Assembly (NCBI GenBank): GCA_965221755.1 | Contig: OZ244921.1 | Location: 2,706,334-2,770,333, forward strand | DNA length: 64,000 bases | Reading direction: 5' to 3' | Origin: Candidatus Azophilus sp. | Lineage (GTDB): Bacteria; Pseudomonadota; Gammaproteobacteria; Pseudomonadales; Azotimanducaceae | Shown here: positions 1 through 64,000 of the stretch, in pieces | Position numbering within the stretch: position 1 is the first letter of the stretch | How the letters are laid out: every line of letters begins with the position of its first letter | Notes under the pieces: generated by a model | What the model was told of the DNA's origin: nothing | Seen by the model: the letters and a program-made list of their open reading frames with translations, nothing else | Database searches by the model: none | Made by a program: the position numbers and the translations under genes

Positions 1-271
1 CGCCGATCGTGGAGACGTGCTCGACCTCCGCAAGGGCGCTGAAGCCGCTGACCTCCGCGCTGCGGTAGATCAAGCCGGCCCGCAACGTGGACGCCCGGGC
101 TTTGCGGTTGAGCTTGTCGTCGGCGTGCTCGAACCGATAGCGCAGGTTCAGGTCCCAATCGCCCTGGGTCCAACTGGGGGCGTCCGCCGCTTGCACGGGG
201 CTGGTTAAGGCGCCAACCAAGCCGATCAGGCTGATTGCGCAATACGAAGGATATTTGCGTGAGCGTTGCAC
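1..271 (-). CDS. outer-membrane porin-like protein (alginate-export/OprD-like), N-terminal ~90 codons; gene continues beyond window start
   Basis: Not in ORF track (no stop inside window). Own translation from GTG 271-269 (GGGAG 5 nt upstream): VQRSRKYPSYCAISLIGLVGALTSPVQAADAPSWTQGDWDLNLRYRFEHADDKLNRKARASTLRAGLIYRSAEVSGFSALAEVEHVSTIG. This is a signal peptide followed by an amphipathic beta-strand pattern typical of porins. Confidence 0.4.
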   Translation of the reverse strand, partial: MQRSRKYPSYCAISLIGLVGALTSPVQAADAPSWTQGDWDLNLRYRFEHADDKLNRKARASTLRAGLIYRSAEVSGFSALAEVEHVSTIG

Positions 272-599
272 GTTGACTCCCTGCCTTGTGCCGTCGGCGT
301 TGCGGACAAAGCCTTCGGCGGTGGCTGCGGCGTTCGCCTTGGCCACGGGTTGCGTTGATTAAATGCAATCAATTGTACAACTTCCGCCATTGATGTGTTG
401 AGCGCGCCGCACCAGCGCCAAGTTTGCGGCAATTCGGCGCTCTCGGCGGAATGCGGCACAATGCCGCGCTCCAGACCGGCTCAGGATGGACGCACCCCGC
501 AACGACCCCGCCCATCATCTGCGGTTGGTTCATCGCATCCCTGCCGCTGCCGCTCAACAAGGCCCAATCTGCGCCTTGCTTGGGCTGGTGTCAAGGCGA

Positions 600-800
600 A
601 CCTTGGCCCTGGCCAAGGTTCGTTGGAGTTTCGCCGCGCGAAACTCCGCTGCCGTTGATTGGGCCGGGCTCCGAAAGTTCATGAGCCCGCACGGGCGCAT
701 CCGCTTGGCGGGTGCGTTGGAGTTTGGCCGGCGCACAACCCTGCGCCTGTTGCGCGGGACTGGTTCCGATGCGTTTCTTGAGCTTGCGCAGGCGCGCGAA
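600..800 (+). repeat. REP/MITE-like element family A, two tandem degenerate copies
   Basis: Hairpin GGAGTTTCGCcgcgcGCGAAACTCC at 625-647 followed by ...GTTCATGAGC. A second degenerate copy lies at ~715-800 (TTGGAGTTTGGCC...GCGTTTCTTGAGC). Same architecture as the copies at 26850, 30768, 47258, 50345 and 56385. Confidence 0.7.
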
Positions 801-807
801 CCCATTC

Positions 808-2850
808 CTAGGCGACGCGCCGAGGCTTCGCGTCAAACAGCGCTGCGAGCTGCTCGGTCATCGCGCCGCCGAGCTGCTCGGCGTCGGTGATGGTGACCGC
901 CCGGCGGTAGTGGTGGGTGACGTCGTGGCCGATGCCGATGGCGATGAGCTGCACCGGGGACTTGGACTCGATCATGTCGATGGCGTACTTCAGGTGCTGC
1001 TCAAGGTAGTTGCTGGGGTTCACCAGCAGGGTGGAGTTGTCCACCGGCAGGCCATCGGAGATGACCATCAGCACCTTGCGCTCCTCAGGGCGCACGACCA
1101 GGCGGTTGTGCGCCCAGATGAGCGCCTCGCCGTCGATGTTCTCCTTGAGCAGCTCCTCGCGCATCATCAGGCCGAGGTTGCGGCGCGAGCGGCGCCAGGT
1201 GTCGTCAGCGGCCTTGTAGATGATGTGGCGCAGGTCGTTGAGCCGTCCAGGGCTCGACGGCTTGTCGGCGGCAATCCACTTCTCCCGGGACTGGCCGCCG
1301 CGCCAGGCGCGGGTGGTGAAGCCGAGAATCTCCACCCGCACCGAGCAGCGCTCCAAGGTGCGGCCCAGAATGTCGGCGCACATCGCAGCGATGGTGATCG
1401 AGCGTCCGCGCATGGAGCCGGAGCTGTCGATCAGCAGCGTCACCACGGTGTCGCGGAAGTCCATCTCCTTCTCCTGCTTGTAGGCCAGGGGGTTCATCGG
1501 ATCCACCACCACCTGCGCCAGGCGGGAGGCGTCGAGGATGCCTTCCTCGAGATCGAACTCCCAAGTGCGGTTCTGGCGGGCGAGCAGGCGCCGCTGCAGG
1601 CGGTTGGCGAGCTTGGCGGTGGCGTGCTGCAGGCTCACCAACTGTTGGTCGAGCACGGCCCGCAAGCGGATCAGCTCCTCGTCGGGGCACAGTTCCTCGG
1701 CGGCGGCGACCTCGTCGAACTCGTCGGTGAAGGCTTGGTAATCGACATCGACGCGGATGCGCCCGGCTTCGTCGGGGGCCGGGGCTTCGTCGGGGTCGGC
1801 TTGGGCGCCGAGTTCATCCATGTCGAGGTCGGCGTCCATCTCCATCAGGGCGGCCTCGCCCTCGGCGGACTCGTCGGTCAGGCCTTCATCGTCGAGAACC
1901 ACGTCCTCGGGGCTTAGCTCCGAATCGCTTTCGGTCTCTTCGTCGATCGTCTCGGCATCTTCCTGATTGCGGTTTTCGTCCGGCGGATCGTCGAATTCGG
2001 CGACCAGCCCCAAGTCGGCGATGATGTCGCGGCAGGCCGAGGCGAAGTCCCGCTGGTTGAGCAGGCAGCCGCGCAGCGCCTCGATGTCGGCCCCGGCTTG
2101 CTCCCGGACGTGGTCACGCCAAAAGCGGACCACGTTTTCGGCGGCGGGCGGCAGGTCGCGGCCGGTGAGCGCCTGGCGCACCAGCAGCCCGACCGCTACC
2201 GGCAGTGGCGCTTCGGACACATCGACAATGGCGTCGAACGCCGCTTGTTGGCACTGCGCCTCCAGCGAGGCGTCCAGGTTGGCGGCCACCCCCGCCATGC
2301 GCAGGGCGCCGATGGAGGCGATGCGGGCGTCCTCGATCCACCGAAACATCTCTTGGGCGGGACCGCCCTTGGGCGCGTAGCGGGCGTGAACGGCGTCGTC
2401 ATGGTGCCTGAGCCGCAGCGCCAACTCATCGCCCATGCCGCGCACCGCATTGATTTCGCCTTCATCGCAGCCGAGCGTGGGCAAGGGCACCCGCAGCCGA
2501 TTGCCGCGGGCGGTGGGGGTGCCTTGGCCGAAGGAGACTTCGAGCTCATCGTCCTCGGCCAGCGCCCGCATGGTGGCGGTGGTGGCGCGCTTGAACGGCT
2601 CTAGCGGTTGGCTTTCCTCGGCAGGCTGAACCCTTGCGCTTCCCGGCCGGGGCTTTTCCCCTGTGGGGGGCAGGCCCCCCGCGCTCCCCGGCTGAGGCTT
2701 TTTTCCCGCGAGGGGCAGGCCCCCCGCGCTCCCCGGCTGAGGCTTTTTTCCCGCGAGGGGCAGGCCCCCCGCGCTCCCCGGCCGGGGCTTTTTTCCTGCG
2801 AGGGGCAGGCCCCTCGCGCTCCCCGGCTGAGGGCTCTCCCCGCTGCTCAT
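808..2850 (-). CDS. cobT: aerobic cobaltochelatase subunit CobT (VWA domain) with repeat-encoded N-terminal extension
   Basis: 680-aa ORF. From about residue 85 it reads like a CobT N-terminus ([27 protein letters not shown]). The C-terminal VWA/MIDAS block is [12 protein letters not shown]. The ATG overlaps the cobS stop (ATGA at 2847-2850). Confidence 0.8.
2625..2845. repeat. 45-bp tandem repeat, ~4.5 copies, in frame at the 5' end of cobT
   Basis: Unit GGGGCAGGCCCCCCGCGCTCCCCGGCTGAGGCTTTTTTCCCGCGA at 2667, 2712 and 2757, with partial or diverged copies on both sides. It encodes ([15 protein letters not shown])n. Confidence 0.9.
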
Positions 2851-3839
2851 GTGCCGTGCAGCCTGATCCCGGCGGTGGCGTCGCCGAGGTCCGTGCCGAG
2901 GCAGCGCTGGTAGTACTCGGCGACGATGGGCCGCTCCAGCTCATCGCACTTGTTCAGGAAGGTGACCCGGAAGGCGAAGCCCATGTCGCCGAAGATCTCC
3001 GCGTTCTGCGCCCATGTCAGCACCGTGCGCGGCGACATCACCACCGACACGTCGCCGTTGACGAAGCCGCGCCGGGTCAGGTCCGCCACCGCCACCATGT
3101 TGGAGACGGTGCGGCGTCCGGCGTCCGTGGCGGCGTAGGACTTGGCCTTGCCGAGGATGATTTGCGTTTCCGCCTCGTGCTCCAAGTAGTTCAGCGTGGT
3201 GACGATGCTCCAGCGGTCCATCTGCCCTTGGTTGATCTGTTGGGTGCCGTGGTAGAGGCCCGTGGCGTCGCCGAGGCCGACGGTGTTGGTGGTGGAGAAC
3301 AGCCGAAAGCAGGGGTGCGGGGCGAGCACCTTGTTCTGGTCGAGCAGGGTCAGCTTGCCCTCGACCTCCAGCACCCGCTGAATGACGAACATCACGTCCG
3401 GCCTTCCGGCATCGTACTCGTCGAAGCAAAGCGCCACCGGATGCTGCAGCGCCCAAGGCAGGATGCCCTCCTTGAACTGCGTGACCTGTTGGCCGTTCTC
3501 GACGACGATGGCGTCCTTGCCCACCAAGTCGATGCGGCTGATGTGGCTGTCCAGATTGACGCGGATGCAGGGCCAGTTCAGGCGCGCCGCCACTTGCTCC
3601 ACATGGGTGGACTTGCCGGTGCCGTGGTAGCCTTGGATCATCACCCGCCGGTTGTGGGTGAAGCCGGCCAGTATGGCCAGCGTGGTGTCGCCATCGAACA
3701 GGTAGTCGTCATCAACGGCGGGCACGTAGTCCGTGCGCCGGGAGAACGCCGGAACGTCCAAGTCCTGATCGATGCCGAACGCCTCGCGAGCGTTGACGGT
3801 GGTGTCCGGTGCGAGGTCCGGGGGCAGGCCTGACTCCAT
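2847..3839 (-). CDS. cobS: aerobic cobaltochelatase subunit CobS (AAA+ ATPase)
   Basis: [40 protein letters not shown] and the rest of the protein are CobS-like. It is ~330 aa from ATG 3839; the ORF stays open to 3887, so the start is uncertain. Confidence 0.85.
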
Positions 3840-3873
3840 ATCCTTGGTTTCCGCGCTTGAGCAAAACGCGCTA

Positions 3874-3901
3874 TTGTACGGGAGCATTTGTACGGGAGCA
3901 T
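3874..3901. promoter_or_regulatory. perfect 14-bp tandem direct repeat upstream of cobS (contains TACAAT on the cobS strand)
   Basis: TTGTACGGGAGCAT x2 (3874-3887, 3888-3901). On the minus strand it reads ATGCTCCCGTACAA ATGCTCCCGTACAAT, 35-62 nt upstream of ATG 3839. Confidence 0.25.
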
Positions 3902-3959
3902 TCGCTGCGCGGCAGCAAGCCCGGGATTGCCTTCCTGATTCCCTGATAAGCCTCCGCGG

Positions 3960-4120
3960 ACCACCATCTGGCCTCGGCTGTCGGCGATTCCGTCGTTGAG
4001 GGGCGGCTTGGCACTCCGGGAACCCGGATCGGTCGGGTTCCGGCCCGCCGCCACGGGCGGCCGATTGCCGGAGACCGGGATTTTCGGGCGAGCGGGCGAA
4101 CGCCTTCCCGCCGCGGGCGC
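3960..4120 (+). promoter_or_regulatory. candidate cobalamin riboswitch (orphan, no downstream plus-strand gene)
   Basis: The ordered motifs are GGCACUCCGGGAACCCGG (4010-4027), GGGUUCCGGCCCGCCGCCACGGG (4035-4057) and the B12-box-like UUGCCGGAGACCGGGA (4065-4080). They resemble the conserved GGGAA...CCCGCCACUG...GCCAGGAGACCUGCC core only in this orientation. Confidence 0.3.
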
Positions 4121-4189
4121 GGCGTTCGGAAAGCGCGGCGGAAAATGCCTTTCAGGCGGCTGGCGGGGCGCGCGCCTCCAGCGAGACCA

Positions 4190-4400
4190 TCGCCCCGTAG
4201 AGCTAGTCCAGGCAGAAGTTCGTCTTCGCGAAGCCCAAACCCAGCCGGCGAGCCGAACGCACCATCAGCGCCGCCGTGCGCATCACGTGGCGGATCACCG
4301 CCGAGATGCCGTGCCGCCTCGCGCCCTTCGGCAAGGCCGTGCATTGCACCGCCCGCAACAGCACCTGGGCGATCTAGCCCAGGGCGTGGAAGGCCTGCTT
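4190..4400 (-). pseudogene. DDE transposase C-terminal remnant
   Basis: Own translation: GIKQAFHALG*IAQVLLRAVQCTALPKGARRHGISAVIRHVMRTAALMVRSARRLGLGFAKTNFCLD*, with two in-frame stops. The ...aa.lV.SARRl.L.f ending resembles the C-termini of IS1380/PF13701-type transposases. Confidence 0.3.
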
Positions 4401-4496
4401 GATTCCTATTTCTGCTTAGCGGCTGTCTGGAGGTGTGAAAACGACTATTGATATTCTTGAAGGAGCTGCAAGTGGTGTGCAAAAGATATCCACAAT

Positions 4497-5435
4497 TCAA
4501 ATCGGCGTGGGTGTGACGAAGTTTCGGAACTTGCCTTGTGTGATTCGCTGGCTGCGAAATACTTCAACGACTCCCAAAGCAGATAACTTGATTCGGCCTG
4601 GCTGCTCTTTTTGAAGTTGCGAATGCGCAAGCAGTGAGCGGACTTCCGGTAAACGGATGGGTGGAGACCAAATCGGCCAAGTTAGCGACGTCATGCGATT
4701 TCGTTTGCAAAATCCAGTTGTTTTGAGTTCGTGCGAACTAGGCTGTGTTGGAAATAAGGGCAGTGCTTCAATAGCAAGAAGATTTCCACCCCAAATACTT
4801 CCCGAGCTGTTTTTGGTCGGATCTTTAGCTGGATTACCCAAGCGCAGCGCATACCGATTATCATCTATCGGATCCTACCGCATACTGTGGCTCTTCACGG
4901 CATCGTCATACACCCACGTTTCAAATATAGCTTTATCGAGATGATTAAACCGCGTATCCTTCATCAAGGTTCGAATTGTTGCCAGAAAGTGTTGATGTCC
5001 CGCACCGCTCATCGTGCGAAAATCCGTATCGGCGATCTTTCCGGTGGGTTTGCCGTTTGATCTCGATTCGATTGCTTCACTGCCGAAAGCTGCTAAAAAA
5101 TCAATGTTAGCGCGATCCTGCGGTGAGGCTGTATTCAAGCTGTTTATTAATAATTTGCGAAAGTCGCCGATTTTGATTGTAAGATCATCACCGAGTCCAA
5201 AAGCCGCCAGATCAGCGCTAGCTTTTAATTGTTTTTCAAGTATATCAATCAGCATGACGCGATCTATTTCCGTAGTGGAAAACAGCTGCGGTCGCCAGTG
5301 GTCATTCACGGTTTGCCAACTCATTTCCCATTGATTTTCCGGCGCAGCAAGCGTCGCGGTTCTCAGAACGCCGAGAGCGGCGAGATAGCCAAGAGGGTTG
5401 TCGGCGGACAGGCCACGAAGCAATAGACTATTCAT
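4497..5435 (-). pseudogene. type I-U/I-G Cas8u/Csx17-like large-subunit gene with an in-frame TAG
   Basis: N-terminus is MNSLLLRGLSADNPLGYLAALGVLRT. The C-terminal part has LLAIEALPLFP...LTWPIWSPP. ORFs 4875..5435 and 4497..4841 are in the same frame, separated only by TAG 4875-4877 (...SHSMR*DPIDDNRYALRLGNPAKD...). Confidence 0.55.
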
Positions 5436-6587
5436 TCGCCTGCGCTCCAGTCATCGTTCAACTCTTCCCATTCGCTGCGCCGATGGTCTGCCAGTCGAAG
5501 GATCGCTTCCAGCCAAGCCAGGCCCCACCATCCGTAAGCTTCGACCAGCAGCCAGAATCGACGCGCTGTTCCGGCCTTCAAGTGCTCCAGCCGAGTCGGG
5601 CCGGACCACTTCATTTCCTTTCCATTAATCCGATAGCTGACTTCGGGTGCACTGTCGTCAATGACAACAGGCGCGAAGGGGCGGCAGTGCCCATGATGGC
5701 TGGAAACCAGAAACAATGTCAGTTCGCGCAATAGAGGATCATCGGGTAGCAATTCTGGAGCGCTTTCCGCGAGTCGCACGGATAGCAATTCGTGTCGACC
5801 ACCGGCGGGATAGCCCGCTTGGATACATGCCGTCGATCTCGCAGCACCGGTCTTTGGGAGTGAGGCGGACTTTGCCAAAGGCTCCGTCGCCGCCGACAAG
5901 CGACGACCTTCATTGAGCCATGACTGGAAGCGCGAATCGGCTTTGCCCGTATCGTGCAGCAATCCCGCACGAGCCACAGCATCAATAAGATCATCTGGCA
6001 GACCACAACCGAGGGCAAAGCGGCGAGCCCAAGCCTCCACTCCCGGTAGGTGCGTCTGTAAAAGGACAGGTTGGCCCTCCCTGTTGACAGTACCAGAGGA
6101 ATTCAGGTCATCCTCATCGTTAAAGGTTTCCGCTTGTCTTGTGTAATCGCGCATTAGATGTTGTCCGACCAATACGACATCATCTTCCCCGATGCGATGC
6201 AAATTTCGCACGAACCCGCGCCGCTTCGCTTCATTCCGGAGTTGTTTCGCAGTGGCGCGGAGCCATTCAAATTGGCGCTGCTCCCCACAATCCCTCACCA
6301 AGGCTTCAAGCTCTCACCAAGGCTTCAAGCAGGCGGCGCACCAAGTCCAATTGTATATTGGGATCGGAATCTTCAAGCTCCATCTCGACCAGCAATTCCT
6401 TCCCAAGTTCACGGCACTTCCCCGATGGCCACAGGTCGATCAATTGATCATGCAACCGCAACATTGCCTTGGCGCGGCTTTCCAGATAAGCCTGCTGGCT
6501 TATATCCAAATGAGCGGGAAGCATCACAGGAGCATGACGGGCAGGACTATTGAGATACTGAAGTTCGGGTTTGATGGGCGGTTTCAA
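5432..6587 (-). pseudogene. cas3: cas3 C-terminal part (linker + HD nuclease domain), frameshifted by a 19-bp duplication
   Basis: HD motifs LLHDTGKADSRFQ and SSHHGHCRPF. ORFs 6306..6587 and 5432..6301 become one frame if the tandem duplicate at 6294-6331 is removed (...RRLLEALVRDCGEQRQ...). Confidence 0.65.
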
Positions 6588-6655
6588 GTGGGCAATCGCC
6601 CAGTCAATAGCGTAACGCTGCCTCTGTGGTTGAGTATAAGGTAATCGCGTACCGC

Positions 6656-7639
6656 TCAGGCGGTGGCAACTCGGTTGGCGAACACAACGATTGCCGGGTT
6701 CTTCCCGCTATTTCCGGCCTTTGATTCTTCGGCAAGATTTTCAGCCTTTTCGGCAAGCGCCTTGGCAAAATTGCGTATCGCATTTCTGCCTTTCGCTACA
6801 TCCACTTGCTCCACCGAAGCCGGTTTCCGCGCCAACTGACGGCGGCCCAGCAGATGTTCCGGATCCTTGGATTGTGCCGAATCATCCTTGAAAACGGAAT
6901 CCAAGCCCGCAGGCGGTGTCGCTGAGAGAACCACCGGATGAAAACTGCGGCGCAGTGGAATTCTGCTCCAATTGTGACAGCGTTGAATTGCTTGGAGCGT
7001 CTCAAGAAATGGCTGGGCGCAGTGGGCTTCATCGAGCAAAATCAAACTGTCATTGGCTGTCAGTCCGGCAAAAACAGGCCACATGCCCGGCCCGCGCCCA
7101 TAGGTGCGAAACAACAGGCGGGAGCCGATTTGATCAACCGTGGAGGCGATTACGGCGGGTTGAAGCGGACTGCGCGCCCAAGAATCGGAACGGTAGCTTG
7201 CGCCCCGTAAAGTATGGACGGTAAGCGGCTGCTCATCTTGCCAAGATCCGTCCGAATCACCATACGCAATCAAACGCAAAGCGTCGGCCACATCCTTGAG
7301 AATGCCGGTTTTGGCATTCGCCAATTTCCTAGCCAGCCGCTTGGCGCGAGCATAGGCTTCATCAACGATGATGCGCCGATCCACAACAAAGAAGATGCGG
7401 CGAGGTGCTGTTATGGCACACCCATCCGACAGTCTCATGGCTTGAGCCGCCAGCGCGAAAACAGCTACGTCGATACAGGCTGTTTTTCCAGCGGCGGTAG
7501 GCAGCGCTATCGCCTCCGGCCATGGCTGACCTATATTTTCCATAACCCGCTCGGCCAATGCTTGCTGCCATGCGAACGGTCGGAAACTCCAAAGGGCTTG
7601 GAAATAATCGCCGAACCGGACTGCCGCAAGCTCAGCCAT
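6656..7639 (-). pseudogene. cas3: cas3 N-terminal helicase part (RecA1 only)
   Basis: LPTAAGKTACIDV (motif I), LILLDEAHCAQPF (DEAH) and VVLSATPP (motif III). The ORF stops right after VVFANRVATA, where RecA2 should begin. No motif VI is found downstream. Probable start is ATG 7639 (MAELAAVRF). Confidence 0.65.
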
Positions 7640-8156
7640 TGGTTTGCTCGCCCTGGTCCATCGGCAAAAAAAGGCCGTAGCCACGGAATCGTCCGGCACC
7701 AATCATGACCGGGCCAGTCACAGGCTGGTCGAAAACCAGCACAGCGTGGCTATGGTTGCGGATGCCGCCATCGAACTTTCGGGTCATGCGCGGAAACTCA
7801 CGCGCATGCGGGACACCCTCCACAAGCGAAACAGGATGCAGCACAACCTCATTCGGCGCTGGCAGTCCAATGCGTTCGCACGCTTTTTTGATATCTTCGG
7901 CGGCGCGTTGCCAGCGGTCGTTGCCGTCGTAATGGCGATCAAGGACGACGGGTGTCACGCTTGCCCAGGTTTTTGACGGGCGCGTCCAGCGTCCCGGACG
8001 CAAGGCCAGGGATGGTCGCTCGCGTGTTTCCTGCTCAACTTCGCATTCCAACCATTCGCCATCGAACAATCGATGCGTCGCCGTGAGGCTGGCCTCGCCA
8101 TACAGGAACCGGGACAGGCAATCGGCGGCTGCCTGTTCACTCGTCTCGCGGGGCAA
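7632..8156 (-). pseudogene. type I-U Csb2 (Cas5/6u) C-terminal fragment
   Basis: WASVTPVVLDRH...HAVLVFDQPVTGPVMIGAGRFRGYGLFLPMD is the characteristic Csb2 C-terminus. Only ~174 codons remain, and tRNA-Arg lies 94 nt upstream, leaving no room for the N-terminal ~300 aa. Confidence 0.55.
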
Positions 8157-8249
8157 TGCCAGCGCGATACCAAGGATTCGCCCGTCGGCGTGCTGCGAAC
8201 CGATTCCGGCCCGCGTTAGCCCACATTAATCTCGATCCCGGCACGATCT

Positions 8250-8326
8250 TGGTACGCCCGGAAGGGCTCGAACCTTCAACCCTCTGCTTAGAAGGCAGAT
8301 GCTCTATCCCGTTGAGCTACGGGCGC
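8250..8326 (-). tRNA. tRNA-Arg (anticodon TCT)
   Basis: Reverse complement: GCGCCCGTAGCTCAACGGGATAGAGCATCTGCCTTCTAAGCAGAGGGTTGAAGGTTCGAGCCCTTCCGGGCGTACCA. It folds as a cloverleaf with anticodon loop CTTCTAA, T-loop TTCGAGC and an encoded CCA. Confidence 0.93.
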
Positions 8327-8436
8327 CGTGACGACCAATCAAAGCAATAACAGACAAAGGGCTGCAAACCAACCCTGGGCGCAGGCCTCCGGCCCACCGC
8401 CAACCGGCCCGGCTTGGGAGGCCGGCCCACCGCATC

Positions 8437-8513
<77 letters not shown>

Positions 8514-8587
8514 GCTCAAACACCACCCCGCCGATGGCGCGCGGATGATACTGAGGGCTATCTAGAGCGTCAAATCCAAGTCTTGTC

Positions 8588-8679
8588 GGGTAGTGGCTCA
8601 GTTTCAATTTTCGCTGCCGCAGAGACCGCGCCCGCGTTGGGCTGCGGTAATGAAGCGTTGCCAAATTGAGCCACTACCC
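8588..8679. other. long nested hairpin (13-bp perfect outer stem) between tRNA-Pro and the Calx-beta gene
   Basis: GGGTAGTGGCTCA (8588-8600) pairs with TGAGCCACTACCC (8667-8679). AATTT/AAATT extends the stem. There is an inner stem CCGCAG/CTGCGG. Confidence 0.5.
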
Positions 8680-8796
8680 ACTATTGCAAAATCTTATCGG
8701 ATACAGGATAGTCGGGTTATCGCACCCGAATCGTATGCGGGTTCTACCTTGGCGACCATGGTGCGAAGCAGACGCACCACGGAGGGAGCACGAGAC

Positions 8797-9420
8797 ATGA
8801 TTAGGTATTCAGCCAACGGAAGCGCCAGTTCAGCCTCCCGGTTCCTGCGGGGCGGGGCGCTGGCATGCCTCGCTACCCTGATGCTGGCGGCGCTGGCCCA
8901 GCCAGCGGCGGCGAATAGGATGGTGGAGGGTGTGACGGCGGAGCTTAGGGTGGCGGATGTTCAATGCAGGGAAGGCGAAGATGCCCCCTTTGTGCTCATC
9001 CTCTCACGCCCTCTCCCCTTCGACATCTTCTATAGGTACCGTACCGAAGACCTCTCCGCCAAGGCGGGAAAAGACTATGTGGCGGAAAACGGAGATATTG
9101 TGATTCCCGCAGGAACGCAGTATATGCCGCTTGGCATCAAGACTCTCAAAGATGATGTCATCGACCGAAACAGGTTCATGTTAGTGCTGAGTGACCCTCA
9201 TACAAAGGGCTACGGAATGGTCTGGGGCGAGTACGTGTGGACCGATTGGTGGCGCGTCGAGGGCCTCCCCCTGTCGCTGACGGCGACCGCCGACATCGCC
9301 AACGCTCTGGACGGGTCTATGCAGCGGAACAATCCTCAACACAACAAATACACGCGAGACAGTTCGAGGAGAGGCGGCGGGCGCGACCAGCGCGGCGGTC
9401 GCCAAAATCGCGGCGGATGA
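8797..9420 (+). CDS. secreted Calx-beta domain protein
   Basis: GGAGG is followed by ATG 8797. The signal peptide is MIRYSANGS...LATLMLAALAQPAAA. The Calx-beta-like core is EGEDAPFVLILSRPLPFDIFYRYRTEDLSAKAGKDYVAENGDIVIPAGTQYMPLGIKTLKDD. The track ORF starts further upstream at 8593. Confidence 0.65.
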   Translation: MIRYSANGSASSASRFLRGGALACLATLMLAALAQPAAANRMVEGVTAELRVADVQCREGEDAPFVLILSRPLPFDIFYRYRTEDLSAKAGKDYVAENGDIVIPAGTQYMPLGIKTLKDDVIDRNRFMLVLSDPHTKGYGMVWGEYVWTDWWRVEGLPLSLTATADIANALDGSMQRNNPQHNKYTRDSSRRGGGRDQRGGRQNRGG

Positions 9421-9983
9421 GAGCGGATTTGCAGCCGCGAATTCCTGCGGCGCAGGCTCCTAAGACCATTTTATTGTCGGGCTCGGGGGTCTGGTGTGGC
9501 GACGGGCATGGCGGAGGCTGAGGCAGCCCAAGCCACCCTTGCGCCGGTTTAGACTGCCACGCAGAATCGCTCGGAACTGACGGACCACGGCCGCCGGGTG
9601 GGGTGCGCGGGCTTGATGATGCCGTCGCGCCCTGTGATGGCACGTCTCGTAGTCGCCAAACCATCTACCCCCTCGACGGGCGAGACGATCATCGCGCGCC
9701 AAGCGATTGGCGCACGCTGCCTCCAATACTCCCGGAAAAGGGGGGCGGGAAATGGCTTCAGCTGCGAGCGAGAGCGGAGGCGGGCCTACGGGGTTTGCCT
9801 TATGAGCATAGGTCACTTTGCGGGCGGATATCGCAATTTAACTCACCTGATATGCTGGCTTACTTCCCTCAGAATAGTTCGCACCCTCATACTCGGCAGT
9901 AAATTTAGCACTTTCTGTGGTTCCGATGTGCATTAGACGGATAGAGGGCTTGCGCCAAGCCCGTTTCTCAGGAGGGTTATCTA

Positions 9984-9998
9984 CCCCCCCCCCCCCCC
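9984..9998. repeat. C15 (G15 on minus strand) homopolymer
   Basis: Counted directly: 7 C at 9984-9990 plus 8 C at 9991-9998. Confidence 0.95.
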
Positions 9999-10275
9999 GA
10001 TTTCGGGCTCGGTCGGATTTGCCAAGCCCTCCGGCGGGGAATTAAGCTTCACTTTGGCCATTAGGTTGCTCCTTTTTCTAGCAGCAGAACGGTTCGCTTG
10101 CCGCAGCAAACTATTATAAAACCACACTATTGTCCCAAAGAAAAGCCGAACTGACAACTGGCTCAGTTCCTGTATAACGATCTCTCTGGGAAAGCCGCCG
10201 CCGGACGCGCCTGCCAAGCGCAGGCTGAGGGTGGACGAGCTGAAAGGAGTGCCCTCTGATTTCTGGTCACACTTG

Positions 10276-10328
10276 CGGAATAAGAGCGAATAAGCTCGGA
10301 ATAAGAGCGAATAAGCTCGGAATAAGAC
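10276..10328. repeat. 21-bp tandem repeat x2.5 (five GAATAAG cores at ~10.5-bp spacing)
   Basis: CGGAATAAGAGCGAATAAGCT at 10276 and 10297, with a partial copy at 10318. It lies 14 nt downstream of the stop of the last operon gene. Confidence 0.9.
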
Positions 10329-10341
10329 GGGCGACCGTCGT

Positions 10342-11736
10342 TTACGTGGCCTTCCAGCGCGCTCCCCGGCCATGTCCGGTCGCTCGCGCCAGACCGGTGG
10401 CCCTCAGGGCAGCCAAACACCGGCGAAGCTGAGAATCGCTTAGCTGCCCATCCAGCAGCGATCGAATTTCGCGCAATGCCAACCCACCACCGGAGTGACG
10501 CAGCAACGCCAAAACCTCATCTTGCCGCTCTGAGAGTCCGGCACCAGCTTGCCGAACGAACGACGCATCCTTGCGTCGAAACCGGACCGTTACGCAGTCG
10601 CCACGCTCCTCGATTTCAGGGCGCGGCAAACCCATTGAGGTTGCCACGTTAGCCATCCTGATCGTGCCCCTGCCCCATTCCTCGATGATGCCCCGCCGGT
10701 AGAAGGTGCGGGCGATCAGAGGATTCCATGGCCTTGATTCGTGCGGCCCGAACAGGTCATCCGGAGTCAACCCGAAGTGCAGCGGGCCGGTGGAGGTCAC
10801 TTCCAGGCGGTCGTCGTAGATGGCGAGACCGATGGAGCCGCCGCCCAGGGCGTAGTCGCGGTGGCACAGCGCATTCGCGAGCGCCTCGCGTGTCGCCAGT
10901 GGCGGGTATAGCGGCTCGTCTATGCGCTGCATGCGGCCCGACTCGAAGCGGCTCGCAATCGGCAACGTATCGCGGAGAAAACGCTCGGCGCTCGCAAGGA
11001 GCACGAAAGCGTTGCCATTGAATTGCCGGTTGTCCAGGAATTCGGATCGGTCAAGCCCACGAAAGCGCGCCACGCGAAGCAGGCATTGAGGCATATCGGA
11101 TTCGAGACGCTCGCGCTTGCCGAACAATGCTGCCGCAGCCCTGAACAGGACTCCGCCGCGCATCAGCCCCAAGCCACGCAGCAAATCCTCCGGTTCCCGG
11201 GTTCCTGGCTCGTCGAGGCGGCCGATGCGAACGGCCTCCGCGATGGTGTTGCGAATCTCGGCAAGATCGAGATCGTCCACGGTCCATCCGACGGCCGGCT
11301 GGTTTTCCCAGCGCTGCTCGGCGTGCATGCGCTCGAAGAGCATGCGGTTGTGCTCAGCGGACGACATGCTCCGGGTCGTGTTGCCGACACGCCGATAGGC
11401 GACATTTCGGTACTGGTAAGGCGGCGAAGACCCGGGGGCTATGCGAACCGCGATCACCTCGCGATTCGCGGACACTTGAATGCGTTCGATCTCCGGAAAC
11501 GCGGGTGGGTCGATGCGTTGGAACTCGGCGCTGACATCCTCGATCGTGCGATCGCCGATACTTTGGCCGACAACGGCTCCTTGAGGAGTAACGCCGAACA
11601 GCACATGGCCGCCGCGCTGGTTGAGCATCGCGCACACGGTCGCCGCGGCTTCACGTCGAGTTCCGGTAGTGGCCTTGAACTCCAGCGTTTCGGACTCGCC
11701 CAATGCGACAAGCGCCTTGATTTGATCGAGCGTCAT
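10342..11736 (-). CDS. AlbA_2 (Schlafen-like) / HATPase_c_4-type ATP-binding protein with C-terminal wHTH
   Basis: N-terminus LVALGESETLEFKATTGTRREAAATVCAMLNQRGGHVLFGV is the classic AlbA_2 'divergent AAA' start. The C-terminus LSERQDEVLALLRHSGGGLALREIRSLL is wHTH-like. The ATG overlaps the upstream stop (ATGA, 11733-11736). Confidence 0.75.
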   Translation of the reverse strand: MTLDQIKALVALGESETLEFKATTGTRREAAATVCAMLNQRGGHVLFGVTPQGAVVGQSIGDRTIEDVSAEFQRIDPPAFPEIERIQVSANREVIAVRIAPGSSPPYQYRNVAYRRVGNTTRSMSSAEHNRMLFERMHAEQRWENQPAVGWTVDDLDLAEIRNTIAEAVRIGRLDEPGTREPEDLLRGLGLMRGGVLFRAAAALFGKRERLESDMPQCLLRVARFRGLDRSEFLDNRQFNGNAFVLLASAERFLRDTLPIASRFESGRMQRIDEPLYPPLATREALANALCHRDYALGGGSIGLAIYDDRLEVTSTGPLHFGLTPDDLFGPHESRPWNPLIARTFYRRGIIEEWGRGTIRMANVATSMGLPRPEIEERGDCVTVRFRRKDASFVRQAGAGLSERQDEVLALLRHSGGGLALREIRSLLDGQLSDSQLRRCLAALRATGLARATGHGRGARWKAT

Positions 11737-12407
11737 TCGTGCGACTCTGCCGTGAGATCCGGGGCGACTCCCTGCTCCAGCGTGTCGAACGCCCGAAGCA
11801 CGAGGCGCTTAGTGCGGTACTCGCCGAAATTTTTCAATTCGTATTGCTTCAGCGATGGGAACGACGAGCCTGGCGGAGTCGCGTCCAGAATCCATTCCAA
11901 GTCAGGGCGGCTGAGCCCGTACATGTGGGCAAAGATCGCGTCGAGTTCCGATTGCAGGCAATGGCGGCGTTGCTCGTTCCATGGGAAAGGCGGTCCCTCG
12001 TAACCGATGTCTCGGGCAAATCCGGTTAACTCCTCCGATGCGTAGGATAATTGTAACGTCCGGGGAACGATCAACTCGACGTAGGGCCTGCCGCAGGCGC
12101 TGTTTTTCAGATACTCGTCCGGCGGCAATACGGGCATCTGTTTGAGAATGAAGACACTCATGTGGACGCCGCCGACGGAGAACCGAGCCGCCCAATCGAG
12201 CGGGAGGCTGTTCATGTTTGTCGAAACGAGTGCAGATGCGATAGTGCGACCGTGCTCGTAGTCGATTATCGGAGCGGTATGCCCGATGCCGCTCCGGGGC
12301 AGGTTGCCCGTGACAAGAGTTCGTTCGTTCGTGGCATTGGTAATGTCGCGAAACGCTTGAATCCATGTCGGGGAATCGCTTCGCGCGAGTGGTCGGCTGG
12401 CGATCAT
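11733..12407 (-). CDS. stand-alone paralogue of the methyltransferase C-terminal module
   Basis: The 224-aa protein aligns by eye to residues ~1198-1390 of the 1403-aa MTase. Shared blocks: ERTL(V/I)T, PRSG, GG(V/T), I(L/I)KQ(M/L)P(V/I)L, IVPR(T/V)L(Q/E)L(S/T)Y, PFPW, GE(Y/F)RTKR. There are ATGA overlaps at both ends. Confidence 0.75.
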   Translation of the reverse strand: MIASRPLARSDSPTWIQAFRDITNATNERTLVTGNLPRSGIGHTAPIIDYEHGRTIASALVSTNMNSLPLDWAARFSVGGVHMSVFILKQMPVLPPDEYLKNSACGRPYVELIVPRTLQLSYASEELTGFARDIGYEGPPFPWNEQRRHCLQSELDAIFAHMYGLSRPDLEWILDATPPGSSFPSLKQYELKNFGEYRTKRLVLRAFDTLEQGVAPDLTAESHE

Positions 12408-15400
12408 AATGAGAGCCCCGGTGACCGGGTCAGGCGGAGTGGGTATGCATTGCCGGTCATGCCGGCAGCCATCATCTCGTCGTATATCTCCAGGATCTCG
12501 CGTTTGGTACGAAATTCGCCGTAGTCACGCTCGTCATCCCGTTTCACGATGGGAAAGGTCTCCAGGATGTAGTCCACATCGTCGCGGTCCATGCCATAGA
12601 GGCGGAACAACGCTGCGTCGATCTCGCACCTCAACCGAAACCGGCGGTCCTCGCTCCACGGAAACGGTTGCTCCTCGTACCCGAGATGCTCCGCGAAGTC
12701 CTGCAACTCCGACGAAGTGTAGGTAAGCTCAAGCACGCGCGGCACAATGAAATCCGCATACATGCAACCCCATCCCATGTCGTCCTGGAACCGTGCCGGG
12801 TGAAGAATGGGAAGCTGCTTGATGATGAAATAGCTGAGATCGGTGCCGCCAACGGCGGAGCGGGCCGCGAAATCGACCACGAACGAGTTGAGGAGCGCGA
12901 CGATGAGGGGTGCCGCTTCATCGGCCGCAACGCGGAGAAGTGGCGCGCGGTCGCTCATTCCAGACCTCGGGACGGGCGCGGTGATGAGTGTTCTTTCATC
13001 CGTAGCTCTTGCTGTTTTCCGGAACGGTACAATCGCCCGGCGAGCGACACGACCGCACCTTTGCTGCCGAGCCCTGTGGCTGGCATGAGGGAGGAAATCA
13101 GGGTTCTCCGGTCGGTTGATCTCGTAATCAGCCTCAACGCGATCTCCCATCCTCGAGCCCGCAGAGCGCGTTGCGGGCCAGTTTGGCGAGCCGATCGAGT
13201 ATAATTGCTCGGCTCGGCTCGGCTCGGCTCGGCTCGGCTCGGCTCGGCTCGGCTCGGCTCGGCTCGGCTCGGCTATCAATTGTATGGTCGTTCCGGACTT
13301 GTCAAGTCTTTCCGCCACTTTTTCTTCCGGAACCCAGTATCGCGGGATGGCGACCGACTCTGGATCCGCCTTCTCTTCCTTGGTCATCGGTCGGGCCTTG
13401 CCGTTTCGGATGTCGTGCTCGGATACGCCGTCGAACGTGGCGAAGCGGTGGTCGTACTGATGAAACAGCTTGGCTTCGTAGAGCGGCAGATAGCGTTCCT
13501 GTCCTCGCACAAATACGTTGCCGTCCAATTTCCACCCGCTGTCGGCAAGTTCCTGGCGGGTTTTGAATAGCCCCGAATCGTTGGACATATCGAACATTCT
13601 GGAGAACTTCACGCCCCATGGATTCTCTTCCGCCTGCGACCCGCTGCCATCCCTCCAGAACACGCCGGCACGCTCGTACATCTTGCGGGCGATATCCATG
13701 TCGCGCCGGGTGCGGAAGATCGGGCAAGTGCGCGTGTTGGGCTTGAACAGCGAGAAATCATCCACCGACAGCGTGAATCGCCGCTCCGCCTCCTTCAATT
13801 GCTCCGCCTGGTGCAGGAAGAAGGCGAACTCGGCCTGCGGCGCCGGACGGTCCTTGCCGCTCAGCGTGAGCAGGCAGAATTTGATACGACTATCGATGCC
13901 CGGAAAAACCTTCTCCCGGTTCTCGAAATCGAACAGGCTGACGAGCCGCTGGCCGCTGACGATATGGTCGAAGTACGCCTTGGTGGAATGGTCGGTCGCG
14001 ATTCCGGTCGGCACGATCAGTCCGGCGCGGCCTCTTGGATTGAGTAGCTGAAGAAAAGTCTCCGCGAAGACGGCGTAGGTGTTCAGATCGCCCACGCCGG
14101 TGAGCGGAAACCGCCCTCCGGTGCGCGCGAACTGGCTGGCCGCCTCGGCTTCGCGCTTTGCGGTCTGGAACTCCTGGAAGAGCGCCATTTCGGCGGGCGA
14201 TGCGCCATCGCGGTCAAGGTGCCGAATCAGACGGTCCCGCGCGGCCTTGTTGGGCGCGGCCGCAATCTCGGGAGACCGCGAGGCGAAAAACTCCTGTTCC
14301 TGTAGCTTGATGCGCTCCCACGGCGGATTGCCGAGCACGGCATCGAAACCACCGTCCTGCATGATTTCGGCGAAGGCGAGATGCCAGTGGTGGAATCGGT
14401 GGCGGTCCTGCAGGTCCCGCGCAAGCTCATGGACGCCGCGGCGCGGGGGCAGTTCGTCCGCCAGCCGATCCAGATCCTGGGTTTGGGACACGATCTCCAG
14501 CGTTTCCCGCCTCTTCGGCGCGAACCATGCGCCCACGAACAGATCGGCGCGTAGCGTCTCCCGGGCGTGCGTCGCATCGTGCAGGCCCGCCGTCCAGGCT
14601 GCGCGCTTGCGTTCCACGTCGTCGAGCGTGTCTTCGGGCATGGCATCCAGATCCAGACCCGCGACTGCAACTTCCAGCACGGCGTCCTGATCGAACAGGC
14701 CGTGCTGATCCGGTTGGCGGTTGCGTTTCTTGAGATCCAGGCACGCCGCCTTGTCGTCGCCGGTCAGAGGTTTGTAGGCGTCCGCGGGAATGCCGTTCAC
14801 CATGATCTCGGGATCGAGCACGCCGACCAGGCTGTCGCCCTGAAGAATGTGGGAATCGAGGAAAGTGAGCGGTTTGCCGGGCTCCACCGTTTCCATCCAG
14901 AGCGCGGTCTTGCAGAGCTCGACGGCAAGCGGATTGCGGTCCACCCCGTAGATGCAGTGCTGCGCCACCTCGCGCAGGGCATGCTGGCGCGCAGTCTCGT
15001 CGGCGGTGTCGGCGCCGGATTCGATGCGGGCGATTTCGGCGGCGAGACGGCGCGCCGCCGCCAACAGGAAATGTCCCGATCCGCAGGCCGGATCAACGAT
15101 CCTCAAGCCCAGAATGGCGCCGCGCGGATCCTTCGGGTTGGCGGCCAGCACTTGGTCGATAACCGGATCGAGCGTGGACCGGACGAGTTCACCGACCAAG
15201 GCGGGCGGCGTGTAGTAGGAGCCGGTCAGCTTGCGCTCCGATCCCCTGACCCTCTCCTCGTTATCGTCACCGACAAAGGCGAAAACCCAGGGCGAAGCAT
15301 CCACGTCGATGACAGGGTGAAGTTCCAGAAGGCTCTCGTAAACAGACCCCAGTTCCTCGGTGCCCATGTCCCGGTAGTTGACGCGGGCGAGCGCGTTCCC

Positions 15401-16615
15401 GGAGCGGAAGAATGTCAGAGTGCGGATCGCTTCGAGCAAGTGTTCGTTGGCGATGGCCGCCGCATCGAGGTCGGGGCATTGGTCGCTGCGGAACAGACCG
15501 TCGAGAGCGGGAAGGCCGAGGCCCGGAGCGCCGCCGGCGAGTGCGCCGAAGGTGATCTCAAGACCCTGCCAGAGATCGCCGTTGCGGTCGTAGTGACGCC
15601 GCCGAAGTGCCCGCTCACGCAGACGGGAAAGGGCGTAGCCTTGCGAGTAGATGGTGCGCTGCTCGATGGTCGCCTCAGCCGTGTGCAGCAGATCGCGTTC
15701 CTCGGCGGTGAACAGGAAGAGCAGGCGGTAAACGAGCCGAAGAAGCTGCTGGAAGTAACGCTCGGGTGGGAGTGAACCGTTTTCGAGGGCTTCCCGAAGT
15801 TGAACGTTGGCCGGATGCCGCAGGAACCCGTTGCCGAGCCGTCGCAAGGTGTGGGTGACGCCGTCGCGGAGATTTTCCCGGACACGCTCGCCGGTCTCGT
15901 GCGCCTTGGCCCGCCAGGATTCGATGATGCAGCTCGCCGGCCTGCCATCGGACGGTTTCAGGCGGCTCGCATGAGCGGTGAGCCAGAGCGCGGCGAAGTC
16001 CGGGTAGAGCTGCTCCGCGAACATCAGGCCGAGATCGGCTTCGATGTAGGAGGGCCGCGTGAGGCTGGCGTTGTCGCGCAGCAGCCGGAGTTTCGTGCCG
16101 TTGGAAACCATGCCCCAGAGTGCAGTGTCCTCGGCGTTGAGATACTCCTGCATCGTGCCGTGCGCGGCCTGCCGACGGCCGTCCTGGCCGAGTCGGAGGT
16201 CGGCCTTGTCGAGATCGAAATCGTGCGTCACCAGCAGCAAGGGCACGGCGCCGTTGCATGCGCTGTGGGTCAGTTTGAAAACTCGCTCGTCCAGCGTCGC
16301 GCTTCCGGCAGGGGCAAGATCGTCGTACCCGAGCAGCAAACGCAGGAACAGCACGAGCCATTCGTCGACGCCAACCGTGGACGCGAGAAGATCGGTTCGC
16401 GGGCGACGCTCGGCATAGCGGCCGTAAAGATCGTTGCCGATGCGCCAGTACCGCGCCAGCTCCTCCTTGATCGCGAGCGATTGGGACAACCCGTAGTCGG
16501 CGCCGGTCTGGCGCGGCGCCTTCAAGGCAACCACGGTCTGAAGAAACTCGGGCGGCAGGATGCCGCCTTCGATCTTCAGCGAGGTGAACCCACAGCTCTT
16601 TCGGGTGCCCGCCAT
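12404..16615 (-). CDS. large gamma-class N6-adenine DNA methyltransferase (Eco57I/DrmMI-like)
   Basis: 1403 aa. YYTPPALV, motif I VDPACGSGHFLL (508-519), motif IV GNPPWERIK (762-770). Sits between the SNF2 gene and the CTD paralogue. Confidence 0.85.
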   Translation of the reverse strand: MAGTRKSCGFTSLKIEGGILPPEFLQTVVALKAPRQTGADYGLSQSLAIKEELARYWRIGNDLYGRYAERRPRTDLLASTVGVDEWLVLFLRLLLGYDDLAPAGSATLDERVFKLTHSACNGAVPLLLVTHDFDLDKADLRLGQDGRRQAAHGTMQEYLNAEDTALWGMVSNGTKLRLLRDNASLTRPSYIEADLGLMFAEQLYPDFAALWLTAHASRLKPSDGRPASCIIESWRAKAHETGERVRENLRDGVTHTLRRLGNGFLRHPANVQLREALENGSLPPERYFQQLLRLVYRLLFLFTAEERDLLHTAEATIEQRTIYSQGYALSRLRERALRRRHYDRNGDLWQGLEITFGALAGGAPGLGLPALDGLFRSDQCPDLDAAAIANEHLLEAIRTLTFFRSGNALARVNYRDMGTEELGSVYESLLELHPVIDVDASPWVFAFVGDDNEERVRGSERKLTGSYYTPPALVGELVRSTLDPVIDQVLAANPKDPRGAILGLRIVDPACGSGHFLLAAARRLAAEIARIESGADTADETARQHALREVAQHCIYGVDRNPLAVELCKTALWMETVEPGKPLTFLDSHILQGDSLVGVLDPEIMVNGIPADAYKPLTGDDKAACLDLKKRNRQPDQHGLFDQDAVLEVAVAGLDLDAMPEDTLDDVERKRAAWTAGLHDATHARETLRADLFVGAWFAPKRRETLEIVSQTQDLDRLADELPPRRGVHELARDLQDRHRFHHWHLAFAEIMQDGGFDAVLGNPPWERIKLQEQEFFASRSPEIAAAPNKAARDRLIRHLDRDGASPAEMALFQEFQTAKREAEAASQFARTGGRFPLTGVGDLNTYAVFAETFLQLLNPRGRAGLIVPTGIATDHSTKAYFDHIVSGQRLVSLFDFENREKVFPGIDSRIKFCLLTLSGKDRPAPQAEFAFFLHQAEQLKEAERRFTLSVDDFSLFKPNTRTCPIFRTRRDMDIARKMYERAGVFWRDGSGSQAEENPWGVKFSRMFDMSNDSGLFKTRQELADSGWKLDGNVFVRGQERYLPLYEAKLFHQYDHRFATFDGVSEHDIRNGKARPMTKEEKADPESVAIPRYWVPEEKVAERLDKSGTTIQLIAEPSRAEPSRAEPSRAEPSRAEQLYSIGSPNWPATRSAGSRMGDRVEADYEINRPENPDFLPHASHRARQQRCGRVARRAIVPFRKTARATDERTLITAPVPRSGMSDRAPLLRVAADEAAPLIVALLNSFVVDFAARSAVGGTDLSYFIIKQLPILHPARFQDDMGWGCMYADFIVPRVLELTYTSSELQDFAEHLGYEEQPFPWSEDRRFRLRCEIDAALFRLYGMDRDDVDYILETFPIVKRDDERDYGEFRTKREILEIYDEMMAAGMTGNAYPLRLTRSPGLSL
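13207..13274. repeat. pentanucleotide SSR (GCTCG)13+GCT inside the methyltransferase ORF
   Basis: Counted directly: 13 full 5-nt units from 13207 plus 3 nt. It is translated as (AEPSR)4AE at residues 1115-1136. Confidence 0.95.
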
Positions 16616-16617
16616 GC

Positions 16618-19494
16618 TCAGAGATTCGCCATGGGCATGAACACGTAGACGCCGATCTTGTCGATCGGCAGCGCCGGGACGACGTTGTAGCGCAATCCCC
16701 GCGCATCGCTGGCCTCGCGGATGCGGCGATGGTCGGAGAGCAGGCGCGCGGCCCGCTCATGGACAACACGGTCGAAAGTATCTTCCAGGGCAGGCAACGA
16801 GTCGAGCGCCTGGCGAATGAGGTGGGATTTTTGACCATCCGGCATGTTGCGGCCCGGTTCCAGCGCCAGCAGAGACAGGGCGTCCTCATCGGCCAGGAGC
16901 TCGGTCGCATCGGCGCCCCGGACGGCGAGGGCAAGGCATTCCTCGGCGAGAAGCGACCGCAAGGGGGCGTAGCGGCCGTCGCTCGCGCGGCGTTCGATCT
17001 CGATCTGGCTGCGCAGCCGCAACAGGTAGAGCACCGTGCGGGTATCGACGCCCCGCGTGAAGATGGCGCTGCATCGGGCGCCGATTTCCGGCGAGCCGGC
17101 GTCGAGCGCCTGCTCGACCACATGATCCGCAAGCGTAGCGACCAGCGGATGGGCGCGGTGGATGTAAGCCGCTCCGGCTGGCGCCGGCTGCTTGAAGGCG
17201 ACGTTGGCTGCCGCTGTGAATCGGATCGCTTCGAGGCGGTCCTGAAGCGGCTTGGGCAGGTAGGCCGTCGGCAGCCGGAAGTAGCCGTCTCGCGTATCAA
17301 GCGGTGCGCCGAGACGCGCGGCGGACAGGCGCACGAAACGGGCGACATCGTCCGGTCCGCCCAGCACGGAGACGGCCTTGCGCCATTCGGGTAGCACGTC
17401 GTCCGGTGTCAGGCGCCGCTGCGCGAAGACCGTGCGCGTCATCCGGTTGGTCGCCGTTTGCCAGGCATCGTCCACCTCGGCCTCGGTGTCGCCGAAATCG
17501 AACACGGTCTGCGCGGCCTGGGAGTGGGAGCCGCCGTGAAGCAGGACGGCCTTCATGATGGCATCCACCACCTTGTTGTTGTCGGCCGGTAGCGGAACGG
17601 AAACGCCCAGTTCCTTGCGGATCTTCTCGGCCTTGCGGAGGATCACGCGCAGCACCGCGCCGTCCACCGGATTGTTCTCGCCGTAGAGCATCAGCGCCCG
17701 AACCGTGCGGGAGGCTTGCCCGAAACGGTCGGCCCGGCCCTCGCGCTGCTCGTGGCGGGTGGGGTTCCAGGTCAGGTCGTAATGGACCACCGCGTTGAAG
17801 TGGTTCTGCAGGTTGACGCCTTCCGAGAGGCAGTCGGTAGCAACGAGTACGGGTGCGATTTCTTTCTCGAGATCCGAAAACGCCCCGACCCGTTCCTCAC
17901 GCTGGTCGGGCGTGAGTTCTCCGGTCACCACGGCGACATGGGCCTGACCGGGACTCAAGGCCCCTTTGAGTTGCTCGCCGACGTAATGCGCGGTGGCGAT
18001 GTAGCGGCAGAACACGACCGGGCGGAACCCGTCGCGCACCAACTGCGCAACCTCGTCGATGAGCGTCTTGAGCTTGGGATCGTTGCGCGGGCCGCGTAGC
18101 GCGCCCGCGCGGTTGATGAGTGCGCGCAAGGCTTCGGCGTCTTCTGCCCCCTCGACAGTGCCAGCGGGCACGCTCTCCGCCAGCGAGAGCGAATCATCCT
18201 CCGTTTCATCCATGACCGTTTCGGCCGCCGTCCGGTCCAGGCTGTCGAGTTGCGCCTGTTCGGTCTCGCCCTCGGCGGCCTGCAAGCGCGTGCGCAGCGC
18301 CAGTGACGCGGCGGCGGGGCTGGAGGACGCACAGCGCAGCAACGCGAGCGCGGCCCACCAGGACATCCGCTGCTGAAGCCGGGTGCCGCCCTCTGCGCGT
18401 CGGACCATGGTCCGGGCGTAGGCAAGCACATCGTCGAACAGGCGGCCCCATGCGCCGGTCAGCCGGTAGGTCGCCTCGCGGCTTTCGCGAACCGGGAAAC
18501 CGGCATCGTCCTTCCACTCGGCGATGTCGCCGCGGCGGCGCTGCACGAAATGCAGCGCGAGCCGGTCGCGAAGGCGGCGGCGCAGTTCGCCCTCGGGCAT
18601 TTCCGCCAGCTCCACGAACTTCGGGTCCAGCAGGGCCAGCAGGTTGTGAAACGCCGTATCGTCGCCCGAATGCGGCGTGGCCGTGAGGAAGACCATCCCG
18701 CGAAGCGGCTCGCTTTCGGCCAAACCCTTGAGAAGCTGGTAGCGCTGGTGGCGGGTGCTCGTGTTCGCCTGCATGCAGGCGTGGGCCTCGTCCACGATGA
18801 CGAACTCCGGGCAGGCCCGCAGGAAGTCGCCGCGCCTGCGGTCGGACTTGATGTAGTCGAGTGACACGACCGTGAAGGGATGAACCTCGAACAGCGACTC
18901 GTCCGGGCGCAGACCCCGCTCCAGGCGGGTGGCCGTTCCAGTGCGCACGACCTCGGCGTCGATGCCGAACTTCTCCGAGAGTTCCTGCTGCCATTGCTCG
19001 CACAGGTGGGGCGGGCATATGATTGCGAGCCGCTCGATCTCTCCGCGATCGAGGAGTTCCCGGGCGATCAGCCCGGCCTCGATGGTCTTGCCGATGCCGA
19101 CATCGTCGGCGACGAGCAGCCGCACCGTGTCGAGCTTCAGCGCCATGAGCAGCGGCACGAGTTGATAGGCGCGCGGTTCGACATTGAGGTTGCCGAAGCT
19201 CCGGAACGGCCCGGCGCCGGCGCGTAGCTTGAGGCGCAGCGCGTCCCGCAGGAGAAGCGCGGCGTCGTGCGGACCCGGTTTTTCGGGATCCGGCAGATCG
19301 AACGTGGCGGGCGCGGGCGCTTCGGGTTCGAGTGGAAGATAGATGAGGGCGGCGTCATCCTCGGCGCCGCCGAGCGGCCGGAGCTTCAGGAGGTTTTCGC
19401 GCGTCTCCGGCAGCACGACCCATTCCCGGTCGCGCGCCCTGACCAAATCCCCGGGTTTGAACGCGACAGCAGTTTCCGTTGCCATGTCCGGCAT
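16618..19494 (-). CDS. SNF2-family ATPase/helicase (DrmD-like)
   Basis: 958 aa. YQLVPL...LLVADDVGIGKTIEAG (motif I), VIVDEAHAC (DEAH), VATDCLSEGVNLQ, HEQREGRADRFGQ (motif VI). Confidence 0.85.
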   Translation of the reverse strand: MPDMATETAVAFKPGDLVRARDREWVVLPETRENLLKLRPLGGAEDDAALIYLPLEPEAPAPATFDLPDPEKPGPHDAALLLRDALRLKLRAGAGPFRSFGNLNVEPRAYQLVPLLMALKLDTVRLLVADDVGIGKTIEAGLIARELLDRGEIERLAIICPPHLCEQWQQELSEKFGIDAEVVRTGTATRLERGLRPDESLFEVHPFTVVSLDYIKSDRRRGDFLRACPEFVIVDEAHACMQANTSTRHQRYQLLKGLAESEPLRGMVFLTATPHSGDDTAFHNLLALLDPKFVELAEMPEGELRRRLRDRLALHFVQRRRGDIAEWKDDAGFPVRESREATYRLTGAWGRLFDDVLAYARTMVRRAEGGTRLQQRMSWWAALALLRCASSSPAAASLALRTRLQAAEGETEQAQLDSLDRTAAETVMDETEDDSLSLAESVPAGTVEGAEDAEALRALINRAGALRGPRNDPKLKTLIDEVAQLVRDGFRPVVFCRYIATAHYVGEQLKGALSPGQAHVAVVTGELTPDQREERVGAFSDLEKEIAPVLVATDCLSEGVNLQNHFNAVVHYDLTWNPTRHEQREGRADRFGQASRTVRALMLYGENNPVDGAVLRVILRKAEKIRKELGVSVPLPADNNKVVDAIMKAVLLHGGSHSQAAQTVFDFGDTEAEVDDAWQTATNRMTRTVFAQRRLTPDDVLPEWRKAVSVLGGPDDVARFVRLSAARLGAPLDTRDGYFRLPTAYLPKPLQDRLEAIRFTAAANVAFKQPAPAGAAYIHRAHPLVATLADHVVEQALDAGSPEIGARCSAIFTRGVDTRTVLYLLRLRSQIEIERRASDGRYAPLRSLLAEECLALAVRGADATELLADEDALSLLALEPGRNMPDGQKSHLIRQALDSLPALEDTFDRVVHERAARLLSDHRRIREASDARGLRYNVVPALPIDKIGVYVFMPMANL

Positions 19495-22400
19495 CAGCCG
19501 TTTCCGTTCATCGATGGGGTACCCGATCCGAACACCCAGGCATACCGGTCGACGATGCCCGGCCAGGATGAGCGGTCGGCCGGGAAGCGCACCACGGTGT
19601 AGCCGGCGTCGACGAGGCGGCGGTCGATAGCTTCGTCGGCGCTGTCCCGGACCGCCCCTTGATGTTGTGGACCGTCAACGTAAACCAGGATCTGCGAGTC
19701 GGTGTAGGCGAAATCGGGGCGGGTCGCGTAGATTTCGAGCAACGGCTGAGCCTTGTCCGGCAAGCGATAGCCATTCGACTCGATGAAACGCAGCCACGCC
19801 TTCTCCAGGGAGGACGATGAAACGTTCAACAGTTCGTTGTAGCTGTCGCCGGCGGCAACTTCGTGCTCCAGACTCTTGCGCGAACTGCGCGTGAACCGGC
19901 AAAGCAGTTCGAGCATCTCGCCGTCTTGCCGGTCGATAAGGGGATGCTCCGGCTGGTTGTAGTAGCTCAACAGGCAGCGGTAGCAGCCGGCTTCGCAATC
20001 GGTGTCGAGATTCTCAAGATCGTCCGCTCCGGACCACTCGCCCGACTTCGAGGAGTAATGGCAAACTTCCAGAGCGCGGCGGGCAATGCGCGCCAAGGCC
20101 TCGGGGTCGGTGGCCAGACGCGTCAGGACGCCCGCGCCTCCCTCGGCGGCTTCGTAAAGCAGGACCGTCGCACGGTTGTCCCTGTCGGGCAGGGGCTCGG
20201 CGGCCAGTTCGGCCTCCTCCAGTTGAAACTCCTGCTCGATGCCCCGCTTGAGAGCGTACTGCAGAGAGACCATGGCGGTTTCGGACAAATTGACCGCTGG
20301 ACGCACGACGAGGACGTTCCGTGTGTCCTCGACGAAGGGTGTGATGCGCTCGACCGTCTTGCCCTCGCGCACGGCGTCGTCTTCGGCATCGGTCGGCGCC
20401 TGGGCGTCCTTGCTCCATTCGCCGGTGTTGGTGTCCACGCTGAAGCCGTAAACGGTTTTCTCCCTGCGCCGCCGCCATCCCAGGTTGATGCGCCACAGCA
20501 TGGCCGCCGGGCCATAGCGGAGTTCCATCAGCGTCTCGCCGCCCTCCTCGATGGCGATGCCCTCGGCCCGCGCCCGGCCATTTTCCTCGCTGAACCGGAG
20601 GGTTGTAATCATTTCGTAGCCTTGTCGCTGGCGTTCCTCCTCGTCCGAGGTGATGCGGTTCGCGCGCTGGGTCGAGACCTGCTCGATACGATACAGATTC
20701 GGAACGATGCGCCCGCCGTCGAGACGGGCGCCGCAACTGACGCAGCGCTCGTAGTCCTTCTGATCCCCGAAATGCCCGTAACCGCAAGCGGGACAGAGGC
20801 GGGCCGCCTGTACGGGGAGCTTGGCGGATGCCCTCACTCCGCCCTCGTCGCGCACCGAGAGAATGGCGCGCCGCACCCGATAGGTGCTGCCTTCGTGATA
20901 GATGATGGACTGGGGCCCGAACTCGGTGAGTCCGAGGAACCGCGGACGGCTCAGGAAGGCGTCGCGAGCCACCTTCTCGCGGCGGCCGGGAACGAAGGCC
21001 ATCAGCGGCAGGCGCGGGAAGTTGTATCCCGGCAGAAACCCCTCGGCGGCCAAATAGCGGTAGGTGTAGAAGTCCGAGTTCATGGTCGGCCTGCTGTCGA
21101 GGAGCAGGTTCTGCTGCGTGTACGCCTCGTCGTAACGCGCCTTGGCCTCCCTGCGTTCCCGTTCGGTGGCGGCGGCGTTGTTGACGACATCGTTTGCGAA
21201 CTTCATCTGGTTCGAGGTCGCGCGGTAGAGGGAACGCCATCGGTCGAACGATTTGTGGAAGCGGCGTTCGGCGGAGTTCATCGTGCCATCGAGCCACGTT
21301 TCCGTGTGCCAGGGCGCGGCCTGCCCGGAGAGGTCGGATGTGAGAGTGGACAGAATGCGCTTCCCTCGCCGCCCGGCCGCGGCCACGGCCCGGTCGGCGC
21401 CCACTTGCAGTGCGACCTCCTCATGCACGGGAAGGTTGTCGAGCCTGTCCATGTCGAGCACTTCGCGCACGGAATAACCGAGCTTTACGCCCGTCTCCGC
21501 GAGCCAGACGGCCTGTAGGTGGCTGCGGATCAGGTCCTCGTTGGCGAGATCGATGTTGGGCGGATTGACCGCGCCGGCCACCATGCGTGTCGGATCGGAG
21601 AAGAAGTACTGGTCGTGCGGCGACCTCGCCGCGCAATAGGTGACCACCAGCGCCGGCTGGCCGCTGCGGCCCGCCCGTCCGCTGCGTTGGGCGTAGTTCG
21701 CCGGAGTCGGCGGCACGTTGCGCATGTACACCGTGTTGAGCGTGGAGATGTCGACGCCGAGTTCCATGGTCGGCGAACAGAAAAGTATAGGCAGCCCGGC
21801 GGGCTCGACCTGGCCGTCGACGACGCGCTCGCCCTCCAGTCCCTTGCGGAAACGCGCTTCCCGCACCTCGCGCACGTCGGAGTCGACCTGGGCGGTGTGT
21901 TCGCGCGCCTCAAGCTGGTGCAGCAGGCGGTCGTCGCTGACCAGGAGACCCGCGACGTTGCGGTAGAGGCTGCGGAAAAACGCATTGGTCGGCGTGCTGT
22001 CTTCGGAAGCCTCGTCGGCCAGACGCCATTCGAGCACCGAGCCGTCGATGCGGTAGCCGGTGCGTTCGGCGTCGAGGCCCGCGGGTTCGACGTAGCCGTG
22101 GGTCGTCAGCACGGCAAGTACATCGTCGATGAGATCGTTGTACACGCCCTCGTCGAACCTGGACGGATAGCACGGATTTTCCGCTCCCCAGAACGCCTGG
22201 GACTTGATCTTGCGGCCGAATGCGGAGCGGTGGGAGACATGGAGGGTGCGGAACTCGTCCCGGCGGCCGCCGCGGCTCGGTCTGGGGACCATGAAGGCAT
22301 GCGTGAAAAGGCGTTCGTCCTCCGACAGGCCCCAGGGTTCCCTCAACTCGTTGAAGCTTCGATTGCGGATCCGCTCCTGAAAGTTCGGATCGAGATAGAT

Positions 22401-24761
22401 CGTCTTGATGCAGAGCGCCCGGCGCATGCGCTCCAAAAGATCGTTAACGAGAGCGAAGCGGCGTTCGGGCGAAATGGAGCCGAGCAAGGGGTGGCGTTTT
22501 CGCCATTCCTCCTCGTCCCGGCAGCAGTCCATGAGATCCCGGTATTCGATCTTCAGCAGCCGCAACTGCTCGAGATTCGGGTTGGTGATGCGCCAGCCGC
22601 GTTGCAGATCGAAATACAGCCGATACCCGAGCACGTCGCGCAGCGCCTTCAGCGTGTTCTGGGCCTTGACCCCCTTGGCCTGGGGGTTGGATGCGTAGTC
22701 CGCCGGATCCAGACGCAGGCAATCGAGGACGCGTTGCGTGAGCATGTCGTCGGTCAGGCGCGCTCCGTCGGCGGTCGGGATGGACGCGAGCAGGGCGCCA
22801 CGCAAGAGCAGAATCTGTATGAAGTCATTGAAATGCCCGGCCTGGAGGCTGGCGTCCTGCCGGTTGTCGGTGAACGCAAGGAGCTTTTTCGTCCGCTCGT
22901 CGAGGTCGGCTCCGATGAGATGCTTCAGCGAGGACAGCGCCAATACGGTGGTTGCCGAACTCCGGCCCTCGCTGGACAGGCCGGAGAGCTTGGTGAGCTC
23001 GCTGCGAACGCTGCCGTCGAAATAGGCGTCGCAGTCCGGATTCAGGCAAAAGCGGAACGGTCCAGGAATGAACCGCGCCGGCAAACCGTCCGCGGCCACG
23101 CCGCCCGTGGTGTCGACGTGGACGGAGAGCGGGCTGTACTTGCGGAAATGGGGCTTGATCCGGGCCTGGTCGTCGCGAAACTCCAGCCACTCCTCCGGAT
23201 ATCGGGAATCAGATTCGGTCGAATCGAACACGCCGGAAGGGTCGGGCATCAGGTAGCCGTACTGGATTTCGTCGTCGTCGTTGGAGCGTTCCGACAGGTC
23301 GCGCGGTTTAAATTCCTGCGGTTGCTTACCGGCCAGTTTCGCCCAAACGGGCAGGTATTCCTGGCCGCACCCCCTGCAAAAGCTAAGCGAGTACAGCGGG
23401 CGCTGGCGGTCGCCGGGCTTGAATTGCTGGCCGTGCAACGTGATGTACCGTTCGCCTGGCGCTTCGAGAGTCGAATACGCGTTCCAGGCGCCGCTGATGA
23501 ACTGATGCAGGCGGAACGCGAAGAAACTCGCGCCGCGCTCGTTACGGCTGCGGTGCGCGGCCAGCAGGAAGCTCGCGAGGTAGTTTCGGCACAGCCCGTC
23601 ATCAAGGCCGCTCTCGTTCGCCAAACGGCTCGAAGCGTCCAGCAGGGTCAGGGGCCGCGAAATCCGCACAATCCTGCCGTCGCGTTCCTCGAGGCCGAGA
23701 TTGCGCTCCACCCAAGCGGCTGCGGCGTGTTCCGCAAGATGCTCATGGGTGGGATCGTCCGGGACACCTTGTTCGATGGCGGTGCGCAGCTCGGACCCGG
23801 TCGGAGATGGACTGGAGCTGGTCACCGGGCTCAGCGTCTCGGTAACAACGTTCCCGGGATCGACGGAAACGCCGAACAAGCGGCTCGCCACGCACGCGAT
23901 GGTCGTGTTCCGCTCTTCAAGAGAGCCTTCGGTGGCCATGGTTGCGGAGGTGCCTATGCACAGCAGACGGTCGTTGAAACGCTCGCGCACCCGCCGCACC
24001 AGCATGGCGACATCGGCGCCCTGGCGCCCGCGATACGTATGCAGCTCGTCCAGAACCAGGAAGCGAAGCCCCGCCGCGTGTTCGCGAACCGCCTTGTCGG
24101 TTTCGTGGAAGCGCGTCATGAGCAATTCCAGCATGACGTAGTTGGTCAGCAGGATGTCGGGCGGGTTCTTGGCGATGCGCTCGCGCTCCTCGTTCGATTC
24201 CTGTCCGGTATAGCGCGCAAAAGTAACCGGCTCCCCGCCTTCGCCGTAGCCGAGGCGCAAATATCGCTCCAGCTCTTCGCGCTGGCTGTTGCACAGGGCG
24301 TTCATCGGATAGACGACGATGGCGGTGATGCCCTTGCGGGCGTCTCCCGCCCGCTTGGCGCGCAGCACGTCATCGACGATGGGAATGAAATAGGCGAGCG
24401 ACTTGCCGGAACCGGTGCCGGTGGTGAGCACGTAGCTTTCGCCGCGTTGGGCGATCTCTATCGCGTCGGTCTGGTGGCGATGCAAGCGAAGCCGTTTGCC
24501 AAACGTGTCGGCGGGATGCTTGAGCCGGAAGATTTTCGCGCACTCCTCATCGAGCACGCCGTCGGCGACGAGGTCGTCGATGTATCCGCCCGGCTTGAAA
24601 TTGGGATTCAACTGGATGAGTGGAGCCGGCCAGAAACGACCGGCGTCGTATTCCGAGTCCACTGTCCGGGAGATGTCCTCGGAGCGGATTCGGGTAAAGC
24701 TTCGGGAGAATCGTGCGTACTCGGCGATGAGTTCCTCGCGAAACGCGAATACGTCCATCAC
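19494..24761 (-). CDS. DExH helicase fused to a DUF1998 Zn-ribbon module and a C-terminal DUF559/Vsr-like nuclease domain (DrmA+DrmB-like / DruE-like)
   Basis: 1755 aa. GTGSGKS (115-121), DELH (238-241), SAT (272-274), [10 protein letters not shown] (1025-1034). DUF1998 signature: [21 protein letters not shown] (1323-1343), [12 protein letters not shown] (1589-1600). DUF559-like part: [29 protein letters not shown] (1681-1726). AAGGA SD before GTG/ATG 24761/24758. Confidence 0.85.
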
Positions 24762-24768
24762 TTTTCCT

Positions 24769-25557
24769 TCATCGGCACGGCCTCAAAGCATACGTCATAC
24801 TGGAAGCTCCCGAAATACGAGGAAATCCCATTGTCAACCTGAGCGTTCCGGGCAGCGCGATGCGCTTGCCGGACAACCTTGGAATGACTAGATTCGGATC
24901 AAAGTGATTCGGAGACGATTCCGCGACATTAAGGGTGTCGGCTGCACCGTAACCCTGCCATCGTCCAACTGTCGGTCGCTGGCTTCCCGGAGGGCCGTTG
25001 GGGAAACGATCCGCTAATTCGCCTTGCAGTTGCTTCAGGCGCCGTCTTTGCGCCTTAGTACCTCGATAGTGACCTTCGAAATCTCGTGGGCGCTTCGCCG
25101 CAATAACTCGTTCTCGTATTTGGTCAGCATTCGGGGAGCGGGCGAGATACCGAGCTTCCGATTGAGTAAGTCGATCGAAGGGGTGGCCGAAGTAATCCCT
25201 CCACCATTGTTCAAGGGCTTTTCCATGGTTCTCCCTCAACTCTTTGAGTTGTTCATCACGAAGTGCAAGTCTAGCGGAATAGGGCTTCCCTGTTAACACC
25301 ACCGCCGCTGCCACGAATCCTCCTTGATTGACAATGTGCCCGCGCAAATTAGCAAGAGTGCCACCCTGTCCAACGAAGTCATCAATTAGGACATAGGTTT
25401 TGCCCCGCTCCACCACCCCTGTGAACAATGCTTGACGGGCAAGTCGGCCATATCCGTCTGCTCCGGTATGCGAGACGATATTGCTTTGCCAAATGTCAAC
25501 CGCATAGTCGCTACCTGACTGCTCGCTAATGATCCGAGCCAAGGCCGAAGGGAGCAT
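24769..25557 (-). pseudogene. phosphoribosyltransferase-fold domain protein, probably 5'-frameshifted and truncated
   Basis: PRPP-loop-like YVLIDDFVGQGGTLANL. The N-terminal continuation lies in another frame (tail of ORF 25526..26236: ...LAAVHAHESNLN / MLPSALARIISEQ). The last ~80 codons run through an AT-richer stretch. The stop TGA (24769-24771) abuts the helicase SD. Confidence 0.5.
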
Positions 25558-25740
25558 TCAAATTCGATTCATGGGCATGCACGGCGGCGAGTGTGGGGCT
25601 CCCTGCACTGGCATGCGCTTGAAAGAACCGCAATACTCGCGTGATGTCAGCGGGAACCAACATGCTTTTCAGCATTGTTGCCGCAGCATCGGCATCACCA
25701 GCTTTTGATACGGAGTATAGCGGGTCATGCTTTCGATGGA

Positions 25741-26236
25741 GCGCATGTGCTCGAACATGCGCGTGCGGGAGCCGAGCCGTTCCCTGGCCCGCCGCCACCA
25801 GGGTGACGGCGAGCACTTGGCGGAAGTGCTCGGTTCCGCCGTCGTTGCGCTGGCGCGTGGAGCGGTTCGGGCAGTGGATCTTGCGGGAGCGGAAGCATTC
25901 GGTGCCGTCGAGGGCGCCGGCGGCGTCGAGTTCCGTCACGAGGCCGGTGAACAGCGCGTTGAAGTGCGTCGGCGGAGCCCCGTCGAGCGTCCGCCGGACA
26001 GGGTCGCCGCTGGGGATGCGGCGTAGGCCGAACAGGGTTTGGGCGTTCGAGTTGCCCTGCCGGACGGCGAGCGCGCGCTGATGGGACGGGAAGGACGGCG
26101 ACCGCATGGGGAACACCGACAGCGCCGCCAGACCGATGTGCGCCATGGCGTGCTGCCGGTTGCGGCCGCAGCGGGGTTCCGGCAGTTCGGCCAGATGGCC
26201 GCGCAGCCGGTCGGGATGGCGCTCTAGCCGGCGCAT
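25741..26236 (-). pseudogene. DDE transposase N-terminal fragment (ISKra4-like by recollection)
   Basis: LPEPRCGRNRQHAMAHIGLAALSVFPMRSPSFPSHQRAL...NAQTLFGLRRIPSGDPVRRTLDG..DGTECFRSRKIHCPNRSTRQRNDGGTEHF. There is no DDE catalytic core. It is fused in frame to unrelated sequence after about residue 165. Confidence 0.45.
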
Positions 26237-26736
26237 CCGTCCCCGGCGGCTGCGCGTCGACGGCCAGCAGCGCGGCGAGCACCGCCAGCCGCTCCGGGGC
26301 GGGCATGTCCCGGCAGCGGCGCGCCCAGCGCCGAGGGATAGCCCGGGACCATGACCGCGCAGAGCAGCCCGCGCAATGGCGCCAGCAGCGCCTCGTGGTC
26401 GGCGTCGGCGTAGTCGTGCCGGCGGCGGGCGGACTTGCGGGCGCTTTGCAGGTACGGGGGATCGCTGTGGATCAGCTCGGAACCGTCAAAGGGAAACCGG
26501 GACAGGAAGCGGTGCGCGCAACCGCGCATCCGCTCCACCGGATAATCGCAGGCGAAACGCGCCAGTGCCGCACCGTCCCGATAGATGCCGATGCTGCGCA
26601 GCGCGGCGGGCTTGCGCCGCATGATCGCGCCGCCGCCGAGATGCGTCTCGATGTGGACCGAATGCGGCGGCATCAGCGCAATCAGCGCCTGGCACAGCCC
26701 GGAGGCCACCTTGCAGCCGAAATGCCGATTGCCCAT
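26224..26736 (-). pseudogene. Dam-like (D12 class) N6-adenine DNA methyltransferase, 3'-truncated
   Basis: HIETHLGGGAIM (FxGxG-like), SELIHSDPPYL (DPPY), AVMVPGYPSAL. The normal C-terminus is missing and the reading frame degenerates into a Gly/Ala/Arg tail where the transposase fragment begins. Confidence 0.55.
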
Positions 26737-26849
26737 GCCCGCGGCCGTTTTGCCTCGACCGCCCCAACATGGACAAACCGCGCTATGATGTTAAGCCGTT
26801 CGGGACGGACGCCGCGGCGGAAACGCCGAAAAAGTCAAAATGAGAATTG

Positions 26850-26945
26850 TTGCCCGCGGAGCGGGTGCGCTGGGGTTTCGCTGGCACCAAACTCCGCTGC
26901 CGTTGCGCGGGCCAAGTTCCTAAATGTTTCTGAGCTCGCACACAA
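26850..26945 (+). repeat. REP/MITE-like element family A
   Basis: GGGGTTTCGCtggcaCCAAACTCC (26872-26895) ...GTTCCTAAATGTTTCTGAGC. Confidence 0.7.
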
Positions 26946-26968
26946 AACACGGGTCAACAGGAGGGCAA

Positions 26969-27517
26969 GTGGCGACAATTTACATGGTGCGGCATGGCCG
27001 TGCGCAAGCCAATGCCCCGGATCCACGTGACCCGGGGCTGGACGACCTGGGCCGCCGGCAAGCCCGCGAGACGGCCGCCGCCCTGGCCCCCAAGGGGCCG
27101 TTGCCCATCCATTCCAGCCCCTTCGTCCGCGCCCGGGAGACCGCCGCCGCCCTGGCGGACCTTTGGGAGGCGGAGGTGGCCATTGAACCCCGGGTCGCCG
27201 AAATCCCGTTTCCCACGACGGACTTGGCCGAGCGGCGCGCATGGCTGCGTCGGGCCATGGCCGGCGGCTGGTCCAGCTTGGATGACCACTTGCAGTCGTG
27301 GCGGCGCGACTTGGTGGATTGCGTGGTGCGCCTCGACCGCGACTGCGTGGTGTTCTGCCATTTCATCGCCATCAACGTGGTGGCCGGCGCTACCCAAGGC
27401 GATGACCGGCTGGTGGTCTTCCAACCCGACAACGCTTCGGTCACCGTCTTCAACAACGATGGCGGCAGGCTGCGCCTGCTTGAGTTCGGCCGGGAGGCGG
27501 CGACCAAGGTGAATTGA
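26969..27517 (+). CDS. histidine phosphatase family protein (phosphoglycerate-mutase-like)
   Basis: AGGAGG is followed by GTG 26969. RHG motif (IYMVRHGRAQAN); HFIAINV near the C-terminus. Confidence 0.7.
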   Translation: MATIYMVRHGRAQANAPDPRDPGLDDLGRRQARETAAALAPKGPLPIHSSPFVRARETAAALADLWEAEVAIEPRVAEIPFPTTDLAERRAWLRRAMAGGWSSLDDHLQSWRRDLVDCVVRLDRDCVVFCHFIAINVVAGATQGDDRLVVFQPDNASVTVFNNDGGRLRLLEFGREAATKVN

Positions 27518-27544
27518 GGAACCGGGCGGAGCTTGCAATCGAAT

Positions 27545-27640
27545 GCGCGCGGGCTTCAGAGACGCAGCGGAATCCGACCTACGCGACGAGCGCGCGGTTT
27601 CGCGGCAGCGAAACTCAAACGCACCCGCGCATCCTTGACT
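27545..27640 (-). repeat. REP/MITE-like element family A (inverted orientation)
   Basis: GCGGTTTCGCggcaGCGAAACTC at 27595-27616, preceded by ...CAGCGGAATCCGACCTACGCGACGAGCGCGC, the reverse complement of the family tail. Confidence 0.6.
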
Positions 27641-27936
27641 TTTTGAGGAATGCGTCGCGAAACTTGGGCTTTGCGCTGGTTTGAAGGCCAGTGCTCCGTC
27701 CTTTGAATAAGCGGGTTTTGCGTTTCGGTTCTCGGCAAGAGGGCGCTGCGGCCCCGTGTGGCAGGCTGCGCGCGATTTCGGCCAAAGGGCCGCAGAACAT
27801 GACAGGCTGCTGAGGCAATCCCGCTGCCAAGGGCGAGCGGTTGCGCGGGCCATGCGGGCTGCCTGGATGACGGTTGCTGATCGTCAAGTCCCGGAATGCC
27901 CAGGTCGGGCATTCCAATCCCGCGCTACCGGCGGGG

Positions 27937-29151
27937 TCAATGGCTCACCGATTCCTCCAGCACCACGAAGCGCCCGTCCTGAACCTGCGACAGAACGCTC
28001 GCCTCCACTCCGTGGTGCCTTTCAGGCGAGAAGGAGACGCTGTAGCCGAAAATGTCCGTGTAATCCCGAATGGCCTGAATCCCCTTGACCAGCGCTTCGA
28101 CCGTCAGGTCGCGTCCGGCGTTCTCCAAGGCCAGCATGGTCAGGTCGGCTGCGCGGTAGCCCTCCATCGCCGCCAGTCCGGGATCCTGGCGGTACTTGTC
28201 CCTGTAACTGTTCCACCACGCCTGCACTGCGGGCGGCTTCGGATCATCCGGGTAGATCTTGGCCATGTGCGAGAACACGTAGTACCCCTCGCCGCTTTCG
28301 TGGTCGGCAATGGCCTGGGCGTAGGTTGCGTTGGTGCCCACCCAGGCGACGTCCTCCCATCCCAGTCTGCGGGCGGCGTCGAGAATGAGGATCGTGTCCT
28401 GATGCACGGTGCCCATGGCCACCATGTCGCACCCGGCCTCCCGCAGCTGCAGGACGGCATCCGTGAAATCCTCCGCCGCCGGCTCGTGGGAGGAGCGGGC
28501 GGTCAGGCGCAGGCCCATGCCCGCCAATTGGCTTTCGGCGGCGTCAAGCGTCTCACGCCCGTACTCGGACTCGTGGTGGATGACGCAGACGGACTGCTTG
28601 CCCTTGTTCTCGACGAAGTGCCGCACCGCGGCGCGGACCTCGTTGTAGTAGATGCCGCGCTGGGTGAACTTCAGGGGATGGAACGGCTCCACCATCTGGC
28701 GCCCGCCGCTGCCGGCGAAGAGGTTCGGAACCCCGGCCATGAACAGCCTCGGCATGATGGCGTTGTTCATCGGCGTCCCCAACCCCATCAGCATGGCGAA
28801 GATGCCGTCCCGGTCGAGGAGCTTGTTGGTGGCCTGAATCGCCTTGGGCAGCTCGTAGGCCGTGTCCTCCACCACTAGGCGGATCAGCCGCCCATGCACG
28901 CCCCCCGCCGCGTTGGCCTCGTCGAAGCGCATGCGCGCGCCATTGGTGGCGCCGACGCCCCAGATGGCCGCCGGACCGGACAGGTCCGTATGGCTGCCGA
29001 TGATGATCTCGGTCTCGGTGACGCCACGCACTGAGGGGGTGCCGGAGCCGCCTTCCTCCGTCATTTCCGCGCCGTCCGCGCCGTCCGCGCCATCTCCGCC
29101 GCAGCCCGCCAAAGCCAGTGCGCCAGCCAACAGGAATTTCAACCCTCTCAT
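27937..29151 (-). CDS. ABC transporter substrate-binding lipoprotein, branched-chain amino acid (LivK) family
   Basis: From ATG 29151: MRGLKFLLAGALALAGCGG (lipobox), then ...EIIIGSHTDLSGPAAIWGVGATNGARMRFDEANAAGGVHGRLIRLVVEDTAY. No permease or ATPase genes are adjacent. The track ORF is extended to 29526. Confidence 0.8.
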   Translation of the reverse strand: MRGLKFLLAGALALAGCGGDGADGADGAEMTEEGGSGTPSVRGVTETEIIIGSHTDLSGPAAIWGVGATNGARMRFDEANAAGGVHGRLIRLVVEDTAYELPKAIQATNKLLDRDGIFAMLMGLGTPMNNAIMPRLFMAGVPNLFAGSGGRQMVEPFHPLKFTQRGIYYNEVRAAVRHFVENKGKQSVCVIHHESEYGRETLDAAESQLAGMGLRLTARSSHEPAAEDFTDAVLQLREAGCDMVAMGTVHQDTILILDAARRLGWEDVAWVGTNATYAQAIADHESGEGYYVFSHMAKIYPDDPKPPAVQAWWNSYRDKYRQDPGLAAMEGYRAADLTMLALENAGRDLTVEALVKGIQAIRDYTDIFGYSVSFSPERHHGVEASVLSQVQDGRFVVLEESVSH

Positions 29152-29547
29152 CAACGACGGCCTCCTCAACCCCAACGTGGGCGAGGGGGCATTGTACTCA
29201 AGCGCGGCGCTTGACGGAATGATGGCCGTTCGGAATTTGAGGGCATTAACTGCCACTGCCGGCGTCTTGGGGAGCAAGTTCAGCGAACAGGCGCTTTCCC
29301 GCCGCCTGTCGGTCTTCCGTGAGTTGCGATGAGGTTGCGCGGAACTGCCGAAGGCCCGGAACGCAACCCATCCCGCCCGGCCCACTGGCCGGGGGCGGCA
29401 TTTCCATTGGCCATGCGCTGAAATGCGCGATCCGTGCCGGAGCTTGGGCTGGAGTTCGCCCCAGCGAAAAACCGAAGGCGCCGGCCAAAACACGGTCAAC
29501 TTCCTGTATGATCGCGGGGCGGACAACCACTAAGGAGCCAGATATGA

Positions 29548-29561
29548 CCCCCCCCCCCCCC
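29548..29561. repeat. C14 homopolymer immediately after SD-ATG (29532-29546)
   Basis: Counted directly: 3+10+1 C. AAGGAG 29532-29537, ATG 29544-29546. Confidence 0.95.
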
Positions 29562-29598
29562 GACCCTCACTAGTAGATTAGCCACCGCCTCGCTTGCG

Positions 29599-30297
29599 TT
29601 GGTGATGGCGGCGCTGGCCATGCCAGCGGCGGCGCAGGTGCCAACACTCGGCATTGGCTGGGGAAGTGCATTAAGGGACGCAGGAACCCATGGTGAAAAC
29701 CTTAATGCCGGATGCTTCTCAAACCTGTTCCTCAGGGCAAGCAGCGGCGGCGGGAACGTAACAGTTCACTTGATGGCCATTCCCGTGTCTGGCCCGAATC
29801 GGCTGCACGACCTTGGCGTGCCAGCCTATGTGGCGACCGGCAGTGCCGAGATCAGGACACAGAGCCGGTTCACGCACAGCCTCTCCACAACTGCGACGCG
29901 GGTTCCCTCGGGTAACACGATCTGCATCGGAAACAACAAGATACAGCAGGACGTGAGCGTGATCCGAGTCCTGTTGATGCGGGGTTCCGGGTACACGGTC
30001 GACCCGGAAAATCGGTCGATAGACGTGAGAGTCTATGACCTTGATACATGCGCTAGTCCAGATGATCTTCCCGAAAACGGGGGCGTCGTTTACAAGTTCA
30101 ACGGAAGCGGCGGCGCGTGGGGCACCTGCAGATGCAGGGAAGAGAGCGCGCACCCGGAAGTCCGGCGGTTGGCAACCTACGATTCGAGACAGTCCCGAGC
30201 GGCTTGGCAGGCTGGATTAAAGCTACTCGGCCAGAAGTTCCACGACCCTGAATACCTCTACTGCGATGAATCGCCTTGGAAGGGCCTCCCGCAATGA
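29599..30297 (+). CDS. secreted Cys-containing protein of unknown function; native start probably ATG 29544 in a different homopolymer-length state
   Basis: The ORF frame is open back to 29548. With C13 or C16 the ATG at 29544 gives MTPPPPTLTSRLATASLALVMAALAMPAAAQVPTLG, a full signal peptide. I recognise no family. Confidence 0.6.
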   Translation: MVMAALAMPAAAQVPTLGIGWGSALRDAGTHGENLNAGCFSNLFLRASSGGGNVTVHLMAIPVSGPNRLHDLGVPAYVATGSAEIRTQSRFTHSLSTTATRVPSGNTICIGNNKIQQDVSVIRVLLMRGSGYTVDPENRSIDVRVYDLDTCASPDDLPENGGVVYKFNGSGGAWGTCRCREESAHPEVRRLATYDSRQSRAAWQAGLKLLGQKFHDPEYLYCDESPWKGLPQ

Positions 30298-30755
30298 ACT
30301 GATCCGCACGATCGGAACTCGCGCTTGAGGGCGGCTTCCAGGCCGCCCTTTTGCCATGAGGAACCCTGCTCGCTCCGGCGCGCCTAACGAGCCGCTTATG
30401 TTGACAGGGGGCTCGTCGATCACCAACCCGAAGCGAGGGGTGCTGAAGTGAAGGACACATGGCCCAAGCGATAAAGTCGGGGCGTTAATCCCGCAAAATT
30501 CCGAACGGCTATCAAATTCCGAACGGCTATGGGACGGAATGCCGTGAGCTTTCGGCCCGATCAGGCCGAAAGCTCGATTGGAGTCTGGCAGCCGCCAGAC
30601 TCCGCGAGCATCGCCTGTTGCCGATTGCGCCGATTGGTCCCCACCCGTTGCCGCTTCGTTCCCGCGATTGCCGTTTCGTCGCATGGCCGTTGTCAAACCG
30701 GCGCCGGCAACGTTAGTTTGGACGGCGGATCAGCAAGTTTCCCTTGGGAGCGCAG

Positions 30756-31262
30756 ATGAAAACCAGCAGGCGCGACCTGACGGTCGCGGATGGAGTTTCG
30801 CTTACCGCGAAACTCCGCGCTCGTCGCTTAGATCAGATTCCGGTATGTTTCATCAACTCGTGCCTGCTCGCCGCGGCGCTTGGCGTCCCTGCCCAAGCCG
30901 CGTCCGAGACCTTGACCATCGTGATCGAAGACATCCGCGACGCCAGCGGCACCGTGCAGGTGCAGGTGCTGGCCGGACAGGCGCAGTTTGAAGGAGGTGG
31001 CGCGGCGGCGCAGTTCATTGAGGTGGCCGTGGAAGGTTCGCTGACCCTCGCGGCAGATGGCCTTGCGCCCGGAGAGTACGCCATCCGGGTCATGCACGAC
31101 CTGAACGGCAATGATGAGCTTGACGCCAATTTCGTCGGCCTGCCCACCGAACCCTACGGTTTCTCCAACAACGCCAAGGGCCGGTTTGGCCCGGCCCAGT
31201 GGAAAGACGCGCGCTTTGAGCTTGACGGCGACGTCGCCCAAGTGATCCGTCTGGTCCACTAG
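30756..31262 (+). CDS. DUF2141 domain protein (secreted)
   Basis: YAIRVMHDLNGNDELDANFVGLPTEPYGFSNNAKGRFGPAQWKDARFEL is the DUF2141 signature. GGGAG is followed by ATG 30756. Codons ~6-33 are encoded by a family-A repeat copy, so the start is uncertain. Confidence 0.7.
   Translation: MKTSRRDLTVADGVSLTAKLRARRLDQIPVCFINSCLLAAALGVPAQAASETLTIVIEDIRDASGTVQVQVLAGQAQFEGGGAAAQFIEVAVEGSLTLAADGLAPGEYAIRVMHDLNGNDELDANFVGLPTEPYGFSNNAKGRFGPAQWKDARFELDGDVAQVIRLVH
30768..30855 (+). repeat. REP/MITE-like element family A (reference copy)
   Basis: CGCGACCtgacGGTCGCG + GGAGTTTCGCttacCGCGAAACTCC (30792-30816) + GCGCTCGTCGCTTAGATCAGATTCCGGTATGTTTC. Confidence 0.8.
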
Positions 31263-31302
31263 CTAGATGGGAGCGGAGCGCCAATCGCGCAAAGGCGGGA
31301 AC

Positions 31303-32838
31303 ATGAAAAGGCGGGAATTTACGAAGCTGCTGGCGTTGCTGGCCTGCCCTTGGCCGGCCCGCGCCCTTGCCCCAAGCGAGGATGCGGACTTCTCGGAGCG
31401 CTTTGCGAAGGCCCTGCGCAAGCGGCCTTGGCTGGCGGCTTGGGGCAATGTCGAACGTGAACGCCGCCAAGGCGATGCGGCCGTTTCCGGCCGCTGGCCG
31501 GAGGAGCTGCGCGGCACCCTGTACCGCACCGGCCCGGCCCAGCACGAGGTCCACGGCTACCGCAACCACCACTGGTTCGACGGCGACGGCATGGTGCAGG
31601 CTTGGCGGATCGACGGCAATGGCGTGCATCATCAGGCGCGGCTGGTGGAAACCGCCAAGGTGCGAGCGGAACGCGCCGCGGGCCGGGCCTTGTACCCCGG
31701 CCTGATGGCAGCGCCGCCCTGCGCTTCCGGGCTGACCCGCCCCGATGACGTGAACTTGGCGAACACCAGCGTTCTGCACCATCACGGTCGCCTGCTGGCG
31801 CTCTGGGAGGCCGGCAGTCCCTATGCGATCGACCCGGACGACTTGACCACGGTTGGCCCCTACTCGTTTGCCGAGGCCAGCGGCGGCTCGAACCTGCGCG
31901 GCGCGCCGTTTTCCGCCCATCCGCGAGTGGACGTGGACGGCAGCGTCTGGAACTTCGGCTACGCCTCGGCGGCGGGCCTGCTGGTGCTCTGGCACATCGG
32001 CGCCGACGGCGGGCTGCTCAGTGCCGGGCGCGTGGCGCTGAACCCGATGACCATGCCGCACGACTTCGTCGTGACCGAGCGGCACCTGGTGCTGCTGCTG
32101 CCGCCCTTTCATTACCGGCCCGAGGCGGAGGCTGAAGGGTTCCTGAACCGGCACGAATGGCGCCCGGAGGATCCGTGCCGCGCGCTGGTGGTGGACAAGA
32201 ACGACTTCTCCAGCCACTACTTCCTGGAATTGCCCGCGCAATGGGTCTTTCATTTCGGCAACGCCTGGGAGGACGGTGCCGGGGTCATCCGCTTCGATGC
32301 CGCCCGGGCGCCGGATCCGGGCGTCATGACGAGCACGTTCACGGCAATCATGCGCGGCGAGCCGATTTTCCGGGACAGCAGCCTTGCACGGCACCACAGC
32401 TATCGAATCGACACTCGGTCCCGGACGATTGCCGAGGCGGCCATGCTTGAGCCGGGGCTGCATTCCGAGTTTCCCGGCGTTGATCCGCGGGTGGGCTGCC
32501 GCCGTTACCGCAAGCTCGTGTTCCTGTCCCAGCGGGAGGGGACGCCGGCGGCGCACGGCACGTTGAACGAGGTCAGCCTGCTCGACATGGAAACCGGCCG
32601 CCGCGACTTTTTCCGCTATCCGGATGGGCGGATTCCCGAGGAGCACCTGTACGTGCCTCGGCCGGGCAGCGCCCCTGAAACCGGCGGCTGGATTCTCGGC
32701 GCCGCTTTCGACTGGCGGCGTCGGGCGCACGTGCTCAATCTGTTCGACGCCGAAGGGGTTGCCGATGGCCCGGTGGCCGCGGCGGAGCTGCCCTACGCCA
32801 TTCCGCTGGGGCTGCATGGCCAGTTCGTGGCGGGGTGA
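31303..32838 (+). CDS. carotenoid/apocarotenoid cleavage oxygenase family protein (RPE65 family), Tat-type signal
   Basis: MKRREFTKLLALLA..ARALA, then typical family blocks: GTLYRTGPA, NHHWFDGDGMV, ANTSVLHHHGRLLALWEAG, FSAHPRVD, HDFVVTERHLV, VFHFGNAWE. Confidence 0.8.
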   Translation: MKRREFTKLLALLACPWPARALAPSEDADFSERFAKALRKRPWLAAWGNVERERRQGDAAVSGRWPEELRGTLYRTGPAQHEVHGYRNHHWFDGDGMVQAWRIDGNGVHHQARLVETAKVRAERAAGRALYPGLMAAPPCASGLTRPDDVNLANTSVLHHHGRLLALWEAGSPYAIDPDDLTTVGPYSFAEASGGSNLRGAPFSAHPRVDVDGSVWNFGYASAAGLLVLWHIGADGGLLSAGRVALNPMTMPHDFVVTERHLVLLLPPFHYRPEAEAEGFLNRHEWRPEDPCRALVVDKNDFSSHYFLELPAQWVFHFGNAWEDGAGVIRFDAARAPDPGVMTSTFTAIMRGEPIFRDSSLARHHSYRIDTRSRTIAEAAMLEPGLHSEFPGVDPRVGCRRYRKLVFLSQREGTPAAHGTLNEVSLLDMETGRRDFFRYPDGRIPEEHLYVPRPGSAPETGGWILGAAFDWRRRAHVLNLFDAEGVADGPVAAAELPYAIPLGLHGQFVAG

Positions 32839-33848
32839 TCCGCTTGCGCCTGACGTCATTCGCCCTCGTCGGCCTGTTCTCGCTGGCCATCGCTGTCCTG
32901 GTCTGGTGGCTGACCGAGGACTTCGGCAGCTTTCCGCAGATTTTGCTCGTGTCGCTGTGCATCGGCTGGTCGGTGAATCTTGCCTTTGCGCTGGCGCACG
33001 AACCGCTGAGCCGGTGGCTCGGCCCTTGGCTGGCGCCGGCACCCGTGGTGGCCATCGGCCTTGCCTTCGGCCTGCTGCTGGCCGGCGCGCTCGTCGTGGG
33101 CCGGCCGCTGCACTTCTTCTCGCAGGATTTCGGCACCCCGGCGCTGGGGTTGTTCTTCGGGATCACCGGTTTCCTGATCTTCGGCGCCCGCGAGCGCCTG
33201 CGCGAAACGCGCAACTTGCTGGCCGCCGCCGAATTGAAGCAGTCGCAGCAGGAAAAGCTGCTGGCCGAAACCGAACTCCGGTTGATGCAGGCGCAGATTG
33301 AACCGCACTTCCTGTTCAACACCCTGTCCAACGTCACGCAACTGATTCGCTCGAATCCGGATCTGGCCGAGAGCACATTGGCGAACCTCACCACCTTGCT
33401 GCGCGGCTCGTTGGCCCGCACCCGGTCCAGCGACAGCACGCTCGGTCAGGAAGCCGATTTCGCCGAAGCCTACCTGGCGATCCAGGCCACCCGCATGCAG
33501 GGCCGATTGCGTTACGAGCTCGACGTGCCGGAGGCGCTGCGCGAGATTCCGCTGCCGCCGCTGCTGATTCAGCCACTGCTTGAGAACGCCGTGATCCATG
33601 GCGTTGAAGCGCAGCCGGAAGGCGGCGAAATCCTGTTCACCGCCCGGCAAATGGACGGTGAGCTGATGCTCGACGTCAGCGACACCGGCGCCGGCGTCAG
33701 CGAGGGCGAGAACTTGAGCGGCACGGGATTGCGCAATGTGCGCGACCGGCTGCGCCTGCGCTACGGACCGGCTGCGTCGCTGTCGTTGGCCTCGGCCTTT
33801 CCGGATGGGTTCCATGCCTCGATCGGCATTCCGCTCGCCGAGCCGTGA
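32835..33848 (+). CDS. LytS/YehU-type sensor histidine kinase
   Basis: Multi-TM N-terminus, then LMQAQIEPHFLFNTLSNV (His_kinase PF06580 signature) and an HATPase block LLIQPLLENAVIHG...DTGAG. GTGA overlap with the upstream stop. Confidence 0.8.
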   Translation: MIRLRLTSFALVGLFSLAIAVLVWWLTEDFGSFPQILLVSLCIGWSVNLAFALAHEPLSRWLGPWLAPAPVVAIGLAFGLLLAGALVVGRPLHFFSQDFGTPALGLFFGITGFLIFGARERLRETRNLLAAAELKQSQQEKLLAETELRLMQAQIEPHFLFNTLSNVTQLIRSNPDLAESTLANLTTLLRGSLARTRSSDSTLGQEADFAEAYLAIQATRMQGRLRYELDVPEALREIPLPPLLIQPLLENAVIHGVEAQPEGGEILFTARQMDGELMLDVSDTGAGVSEGENLSGTGLRNVRDRLRLRYGPAASLSLASAFPDGFHASIGIPLAEP

Positions 33849-34585
33849 CCCGCGCCCTGATCCTCGAGGACGAACCGCTGCTGGCCACCCAGTTGCGCGG
33901 CAAGCTGGCGCTGCTGTGGCCCGAATTGGAGATCGTCGGCATGCCCGTTGAAGGCCGGGAGGCGCTTCGTTTGGCCCGGGACGCGCAGCCGGACGTCGCT
34001 TTTCTCGACATTCGGCTGCCGGGCATGTCCGGGCTGGAGGTGGCCGCCGCCCTGCCCGGCCACACCAAGGTGGTGTTCGTCACCGCCCACGATGAGTTCG
34101 CCGTGGAGGCCTTCCGTGCCGCCGCGGTGGACTACCTGCTCAAGCCGGTCAGCAACAAGCGCTTGGCGGCCACCATCAAGCGATTGCGCCGCGACGAGAC
34201 CCAGAACCGAGCGGAACTGCTGGCGCTGCTGCAGCGGATTGGCGCGGGCGCCGCGCCCACCCACCTGCATTGGATTCGCGCCGGCATCGGCGAGGCCACG
34301 GCGCTTGTGTCCGTGGACGAAGTGATCTACTTCCGCGCCGACGCCAAGTACACCAGCGTCATGACCCGCGAGCGCGAATACCTTGTGCGGCGCGCCATCA
34401 GCCAGTTGGAACCGCAACTCGACCCGGATCAATTCTGGCGCATCCATCGCAGCCTCATCGTGCGCGTCGATCAGATCGCCTCCGCCAGGCGCGACCTGCG
34501 CGGCCGCTACGTGCTCACCCTGCGGGACCGCCCCGAAAAACTGCGCTCCAGCCGCGCCTACGGCCACCTGTTCAAGCCAAGCTAA
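33845..34585 (+). CDS. LytTR-family response regulator
   Basis: Receiver domain (ALILEDEP...DVAFLDIRLPGMSGLEV) plus a LytTR C-terminus (YFRADAKYTSVMT...WRIHRSLIV). 4-nt overlap with the kinase gene. Confidence 0.85.
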   Translation: MTRALILEDEPLLATQLRGKLALLWPELEIVGMPVEGREALRLARDAQPDVAFLDIRLPGMSGLEVAAALPGHTKVVFVTAHDEFAVEAFRAAAVDYLLKPVSNKRLAATIKRLRRDETQNRAELLALLQRIGAGAAPTHLHWIRAGIGEATALVSVDEVIYFRADAKYTSVMTREREYLVRRAISQLEPQLDPDQFWRIHRSLIVRVDQIASARRDLRGRYVLTLRDRPEKLRSSRAYGHLFKPS

Positions 34586-35595
34586 AGATCGCTGCGCCGC
34601 AGCAGCCCCCACTCATTCTCCAAGGGCGTGACGGGCATCTTCGTCCTCGTTCGGCAGTGGCGCAGCAGCAGGCGCTCCAGGGACAGCCAAGGGTCGCCGA
34701 GCACAGTGCCCTTGACCTGCTGGTCGATGACGGCGAGTTCCGCCAGCACGGATTCGACGCCGCCGGCCCGGCGCTTGAAGTCAGCCGCCGCGCCGCGCCG
34801 GTGGGCGGGCATCCAAGCGCCGGATTCAAGGCGGCGCAGTTGGCTGGCGAAGGCGCCGAGCAGGGCCATGATGGCGACGCCCTCCTCGCGCAAGGTGCGC
34901 TGCATCCGCCGCACCCGCTTGGCGTCGCCGGCCAAGGCGGCGTCGATCAATTCGTAGGCGTCGTAGTGGGCGGTGTCCTCCACGGCGGCGGCGATGCTGC
35001 GGGCGTCAATGGGCTGGCGCAGGTCGAGCAGCTTGAGCTTCTCAATTTCCTGCACCGCCGCCAGCAGGTTGCCCTCCACCCGCTCGGCAAGATGGGCGAA
35101 GGCCTCGCGGCTGAGTTCAAGCCCCGCGTCGCGGAGGCGCGCCGCCAGCCAACCGGGCAGTTCGCGGATGCCGACGGGCCAGACCAGGACGATGACGCCG
35201 GCCTTGTCCAGGGCCTTGAACCAGGCGCTCGACCGCTGCCGTCCTTCGAGGCGCCCGGTGCGGATCAGCAGCAGCACGTCCTCGTGTTGGGCGCCAGCGT
35301 ACTCACGCAGGATGTCGGATGCCTTGCGGTCGATCTTGTTGGCGGGCGGGCGCAGGTCGATCACCTTGCGCTCCGCGAACAGCGATTGGCTGGCGGCTTC
35401 GGCGACGAGCTCGCTCCAGTTGAAGCCGCTCTCGAAGTGCATGATCCGGCGTTCGGAATAGCCTTGGCGGCGGGCAGCGGCGAGGATGGCGTCGCAAGCC
35501 TCCTCGACCAGCAGGGTTTCATCGCCCGACACGAGGTATAGCGGCGAAAGCCCTTTCTCCAGTCGCGCCCTTAAGGCTTCAGGCTTGATTTGCAT
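34582..35595 (-). CDS. holA: DNA polymerase III subunit delta
   Basis: MQIKPEALRARLEKGLSPLYLVSGDETLLVEEACDAI...; conserved position downstream of lptE. Confidence 0.85.
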   Translation of the reverse strand: MQIKPEALRARLEKGLSPLYLVSGDETLLVEEACDAILAAARRQGYSERRIMHFESGFNWSELVAEAASQSLFAERKVIDLRPPANKIDRKASDILREYAGAQHEDVLLLIRTGRLEGRQRSSAWFKALDKAGVIVLVWPVGIRELPGWLAARLRDAGLELSREAFAHLAERVEGNLLAAVQEIEKLKLLDLRQPIDARSIAAAVEDTAHYDAYELIDAALAGDAKRVRRMQRTLREEGVAIMALLGAFASQLRRLESGAWMPAHRRGAAADFKRRAGGVESVLAELAVIDQQVKGTVLGDPWLSLERLLLRHCRTRTKMPVTPLENEWGLLRRSDL

Positions 35596-35598
35596 CAG

Positions 35599-35996
35599 CG
35601 TCCCGCCTTCGACTGGACCGCTGGCATGCGCGCCCCGAACTCACGGCGGCGATCGATCCCCGGCGTTTTCGGGCGCCGGGTTGCGCAGCAACTCGAACGC
35701 TTCGCCGCCGGCGCTGCGCCATTCGTCAGCTCGCGCTCCGAAGCGTCCCGCCTTCGACTGGACCGCTGGCATGCGCGCCCCGAACTCACGGCGGCGATCG
35801 ATCCCCGGCGTTTTCGGGCGCCGAGTTGCGCAGCAACTCGAACGCTTCGCCGCCGGCGCTGCGCCATTCGTCAGCTCGCGCTCCGAAGCGTCCCGCCTTC
35901 GACTGGACCGCTGGCATGCGCGCCCCGAACTCACGGCGGCGATCGATCCCCGGCGTTTTCGGGCGCCGAGTTGCGCAGCAACTCGAACGCTTCGCC
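35599..35996. repeat. 145-bp tandem repeat, 2.7 near-identical copies
   Basis: Unit starts at 35599, 35744 and 35889. Copies 1 and 2 differ at one position that I could see. The unit contains the lptE 3' end and stop plus the lptE-holA spacer. Confidence 0.9.
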
Positions 35997-36482
35997 GTAG
36001 GCGAAGCGCAGGCTGCGCAGCATCTGCTGCACTAGGGCGGTCGTCAGCTCCTGTTCAATCAGGGCCTCCTCCTCGCTGCTGCCGGCGAGGCTGCCGCGGT
36101 CGATGTTGAAGACTCTTGAGGCCCTGATCCAGGCCGGATCGATCAAGCTCTCCGCGTCGGCCCGGATGCCGAACTGCACCCCCAGGGTGAGTTCAAACTC
36201 CGCCGCCCGCGACCCGGCGGTCAATGAGGCCACGCGGCGGCTGCGGCTTTCGTTGACGATCTGGACCACCAGGTCGGCATCGTCGGCGCTGGCGCTCGAC
36301 GCGGCGCCGGCTTGGCGCAAGGCGTCGCGCAGCGGCGCGGCCATGCGGCTTAAGGCGTCGGCCTGGACGTGGACGCTGAGCGCCGCATCCGAGAAGTCCC
36401 AGGAGCGCAGCTGGAAGCCGCAACCCGCGGCCGCAAGCGTCGTCCCGATGAGCCCCAAGGTCGCCAACAGTCGCTTGCCCAC
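35931..36482 (-). CDS. lptE: LPS-assembly lipoprotein LptE
   Basis: VGKRLLATLGLIGTTLAAAGCGFQLR (lipobox + GFQLR) from GTG 36482. The track ORF extends to GTG 36626 through repeat-derived sequence. The C-terminus ends inside the 145-bp repeat. Confidence 0.7.
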   Translation of the reverse strand: MGKRLLATLGLIGTTLAAAGCGFQLRSWDFSDAALSVHVQADALSRMAAPLRDALRQAGAASSASADDADLVVQIVNESRSRRVASLTAGSRAAEFELTLGVQFGIRADAESLIDPAWIRASRVFNIDRGSLAGSSEEEALIEQELTTALVQQMLRSLRFAYGEAFELLRNSAPENAGDRSPP

Positions 36483-36512
36483 CCTTTGAGGGCGGGACGC
36501 CCTCGCTGCTGG

Positions 36513-36560
36513 GGAGCCTCTGATCAAGCCCCGTTCGTTCAGCGCTTGACTGCTTGGGGA
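36513..36560 (+). repeat. solo left end of MITE family B
   Basis: GGAGCCTCTGATCAAGCCCCGTTCGTTCAGCGCTTGACTGCTTGGGGA is nearly identical to 40348-40396. Confidence 0.75.
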
Positions 36561-36622
36561 TCGAAACGATCGCGTAGAGCGGAGCGCCGGACCCGCAGGC
36601 GCGGCATGGGCGGCTGCGACGG

Positions 36623-39106
36623 TCACGCGGCGACCAGGTTGATGAGCTTGTTGGGCACGTAGATCACTTTGCGCACCTGCTTGCCGGCCAAGTGGCGGGC
36701 CACGTTGCCGTCCAGTTCGGCCGCCTCGCGGACCCTGTCCTCGCTCGCTTCGGGCGAGACCGTCACCTCACCGCGCAGCTTGCCGTTGACCTGCACGGCG
36801 ATGTTCAGGGTCGCATCGACCAGCTTGGCCGGGTCGTGGGCGGGCCAACGGGCGCTGGCGAACAGGCCGCCCTCGAACCCCAGCCGCTCGTAAAGCTCCT
36901 CGCAGACATGGGGGGCGAAGGGCGCCGCCATCACCACCAGGGGCGCAAGCTCCGCAACGCGCGGGGTGCGGCCGCCGGCGCGCACCACGTTCATGTACTC
37001 CATCATGGCGGCGATGGCGGTGTTGAACTGCAGCTCGGGCAGTTGCTCGGTGACCTGGCGGATGGTGCGGTGCAGCGCCCGCTCGACCTGGGGCTGCGGC
37101 GGCAGGTCCGCATCGCCGTCGGCTTCGGCGACGCTCTGCCAGAGCCGGTTCAGGAAGCTGAACGGGCCTTGGATGCCGCTGCCCCGGTAGTCGCCGCCCT
37201 GTTCGTAGGCGCCCAGGAACATGAGGTAGAGGCGCAGGGTGTCGGCGCCGTACTGGTTGATGATGGCGTCCGGCGAGATCACGTTGCCCTTGCTCTTGGA
37301 CATCTTGCGCCCCTCGCGAATCAGCAGGCCGTGGGCGCGAAACCGCTTGAACGGCTCGCTGAAGCCGATGATGCCAAGCTCATGCAGGGCCATGGTGAGG
37401 AAGCGGGCGTACATCAGGTGCAGCACGGCGTGCTCGTTGCCGCCGATGTAGGAGTCCACCGGCAGCCATTTGGCCGTCAACTGCGGCTCGATGGCGAGGT
37501 CGTCGCGGCCGGTGGAGGGATAGCGGAGGAAGTACCAGCCGCTGCACAGGAAGTTGTCGGTGACGTCGGTGTCGCGATGGGCGTCCCGGCCGCAGGCCGG
37601 GCAGGGCGCGTTGAACCAGTTCGTGGCCCGCGCCAAGGGGCTTTGGCCGCTGTCGTCGGGTCGAAAGTCCTCAAGCTGGGGCAGTTCCACCGGCAACTCG
37701 TCCTCCGGCACCGGCACCGCGCCGCAGGCCGTGCAGTGGATGATGGGAATGGGCGGTCCCCAGTAGCGTTGCCGGGACACGCACCAGTCGCGCAGCCGGT
37801 AGTTGGTCCGGGCCCGGGCGCTGCCCTCGGCCTCGAGCCGCTCGACGATGGCCCGCTTGGCGCGCGCCGCAGTCAAGCCGTCGAAGTCGCCGGAGTTCAC
37901 GAGGGTGCCCTCGCCTGAATAGGCCTCGGCCAAGGGCGTTTCGGCATCCTCTCCGGGTGCGGCGACCACCCGCACGATGGGCAGGCCGAAGGCTTGGGCG
38001 AACTCGAAGTCGCGGGCGTCGTGGCCGGGCACCGCCATGATCGCCCCGGTGCCGTAGCCCATGAGCACGTAGTCCGCGATCCAGACGGGAATCCGCGCGC
38101 CGTTCACCGGATTGATGGCGTGGCCGCCGGTGAACACGCCGCTCTTGCCCTTGTCGGCCTTCTGCCGTTCCACGAGATCCCGGCGCGCGACCTCGGCCCG
38201 GTAGGCGTCCACCGCCGGCTGCGCGTCGGCGGCGGTGACGGCATCCACCAAGGGATGCTCCGGGGCCAGCACCATGTAGGTGGCTCCGAACAGGGTGTCG
38301 GGCCGGGTGGTGAACACGCGGATGCGGGCGCTGCCGCCCTCGTCGGCATCGACGGGGCTTGCCGCGCCGCCGCTTTCAGCGATCGCGAAGCTGACCTCGG
38401 CGCCTTGGCTGCGGCCGATCCAAGCGGCTTGCGCCTTCTTGGTGACGTCCGACCAGTCCATGTCGGCCAAGTTGTCGAGCAGTTGGCCGGCGTAGTCGGT
38501 GATGCGGAGGAACCACTGCGGCAGCCGGCGCTGCTCCACCATTGATTCGCAGCGTTCGCACAAGCCGCCCAAGACCTGTTCGTTGGCCAGCACCGTCATG
38601 CAGGACGGGCACCAGTTGACCGGCGCCTCCCGCCGCTCCACGAGGCCGGCTTCATGGAGCTTGAGAAACACCCACTGGGTCCAGCGGTAGTAGCTGACGT
38701 CGGTGGTGTTCACGGTGTGGTTCCAGTCGAACATGCCGCCGAAGCGCTGCAGGGTGCGGGTGAAGCTCTCGATGTTCCTGGGGATCAGGTCCTGCGGGTT
38801 GGCGCCCACCTTCAGGGCATGGTTTTCGGAGTGGATGCCGAAGGCGTCAAAGCCGATGGGCTGGAAGACGTCCTTGCCGTTGAGCCGCTGGAAGCGGCCG
38901 TTCACGTCGGCGCCGGTGTAGGCGTAGAGGTTGCCGATGTGCAGCCCCTCCGCAGACGGGTAGGGGAACATCATCAGGTTGTAGTAGGGGTTCTCGGCGC
39001 TCGCCAATTGCGCATCGGTCAGGCGGTTGACGCCGTCGCGCTCCCACCGCTTACGCCACTTGCGCTCCACGGCTTCCGGCGAGTAGCGGTCGTGTTCGTT
39101 GGTCAT
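36623..39106 (-). CDS. leuS: leucine--tRNA ligase
   Basis: 827 aa. PYPSAEGLHIGN (HIGH), KMSKSKGN (KMSKS), editing-domain blocks. Confidence 0.95.
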   Translation of the reverse strand: MTNEHDRYSPEAVERKWRKRWERDGVNRLTDAQLASAENPYYNLMMFPYPSAEGLHIGNLYAYTGADVNGRFQRLNGKDVFQPIGFDAFGIHSENHALKVGANPQDLIPRNIESFTRTLQRFGGMFDWNHTVNTTDVSYYRWTQWVFLKLHEAGLVERREAPVNWCPSCMTVLANEQVLGGLCERCESMVEQRRLPQWFLRITDYAGQLLDNLADMDWSDVTKKAQAAWIGRSQGAEVSFAIAESGGAASPVDADEGGSARIRVFTTRPDTLFGATYMVLAPEHPLVDAVTAADAQPAVDAYRAEVARRDLVERQKADKGKSGVFTGGHAINPVNGARIPVWIADYVLMGYGTGAIMAVPGHDARDFEFAQAFGLPIVRVVAAPGEDAETPLAEAYSGEGTLVNSGDFDGLTAARAKRAIVERLEAEGSARARTNYRLRDWCVSRQRYWGPPIPIIHCTACGAVPVPEDELPVELPQLEDFRPDDSGQSPLARATNWFNAPCPACGRDAHRDTDVTDNFLCSGWYFLRYPSTGRDDLAIEPQLTAKWLPVDSYIGGNEHAVLHLMYARFLTMALHELGIIGFSEPFKRFRAHGLLIREGRKMSKSKGNVISPDAIINQYGADTLRLYLMFLGAYEQGGDYRGSGIQGPFSFLNRLWQSVAEADGDADLPPQPQVERALHRTIRQVTEQLPELQFNTAIAAMMEYMNVVRAGGRTPRVAELAPLVVMAAPFAPHVCEELYERLGFEGGLFASARWPAHDPAKLVDATLNIAVQVNGKLRGEVTVSPEASEDRVREAAELDGNVARHLAGKQVRKVIYVPNKLINLVAA

Positions 39107-39221
39107 GTTTTGGTTTTTCGCTCAATGCGCCCCGTTTGGTCCAAATCCCGCAGAACCCACTTCCGTGCGTTTGCGGCCACGCTTGCACGGTCAGTCGTCG
39201 GGCACGGGTTGTCGAGGGACG

Positions 39222-40235
39222 TTACCACCCGTAACGATCCCGGATGTAATCGCTCCATTGGGAGGCCGCATCCCCGCAACGCCGTCTTACGGCGGCCGCC
39301 ATGACGCTGGGGGAGACGACGGCGAATGCCTCATCCGGTGGTTGCGCAATTGCAGCTCGCACTGCTTCCTCAACGGTTCGCGCGGACTTGAATGCCGCCT
39401 TTAGGTCCGGAGACGTGATTCGCTCCCGGTATGCACGGTTTCCTTCGGGGACGACGATTGCCACCTTGGCCATGCTAACGCCAAGTTCGCTGTTCCTGAC
39501 CATTCGTTCAGCAAGCAGCCTCTGCCGCATGATCTGATAGAAGGGCTCGTAAAGCCAGGCCGTGACGGGAACTCGCCCCGTGAAAAAGCTCGATTTGGCA
39601 TACATCCCACCGTACCGCTCTCGCCGCGTCTCACCCCTAGGGCCATCGCCCAGGTACTCACCTGCGTACTTCTCGGCATACTTCCACTCAAGCAGGTATG
39701 CGCGCCGTCCGACGCTCGTCTCAGCAATGACGAAAGCATCGATGCTCGTGTTGTTCGCGCCCCTCGTCCTTTGCCCCGGGCCCTCCAAGGCGTGTTCCAG
39801 TCCGATCCACTCGATCTCGACCGGCGAGCTCGTTCCAAGTAGGGGATCCTCAATAGGCGCGATCCCCTCTATGTCTTCGTCGATCCCTGACAGCGCGGCT
39901 GCCAGTGCGGTTGGTGAATCCGCCAGCGGCAGCATGAAGTTGACGCAGGCCAACTGGGAACTCAAGAGATTCCGGGTCGGCCCCGAACCTCCTGATGGGT
40001 CTCCGCTTTGCGGGGATCTCCACCATTTGATCCGCCGGTCTTGAAAGAACCGCCGCGCTCCCTGTTTGCCGCGAAGTGGCGGATACAGATTCTCCTCTTC
40101 GCAGCCCAGCGCCAGCAGGTGACCGTGCTTGCGTCCCGCATCGTCGGTTGGGGATCGCCCTTCGGCACTGACTGTCGGCGACTCACGGCGAAATGTTGCC
40201 TGCCGATGCCTCTCTCGTGTTGCGAAGTCCGCCAT
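39222..40235 (-). CDS. hypothetical protein with PD-(D/E)xK nuclease-like motif (orphan)
   Basis: 337 aa. SSQLACVNFMLPL near the N-terminus. IDAFVIAE...AYLLEWKYAEKY fits D...ExK. It is wedged between leuS and lnt next to a MITE. I recognise no family. Confidence 0.5.
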   Translation of the reverse strand: MADFATRERHRQATFRRESPTVSAEGRSPTDDAGRKHGHLLALGCEEENLYPPLRGKQGARRFFQDRRIKWWRSPQSGDPSGGSGPTRNLLSSQLACVNFMLPLADSPTALAAALSGIDEDIEGIAPIEDPLLGTSSPVEIEWIGLEHALEGPGQRTRGANNTSIDAFVIAETSVGRRAYLLEWKYAEKYAGEYLGDGPRGETRRERYGGMYAKSSFFTGRVPVTAWLYEPFYQIMRQRLLAERMVRNSELGVSMAKVAIVVPEGNRAYRERITSPDLKAAFKSARTVEEAVRAAIAQPPDEAFAVVSPSVMAAAVRRRCGDAASQWSDYIRDRYGW

Positions 40236-40340
40236 CGAATTACGTCCTGAACCGATGGCTGCAAATTCTACTTGACCTTTTCCTGTCTTGTCGCCAAACG
40301 AGCCAAAGCGACGTTCTGAAGCGCTCGTTTGATACGTTGA

Positions 40341-40610
40341 CGTTTAAGGAGCCTCTGATCAAGTCCCCGTTCGTTCAGCGCTTCACTGCTTGGGGATGGA
40401 AATGAGCCCGCAATGAGGCGCGCAACATCCGCAGGCGGAGCGGAACTCGGGCCCAAGCACCGTGAAGCGCCCTTCGGGAGCGCCTGTGGGGCGCGCTGGC
40501 GGCGTTGCGGCTCATTGTGTGGGGGCCTGCCACACGGCTTCGCCGCGCCTTGCCGGCGCGCCCCACAGGCCGCTCTGAACTTCCAGGACTTAATCAGAGG
40601 CTCCTTAACG
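40341..40610. mobile_element. MITE family B, 270 bp with ~22-bp terminal inverted repeats
   Basis: Left end CGTTTAAGGAGCCTCTGATCAAG (40341-40363). Right end CTTAATCAGAGGCTCCTTAACG (40589-40610), its reverse complement with 1 indel and 1 mismatch. No ORF inside. The lnt stop TAA (40605-40607) lies in the right TIR. Confidence 0.7.
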
Positions 40611-42338
40611 TTTCATATGGACATTCCAAGCGAAGGCCAGCAGGCTGCCCAAGCAGATCGCCACCAGCCAGCCGTCGCCGAAGCGGCCGTAGGGCGTGCG
40701 CCCGGCCATGATCCGGAAGTCGCCGAGCAGCACCCCGCGCTCGAATTGCGGCAGCCGCGCCCGCACCTGTCCGCGATGGTCGATCACGGCCGTGATGCCG
40801 TTGTTGGCGGCCCGCAGCAGCCAGCGGCCGTTCTCCAGCGCCCGCGCTTGGGCGATTTGCAGGTGCTGCAGGGGGCCGATGCTGCGACCGAACCAGGTGT
40901 CATTGGTGATGGCCAGGATCAGGTCGGCTTGGTTGGCGGCGTTCCGCGTCAGGTTGGCGTAGGCGATTTCGTAGCAGATGGCCATCGCCGCGCGATCCTC
41001 GCCCAAGGCGAGGGGTGGCTGGCGCCAAGGCCCGGGCGCGGCTCGGGACATGGGCAGGTCAAAGAACTCGATCAGGCCGCGCAGCGCGTTCTCCAGGGGT
41101 ACGTAGTCGCCGAACGGCACCAAGCGCCGCTTGACGTAGCGGCCATCGCCCCGGCCGATGGCCATGGCGGCGTTTTGGAACCGGTGGTCCCCATCCGCTG
41201 TCCTTTCCGTGCTGGGAATGCCCAGCACCAAGCTGGTGCCGGACGCTTGGCCGCGCTCGTCCCAACGTTGCAGCCAAGGCGCCGCCTCATGTTCGAGCAA
41301 TGTAATGGCGGCCTCCGGCCAGAGGATCAAATCCCGGCCCCAGTGCGGTTCGGTCAGTTCCCGGTAGCGGTTGATGACGGGCATTCGGTTGTCGCGATCC
41401 CACTTCACCGCCTGATCGACGTTGCCCTGCACCAGCGCCGCGGATCGCGTCGCCCGCGGTTCCACCCACTGCGTTCCGGACAGGGCCAGGCCGATCAGCC
41501 AAGGCGTGGCGGCGACGGCCCCGGACATGGCGCGAATGGCGGCGGATTGCCTGTCGAACAGGGCCGAGACGAGGCAGCTTGCCGTCACGACGATGCCAAG
41601 GCTCGCGAGGCTGACGCCGCCGACCGGCAGCAGGTTCGCCAAGGGCGTGCGCAAGTGGCCATAGCCGGGGTAGAGCCAAGGAAAGCCGGTGAGAAACCAA
41701 GTCAGCACCCACTCGAACGCCACCCAGACGGCGGCGAACAGCCAAGCGTTGGACAACGCCGCAGCCCCGTTCGGGAAACGGCTCCCATTCGCGACGGGAG
41801 CGCTACCGCCCGAACCCGTGGTTCGCATTGGCATTTCACTGGCGCGAAACGCCTTGCCGGTCGAACGGGCTTCCCGGCTCAAGGGCGTCCCGCCCTCGGA
41901 TGGCGGGCAGCGCCGCTGCGCCTCGCGCTGGGCGTCCCACGGGTGAACGGCCCGTTCCCCAAGCGCCGACGGCCCGCTGCCTGCGTCCGAATGGCGTTCA
42001 ATCCGAAGCCAGGCGTACAGTCGGGCCTGCGCCAAGCTGAACAAGGACAGCCCGGCCACGAACATCAGCACCAGCAGGGCGGCTAGGGGCGGCGATGCGT
42101 TGCCGTAGTCGTGAATGCTCACATAGACCCAGCTCACGCCGACGCCGAACTTGCCGAAGCCGTAGGCGAATCCCAAGGCCCAAGCCGACGCTGCCCGGCG
42201 GTTGAGCAGCCAGAACCAGCCGCCGATCGAAACCAAGCCCAGCGGCCACCAGTTGAAGGGCGCCAAGGCCAAGGGCAGCAGCGCTCCGCAGGCCAAGGCG
42301 GCAAGCAGCCCGGAAAATCCGCCAAGGGGCTTGGGCAA
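40605..42338 (-). CDS. lnt: apolipoprotein N-acyltransferase with an ~70-aa loop insertion
   Basis: 577 aa. TM-rich N-terminus with LTGFPWL; nitrilase-like domain with ALVQGNVDQAVKWD, LILWPEAA, LVPFGDYVP. Confidence 0.85.
   Translation of the reverse strand: MPKPLGGFSGLLAALACGALLPLALAPFNWWPLGLVSIGGWFWLLNRRAASAWALGFAYGFGKFGVGVSWVYVSIHDYGNASPPLAALLVLMFVAGLSLFSLAQARLYAWLRIERHSDAGSGPSALGERAVHPWDAQREAQRRCPPSEGGTPLSREARSTGKAFRASEMPMRTTGSGGSAPVANGSRFPNGAAALSNAWLFAAVWVAFEWVLTWFLTGFPWLYPGYGHLRTPLANLLPVGGVSLASLGIVVTASCLVSALFDRQSAAIRAMSGAVAATPWLIGLALSGTQWVEPRATRSAALVQGNVDQAVKWDRDNRMPVINRYRELTEPHWGRDLILWPEAAITLLEHEAAPWLQRWDERGQASGTSLVLGIPSTERTADGDHRFQNAAMAIGRGDGRYVKRRLVPFGDYVPLENALRGLIEFFDLPMSRAAPGPWRQPPLALGEDRAAMAICYEIAYANLTRNAANQADLILAITNDTWFGRSIGPLQHLQIAQARALENGRWLLRAANNGITAVIDHRGQVRARLPQFERGVLLGDFRIMAGRTPYGRFGDGWLVAICLGSLLAFAWNVHMKR
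41751..42005 (+). repeat. diverged family-A REP-like sequence translated in frame within lnt (residues ~112-196)
   Basis: 41810-41853 CCGAACCcgtGGTTCGCATTGGCATTTCACtggcGCGAAACGCC has the same two-hairpin layout as 30771-30816. It is translated as ...GKAFRASEMPM..., compared with SAEFRASETP in shadow ORFs over other copies. Confidence 0.5.
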
Positions 42339-42353
42339 GCGCAGCGCTCTCGC

Positions 42354-42938
42354 TCAGCGCCGCCAGGGCGGCACGCCGTCCCAATCGAAGGGCTCTATGC
42401 CATGGTCGCAGAGCTGCCAGACACTGGCGGAGGCGGAGCCGTCCTTAAGCTCCAGAAAGCCGATGGTGCCGAATTGGGTGTCGTAGTTGTGCGGATAGGT
42501 GGCCGAGCCGGGATTGACGCAGAGCACCCCGTCGATGGTGGCGATGCGCTCCACGTGGGTGTCGCCGGAAACGATGACGTCGGGTCTGCGTTCCGGGAAG
42601 AAGCGCTCGATCCAGCGTGCCAATGTGAAGTTCGGGGGGCGCTCCGGCACCGGCACGTAGTGGGTCAGGCCCACCCACAAGCCTTCCAATTGCAGCAGCC
42701 AGGCCGGCTTCACCCGTGCGTCCTCGGGCTGCACCGGGCGACCGCCGCTGCCGTCCTCGCCATTCCCGCGCGCGGCATGGACCGGGGCGATGCGCTCCAG
42801 CTCGTCGAGCACCCAGAACTCGTGGATGTCGCCGCCGTGGAAGATGGCGTCAACGCCGGCGAAGGCGTCGAGCACCTGCGGCCAGAGGAAGTTGGCGGCT
42901 TCCGGCAAGTGGGTGTCGGATATCAGGCCGATCTTGAT
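42354..42938 (-). CDS. YfcE-like metallophosphoesterase; probable non-canonical ATC start
   Basis: GDTHVERI and GSATYPHN blocks. The essential N-terminal GLISDTH motif lies upstream of the track's TTG start (42908). Reading TAA-AGGAGCAAGCCC-ATC AAG ATC GGC CTG ATA TCC GAC ACC CAC, there is no ATG/GTG/TTG in between. Confidence 0.65.
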   Translation of the reverse strand: MKIGLISDTHLPEAANFLWPQVLDAFAGVDAIFHGGDIHEFWVLDELERIAPVHAARGNGEDGSGGRPVQPEDARVKPAWLLQLEGLWVGLTHYVPVPERPPNFTLARWIERFFPERRPDVIVSGDTHVERIATIDGVLCVNPGSATYPHNYDTQFGTIGFLELKDGSASASVWQLCDHGIEPFDWDGVPPWRR

Positions 42939-43005
42939 GGGCTTGCTCCTTTAAGGAAAGCGCGTGTCGGAAATCAGGCCAGCCTTGATGGGCTTGCTCC
43001 TTAAG
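42913..43005. repeat. 51-bp-period tandem duplication of the phosphoesterase RBS and first codons
   Basis: GTGTCGGATATCAGGCCGATCTTGATGGGCTTGCTCCTTTAAG (42913-42955) versus GTGTCGGAAATCAGGCCAGCCTTGATGGGCTTGCTCCTTAAG (42964-43005). Confidence 0.85.
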
Positions 43006-43035
43006 CCAAGCGCATGTTCCAGGTCAGCCCGGCTC

Positions 43036-43761
43036 TCAATGCGCATGCGCCCTGAGGAATGCGGTCACCTGCCGCCGGGCGCTTTCCACGGCGTCGCCCT
43101 CCTTCCAGTCCTCGATGAGCGTCGCGTTGGTGGCCAGCGCGGCGACCTCGCGGGATATGGCTTCGGGATGGTAGAGGTCGTTGCCCTTCAGGACCAGCAG
43201 CGGAGTGGTCACTGAGGCGGTGAATTCCCGGGAGACGTTGAACAGAAAGTCGCCGCCGTACATGCTCTCGCCGAGTGCGGCCCAAGCGGCCTCGTCCACG
43301 TCGGGGCGCTGCGGCGCAAGCTCGGCCGCCCAGCCGTCGTACATCCGGCGGAACGCATCGCGATTGTCCTCAAGGCCGATGGGCTGAAACAGCACTGCGG
43401 CGGCGATGCGCTCCGGCGCCGCCTCGATCAGGCCCATGGCGTAGGCGCCGCCGATGCACATGCCGGCCACCAGGAAGCGCTGCGCGCCCAAATGCGCCAT
43501 CAGCCCGAGTTGGTCCGCCGCGTAGCTCGCCCAGGAGTCCTGGGCGGTCACCGGGGCGGTGGACTGACCGGCATTGCGCTGGTCCATGGCGATGACCCGG
43601 AATTCCCCGGAGAGATGCTCAATCGGGTTCCAGGGCGCGTTGGCCCAGAAGGCAATGGCGGACTTCATGCCGCCCGGGGCGATGAGCAGAATGGGGAAGC
43701 CGTCGGCGGGACCGGACTCCTCGTAGTGGATGTTGACGGCTCCGCAGCGAAAGTTGGGCAT
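43036..43761 (-). CDS. alpha/beta hydrolase
   Basis: 241 aa. FPILLIAPGGM, VIAMDQRNAGQS, nucleophile elbow-like VAGMCIGGAY. Confidence 0.7.
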   Translation of the reverse strand: MPNFRCGAVNIHYEESGPADGFPILLIAPGGMKSAIAFWANAPWNPIEHLSGEFRVIAMDQRNAGQSTAPVTAQDSWASYAADQLGLMAHLGAQRFLVAGMCIGGAYAMGLIEAAPERIAAAVLFQPIGLEDNRDAFRRMYDGWAAELAPQRPDVDEAAWAALGESMYGGDFLFNVSREFTASVTTPLLVLKGNDLYHPEAISREVAALATNATLIEDWKEGDAVESARRQVTAFLRAHAH

Positions 43762-43865
43762 GCGCAGGCTCCCTGTTGGCTGGCGTTGCTTGCGGCGAGT
43801 TCATTTCAGCCGCTTTTTCGGGTAAGTTGGCATCAGTTTAACGCCGCAGAGGAAGCGATTCGACC

Positions 43866-44240
43866 ATGCTGGATTGGGAAAGGCTCAAGGACAGCGCCAA
43901 TGCCGATGGCGAGTTCCGGCTGCACGCGCGCTTTTGGACGTGTGCGCTGAAGATCGCGAACGGGCCGCACAGCACCCGCATCGACGTGCGGGACGGCGCG
44001 ATCAGCGCCATCGAGCCTTGGTTCGCCAACTTGGCGGGCGATCTGTCCATCAGCGCATCGGCCGCGGAATGGGAAGCCCTGCTGGCCCCGATCCCGCAGC
44101 CCTTTTACCAGGACCTCTACGCGGCGACGGTCCATCACGGCTTCACCGCCACGGGCAATCGAACGCACTTCTGCGCCTACTATCCGGCGTTGCGGCGCTT
44201 GGTGGAGTTGATGCGGGACGTGAAAGGCAAGGGAGCTTAA
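43866..44240 (+). CDS. hypothetical small protein (possibly SCP2-like)
   Basis: 124-aa ORF with good coding look, 3 nt upstream of the next hydrolase gene. No family recognised with confidence. Confidence 0.45.
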   Translation: MLDWERLKDSANADGEFRLHARFWTCALKIANGPHSTRIDVRDGAISAIEPWFANLAGDLSISASAAEWEALLAPIPQPFYQDLYAATVHHGFTATGNRTHFCAYYPALRRLVELMRDVKGKGA

Positions 44241-44243
44241 GCC

Positions 44244-45095
44244 ATGCGGGCAAGACTTGAATCGATCGTCGGCCGCTACCTGAACGCGCCGATCAACGGG
44301 CATGAATACCGCATCTACTTCGAGGAGGCGGGCAGCGGCATTCCTCTGCTGCTGCAGCACACGGCCGGGGCCGACGGTCGGCAATGGCGCTTCGTGCTGG
44401 AGGATGAGGAGCTTCAGGCCCGCTTCCGCATGATCGCCTACGACCTGCCCTTTCATGGCAAGTCCGTGCCTCCCGTCGGCAAGGCTTGGTGGCGCGAGGA
44501 GTACCGCCTGACCAAGGACTTCCTGATGGGCGTTCCGGTCACGCTGGCCGATGCCCTGGGCTGTGACAGCCCGGCCTACATGGGCAGCTCCATCGGCGGC
44601 CACTTGGCGGTGGACCTGGCCCTGCACCACGGCGAGCGCTTCCGCGCCGTGGTCGGCCTTGAAGCCTCGGCCTACACGCCGGGCGGCTTCATTGATGAAT
44701 TTTACCATCCGGAGATTTCAAACGACTTCAAGGCCAGCCTGATGTACGGCCTGATGGCGCCGACCAGCCCGGAGGCGCTGCGCCACGAGACCCGCTGGGT
44801 TTACAGCCAAGGCGCCCCGGCGGTCTTCAAGGGCGATCTCTACTACTACTCCATCGACCATGACCTGCGCGAGGATGCGGCCCGCATCGACACCAACCAA
44901 TGCTCGGTGGACATCCTGAACGGCGAGTACGACTGGAGCGGCACCCCGGAGCTCGGCGCCGAACTGGCCGCCCTGATCCCCGGCGCCCGCTACCGCACCA
45001 TGCAGGGTCTCGGCCATTTCCCGATGAGCGAGAACCCCGAGGCCTTCCTGCGCGAGATCAAGCCGGTGCTGGAGCGCATCGCGGGCGGACTTTAG
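44244..45095 (+). CDS. alpha/beta hydrolase
   Basis: 283 aa. IPLLLQHTAGADG, AYDLPFHGKS, nucleophile elbow YMGSSIGGH, C-terminal GLGHFPMSENPEAF. Confidence 0.75.
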   Translation: MRARLESIVGRYLNAPINGHEYRIYFEEAGSGIPLLLQHTAGADGRQWRFVLEDEELQARFRMIAYDLPFHGKSVPPVGKAWWREEYRLTKDFLMGVPVTLADALGCDSPAYMGSSIGGHLAVDLALHHGERFRAVVGLEASAYTPGGFIDEFYHPEISNDFKASLMYGLMAPTSPEALRHETRWVYSQGAPAVFKGDLYYYSIDHDLREDAARIDTNQCSVDILNGEYDWSGTPELGAELAALIPGARYRTMQGLGHFPMSENPEAFLREIKPVLERIAGGL

Positions 45096-45181
45096 CGCCC
45101 TTGCCAGTGCCATAAGGTCATCGAGCCGGCATCCACTCGACGGGAGGCTGTGTCAGAACCCATAGCTCGGATCGATCCGTC

Positions 45182-46420
45182 TCAAGTCAGGCTGCGCACC
45201 GCCCTTGACGCACACAGCAGCGCCGCCACCGCCAGCGCGAAGACCCCGCCGGCCACTTGCAGGGCCACCGCCACATTGGCCTGCTCGGCGATGAGGCTGA
45301 TGGGGATGACGCCCAATGGCATGAGTCCGTGGGACATCATGTCGATGCTTAAGATGCGCCCGCGCATGGCGGGGGTGATGCTGGTTTGCAGAAGGCCGCG
45401 GTTGAGGGACAGGTTCCAGGAGCCGAGCCAGCCGACCAGGGCGACCGCCGCCACCGCCCAGAGCTGGCTGTCAGCGGTTCCCACCAAGGCGGTGGCGCCG
45501 GCCCAGGCGATGCTGGTGCCGATCAGCCATCGGCCCTTGCCGCGCAGTTCGCCCATGGCCGCCATCATCAGCGAGCCGACGATGGCGCCGATGCCCATTG
45601 CTGACATCAACAGGCCAAGGTCGTCCGCGCCGCCGCTCAGGATGTCTTCGTTGTAGGCGGGCAGCAGCGTGTTGATCGGCATGCCGAACAGGAAAGGCAC
45701 GATGGATAGCAGGATGAGGCCGAGCACCGGCGGATTGGCCCACAGGTAGCGCAGGCCGTCGGCGATGTCGCGCAACGGGTGCTGGTCATCCGCCCGTGCG
45801 CCCAGGCGCTGCGGCGCCACCCGCCACATGGCCAGGGACGAGGCGAGGTACAGGGCTGCAATCATGAAGTAAACGATGCTGACGCCGAAGTGGGAGGCGG
45901 TGTCGCCGCCCGCCAACCAAGCGATGAGAAACCCGGCCATCGCCGGGCCGAGTATGCGGGACAGGTTCCAACTCGTGGTCGTCAGGCCCATCGCCGTGAA
46001 GATCAGCCGCTCCGGCACCAGCTCCGGCACCATGGCTTGGCGGGCGGGCATCGATAGCGCCAGCACGGTACCGTTGAAGAAGCCGAACCAGATGAAGTCC
46101 CAGAAGTCCACTTCGCCAACTAGGATGATGACGCCAAGCAGGACCGTCGCTGCGCCGTTCAAGCCTTGCGCCGCCATGATGATGCCGCGCTTGGGCACCC
46201 GGTCCGCCATCACCCCGCCCACGAGGGCGAAAGCGACCATTGGAATCATGAACGACAGCGTCACCCAAGCCAGGTCCAAGGCGGAGGACGTCAGCGCATA
46301 GACCAGCCACCCGCGGGCGACGATCTGCATGTTCATGGCGAACGACGAGGCGAGGCTGCCTATCCAGAGCCAGCGAAAGTCCGCCAGCGCCAGCGCCGCG
46401 CCCAGGTCACGGGTGGCCAA
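45182..46420 (-). CDS. MFS transporter
   Basis: 412 aa, 12-TM-like pattern, MADRVPKRG (motif A-like). Confidence 0.75.
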   Translation of the reverse strand: MATRDLGAALALADFRWLWIGSLASSFAMNMQIVARGWLVYALTSSALDLAWVTLSFMIPMVAFALVGGVMADRVPKRGIIMAAQGLNGAATVLLGVIILVGEVDFWDFIWFGFFNGTVLALSMPARQAMVPELVPERLIFTAMGLTTTSWNLSRILGPAMAGFLIAWLAGGDTASHFGVSIVYFMIAALYLASSLAMWRVAPQRLGARADDQHPLRDIADGLRYLWANPPVLGLILLSIVPFLFGMPINTLLPAYNEDILSGGADDLGLLMSAMGIGAIVGSLMMAAMGELRGKGRWLIGTSIAWAGATALVGTADSQLWAVAAVALVGWLGSWNLSLNRGLLQTSITPAMRGRILSIDMMSHGLMPLGVIPISLIAEQANVAVALQVAGGVFALAVAALLCASRAVRSLT

Positions 46421-46429
46421 AACAAAAAG

Positions 46430-47206
46430 CTAGGCGTTGCGGATGGTCAGTCCCCCATCCACGGGCAAAGCCACGCCGGTGATGAAGCTTGCCGCCGGCA
46501 GCACGAGGCTGAGCGTGCCGTGGGCCACCTCTTCGGGCTCGGCATAGCGCTTCAAGGCCACCCGACGGCGGGCGAACTCGCGCTTGTCGGCTTCGGCAAT
46601 GGCTTGGGTCATGCCAGTGCGAATGGGACCGGGGCAGATGCAGTTGACGGTGATGCCCTCGGCGCCGAGTTCCACCGCCAAGGATCGCGTCAAGCCGATG
46701 ACCCCGGTCTTGGCCGCCGTGTAGGGACTGCCGTACTTGGTGGCGCCCAAGCCTTCGGTGGAGGCGATGTTGACGATGCGCGGGTGCTCGGCTTGCCGCA
46801 AGTGCGGCAGGGCGGCGCGGATGGTGCGGGTGTGGGCGGTCAGCAGCACCGTGAGGGTCTTGCTCCAAGCGGCCTCGTAGTCCTCGCCGTCGATGGGCGA
46901 GAAGATGGAGATGCCGGCGTTGTTCACCAGAATGTCGATGCCGCCGAAGTGGCCGGCGATCTCAGCGAAGACCGCCTCAATGGCATCCGCATCCGCCAGA
47001 TCAAGCACCCAACCGCGCGCCGACTTGCCGTCGGCCTTGATCTCGCCCACCACCCTGGCCAGCGGCTCGCCGTTCAGGTCTATGGCCGCCACGCGGGCGC
47101 CCTCGTCGGCGAAGAGCTTCGCCGTCGCCTCGCCCATGCCGCTGGCGGCGCCGGTGACGACCGCGACCTTGCCGCTGATCGATCGGCTGAGCTTGATCAG
47201 TGCCAT
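46430..47206 (-). CDS. SDR family oxidoreductase
   Basis: VAVVTGAASGMG (TGxxxGxG), NNAG, YTAAKTGV (YxxxK). Confidence 0.85.
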   Translation of the reverse strand: MALIKLSRSISGKVAVVTGAASGMGEATAKLFADEGARVAAIDLNGEPLARVVGEIKADGKSARGWVLDLADADAIEAVFAEIAGHFGGIDILVNNAGISIFSPIDGEDYEAAWSKTLTVLLTAHTRTIRAALPHLRQAEHPRIVNIASTEGLGATKYGSPYTAAKTGVIGLTRSLAVELGAEGITVNCICPGPIRTGMTQAIAEADKREFARRRVALKRYAEPEEVAHGTLSLVLPAASFITGVALPVDGGLTIRNA

Positions 47207-47257
47207 GCTGGTCTCTTGAGCAAAACGACTAACTTAGGCAGCCTTGGGCAGGATTGC

Positions 47258-47350
47258 AATTGCGCGACCTGACGGTCGCGGATGGAGTTTCGCTTACCGC
47301 GAAACTCCGCGCTCTCCGCGCAGGCAGGATTCCGACATGTTTCCGAACCC
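47258..47350 (+). repeat. REP/MITE-like element family A
   Basis: CGCGACCtgacGGTCGCG + GGAGTTTCGCttacCGCGAAACTCC (47284-47308) + ...GGATTCCGACATGTTTCCGAA. The first ~55 nt are almost identical to the 30768 copy. Confidence 0.8.
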
Positions 47351-47590
47351 CCACATTGCCTCCAGATGGGCAGCCTCGATGCCCAATGTGTGGTAGCCGT
47401 CAGCGACTGTTTGATGGAAGCCCGCCGGTATGTCCAGCTTGCCTATGGCGGACTTGATCGCGCATTCCCACAGCGTGGCCACGCTCACGTGCCAGTCGTG
47501 GTCGGCCGATTTCAGAATGGCCAGCATGTGATCCGACAATCTGTCGGGAGCCGACCGGGCCCAGAGCAGTGTATGGGTGTCGAGAAGGCA
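47294..47590 (-). pseudogene. VapC-like PIN toxin remnant (no in-frame start; 3' end replaced by the repeat element)
   Basis: Own translation: CLLDTHTLLWARSAPDRLSDHMLAILKSADHDWHVSVATLWECAIKSAIGKLDIP..GIEAAHLEAMWGFGNMSESCLRGERGVSR*. I find no ATG/GTG/TTG in frame upstream of CLLDTH. The last ~19 codons are family-A repeat sequence. Confidence 0.55.
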
Positions 47591-47838
47591 TCTCGCTTGA
47601 GCGCCGCAATGCCCATCGCCGCCGCGATGTCGGGGGGCCAGGAGTCGAAATCGTCAGCGATGCGTATCCGGCCCTTCAGGTCGCCGAGCGGAGGAACGCG
47701 GCCGCGCGGCTCGTAACGGGTGATCCTGACAGCGGGCGCACCCATGCGCGTGATCACGAACTCCTCGCCATCGACCGTCTTTTTGACGATCTCGGAAAGA
47801 CGCGCCTTGGCATCGCTGAGCGTAACGACGGACTCCAC
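47512..47838 (-). CDS. Phd/YefM-type antitoxin (3' end possibly extended by read-through into the toxin gene)
   Basis: From GTG 47838 (AGGGG upstream): VESVVTLSDAKARLSEIVKKTVDGEEFVITRMGAPAVRITRYEP... Confidence 0.6.
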   Translation of the reverse strand: MESVVTLSDAKARLSEIVKKTVDGEEFVITRMGAPAVRITRYEPRGRVPPLGDLKGRIRIADDFDSWPPDIAAAMGIAALKRDAFSTPIHCSGPGRLPTDCRITCWPF

Positions 47839-47908
47839 AGTACGGCCCCTATGGTCTGACCGAGTCCGACTACAGCATGAGCGGCGATTTTCCTCCACGC
47901 CTTGGCGT

Positions 47909-49564
47909 TCAGGGATTCCCGTTGGATTGCCCATCGGCTGTGCCGGCTCCCCTGCGCCCATCGTCAAGCATCACCATCGGCGGCGCCGCAAAGACGGCCG
48001 TGGAGGAGCCGGGGCCCAAATCGACCACGGCGCCGCTGGGGGCCATCATCAAGGGCATTGGCATGAAGCTCCCGGGGCGGCTCGCTGGCGAGCTGGCGCG
48101 CGCTTCCAGCACCGCCTTGCGGTCCAGGCCGTGCTCGCGACCGAGGCGGAGCGCTTCGTTCTCGTCTTCCAAGTGACCCAACAGCGCCTGCAGAGGCGCA
48201 TTGCGGATTTCGGGATCCTCGATCTGGCCGATGGCTTCAATGGCCCGTTGCGAATCCAAGTGCGCCAGCCCCAAGGCAATCGATCCGAGCGCTTGATCCC
48301 GAGTTGGCCCGGGCGCGAGGTCGAGCGTCTGATTGATCGCCCGGTCCGGATCGATCTGCGCCCATATGGGCGCGACCATGGCGATGAGTTGCTCGCGTTG
48401 GGATGGATCCCGGATGGTCTCAATGGCGGCCATTGCGGCGTCGGGATCCCGCATGGCCATCATCGGCAGGAGGTTTGCGTAGCCGTTCATCCGTGCCGCC
48501 GGCGGCATCGACTCGATCAAGGACAAAGCGGCGCCGAGATCATCCTGGACGATGCCTTGGGCAACGATCAGCGCCAGGCCTGAGTGGTCTGGCCTGCCCT
48601 CGAAGTCCGCGACCCACGCCAACCTATCCGGGTTCGGCAAGTGCTGGACCGCGCTGGCGAGCCCTTCCAAAAATCCCCGCCGCTGAGTGCCTGACAAGGT
48701 GGCGGCAAAAGCGTTGGCGCTGTGGAAATCGGCCATCCCCCAGAGTTGGGCCAAATGGGCGAACCGATGCCGGGCGGCCAGAGCGCCTTGGTTGCCGAGC
48801 CAATGCGCCGTGGCAAGCGGGTCGGATTGCGCCCATTGGGCGATCAGCGCGTCGATTGCGGGCTCCCGTTCAGATGTCGGCAGGCCGTCCACCAGCGCTG
48901 CGGCGCCGACGGGATCGCTTGCCGCCATTCGGGACACCAGCCTGAGCAAGCGCGGCATGCGCCGCATCGGGCTTGGTTCGGCGAGGATGGACTCGACTTC
49001 CGCGTAGGCGTCCGCTGCGGTGATTGGCTGGTCGAACCTGCTGATTGGATGCGCCCCAAGCACCCCTGCGCCTGATTGCAGGTCAAGCAAGGCGGCCTGC
49101 GTCAAATTCCGGCTTAGGGCGGCGATGGCGTCGGCGTCCGTCCGGGCTGGCCCATAAGCTTCCGCAACGCCTGCCAGCAGCGAAGGGTCTTGGCTGAAGA
49201 TGTCGGGATCGACCACGAGCGCGACCCGCGTCATCGCGTCAACCACCTCGGCCAGCTTGGGATCGTCCCGCGCTTCGCGCAGGGCCGCCGCCCCCTCCTC
49301 GGCCAGCCAGGCGTGCATCGCCCGTTGCGTGGCCCGATGCCGCTCCCCGTCGGGCAATTGCAGCGCCCGCAGCAGGTCTGTGCGCGGATCTCGGCGCCTG
49401 GCGGCGCCTGACCGTTCCGGCCGGGGCACCGAAGCGCTCGGCAGGCTCGGCTGCGCAGGCGTTGGGCCGGTGAGTTGGTGGCTTGGGGCACTGACCCGGC
49501 CAGCAAGGAAAGCCATTGCCGCAACAGCCATCGTCAAGCCGCAAACCGCCAAGTTGCGCATCAT
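47909..49564 (-). CDS. membrane-anchored alpha-helical repeat protein, unknown function
   Basis: From ATG 49564: MMRNLAVCGLTMAVAAMAFLAGRV anchor, then recurring ...DP..A..W/L.. helical repeat units (SDPVGAAALV, SDPLATAHWL, RDPDAAMAAIETIRDP, IDPDRAINQTL, LDSQRAIEAIGQIEDP). The track ORF is extended to 49786. Confidence 0.55.
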   Translation of the reverse strand: MMRNLAVCGLTMAVAAMAFLAGRVSAPSHQLTGPTPAQPSLPSASVPRPERSGAARRRDPRTDLLRALQLPDGERHRATQRAMHAWLAEEGAAALREARDDPKLAEVVDAMTRVALVVDPDIFSQDPSLLAGVAEAYGPARTDADAIAALSRNLTQAALLDLQSGAGVLGAHPISRFDQPITAADAYAEVESILAEPSPMRRMPRLLRLVSRMAASDPVGAAALVDGLPTSEREPAIDALIAQWAQSDPLATAHWLGNQGALAARHRFAHLAQLWGMADFHSANAFAATLSGTQRRGFLEGLASAVQHLPNPDRLAWVADFEGRPDHSGLALIVAQGIVQDDLGAALSLIESMPPAARMNGYANLLPMMAMRDPDAAMAAIETIRDPSQREQLIAMVAPIWAQIDPDRAINQTLDLAPGPTRDQALGSIALGLAHLDSQRAIEAIGQIEDPEIRNAPLQALLGHLEDENEALRLGREHGLDRKAVLEARASSPASRPGSFMPMPLMMAPSGAVVDLGPGSSTAVFAAPPMVMLDDGRRGAGTADGQSNGNP

Positions 49565-50344
49565 GGCCAAGGCTCCGATTATTGGTGGGCAGGGGCGCTC
49601 CTTCCTGGCCGATGATAGCGCATCGGCCAGAAGGAAGGGCGTAGGCATTGCGGCCATCAACGGTGGCCTGCTGCGCCGATGCCCGATTCGGCGCATGGCC
49701 GCCATGAGATCCCGCCAGGAATGCATCTCCTCAACCGCGTTCAGTGGTTGCGGACTTGGGTGCGGTCTCTCCCGCCGTCCCACCACTGAGCAGGTGGCGC
49801 AGACGCTAGGCCAAGGCGAGCGTCAAAGCCTCATTTCGTCTTGGGGGCTGCTGGACTTCCCGAACGTGGAGGCCGCGTCGAGTGTTTCCGGCACTGGGAA
49901 AACCGATCCGCGTTCGAGCAGGGCTGAGCCGCATCCTTCACCTCCAAGTCACCAGCGCTGCGGCCATGAGCTGCTGAAAGTTCCGCATCCTCCGTTCGCT
50001 CAACGGCTCCATGACGATCGGCCCGGCCGGCAACGCTTGTTCTCCCTGAGACTCCTTGCAGCGCCATTAGTTCCGTCATTGTCAGTTGCTGCATGGGGGG
50101 CCTCCCAGTCCGTGGTTGGCATGGGTGCGTTGGGAGGCCGAAACCCTACCCCCTGTCAAGGCGCCTGTCGTCGCTTGTCGTTGGAGCGTCGGCAAAGCCA
50201 TGCTCGGTTCCGTGCCGCCAACACCCCAAAAGCCATCGGGGCATGGCGCGTGCCGCCGGTTCTGGAAGTGGTGCAGGTAGGGGGACGCAAGCGGGAGAGT
50301 TGGCCAGAAAGCCAGCAACGGCAAGGATTTTCAGGGAAACGGAA

Positions 50345-50460
50345 AGCTGCGGATTTCTGAGCCTGCGCCCCCGCTTTGCGGGTGCGGTTGGAGTTTCCCT
50401 GGCGCGAAACTCCGCGCTCGTTGGTTGGGCCAAGTTCCGATGTTTTCTGAGCCTGCGGGA
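50345..50460 (+). repeat. REP/MITE-like element family A (with duplicated TTCTGAGCCTGCG end)
   Basis: GGAGTTTCCCtggcGCGAAACTCC (50390-50412). TTCTGAGCCTGCG occurs at both 50355 and 50446. Confidence 0.7.
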
Positions 50461-50465
50461 TGGTC

Positions 50466-53400
50466 TCAGCGCAATCCGGCCTCGGTTTCCGCTGCAACTA
50501 GGCGCCGCTCCATCTTTGCCACCGAAATCACGCCTTTTTTTGCCAGCGCCTCGGCGAACAGCGCCACCCGCAGCTCCTCCAGGCCGAAGTGCAGTTCGCG
50601 CCACTTCCCCTCGGGGTGGCGTTTTGATTCGCCAAGCCGGGAAAGGCGCGCCGCGAAGGCCTTGACTTGGGCCATGCGCGCCGCGTCGCGTTGCGCATGG
50701 CCCTGGAGTTTGGCCAGGCGATGGTCGGCGGCCCGAAGGAACCGGGCCAGATCGGGCAGCCGCTGGGTGGGGGTGCGCTGCAGCAGGTCGGGGGGCGTCA
50801 GCGCCTGCACTTGGCCGATCACATCGTCGCGGGCGGCGCTGAAGGCGGCGGAGGTCAAGCCTTGCGCGCGGGCGACGACTTGGGCCCGGGCTTGCAGAAT
50901 GTCCCCAAGGTGGCTGACGGTCTCGGTGAAGGCATCGGCGAGCCTTGGCCGCTCGGCCTTGAGCAGCGCGTCGTAGGTAGCCTTCGTGGCGGGCAGGGGT
51001 CGGTTCTCAAAATAGCAGCGCCAAGCCGCCGCCAGCATGACGGAGTTGACCAGCTGTCGGGTTCCGCCGATCGCCGAGGCATGCATCACGAGGGCCGGCG
51101 CCTTGAGGATCTCGCGCTCGAAGAAACGCCGCGGCTTGCCCAGGACGAGCCAAGCCAGACGAGGATAGCCGGCTCGGTTGGCCTCGGCTTGCTCCGCGCG
51201 GGTGGCTTCGATTCGCAAGTCCACCGCGTCGCCCCGGTCAACGAGCGCTGGATAGCCCGCCAAGGCGTCGGCGCCGGCGCCCAGCGCCGCCTCAGCCGGC
51301 ACGCCCTGATCGGGGAAGGCGGTGAGGCCGTCGCGTTCGAGCGGGCGGGCGAACCCTCCGGCAACTTGCGCCTGGGCCTGCTTGACGAACCGCCGCTGCA
51401 GGGTTGCCAGTTCCCGGCCTTGGGCGAGCAGCCCGCCGCGCCCGTCGATGACGCGGACGTTCATCAGCAAATGCGTCGGAACCTGCGCCCGGCTCCAAGC
51501 CGAAGGCGCGATGCGCACGCCAAGCTGGCGCGCCACGATGTCGGCCAACGCCGCTCGAAAGGGGCTTTGTCGGTAGCGGTCCGGAGCGGCCAGAGCGGGC
51601 GTGATTCGCTGCGCGGCTTGGGCGATGGGGGCGAGCTGCCGGCGCATCGCCTTGGGCAGGCTGCGCAGCCAAGCTTCCACCAGCCTCGGCAGGCAACCGG
51701 GCACCGTCCATTCCAGGGCCTCCCCGTCGATGGCTTGCAGGATGCCCAAGGGCACGTCCACGTTGACGCCGTCGTCGGCCTCGCCCGGTGCGAAGCGGTA
51801 GTGCAGGCGCAGTTCGGTTCCGGCCAGCTGGAGCCGTGCCGGATAGTCGTCGGGCGCGGCGCTGGCATTGCCGCTCAGCAGATCGTCGCGGGCCATTCTT
51901 AAGCTGCCGTCGGCGCGCTCGCCGCCTTGATCGAGCCAGTTTCGCAGCGCCCGCAGGCCGGTCACGCGCGCCGGCAGCCGTTGGTCGTAGAAGGCGCATT
52001 GATCGGCCTCGGATGCCAGCAGGTCCCGCCGCCTTTCCCGCTCCTCCCAATCGAGAATTTCGGCGGCCAAGAGCCGGTTGTGCTTCAGGAACGGGAGGGA
52101 GGCGTCCTCGTCCAAGCCGCCGCCGACCAAGCCGTCGCGAATGAGCATTTGCCGGGCCGCCGCCCCGTCAATGGGGGCGTAGCGCACCGGGCGTCGCTCA
52201 ACGATCCTCAGGCCGTAGAGCAGCACCGTCTCAAATGCCATCGCCTCGCCGCGCTTGACGCTCCACTGCGGGTCGCTGTAGGTGCGGCGCAGCAGGTGGC
52301 TGGCGGCCGTCTCCAGCCAGCGCGCTTCGATGGCGGCGGCGTGGCGCGCATAGACCCTTTGGGTTTCGCTCACTGCCGCCGCCATGATCCACGGCGGCGT
52401 GCGGCCGGCCAAGCAGGAACCCGGAAAAATCCGCAGCTTCAGATGGCGCGCGCCGAGGTAGGCGCCCCGCTCCTCATGCCGGGCCACGAGGCTCAAGGCC
52501 CCCTGCAGCAGGGCCCGGTGGATGTCGGCGTAGTCGGCGGCCCTTGGGTTGAGCCGCAGCCCAAGCTCCTGCTGCACCGTCAGCAGTTGGCGATGCACCT
52601 CGCGCCACTCCCTAACCCGCGCCGGGCTGAGGAAGGCCGATTTCAGCGCTGCCGTGAAGGCGCGGCGGGTGGCGCCTTGGCGGGTCTTCTCCAGCCAAGC
52701 CCACAAGTTGAGGATGGCCATGAAATCGGAGCGCTGGTCGGCGAAGGCGGCGTGGGCTTGATCCGCTTGGGCGCTGGCGTTCAATGGCCGTTCCCGCGGG
52801 TCGGGGACGGCCAGTGCCGCGACGATGATGCCGACCTCGCGCAGCGCTCCGAACTTGGCGGCGGCGATGAGCATGCGGCCGAGGCGGGGGTCCAACGGCA
52901 AGCGGGCCATGGCCCGGCCCTGCGCGGTGAGCTTGCCGTCGATCAGGGCGCCGAGTTCGTGCAGCAGCGTCAGGGCATCCTTGACCGCCTTGGGTTCGGG
53001 AGGATCGAGAAACGGGAAGCGCTCGATGTCGCCGAGGCCGAACGCCCGCATTTGCAGCACTGCCGAGGCGAGGTTCACCCGCTTGATTTCCGGGTCGGCG
53101 TAGGCCGGGCGCCCTGCGTGGTCCGCCTCGGTGTAGAGGCGAATGCAGAGCCCCGGGCCGATGCGTCCGCAACGGCCCCGGCGCTGGTCGGCGCTGGCTT
53201 GGGAGATGGGTTCGATGGGCAGCTGCTGCAGCTTGGAGCGGTAGCTGTAGCGGTTGACGCGGGCCTTGCCGGGGTCCACGACGAAGCCGATGTTGGGCAC
53301 GGTGATCGAGGTCTCCGCGACGTTGGTGGCGAGCACGATGCGCCGCGCGGCACCTGGTTGAAACGCCCGCTGCTGGTCGTTCGCGGAAAGGCGGGCGTAG

Positions 53401-54197
53401 AGCGGCAGAATGTCAAAGCGGCCGGCCAGCGCCTTGCGCAGAAACTTTGCCGACTCGAATATCTCCCGCTCGCCGGTCTGGAAGACGAGCAGGTCCTGGG
53501 CGGCGCGCCGGGGCGCCGCCTCAATCACCTTGATGGCCCGGAGCAGGTCGGCCTGCTCGTCCTCGCCTGGTTCCAAGTGGCGGGTCTCGACCGGATGGCC
53601 GCGGCCGCTCACCTGAATGACCGGGGCATCGCCAAAGTGCTGCGCGAAGCGGTCCACATCAATGGTTGCGCTGGTGATGATGAGCTTCAGGTCCCGGCGC
53701 CTGGGGAGCAGTTGCTTCAGGTAGCCGAGCAGGAAGTCGATGTTCAGGCTGCGCTCGTGGGCCTCGTCCACGATGATGGCTTCGTACCGGGAAAGCCTGC
53801 GGTCACGACGGATCTCGCTGAGCAGCAAGCCGTCGGTCATTACCTTGATGGCGGTCGATTCCGCCACCCGGTCGGTGAAGCGCACCGCAAAGCCGACCTC
53901 TTGGCCGAGCTCGACCTTGAGCTCCTCGGCGATGCGCTGCGCAGTGGTCCGGGCGGCAATGCGCCGCGGTTGGGTGTGGCCGATCAGGGCCTTGCGGCCC
54001 AAACCTGCCCGCAGGCAGACTTTTGGCAGTTGGGTGGTCTTGCCGGAGCCGGTTTCGCCGGCCACGACCACCACTTGGCGAAGCGTCAGGGCGTCCGCGA
54101 TTTCCGCCGCGTGCCGGCTGATCGGCAGCTCTTCGGGAAAGTCAACGGCCGGCGTCCAAGCCCGCCTCGTGGGTGGCGCTGCGGGTGCGTTGGGCAT
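50466..54197 (-). CDS. hrpA: ATP-dependent RNA helicase HrpA
   Basis: From ATG 54197: MPNAP...VVVVAGETGSGKTTQLPK, IIVDEAHERS, ITSATID, QRRGRCGR, and a long HrpA-specific C-terminal region. The track ORF is extended to 54647. Confidence 0.92.
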   Translation of the reverse strand: MPNAPAAPPTRRAWTPAVDFPEELPISRHAAEIADALTLRQVVVVAGETGSGKTTQLPKVCLRAGLGRKALIGHTQPRRIAARTTAQRIAEELKVELGQEVGFAVRFTDRVAESTAIKVMTDGLLLSEIRRDRRLSRYEAIIVDEAHERSLNIDFLLGYLKQLLPRRRDLKLIITSATIDVDRFAQHFGDAPVIQVSGRGHPVETRHLEPGEDEQADLLRAIKVIEAAPRRAAQDLLVFQTGEREIFESAKFLRKALAGRFDILPLYARLSANDQQRAFQPGAARRIVLATNVAETSITVPNIGFVVDPGKARVNRYSYRSKLQQLPIEPISQASADQRRGRCGRIGPGLCIRLYTEADHAGRPAYADPEIKRVNLASAVLQMRAFGLGDIERFPFLDPPEPKAVKDALTLLHELGALIDGKLTAQGRAMARLPLDPRLGRMLIAAAKFGALREVGIIVAALAVPDPRERPLNASAQADQAHAAFADQRSDFMAILNLWAWLEKTRQGATRRAFTAALKSAFLSPARVREWREVHRQLLTVQQELGLRLNPRAADYADIHRALLQGALSLVARHEERGAYLGARHLKLRIFPGSCLAGRTPPWIMAAAVSETQRVYARHAAAIEARWLETAASHLLRRTYSDPQWSVKRGEAMAFETVLLYGLRIVERRPVRYAPIDGAAARQMLIRDGLVGGGLDEDASLPFLKHNRLLAAEILDWEERERRRDLLASEADQCAFYDQRLPARVTGLRALRNWLDQGGERADGSLRMARDDLLSGNASAAPDDYPARLQLAGTELRLHYRFAPGEADDGVNVDVPLGILQAIDGEALEWTVPGCLPRLVEAWLRSLPKAMRRQLAPIAQAAQRITPALAAPDRYRQSPFRAALADIVARQLGVRIAPSAWSRAQVPTHLLMNVRVIDGRGGLLAQGRELATLQRRFVKQAQAQVAGGFARPLERDGLTAFPDQGVPAEAALGAGADALAGYPALVDRGDAVDLRIEATRAEQAEANRAGYPRLAWLVLGKPRRFFEREILKAPALVMHASAIGGTRQLVNSVMLAAAWRCYFENRPLPATKATYDALLKAERPRLADAFTETVSHLGDILQARAQVVARAQGLTSAAFSAARDDVIGQVQALTPPDLLQRTPTQRLPDLARFLRAADHRLAKLQGHAQRDAARMAQVKAFAARLSRLGESKRHPEGKWRELHFGLEELRVALFAEALAKKGVISVAKMERRLVAAETEAGLR

Positions 54198-54217
54198 CGG
54201 TCCGACCGCTTCGGCCG

Positions 54218-55381
54218 CTACTTGGACAGGGTGTTCATGCCCTCTTCGAGCCCGCGGATGGTCAACGGATACATGGCGCCGTTGACCAGCTTCTGGGTCA
54301 TGCCCACCGAGGTGGAGTACTCCCAAGTCTCCTGGGGGGTGGGATTGATCCACACCAGCTTGTCGTACAGCGCCGTGAAGCGGGCCATCCAGTGGGCGCC
54401 AGGCTCCTCGTTCCAGTGCTCGACGCTGCCGCCGGCGTGGGTGATCTCGTAGGGCGCCATGGTGGCGTCGCCGACGAAGACCACCTTGTAGTCCTGGGCG
54501 TACTTGTTCAGCACCTCCCAAGTGGGAATGCGCTCGGTCATGCGGCGGCGGTTGTCCCTCCACACCGATTCGTAAATGAAGTTGTGGAAGTAGAAGCTCT
54601 CCATGTGCTTGAACTCGGTGCGGGTGGCGGAGAACAGCTCCTCGCAAATCTTGACGTGGGCGTCCATGGAGCCGCCGATGTCCAGGAACAGCAGCACCTT
54701 GACCGTGTTTCTGCGCTCCGGCTGCATCTTGATGTCCAGCATGCCGCCGTTGTGCGCGGTGGAGCGAATGGTGTTGTCCATGTCCAGCTCCTCCGCCTTG
54801 CCGGTGCGGGCGAACTTGCGCAGCCGCCGCAGGGCCATCTTGATGTTGCGGGTGCCGAGTTCCACGGAATCGTCAAGGTTCCTGTACTGGCGCTCGTCCC
54901 AGACCTTCCTGGCCTTCCTCTTCTTGCCCTTGCCCATGCCGCCGGGGCCTTTGCGCCCGGTTTGGTTGGGATCGTCGCCCTCCTGGCCCTCCTTGGCTTG
55001 CTTCGCCTGCTCCGCTTCGGCCTGCTCCTTGGCTTCGCGGAAGGCCTCGATCAGCTTCTCCAGGCCACCGAGGGATTCGATCCTCTTGAGATCCTCAGCG
55101 GTCAGCGACTTCTCGAACTCCCGGCGCAGCCATTCGTCGGGGATCAGCGACTCCAGCATGCCGTGCAGGTCCTCAAGGCCCCGGAAGTAGGCGCTGAAGG
55201 CGCGGTCGAACTTGTCATAGTTCTTCTCGTCCTTCACCAGGCAGGTGCGGGTGAGCAGGTGGAAGTCGTCGAGATCGGCATAGACCAGGCGGCGCTTGAG
55301 GGCGGCGAGCAGGTCCATGAGCTCGCGGATGGTGACCGGCACCTGGTACTTGCGCAGGGTGAGGAAGAGGTTGATCAGCAT
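54218..55381 (-). CDS. VWA domain-containing CoxE-like protein
   Basis: MLINLFLTLRKYQVPVTIRELMDLLAAL... and LLFLDIGGSMD (MIDAS). Paired with the upstream MoxR ATPase. Confidence 0.8.
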   Translation of the reverse strand: MLINLFLTLRKYQVPVTIRELMDLLAALKRRLVYADLDDFHLLTRTCLVKDEKNYDKFDRAFSAYFRGLEDLHGMLESLIPDEWLRREFEKSLTAEDLKRIESLGGLEKLIEAFREAKEQAEAEQAKQAKEGQEGDDPNQTGRKGPGGMGKGKKRKARKVWDERQYRNLDDSVELGTRNIKMALRRLRKFARTGKAEELDMDNTIRSTAHNGGMLDIKMQPERRNTVKVLLFLDIGGSMDAHVKICEELFSATRTEFKHMESFYFHNFIYESVWRDNRRRMTERIPTWEVLNKYAQDYKVVFVGDATMAPYEITHAGGSVEHWNEEPGAHWMARFTALYDKLVWINPTPQETWEYSTSVGMTQKLVNGAMYPLTIRGLEEGMNTLSK

Positions 55382-55405
55382 GGGGGTTGCCGGCGTGGGC
55401 GCCGC

Positions 55406-56254
55406 TCAGCCGCGGGCGTCGCGGCGGTTCATGAAGGCGAGCCGCTCGAGCAGGTGGACGTCCTGCTCGTTCTTGACCAGCGCGCCGTACAGGGGCGGGA
55501 TGGCCTTGCTGGCGTCCCGGTTGGCGAGGATCTCGTCGGGGATGTCATCCGCCATCAACAGCTTGAGCCAGTCGATCAGTTCCGAGGTGGAGGGCTTCTT
55601 CTTCAGGCCGGGCACCTTGCGCACGTCGAAGAAGATCTCCATCGCCTCCTTGACCAGCTCGTTCCTGATGGACGGGAAGTGGACCTCGATGATGTCGCGC
55701 ATCGTCTCCCGGTCGGGGAAGTTGATGTAGTGGAAGAAGCAGCGTCGCAGGAAGGCGTCAGGCAGCTCCTTCTCGTTGTTGGAGGTGATCACCACGATCG
55801 GCCGATGCCTGGCCGTTACGGTCTCGGACAGTTCGTAAACGAAGAACTCCATGCGGTCGAGTTCCTGCAGCAGGTCGTTGGGAAACTCGATGTCGGCCTT
55901 GTCGATCTCGTCGATCAGCAGCACCACCCGCTCTTCGGACTCGAAGGCCTCCCACAGCTTGCCCTTCTTGATGTAGTTGCGGATGTCCCCGACCCGCTCG
56001 TCGCCGAGTTGGGAATCGCGCAGCCTGGAGACGGCGTCGTATTCGTAGAGGCCGTTGATGGCCTTGGTGCTCGACTTGACGTGCCACTGGATGAGCCGCA
56101 GCCCAAGGGTCTTGGCGACCTCCTCCGCCAGCATGGTCTTGCCGGTGCCGGGCTCGCCCTTGACCAGCAGGGGGCGTTCGAGCTTGACCGCGGCGTCCAC
56201 GGCCATGCTCAACTCGTCGGTGGAAATGTAGGTGTCGGTGCTGTCAAAGATCAT
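55406..56254 (-). CDS. MoxR/CoxD-like AAA+ ATPase
   Basis: From ATG 56254: MIFDSTD...LLVKGEPGTGKTMLAEEVA, VVLLIDEIDKA. The track ORF is extended to 56326. Confidence 0.85.
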   Translation of the reverse strand: MIFDSTDTYISTDELSMAVDAAVKLERPLLVKGEPGTGKTMLAEEVAKTLGLRLIQWHVKSSTKAINGLYEYDAVSRLRDSQLGDERVGDIRNYIKKGKLWEAFESEERVVLLIDEIDKADIEFPNDLLQELDRMEFFVYELSETVTARHRPIVVITSNNEKELPDAFLRRCFFHYINFPDRETMRDIIEVHFPSIRNELVKEAMEIFFDVRKVPGLKKKPSTSELIDWLKLLMADDIPDEILANRDASKAIPPLYGALVKNEQDVHLLERLAFMNRRDARG

Positions 56255-56384
56255 GGGGCTTGCCTTGGGCTTGCTCGCGGTGGAGGCGGCGCGAAACGCC
56301 CGACGGCGCCGCGGCGCCGTCGGCACCAGCGTTGCAAAGCCGCCACTTTAATGGAGCCTGCCGGGGTCAATCAAGGTTTTGTGC

Positions 56385-56525
56385 GGGCTCACAAACAATT
56401 CGGAAGCTGGCCCCCGCAACGGTGTGCGGGCTCAGAAACATACCGGAATCTGATCCAAGCGACGAGCGCGGAGTTTCGCGCCAGCGAAACTCCATCCGCG
56501 ACCGTCAGGTCGCGCAAGTCCTTGC
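56385..56525 (-). repeat. REP/MITE-like element family A, ~1.5 copies, inverted orientation
   Basis: GCTCAGAAACATACCGGAATCTGATCCAAGCGACGAGCGC + GGAGTTTCGCgccaGCGAAACTCC (56470-56493) + ATCCGCGACCgtcaGGTCGCG. An extra GCGGGCTCACAAACAATTCGGAA half-copy lies at 56385. Confidence 0.8.
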
Positions 56526-56650
56526 CATGTGCTAGGCTGTGCCCTCGAAGCAATGTCATGCACGGCGGCGCCAGTACGAGTGCCCGTGCGGTGATGCCAC
56601 CCGAAAAGATGATCGCTGTTGTTGCCAGTGCAATAGGAAGTTGTTGAGCT

Positions 56651-58222
56651 ATGCGGGCGAGAAGTTCGGAGCGGCGGGCGCAGGCGGCATCGACGCATGG
56701 CCAGGTGCATCCGCTGGGATTGGCGCTGGCGGTGACGGCCTTCCTCGGCGTCCTAGTCCCAACCACGCTTTGCGCGCTCACCGCCGACGACGGGCAGGAG
56801 GCCGTTATCGACCTGACCGTGCGCGATGTCATCGTTCTGGCGCTGCGCAACAGCCGGGTCCTCGAGAACCAGCGTCTCAACCGCTCGATAGATCGGTTGG
56901 CCCTGGGCTTGGCCGAGGCCGAGTTCCGCCCTAGAGTCACGGTCGATGCCTATTCGCAGCGCAACCAAACCAACGTTGTCAACGAGACCGCCGGCGTCGG
57001 CTCCGCGATCCGGCTGCGCATTCCGACTGGCGGCGAGTTCTCCGTCTCCTCCCGCTTTGCGGATCTCGGCGGCGGGTCGGGATTCGCATCGCACAGCGGC
57101 GTCCTGGAATTGACCTTTGTTCAGCCGCTGTTGCGCGGGGCGGGGTTCGGCGTCGCGCGGGCGGCGCTGCGGACGGCGCGGATCGGCGAGGAGATCAACG
57201 TCCTATCGTTCGAAGCGTCGGTGGTCTCCCTGATGTCGAGCGCGCTGAGGGCGTTTCGTGCCTACGTGCAGGCGGGGCGCCGCGATGAAATCGCCGCCCG
57301 CTCGCTGCAGCGGGCGCAGGAGCTGCTGCAAGTGAACCAGTTGCTGGTGCAGGCCGGACGCATGGCGGAGCGCGACGTGATCCAGACCGAGGCCGACATC
57401 GCTCGCCGGGAGCTTGACGTCATTTCCGCCGCCGGCGGCCTCGACAATGCCCGTCTGAGCCTTATTGACGTGCTGGACATCGATGCCGGGACGCGGTTTC
57501 GGGTGGCCGACGGGCTCGGCGCCGATCAGCCTGAGCCGCTGTCTCTCGAGGTTGAGGCGGCGATGGAGATGGCGCTCGCCAATCGGCCCGACCACCAGAT
57601 CAGTTTGCTCGGCATCCGCAACGCCGAAACAGGGCTAATCGTGGCGCGCAATGCGCGTCTGTGGAATCTCTCCCTCTCCCTTGGCAGGACGTTCAGGGCA
57701 TCCGGCAACGACTTTGCGGGTGCTTTCAGCGGCTTTGATCGCACCGGCAACCGCGCCGGCCTGAACCTCAACGTGCCGATCGGCCGGGCGGCGGCAGGGC
57801 CGGCGCGGCTTGCGCAGCGTCGCGCCGAGGCCAGCCTGCAAATCGCCCGCAATGGCCTTGACGATCTGCGTCAGCGCATCGCGGTCGAAGTGCGCAACGC
57901 CGTTCGCGAGGTGGAACTGGCCGCACAGCGCTTGGAACTGGCGCGCAGGGCGAGGTCGCTGGCGGAGCAGAAAATGGAGATCGAGCGCGAGAAGCTGAAT
58001 CTGGGGGTGACCACGAACTTTCAGCTGGTCGCCTTCGAGAACGATCTCGTGTTTGCGGAGAACGCCGAACTGGATGCGCTCGTCAGCCACCTGAATGCCG
58101 CGACCGAGTTGGACCGCAGCTTGGGAATAACGCTGGAGCGCTGGGGCATCGACCTCGACCGCGTCGAGCACGGCGCTGAAGAAGCCGAGCGCTTCGGAAT
58201 CGATGCCGCGGGTGCGCGGTAG
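56651..58222 (+). CDS. TolC-family outer-membrane efflux protein
   Basis: 523 aa. Signal peptide, then two OEP repeats (LRNSRVLENQRL..., ALANRPDHQISLL...). Confidence 0.8.
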   Translation: MRARSSERRAQAASTHGQVHPLGLALAVTAFLGVLVPTTLCALTADDGQEAVIDLTVRDVIVLALRNSRVLENQRLNRSIDRLALGLAEAEFRPRVTVDAYSQRNQTNVVNETAGVGSAIRLRIPTGGEFSVSSRFADLGGGSGFASHSGVLELTFVQPLLRGAGFGVARAALRTARIGEEINVLSFEASVVSLMSSALRAFRAYVQAGRRDEIAARSLQRAQELLQVNQLLVQAGRMAERDVIQTEADIARRELDVISAAGGLDNARLSLIDVLDIDAGTRFRVADGLGADQPEPLSLEVEAAMEMALANRPDHQISLLGIRNAETGLIVARNARLWNLSLSLGRTFRASGNDFAGAFSGFDRTGNRAGLNLNVPIGRAAAGPARLAQRRAEASLQIARNGLDDLRQRIAVEVRNAVREVELAAQRLELARRARSLAEQKMEIEREKLNLGVTTNFQLVAFENDLVFAENAELDALVSHLNAATELDRSLGITLERWGIDLDRVEHGAEEAERFGIDAAGAR

Positions 58223-60021
58223 TGTCCACTCTGAACCCATCTGCCGCAACGGCGCCCGAGCAGACTGCGGACAGGCTGCACGAGGCGGTTCTCCGCACCT
58301 TGGCGAACGCCGTGATCTCGGTGCGGCCGGATGGCGTGATCACCACGTTCAACGCCGCCGCCGCCGCCATTACCGGGATTGCCGCCCAGGAGATCGTCGG
58401 CCGGACGTTTGCCGAGGTCTTTCTCGTCATCAAGGATGCCGAGGACTTCACGCAGGCCGTGCTCGACTCGGTGTACGGAGAACCCCTCGTCAGCCAGCGC
58501 GTCATCGAGGCCGATTTCGGCAACGGGCCGCGCGCGCTGTCGATGAGCGTTTCCCGCATTGCCGGCGGAGATGACGCCGGCGTTGCGGTGGTGTTCGATG
58601 ACATTTCCGAACTTCGGGAGTTGCAGGCGAGGGAAATAGCCCTAGCGCAGGAAGTCGATGCCCAGCATAAGGAACTGCGCCAAGCCTACCTGAACCTTGA
58701 GGAGCAGAACCGCACCTTGGCGGAAGCGAGCCGGCGGACCCGGCTTGCCCGCCTTGGCGGGCTCGGGGCGGCGGTTGTGCTGTTGACCTTGGCCGGCCTG
58801 TACGCGCTCAGCCTGCGTCCGGACGAGCCGAGCCGCGAAGCCCGGGCGACGGCGACGGCCTCAGCCGAGGATGCCGTGCTGACCGTCGAGCCGCAGCAGC
58901 TCACGGAAACGGTCACAATGACCGGCCAGCTCGCGCCCCTTCGTGAAGTTGACATCATCAGCCCGGTCACTGGCAAGGTCTCGGTCGTCCATGTGCCGTT
59001 CGGCGCGCGCGTGGAAAAGGATGGGATGCTCCTTGAGCTTGACGTCACGGAGGCGCGCGTTGAGCACCGCGATGCCCAGGCGCGTCACATCAAGGCGCAG
59101 GAGCGTTTCGCCGAGGTTGAGAACTGGGACGAGAGCGTCGAGGTCTCGCGCGCGCGGCGCTCGCTGGCCACGGCCAAGCTTGCCCTTGAGGACAGCCGCA
59201 GGCGGCTTGAGAACACAGCCTTCCTGTTCGAGCGCGGCGTCATTCCCGAGTCCGAGCACACGGCCGCACAACGCGACTTCACCAGCCGCAAGCTCGACCT
59301 CGATGCTTCCGAGCAGGATTTTGCCAGCGTCCTGCAGCGGGGTGAATCCGAAGTGCGCATTGCCAAGCTCGAACTCGAAAATGCCCGCGTGCAGCTCCAT
59401 GAGCTCAGCGAATCGCTGCGCTTGTCCGTATTCAGGGCGCCGGTGGCCGGGGTGGTCATGCGTCCGAGGGCCGGCGGTGGCGGCGGGGCGATGGGGCGGT
59501 CCGGGGGAGGCGGGCGCATCGCGGCAGGGCAAGCCGTTTCCCAAGGCGACCGCTTGATGACGATTGGCGACCTTGACGGAATTTCCATAGTCGGACGCGT
59601 CGATGAGACCGACGTGGTCCGGATCAGCGCCGGCAAGGTGGCGTTGATCACTGGCGACGCCTTTGCCGGCACGGTGCTTGAGGGGGTGGTGGAGCAGGTC
59701 TCCACTGAGGCAACGGTGTCGCAGCGCATGTTGCCGTACTTCGATGTGAAGGCGATTGTCCCCAACCTGACGCCGGAAGAGACGGCGGCCATTCGCCTCG
59801 GCATGTCCGCGGTGCTCGATGTGGTCGTGCGCACGGAGCCGGAAGCCATCCTCATACCCCTTGCCGCGGTCTCGATGGTTAACCGAAAGCCCTTTGTTCG
59901 CGTCCTTCGCGGCGAAGAGCCGGTCTCCGTGCCGGTCGTTGCCGGCGAAGCCACGATCAGCGGCGTGGAAATTCTTGAAGGCATCGATCCCGGTGACCGA
60001 ATTCTGCTGCCGGGAGGCTAG
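58222..60021 (+). CDS. PAS domain fused to an HlyD/MacA-type periplasmic adaptor (membrane fusion protein)
   Basis: Residues ~15-135 form a PAS domain (LANAVISVRPDGVITTFNAAAAAITGIAAQEIVGRTF...VVFDDISELRELQ). A coiled coil follows, then the TM helix LGAAVVLLTLAGLYALSL. Next come the lipoyl/beta-barrel MFP blocks (GQLAPLREVDIISPVTGKV...MLLELD; VFRAPVAGVV). Confidence 0.8.
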   Translation: MSTLNPSAATAPEQTADRLHEAVLRTLANAVISVRPDGVITTFNAAAAAITGIAAQEIVGRTFAEVFLVIKDAEDFTQAVLDSVYGEPLVSQRVIEADFGNGPRALSMSVSRIAGGDDAGVAVVFDDISELRELQAREIALAQEVDAQHKELRQAYLNLEEQNRTLAEASRRTRLARLGGLGAAVVLLTLAGLYALSLRPDEPSREARATATASAEDAVLTVEPQQLTETVTMTGQLAPLREVDIISPVTGKVSVVHVPFGARVEKDGMLLELDVTEARVEHRDAQARHIKAQERFAEVENWDESVEVSRARRSLATAKLALEDSRRRLENTAFLFERGVIPESEHTAAQRDFTSRKLDLDASEQDFASVLQRGESEVRIAKLELENARVQLHELSESLRLSVFRAPVAGVVMRPRAGGGGGAMGRSGGGGRIAAGQAVSQGDRLMTIGDLDGISIVGRVDETDVVRISAGKVALITGDAFAGTVLEGVVEQVSTEATVSQRMLPYFDVKAIVPNLTPEETAAIRLGMSAVLDVVVRTEPEAILIPLAAVSMVNRKPFVRVLRGEEPVSVPVVAGEATISGVEILEGIDPGDRILLPGG

Positions 60022-60022
60022 C

Positions 60023-60892
60023 ATGGCTGCGCTCGATGCGGTTCGACGAGGGTGGATGCGGATTGCGGGCTCTTTGCAAAAAGACCCCGGATCATCCCCA
60101 TCTTCCGCAAGGCTTGACGATGCCCGCGCATCGGCGGAAGCCGGCACGCCCCTGCTGAGCCTCTCCGGCGTGCGCAAGCGCTACATCGTCGGGCCGGTCG
60201 AGACGGAGGTGCTCAAGGGCGTGGATCTGGAGGTGCATGCCGGCGACCTGCTTTCGATCATGGGCACATCAGGCTCCGGCAAATCGACGCTGCTCAACGT
60301 CATGGGGCTGCTTGATCGCCCAACGAGCGGTTCCATCAAGGTTGCCGACCGCGACCTGTCGGCCTTGGACGACGATGAAATTTCCGAGGCCCGCAACCTC
60401 AGCATCGGCTTCGTTTTCCAGTCCTTCCGGCTGCTGCCGCTCATGACGGCTTGGCAGAACGTTGCCCTGCCGCTCGCCTACCGCGGCCTTGACGGCGCAT
60501 CGGCGCGTGAGCGCGCCGAAGAGATGCTCAAGAGAGTGTCGATGGATGACAAGGCCGAACATCGTCCCGACCAGCTGTCCGGCGGGCAGCAGCAGCGGGT
60601 TGCCATCGCGCGGGCGCTGGTGACCTCGCCCGCCATGCTGCTCGCGGACGAACCCACCGGGGCGCTTGATCCGGACACCGGCGACGAGATCATGCGCCTG
60701 TTCACTGAACTCAATGCCGCGCGCGGCATTGCGGTGACGATCATCACCCATGACCTCGCCGTCGCGCGCCGGTGCGCCCTCAACATGCGTCTCGTGGACG
60801 GGCGGCTCATGCCGGCGGGCAATTCTGCCGCCGGCGCGCTCCCGTCACCCTCGCCGCAAGTCGTTGCGCCGGACGCGGAGACCGCGCCATGA
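60023..60892 (+). CDS. ABC transporter ATP-binding protein (MacB/LolD type)
   Basis: GGGAGG is followed by ATG 60023. GTSGSGKST (Walker A), LSGGQQQR, LLADEPTGALD. Confidence 0.88.
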   Translation: MAALDAVRRGWMRIAGSLQKDPGSSPSSARLDDARASAEAGTPLLSLSGVRKRYIVGPVETEVLKGVDLEVHAGDLLSIMGTSGSGKSTLLNVMGLLDRPTSGSIKVADRDLSALDDDEISEARNLSIGFVFQSFRLLPLMTAWQNVALPLAYRGLDGASARERAEEMLKRVSMDDKAEHRPDQLSGGQQQRVAIARALVTSPAMLLADEPTGALDPDTGDEIMRLFTELNAARGIAVTIITHDLAVARRCALNMRLVDGRLMPAGNSAAGALPSPSPQVVAPDAETAP

Positions 60893-62082
60893 CCATGTCC
60901 ACGTCCACGCAGTTGCATGAGGCCGCACGCAACCTGCGCGCCGCCAAGCAGCGAACGCTGCTCGCCCTGATCGGCATCGTCATCGGCATCGGCGCGGTCA
61001 TCGCACTGCTGACGACGGGTTCGATTGCGAGATCCGAGGCCCTGAGACAGTTTCGTTCGTTGGGCACGGACATGGTTTCCGTCGTTGACATGAGCCCGCA
61101 CGGGTTGGATGAACGACGGCGGGTGCTGCAAGCATCCGATGCAATCGGACTTGTCGGCTTGCCGACGGTGGTCTCCGCGGCGCCCCACACACTGGATTTC
61201 GCGACTGTTCCGCTGCCCAACGAAGGCTCCATGTACCTGTCCAAGGTCGGCGTCACCGCTGATTTTGCCGACATGCACGACGTGGTGCTGGCCGAGGGGC
61301 GCTTCATCTCGCCATTCGATGGCCTTAACTCATTCGCCGTGCTCGGCTCGGGCATTGCGCGGCAGATGCGCGACGGCGGCCTTATGCCCGAGGTCGGCAA
61401 GCACATCCGCATCGAAAGGAACATCTACCTCGTGGTGGGGTTGCTCGCCCCCTCCAACGCCGACGGCCCGCCGGGCGTGCGCATTGACGACAGCATGATG
61501 CTGCCGGTCGAACTTGCCGCCCGCGAGCGGGCGAACGACGAAGTGCAGAGCATTACCCTGCGCATGGGTCCCGATGTCCACTACTTGGACGCGACCGATG
61601 AGATTGTGGGGCACTTCGCGCTGGTCGCGCCCGAAATGCAGATCCGCGTTGACAGCCCGGTGCCGCTCATCGAGCAGATGGAGGCGCAAATGGGCCTGTT
61701 CGCCCTGCTGCTCGGCGCGGTCGGCGGCATCTCGCTTGTGCTTGGCGGCGTCGGGGTGATGAACGCCATGCTGTCGTCGGTCAGGGAGCGGCGGCTTGAG
61801 ATCGGCATCCGCCGCGCCCTTGGCGCAACGCGCGGCGATGTGCAGCGGCAGTTCCTTGCCGAGGCCGTGCTCCTGTGCCTAGTCGGCGGCGCGCTCGGCG
61901 CATTGCTCGGCATTGGCGCCTCTGTCGGCATTAGTCTGTATTCGGGGTGGACTTGGCAATGGTCGGCATCGGCCGTGGCCTTGGGCTTGGGAACCGCCTG
62001 CGCGGCCGGCATTTTTTTTGGCTACCACCCCGCAAGGCAGGCGGCGCGTCTCGATCCGGTTGTGGCCATGCGCGACAATTAA
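60889..62082 (+). CDS. ABC transporter permease (FtsX/MacB-type)
   Basis: ATGA overlap at 60889-60892. MTMSTSTQLHEAARNLRAAKQRTLLALIGIVIGIGAV. C-terminal FtsX block EIGIRRALGATRGDV. Confidence 0.85.
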   Translation: MTMSTSTQLHEAARNLRAAKQRTLLALIGIVIGIGAVIALLTTGSIARSEALRQFRSLGTDMVSVVDMSPHGLDERRRVLQASDAIGLVGLPTVVSAAPHTLDFATVPLPNEGSMYLSKVGVTADFADMHDVVLAEGRFISPFDGLNSFAVLGSGIARQMRDGGLMPEVGKHIRIERNIYLVVGLLAPSNADGPPGVRIDDSMMLPVELAARERANDEVQSITLRMGPDVHYLDATDEIVGHFALVAPEMQIRVDSPVPLIEQMEAQMGLFALLLGAVGGISLVLGGVGVMNAMLSSVRERRLEIGIRRALGATRGDVQRQFLAEAVLLCLVGGALGALLGIGASVGISLYSGWTWQWSASAVALGLGTACAAGIFFGYHPARQAARLDPVVAMRDN

Positions 62083-62103
62083 GGGAACATCCTCTCAACC
62101 GCT

Positions 62104-62448
62104 TCATGTCTTCGCTTGATGTCGGCCCGGCCCAAGCCATGACCATAGGGCCGCCGCGACGGTAGCCAGCAGGCAAGTGGCAAGCAGCAGCTTCAGGGCT
62201 TGGGTCGGCTCGCCCCGGGCTTGGAAGACGGCTTCAAAAAGCGCAACGATGGCGGCGGGGGCGTAGTGGCCCGCAAAGTTCGGCACCGGCGCCGGAGTGA
62301 GCATCAGGGCGAGGCTCAAGGCACGCAGCCAAGTGCGCAGGAAGCGGCTGCGCAAGTGGCGCGTCAATGCGCGGATGCCGACGAAGGCGAGCAGGGCGGC
62401 GGCCAGCGCGACGGTCCATGCGATTTGCTCGCTCATTGGCGGCTGCAT
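62104..62448 (-). CDS. small membrane protein, unknown function
   Basis: ~114 aa from ATG 62448 (8 nt after the rnd stop). Three hydrophobic segments. No family recognised. Confidence 0.4.
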   Translation of the reverse strand: MQPPMSEQIAWTVALAAALLAFVGIRALTRHLRSRFLRTWLRALSLALMLTPAPVPNFAGHYAPAAIVALFEAVFQARGEPTQALKLLLATCLLATVAAALWSWLGPGRHQAKT

Positions 62449-62455
62449 TCGGGGC

Positions 62456-63550
62456 TCAGGGCGCTTGAGCGTCGAGTATGGCGGCGAATTCGCTGCCAAC
62501 CAAGGCGCCACGCCAGCCCCGGTGGGTGGCAGGCAGCTCGCCGGTCGATGCGTGGTGGCGCAGGCAGGCTTCCAAGTCCCGCCGCCTCGACAGCAGTTCG
62601 GGCGCCAGCCCCAGGCTCGCCGCCCGCTTGACGCCGACGGCGCGCAGTTGCTTGACCAGTGCGTTCTGGCCGCCGCTTAGCGGCCGGGGGACGGTGGCCT
62701 CGGTCGGCGCGGCCCGGCCTTCGCGGTGGGCGGCGATCAACGCATCGCCGTAGCGCTGGGTCAGCCGGCGCGGCAGGTGCGCCTCAACCAGTGCCGCAGC
62801 CAAGTCCGCATGGCGGGCGAACTGCAGCAGGTGCTCGTCCCAGACCACCCGATTGCGGGGCTTGTCCTCCGCCATGGCCTGGCGCTCGCGCCAAGCGCAA
62901 AGGGCCTTGAGCGCTCCGAGTTGGGCGCCGTTCAGGCGCCAAGCGCCCTTGACGCCCAAGTAGTAGCGCTCCGGCTCGATGCCTTTGGCGGCTTCGCGCA
63001 GCGCCATGTCCTCCCGAAACCAATGCCAGCGGCCCTTGGCTTCAAGTTCGTCGCTGAGCAGCCGATGCAGCGTGGGCAGGGAGGCCACGTCCTCACAGGC
63101 GTAGCTGACTTGCGCATCCGAAAGCGGCCTGCGCAGCCAGTTGGAGCGCACTTGCTGCTTCGGCAGCTGCAAGCCGAGCAGGGCTTTGACCAGATTGGCG
63201 TAGCTGATGCTGAAATGCTCGGAGACGAAGGCGTAGGCCATTTGGGTGTCGAACAGGTTGGCGGGCCGTGCGCCTAGGTGATGGGCGATCAACTCAAGGT
63301 CCTCGGAACATGAATGCATGATCTTGACCGTTGCCGGGTCTTCCAGCGCCTGCGTCAGCGGACGCCAGTCGTCGATGGCCAAGGGATCGATCAGCCAGAT
63401 TTCCGTGCCCGCCGCCAGTTGGTACAGCCCGGCAATGGGGTGGAAGGTGTCGGTGCGCTGAAACTCCGTGTCCAGGCCGATGACGCCGTGCCACCGCCCG
63501 GCGGCATCTGCCAGCCGCGCATTGGAGTCGATCCATTGGTGCCTGGGCAT
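62456..63550 (-). CDS. rnd: ribonuclease D
   Basis: From ATG 63550: MPRHQWIDSNARLADAA...IGLDTEFQRTDTFHPIAGLYQLA (DEDDy exonuclease), YACEDV, HRDC-like C-terminus. The track ORF is extended to 63916. Confidence 0.85.
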   Translation of the reverse strand: MPRHQWIDSNARLADAAGRWHGVIGLDTEFQRTDTFHPIAGLYQLAAGTEIWLIDPLAIDDWRPLTQALEDPATVKIMHSCSEDLELIAHHLGARPANLFDTQMAYAFVSEHFSISYANLVKALLGLQLPKQQVRSNWLRRPLSDAQVSYACEDVASLPTLHRLLSDELEAKGRWHWFREDMALREAAKGIEPERYYLGVKGAWRLNGAQLGALKALCAWRERQAMAEDKPRNRVVWDEHLLQFARHADLAAALVEAHLPRRLTQRYGDALIAAHREGRAAPTEATVPRPLSGGQNALVKQLRAVGVKRAASLGLAPELLSRRRDLEACLRHHASTGELPATHRGWRGALVGSEFAAILDAQAP

Positions 63551-63561
63551 TTCGGCCTGGA

Positions 63562-64000
63562 CTAAGTGAGGCTGCGGCGGCCTTGCAGGGCGTGCATGAT
63601 CGTGCCGCCATCGACGTACTCCAACTCGCCGCCGATGGGCACGCCGTGGGCGATGCGGGTGATGCGCCCCACGTCGTCCTTGATGAGGTCGGAGATGTAG
63701 AACGCGGTGGCTTCCCCTTCGACCGTGGGGTTGGTGGCCAGAATCACCTCCTCCGGCCGCCTTGCGCGCACCTTGGCGGCGAGCTGGCCCAAGCCGAGCT
63801 CCTCGGGCCCCACCCCGTCGATGGGCGACAGGCGCCCGTGCAGCACGAAGTAGCGTCCGCTGTAGCCGCCGGCCTGCTCGATGGCGACGATGTCGGCTGG
63901 GGACTCGACCACGCACAGCAGCGCGTCATCCCGCTTGGCGTTGGCGCAGATGCGGCAGCGGCCGGTCTCGGTGAGGGTGCGGCAATCCACGCACCAGCCA
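63562..64000 (-). CDS. recR: recombination protein RecR, C-terminal ~145 codons; gene continues beyond window end
   Basis: [56 protein letters not shown]...[18 protein letters not shown] (Toprim). Confidence 0.88.

Follow-up and report, generated by a model that had tools for sequence, protein, structure and literature searches.

A C14 tract as a probable phase-variation switch in the signal-peptide coding region of a secreted-protein gene

Here, we describe a run of 14 cytosines close behind the start codon of a predicted secreted-protein gene and consider it probable (about 0.8) that this run acts as a translational phase-variation switch, driven by slipped-strand mispairing and placed within the part of the gene that encodes the signal peptide. 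The gene lies in a 64-kb stretch of DNA, called the window below (Table 1). Translation would start at ATG 29544 behind a strong Shine-Dalgarno sequence, and the tract would be decoded as prolines. Only with a tract length of 13 + 3n would the ribosome go on to translate the signal peptide and then the mature protein of 219 aa. Slipped-strand mispairing during replication would add or remove one C and shift the body of the gene relative to the ATG frame, and stop codons built into the sequence would then terminate either wrong frame within 3 to 5 codons. The C14 tract as assembled would represent the OFF state, from which the ON state would be reached by deleting one C (C13) or inserting two (C16).

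Table 1. Features of the gene and its flanks (positions in the window)
Feature	Position	Strand	Remarks
Shine-Dalgarno AAGGAG	29532..29537	+	6 nt before ATG; read directly
ATG start codon	29544..29546	+	overlaps TGA 29545-29547; read directly
C14 homopolymer, putative slippage-prone switch	29548..29561	+	preceded by A 29547, then G; read directly
Stop trap	29562..29581	+	TAG TAG 29571-29576 in ATG frame, TAG 29579-29581 in third frame
Rest of signal-peptide coding region, TLTSRLATASLALVMAALAMPAAA	29563..29634	+	body frame; cleavage between A-A-A and Q predicted after 29634
Mature protein, 219 aa, and TGA stop	29635..30297	+	body frame
Calx-beta-like beta-sandwich (predicted)	about 29638-30042	+	AlphaFold model, Foldseek
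Terminator-like GC-rich hairpin, then TTTT	30327..30352	+	30 nt past stop codon; RNA fold

RESULTS

Anatomy of the gene and its tract

An earlier note on this DNA had reported a Shine-Dalgarno sequence, an ATG, one A, and C14, followed by a short ATG frame and a long open reading frame reaching back to 29548; every detail was matched by direct reading. The tract occupies codons 2 to 6 of the frame counted from ATG 29544. As assembled, that frame encodes MTPPPPDPH (9 codons) and runs into the first of two adjacent TAG codons, and the 244 codons of the body occupy the +1 frame, which stays open from 29548 until the TGA at 30295-30297. Since the TGA overlapping the ATG shuts the body frame upstream, no start other than ATG 29544 is usable before 29599. 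The predicted products are 11 aa for C12, 250 aa for C13, 9 aa for C14, 12 aa for C15, and 251 aa for C16, and in this frame reading a change of 1 nt in either direction decides between a full-length product and a prematurely ended one. The proposal that C13 or C16 restores the ATG frame was likewise borne out, as the 250- or 251-aa protein begins MTPPPP(P)TLTSRLATASLALVMAALAMPAAAQVPTLG and carries a 30-residue Sec-type signal peptide by manual analysis. In databases, the gene is recorded as a 225-aa protein without a signal peptide (P0001, a truncated call).

Based on base composition, 0.005 C-runs of at least 14 nt would be expected by chance in 64 kb. G or C runs of 7 to 13 nt are absent from the window, versus about 10 runs of at least 8 nt expected, and the long runs number exactly two, namely, the C14 tract and a C15 run at 9984-9998. 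The C15 run was considered as a second locus of the same type and rejected, as it has no start codon and no signal peptide behind it. No paralogue of the gene family was found elsewhere in the 64-kb window.

The G+C content of the gene (60%, with a GC3 of 0.69) is under the window average, which suggests a foreign origin. Downstream, the hairpin past the stop codon has a folding energy of -29.4 kcal/mol (z -3.2), and none of the shuffled sequences was equally stable. It fails the strict terminator consensus because only four T residues follow, and the consensus scan of 29100-30500 for promoters and terminators gave no match. An Rfam search of 28900-30600 found nothing.

Predicted signal peptide and downstream start codons

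The predicted signal peptide comprises 30 aa with one Arg, an uncharged core of 15 residues, and Ala at positions -3 and -1 (manual analysis of the n-, h-, and c-regions). The A-x-A-Q motif is aligned in all full-length homologues, which also align as a signal peptide across the stretch upstream of 29599. In homologues that lack a tract, the signal peptide is an ordinary one and can be aligned to that of the window gene. As the earlier note had argued, the downstream starts keep only a remnant of the h-region: from TTG 29599, GTG 29602, ATG 29605, or ATG 29620, 6 to 8 hydrophobic residues are left, the n-region is absent, and no Lys or Arg stands ahead of them. Direct reading found no purine-rich, Shine-Dalgarno-like stretch upstream of these starts. 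By this analysis, a complete signal peptide is obtained from ATG 29544 only, and we infer that the product is exported.

These observations bear directly on the alternative raised in the same note, that MTPPPPDPH is an EF-P-dependent polyproline leader peptide. In this case, stalling on the short upstream ORF would govern initiation at TTG/GTG/ATG 29599-29605. PPPPD contains strong stalling motifs, and the short ORF ends 25 nt ahead of TTG 29599. However, the 0-frame peptides of the relatives (9 to 59 aa) share neither sequence nor length, the starts at 29599-29620 have the defects described above, and the sequence from the tract to the TTG aligns with signal-peptide coding sequence of homologues. 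In ON alleles, moreover, the prolines run on in frame into the signal peptide and are thus part of the protein. Neither a conserved short ORF nor a functional downstream start, the two marks of a leader peptide, was found, and we regard this alternative as scarcely credible.

Stop codons behind the tract

Immediately after the tract, both wrong frames are closed by stop codons (the stop trap in Table 1). In the window gene, these stops are created by four consecutive body-frame codons, ACT AGT AGA TTA (29569-29580), which account for 5.7%, 2.7%, 1.5%, and 0.5% of the codons for their amino acids in the long ORFs of the window; the multiplied frequency of this succession is about 1e-7. When 15 tracts were compared (see below), a wrong-frame stop lay within 5 codons past the tract in 28 of 30 readings; in the control, the share stopping within 6 codons was 22.5%. 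The binomial p for this enrichment is nominally 2e-16, with loci that are non-independent.

Tract length and phase in related genes

Fifteen poly-C tracts were read at the same position, 11 in loci of the gene family and 4 more in the same start arrangement. Together they span relatives and three unrelated secreted-protein genes, with lengths of C8 to C24. The family loci carry C14, C9, C8, C22, C24, C12, C23, C16, C16, C19, and C14, of which 2 are ON, 6 need the loss of 1 nt, and 3 need the gain of 1 nt. For all 15 tracts the corresponding counts are 2, 7, and 6, no different from random phase (chi-square p 0.25-0.31). Thus, the comparison among related genomes that the earlier note had proposed revealed poly-C at the same position, with ON and both OFF phases represented. 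At the DNA level, the ON minority (2/15 loci) has a p of 0.08, and the low share could reflect selection, chance, or error; in-frame alleles are common across the wider family.

The family members come from metagenome-assembled genomes (MAGs) labelled Paracoccaceae, Roseovarius, Aestuariivita, Arenicellales, and Ca. Azotimanducus, and the tract position is kept across bacterial classes. A GGAG-type motif is found 5 to 8 nt ahead of the ATG in most related loci. Most of these loci derive from three metagenome assemblies, apparently long-read ones as judged from contig names. At some loci, 13-nt tandem repeats occur upstream and second ATGs occur in another frame. Related loci also lie in regions rich in insertion sequences (IS); one copy (L015) is split by an IS insertion, and another (L016) is frameshifted at a site without a homopolymer. 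A protein-profile search of metagenome contigs found no relative, and the DNA pattern CCCCCCCC-N0-2-GCTAAAYTA gave 85 matches in such contigs, all attributable to chance and without a signal peptide behind them.

Two features are typical of a contingency locus, a homopolymer of at least about 8 nt near the 5' end of the frame and a tract length that differs among identical or nearly identical sequences. The C14 tract has the first, and the second was observed among the relatives and, for the window gene, at the protein level only. In a separate public assembly, a 10.3-kb ENA contig encodes exactly the 250-aa C13 product (P0178), which falls into the same 90% cluster as the truncated P0001; the C13 length there is deduced from the protein. 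At the DNA level, two relatives (L013 and L014) match throughout a 3,612-bp stretch apart from the tract (C19 versus C14), and another pair (L009 and L015) shares its 5' end with C12 versus C11. Pairs of ON and OFF alleles also occur within 90% identity clusters (P0168/P0030, P0169/P0021, and P0038/P0165, from NCBI, JGI, ENA, and Logan). A native start at 29544 with switching by tract length, as initially suggested for this gene, is therefore supported by the homologue alignment, the C13 product on record, and the phases of the relatives, and switching by length is further backed by the identical gene copies that differ in the tract alone.

Could the length be miscalled?

Long homopolymers are the chief residual error class in long-read consensus sequences. 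The true tract might accordingly be C13, with the gene intact and ON and the extra C a sequencing or assembly error, as would fit the C13 product recorded from another assembly and the contig names of the related MAGs, which are typical of long-read metagenome assemblers. Random length errors would likewise yield random phases. However, tracts as short as C8 and C9, for which length calls are more dependable, are out of frame too, and the two identical copies, with much the same nominal coverage, have lengths 5 nt apart rather than 1. Tracts and length differences are present in short-read assemblies as well: short-read-style assemblies hold a coding tract of C11, and in a promoter-like spacer they carry a further poly-C, which varies between C13 and C15 among samples. 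In addition, the stop trap is sensible only if wrong-frame reading truly happens. We therefore consider a miscall unlikely, and it would alter the state of the feature and not its nature, because a C13 tract is equally prone to slippage. A split LysR gene at locus L001 is uninformative on assembly error because no long homopolymer coincides with its frameshift.

Recoding and gene decay as alternatives

A second way in which the C14 allele might be expressed is recoding, either by a +1 ribosomal frameshift of tRNA-Pro on CCC-C or by RNA polymerase slippage, so that the OFF state would be leaky, either constitutively or under certain conditions. CCC-C is a classic site of tRNA-Pro +1 slippage, restrained by m1G37 and EF-P (PMC7577736). 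Polyproline stalling on PPPPD would perhaps boost such a shift; the window body lies in the +1 frame, 7 of the 13 OFF tracts show this phase, and the first four tracts read all required the same +1 shift, which raised the suspicion of programmed frameshifting or a systematic +1 miscall. The 11 further tracts then gave ON and -1 phases, and obligatory +1 recoding was rejected. A prfB-type site would show a conserved offset and shift site in orthologues, but 2 tracts are in frame, 7 at +1, and 6 at -1, the last needing the opposite shift. Furthermore, the tracts are anywhere between 8 and 24 nt long, the context of the shift site is not conserved, and the 0-frame stop stands 3 codons beyond the tract instead of at the shift site. 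Recoding is thus an improbable account. A C7 run in two IS630-like copies at L001 was also considered as a +1 shift site and rejected, as ORF1 ends earlier and the offset is -1.

Very improbable, in our view, is a decaying pseudogene in which the frameshift is an inactivating lesion and the tract has no regulatory role. The IS-rich surroundings of the related loci, with one copy split and another frameshifted, would fit decay, as would the G+C content below the window average, but the 244-codon body of the window gene is fully open and identical to the product of the ON allele. Its sole lesion sits exactly in the tract, the family motifs and invariant Cys are conserved, and the tract position is shared across bacterial classes.

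Predicted structure of the mature protein

Residues 31-165 of the AlphaFold model have a pLDDT mostly above 85, and the best Foldseek matches are Calx-beta domains (3gin, 3fq4, 2dpk, 2qvk, and 3e9t; probability 1.0). Superposition over residues ~31-165 gave a Foldseek E value of 2e-4 and a target TM score of 0.62-0.71, and on this model the predicted fold is a Calx-beta beta-sandwich. Pfam returned no family, PF03160 included, for the window protein (E <= 1), and none for two homologues or two other proteins headed by the same start arrangement; for P0008 and P0010, the threshold was E <= 0.01. The Cys-rich C-terminal part bears conserved GAWGTC.C and FHDP.YLYC.ESP motifs in the homologue alignment, and invariant Cys residues mark the family as a whole. 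The family profile also matches repeated modules in giant multi-repeat proteins. Because a Calx-beta-like sandwich is combined with a disulfide-rich C-terminal part, our guess is that the protein is a surface or extracellular binding protein. Compared with proteins of the Calx-beta family (PF03160), the predicted sandwich is alike, whereas no relative is recognised for the Cys-rich C-terminal part.

DISCUSSION

A switch reused in other genes?

The same start arrangement also heads unrelated proteins that are predicted to be exported. Tentatively, the Shine-Dalgarno sequence and ATG, 1 to 9 codons (commonly ending in TTCA), the poly-C tract, the stop trap, and the signal peptide may form a portable cassette that is exchanged among Alpha- and Gammaproteobacteria and grafted onto unrelated secreted-protein genes. 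If such exchange occurs, it would involve co-resident marine bacteria that are probably associated with hosts, with sponges as a guess from contig names. Whole sets of exported proteins would then be under stochastic ON/OFF control, which at some loci could be graded through second ATGs, promoter-spacer poly-C, and 13-nt repeats. This would amount to a "phasome" in a lifestyle for which none has been described. Homopolymer contingency loci are textbook knowledge for a few host-restricted pathogens, and our literature search turned up no description of such loci in marine or symbiotic Proteobacteria of high G+C content.

We infer that the tract changes by replication slippage at a high and reversible rate, and the switching would be relevant to interaction with a host or predator. 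If confirmed, these bacteria diversify exported or surface proteins stochastically, which bears on their persistence with hosts, grazers, and phages. There are practical consequences as well: gene callers shorten such genes, which may look like pseudogenes, and homopolymer lengths in metagenome assemblies are better taken as population states.

Comparison with known systems

Like the Neisseria loci, which encode surface or secreted proteins, the window gene, with a product predicted to be exported, has a homopolymer in the 5' part of its frame, predicted toggling by 1 nt between full-length and truncated products, and coexisting ON and OFF alleles, which in Neisseria are found among strains. 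The tract of pilC, described by Jonsson et al. in 1991, reportedly also lies within the signal-peptide coding region. In Neisseria, genic G/C tracts of 9-21 nt are the standard switch, for example, in pilC, pglA, lgtA/G, and nalP (PMC5953494). In contrast to these host-restricted pathogens, the bacteria concerned here are GC-rich, marine-type Alpha- and Gammaproteobacteria known only from metagenome assemblies. The window family is unrelated and unnamed, the tract of its putative switch begins as early as codon 2, and its wrong-frame stop trap is conserved.

In nanH3 of Gardnerella, which encodes an extracellular sialidase, a C8-C14 tract adjoins the signal-peptide coding region; one tract length in three allows the full product, the remaining ones yield peptides of ~40 aa, and lengths were shown to vary within cultures (bioRxiv 10.1101/2020.09.16.300947). 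The nanH3 tract follows the signal peptide (at about nt 100), whereas that of the window gene precedes the hydrophobic core, so that its predicted OFF products have 9-12 aa and no signal peptide. The host of nanH3 belongs to the Actinomycetota, and the protein is unrelated to that of the window.

Poly-C in a promoter spacer is the switch of Bordetella fim. In three related loci (L102, L103, and L106), TTGTCA and TATAAA are separated ahead of the gene by a second poly-C (C13/C15), which resembles the promoter poly-C tract of opc in Neisseria meningitidis (PMC3960869), with a promoter role suggested by the likeness of the hexamers only. Unlike opc, the window gene has no promoter tract, and its proposed switch is translational.

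Within the Alphaproteobacteria, simple-sequence-repeat contingency loci are described as driving rapid host adaptation in Bartonella (PMC11466379). The genes there differ from that of the window, and the parallel is that alphaproteobacterial contingency loci are documented. What is new lies in the gene family, the lineages concerned, and the reuse of the cassette; the proposed mechanism itself is a familiar one.

Anatomy of the poly-C tract and start site of the window gene

The arrangement reported in the earlier note, a Shine-Dalgarno (SD) sequence, an ATG, a C14 run, an early stop, and a long open reading frame (ORF), proved exact on direct reading. As assembled, the ATG frame encodes MTPPPPDPH and ends at TAG 29571-29573, which a second TAG adjoins. 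The long ORF, extending from 29548 to TGA 30295-30297, is in frame +1 with respect to ATG 29544 and is open only back to 29548 because TGA 29545-29547, overlapping the ATG, shuts that frame upstream. When C14 was computationally replaced with C13 or C16, a 250- or 251-aa protein with the N terminus MTPPPP(P)TLTSRLATASLALVMAALAMPAAAQVPTLG was obtained. From the composition of the window (64.8% G+C), about 10 G or C runs of at least 8 were expected, and no runs of 7 to 13 were observed; for C-runs of at least 14, about 0.005 were expected and 2 were observed. Thus, the C14 tract is not a chance feature.

ATG 29544 had been proposed as the native start, and the C13 frame agreed with this by giving a complete N terminus with a 30-residue predicted Sec-type signal peptide. 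A single Arg lies in the n-region, the uncharged core (LATASLALVMAALAM) spans 15 residues, and Ala occupies -3 and -1 ahead of a Gln. As also proposed for 29599-29607, starts at 29599-29620 retain only the tail of the h-region (6 to 8 hydrophobic residues, no positive charge), and direct reading found no purine-rich SD-like stretch before them. The public call of the window gene (P0001, 225 aa) lacks a signal peptide because it starts at ATG 29620. In addition, the ordinary N termini of the homologues P0003 (MKQAASTLFAVAMVALALPAVAQ) and L003/L004 (MSLRIIRMLPACAAALAATLALSAAPAVAQ) aligned residue for residue with the stretch from the tract to 29634, which therefore codes for protein in the body frame. 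We infer that the window protein is exported.

Tract length and reading phase among relatives

The family is small and unnamed. Single-sequence search gave 3 matches and profile search gave 15, while full-library profile search gave approximately 30 small, roughly full-length members, together with many giant repeat proteins matching the beta-sandwich part only. Eleven family loci were read as DNA, with poly-C at the same place, 1 to 9 codons past an SD-preceded ATG. Comparison with relatives, a check named in the earlier note, showed that the length was not fixed at C14 and that all three phases were present. Tracts in frame, requiring -1 nt, and requiring +1 nt stood at 2:6:3, with no departure from random phase (p = 0.31), although random miscalls would give random phases too. 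Two family members without the tract, P0003 and P0010, carry plain signal peptides.

Switching by tract length, as originally suggested, gained support from allele pairs. L013 and L014, copies of one gene, showed no mismatches over 3,612 aligned bases and a single gap, the tract itself. L009 and a 5' end detached in L015 were near-identical, with tracts of C12 and C11; in L015, an insertion sequence (IS) left the 5' cassette with C11 about 1 kb upstream of the P0014 body. For the window gene, exact-sequence look-up in a public collection matched the predicted 250-aa C13 product to P0178, from a 10,313-bp ENA contig. In its 90% cluster, P0178 was joined by the truncated call of the window gene (3.89-Mb contig) and by a variant of 190 aa (1.33-Mb contig). 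This in-frame (ON) allele is known at the protein level only, and its tract would be C13. Judged from these records, the window gene is documented both in frame and out of frame (OFF). Simple gene decay is unlikely, since the tract is the sole lesion and the body is identical to the product of the ON allele.

Most family loci came from three ENA metagenome assemblies, which contig names suggest to be of the long-read-assembler type, and long-homopolymer lengths in such assemblies call for caution. A one-base miscall of C14 in this assembly has a low but appreciable probability, and it would alter the state of the switch, not its nature. The concern about technology is reduced by ON/OFF pairs across sources, short-read contigs with the tract, and out-of-frame C8 and C9 tracts, the shortest and most reliably called. 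Clusters at 90% identity, with sources including NCBI, JGI/IMG, ENA, and Logan, contained such pairs: P0168 (MKLLRTLTPPPHKL...) versus truncated P0030, and P0169 (MHTLPPPPKIL..., labelled Aestuariivita MAG) versus truncated P0021. A further pair was P0038 (MKRFTPPPINL...) and P0165, the latter reading the stretch ahead of the tract in a different frame. Six contigs whose names point to short-read assemblers, among them a Logan assembly of SRR10996912, had a coding tract of C11.

The classic site for +1 slippage of tRNA-Pro is CCC-C (PMC7577736), and the first four tracts examined all shared a +1 offset. Obligatory +1 recoding was rejected, because phase was not conserved and in-frame alleles were common; slippage of the ribosome or during transcription may allow some leak through a run of this length. 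The suggestion that MTPPPPDPH acts as a polyproline leader peptide failed, as the short peptides were not conserved and the downstream start was defective. Slipped-strand phase variation in the signal-peptide coding region is the preferred reading, with a probability of roughly 0.8.

Several loci showed individual peculiarities. In some, two ATGs in different frames precede the tract (L102 1477-1535; clusters of P0038/P0165), so product might come from two of the three tract phases, perhaps in unequal amounts; in L102 at C11, the SD-proximal ATG is out of frame, and the in-frame ATG is a second one that lacks an SD. The L010 gene, with C23-A-C5, is surrounded by core housekeeping genes (RNase III, Era, RecO, adenylate kinase) on a record (ctg9999_1815x_c, 528,522 bp) whose name denotes a circular replicon of 0.53 Mb with ~1800x coverage, possibly from a symbiont with a reduced genome. 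The L006 gene has a seven-asparagine run (residues ~57-63) absent from other members. L016 carries a 1-nt deletion in the signal-peptide region (2925-2965) relative to L003/L004, away from any homopolymer, reflecting either genuine pseudogenization or an error in the assembly.

Stop trap and reuse of the cassette

The cassette begins with an SD and an ATG; a few codons follow (commonly ending TTCA), then poly-C, a basic residue with a stop trap, and the signal peptide. The same cassette heads three other predicted exported proteins in relatives' loci, all out of frame as assembled; beyond the signal peptide, no similarity could be detected among them or between them and the family. Over all 15 tracts (11 family, 3 other cassette genes, and the L015 remnant), 2 were ON, 7 required -1 nt, and 6 required +1 nt (p = 0.25), with ON somewhat under-represented (p = 0.08).

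Both wrong frames met stop codons directly after the tract. Among the 15 tracts, 28 of 30 readings stopped within 5 codons, compared with 22.5% within 6 codons for control sites in those genes (median distance, 20 codons); the nominal p of 2e-16 overstates independence because the loci are related. Trap sequences differed between loci (CTAGTAGATTAG, CGCTAAATTAG, CGTTAAGTAA, CGCTAGGCTGA). In the window, the trap is formed by four consecutive body-frame codons, ACT AGT AGA TTA, which make up 5.7%, 2.7%, 1.5%, and 0.5% of the Thr, Ser, Arg, and Leu codons of the window's long ORFs (product, ~1e-7). Thus, the sequence looks selected for its wrong-frame effect, which makes sense only if wrong-frame reading is a regular event.

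Features of the poly-C tracts, cassette genes, and repeats (frame: change needed to bring the body in frame)
Sequence	Feature	Position	Strand	Frame or remark
Window	SD AAGGAG	29532-29537	+	direct reading
Window	start codon ATG	29544-29546	+	direct reading
Window	C14, after A at 29547 and before G	29548-29561	+	-1 nt; direct reading
Window	C15	9984-9998		only G/C run >6 besides C14
Window	upstream neighbour, periplasmic binding protein		other strand	
Window	downstream neighbours, DUF2141, RPE65-type oxygenase			
L005, Paracoccaceae MAG	C9			-1 nt
L006, Arenicellales MAG	C8			-1 nt
L007, Ca. Azotimanducus MAG	C22			-1 nt
L008, metagenome contig	C24			in frame
L009, metagenome contig	C12			in frame
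L010, metagenome contig	C23			-1 nt
L011, metagenome contig	C16			+1 nt
L012, metagenome contig	C16			+1 nt
L013, metagenome contig	C19			-1 nt
L014, metagenome contig	C14			+1 nt
L015	family gene P0014	1945-1955 and 2121-2842		split by IS insertion (DUF4096/DDE_Tnp_1)
L008	other cassette gene	4566-5156	minus	C12 at 5187-5198
L001	other cassette gene	7369-7932	minus	C10 at 7888-7897
L006	other cassette gene, divergent from family member		minus	C8 at 4860-4867
L003	CTCTTCACGGGGC x 9.5	5771-5894		
L004	CTCTCCACGGGGC x 5.3	5823-5891		
L016	CTCTCACCGGGGC x 25.4	2570-2899		
L102	second poly-C, C13	1061-1073		
L103	second poly-C, C15	1059-1073		
L106	second poly-C, C13	17-29		

Other candidate variable elements

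L003, L004, and L016 have no coding tract and carry perfect 13-nt tandem repeats just upstream of a GGAGG ribosome-binding site, ending 18-26 nt before the start codon. With GGGG every 13 nt, these repeats could give the family a variable element of a second kind. In the six short-read-style contigs, a second poly-C lies ~440 nt upstream of the family gene between TTGTCA and TATAAA, a promoter-spacer-like position; two samples shared one length and a third differed, in a background otherwise 99.7-100% identical.

Within the window, the C15 run lies in a gene-poor gap of ~900 bp, flanked by a gene for a Calx-beta protein (8593-9420) and one of the AlbA_2/HATPase_c_4 type (10342-11736, minus strand), with AGGAGG 9 nt upstream of the run; neither an ATG/GTG/TTG start nor a signal peptide was found behind it. 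A perfect pentanucleotide repeat, (GCTCG) x 13.6 (13207-13274), starts 2 nt past a TATAAT hexamer and is another candidate slippage-prone element. Both lie, with a 21-nt tandem repeat (10276-10327), tRNA-Arg(tct) (8250-8326), and tRNA-Pro(tgg) (8437-8513), in a region of low G+C (4001-14000; 55-61% versus ~65% elsewhere) that looks like a genomic island. Further tandem repeats occur at 2636-2835 (45-nt unit x 4.4, 90% matches) and 35597-35997 (145-nt unit x 2.8, 99% matches).

Predicted protein and comparison with known systems

Pfam search gave no family matches. An AlphaFold model from a 15-sequence alignment (mean pLDDT, 70) showed a beta-sandwich at residues 31-165, mostly with pLDDT >85, and the best Foldseek PDB matches were Calx-beta domains of Na+/Ca2+ exchangers and integrin beta4 (E 2e-4, target TM 0.62-0.71). 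The C-terminal third, which was poorly modelled, includes several of the conserved Cys residues as well as two motifs, GAWGTC.C and FHDP.YLYC.ESP. As a guess from the predicted fold and the cysteines, the product might be a secreted or surface binding protein. Most relatives have an insert, IPTPGPDGRYGTDDDGTT, that is absent from the window protein. The window gene (60% G+C, GC3 0.69) is below the window average, its neighbours are ordinary, and its stop codon is followed by a GC-rich hairpin and TTTT; relatives' genomic contexts were varied and often IS-rich.

Literature searches for earlier accounts from sponges or symbionts yielded nothing of relevance. The protein family is new, as are the lineages (Alpha- and Gammaproteobacteria of GC-rich, marine type, represented by MAGs) and the repeated use of a single signal-peptide cassette, stop trap included, in unrelated genes and in different bacterial classes. 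The proposed mechanism is the one known from Neisseria, where genic poly-G/C contingency loci, pilC included, have tracts of 9-21 (PMC5953494), and from Gardnerella nanH3, in which a poly-C switch adjoins the signal peptide (bioRxiv 10.1101/2020.09.16.300947).
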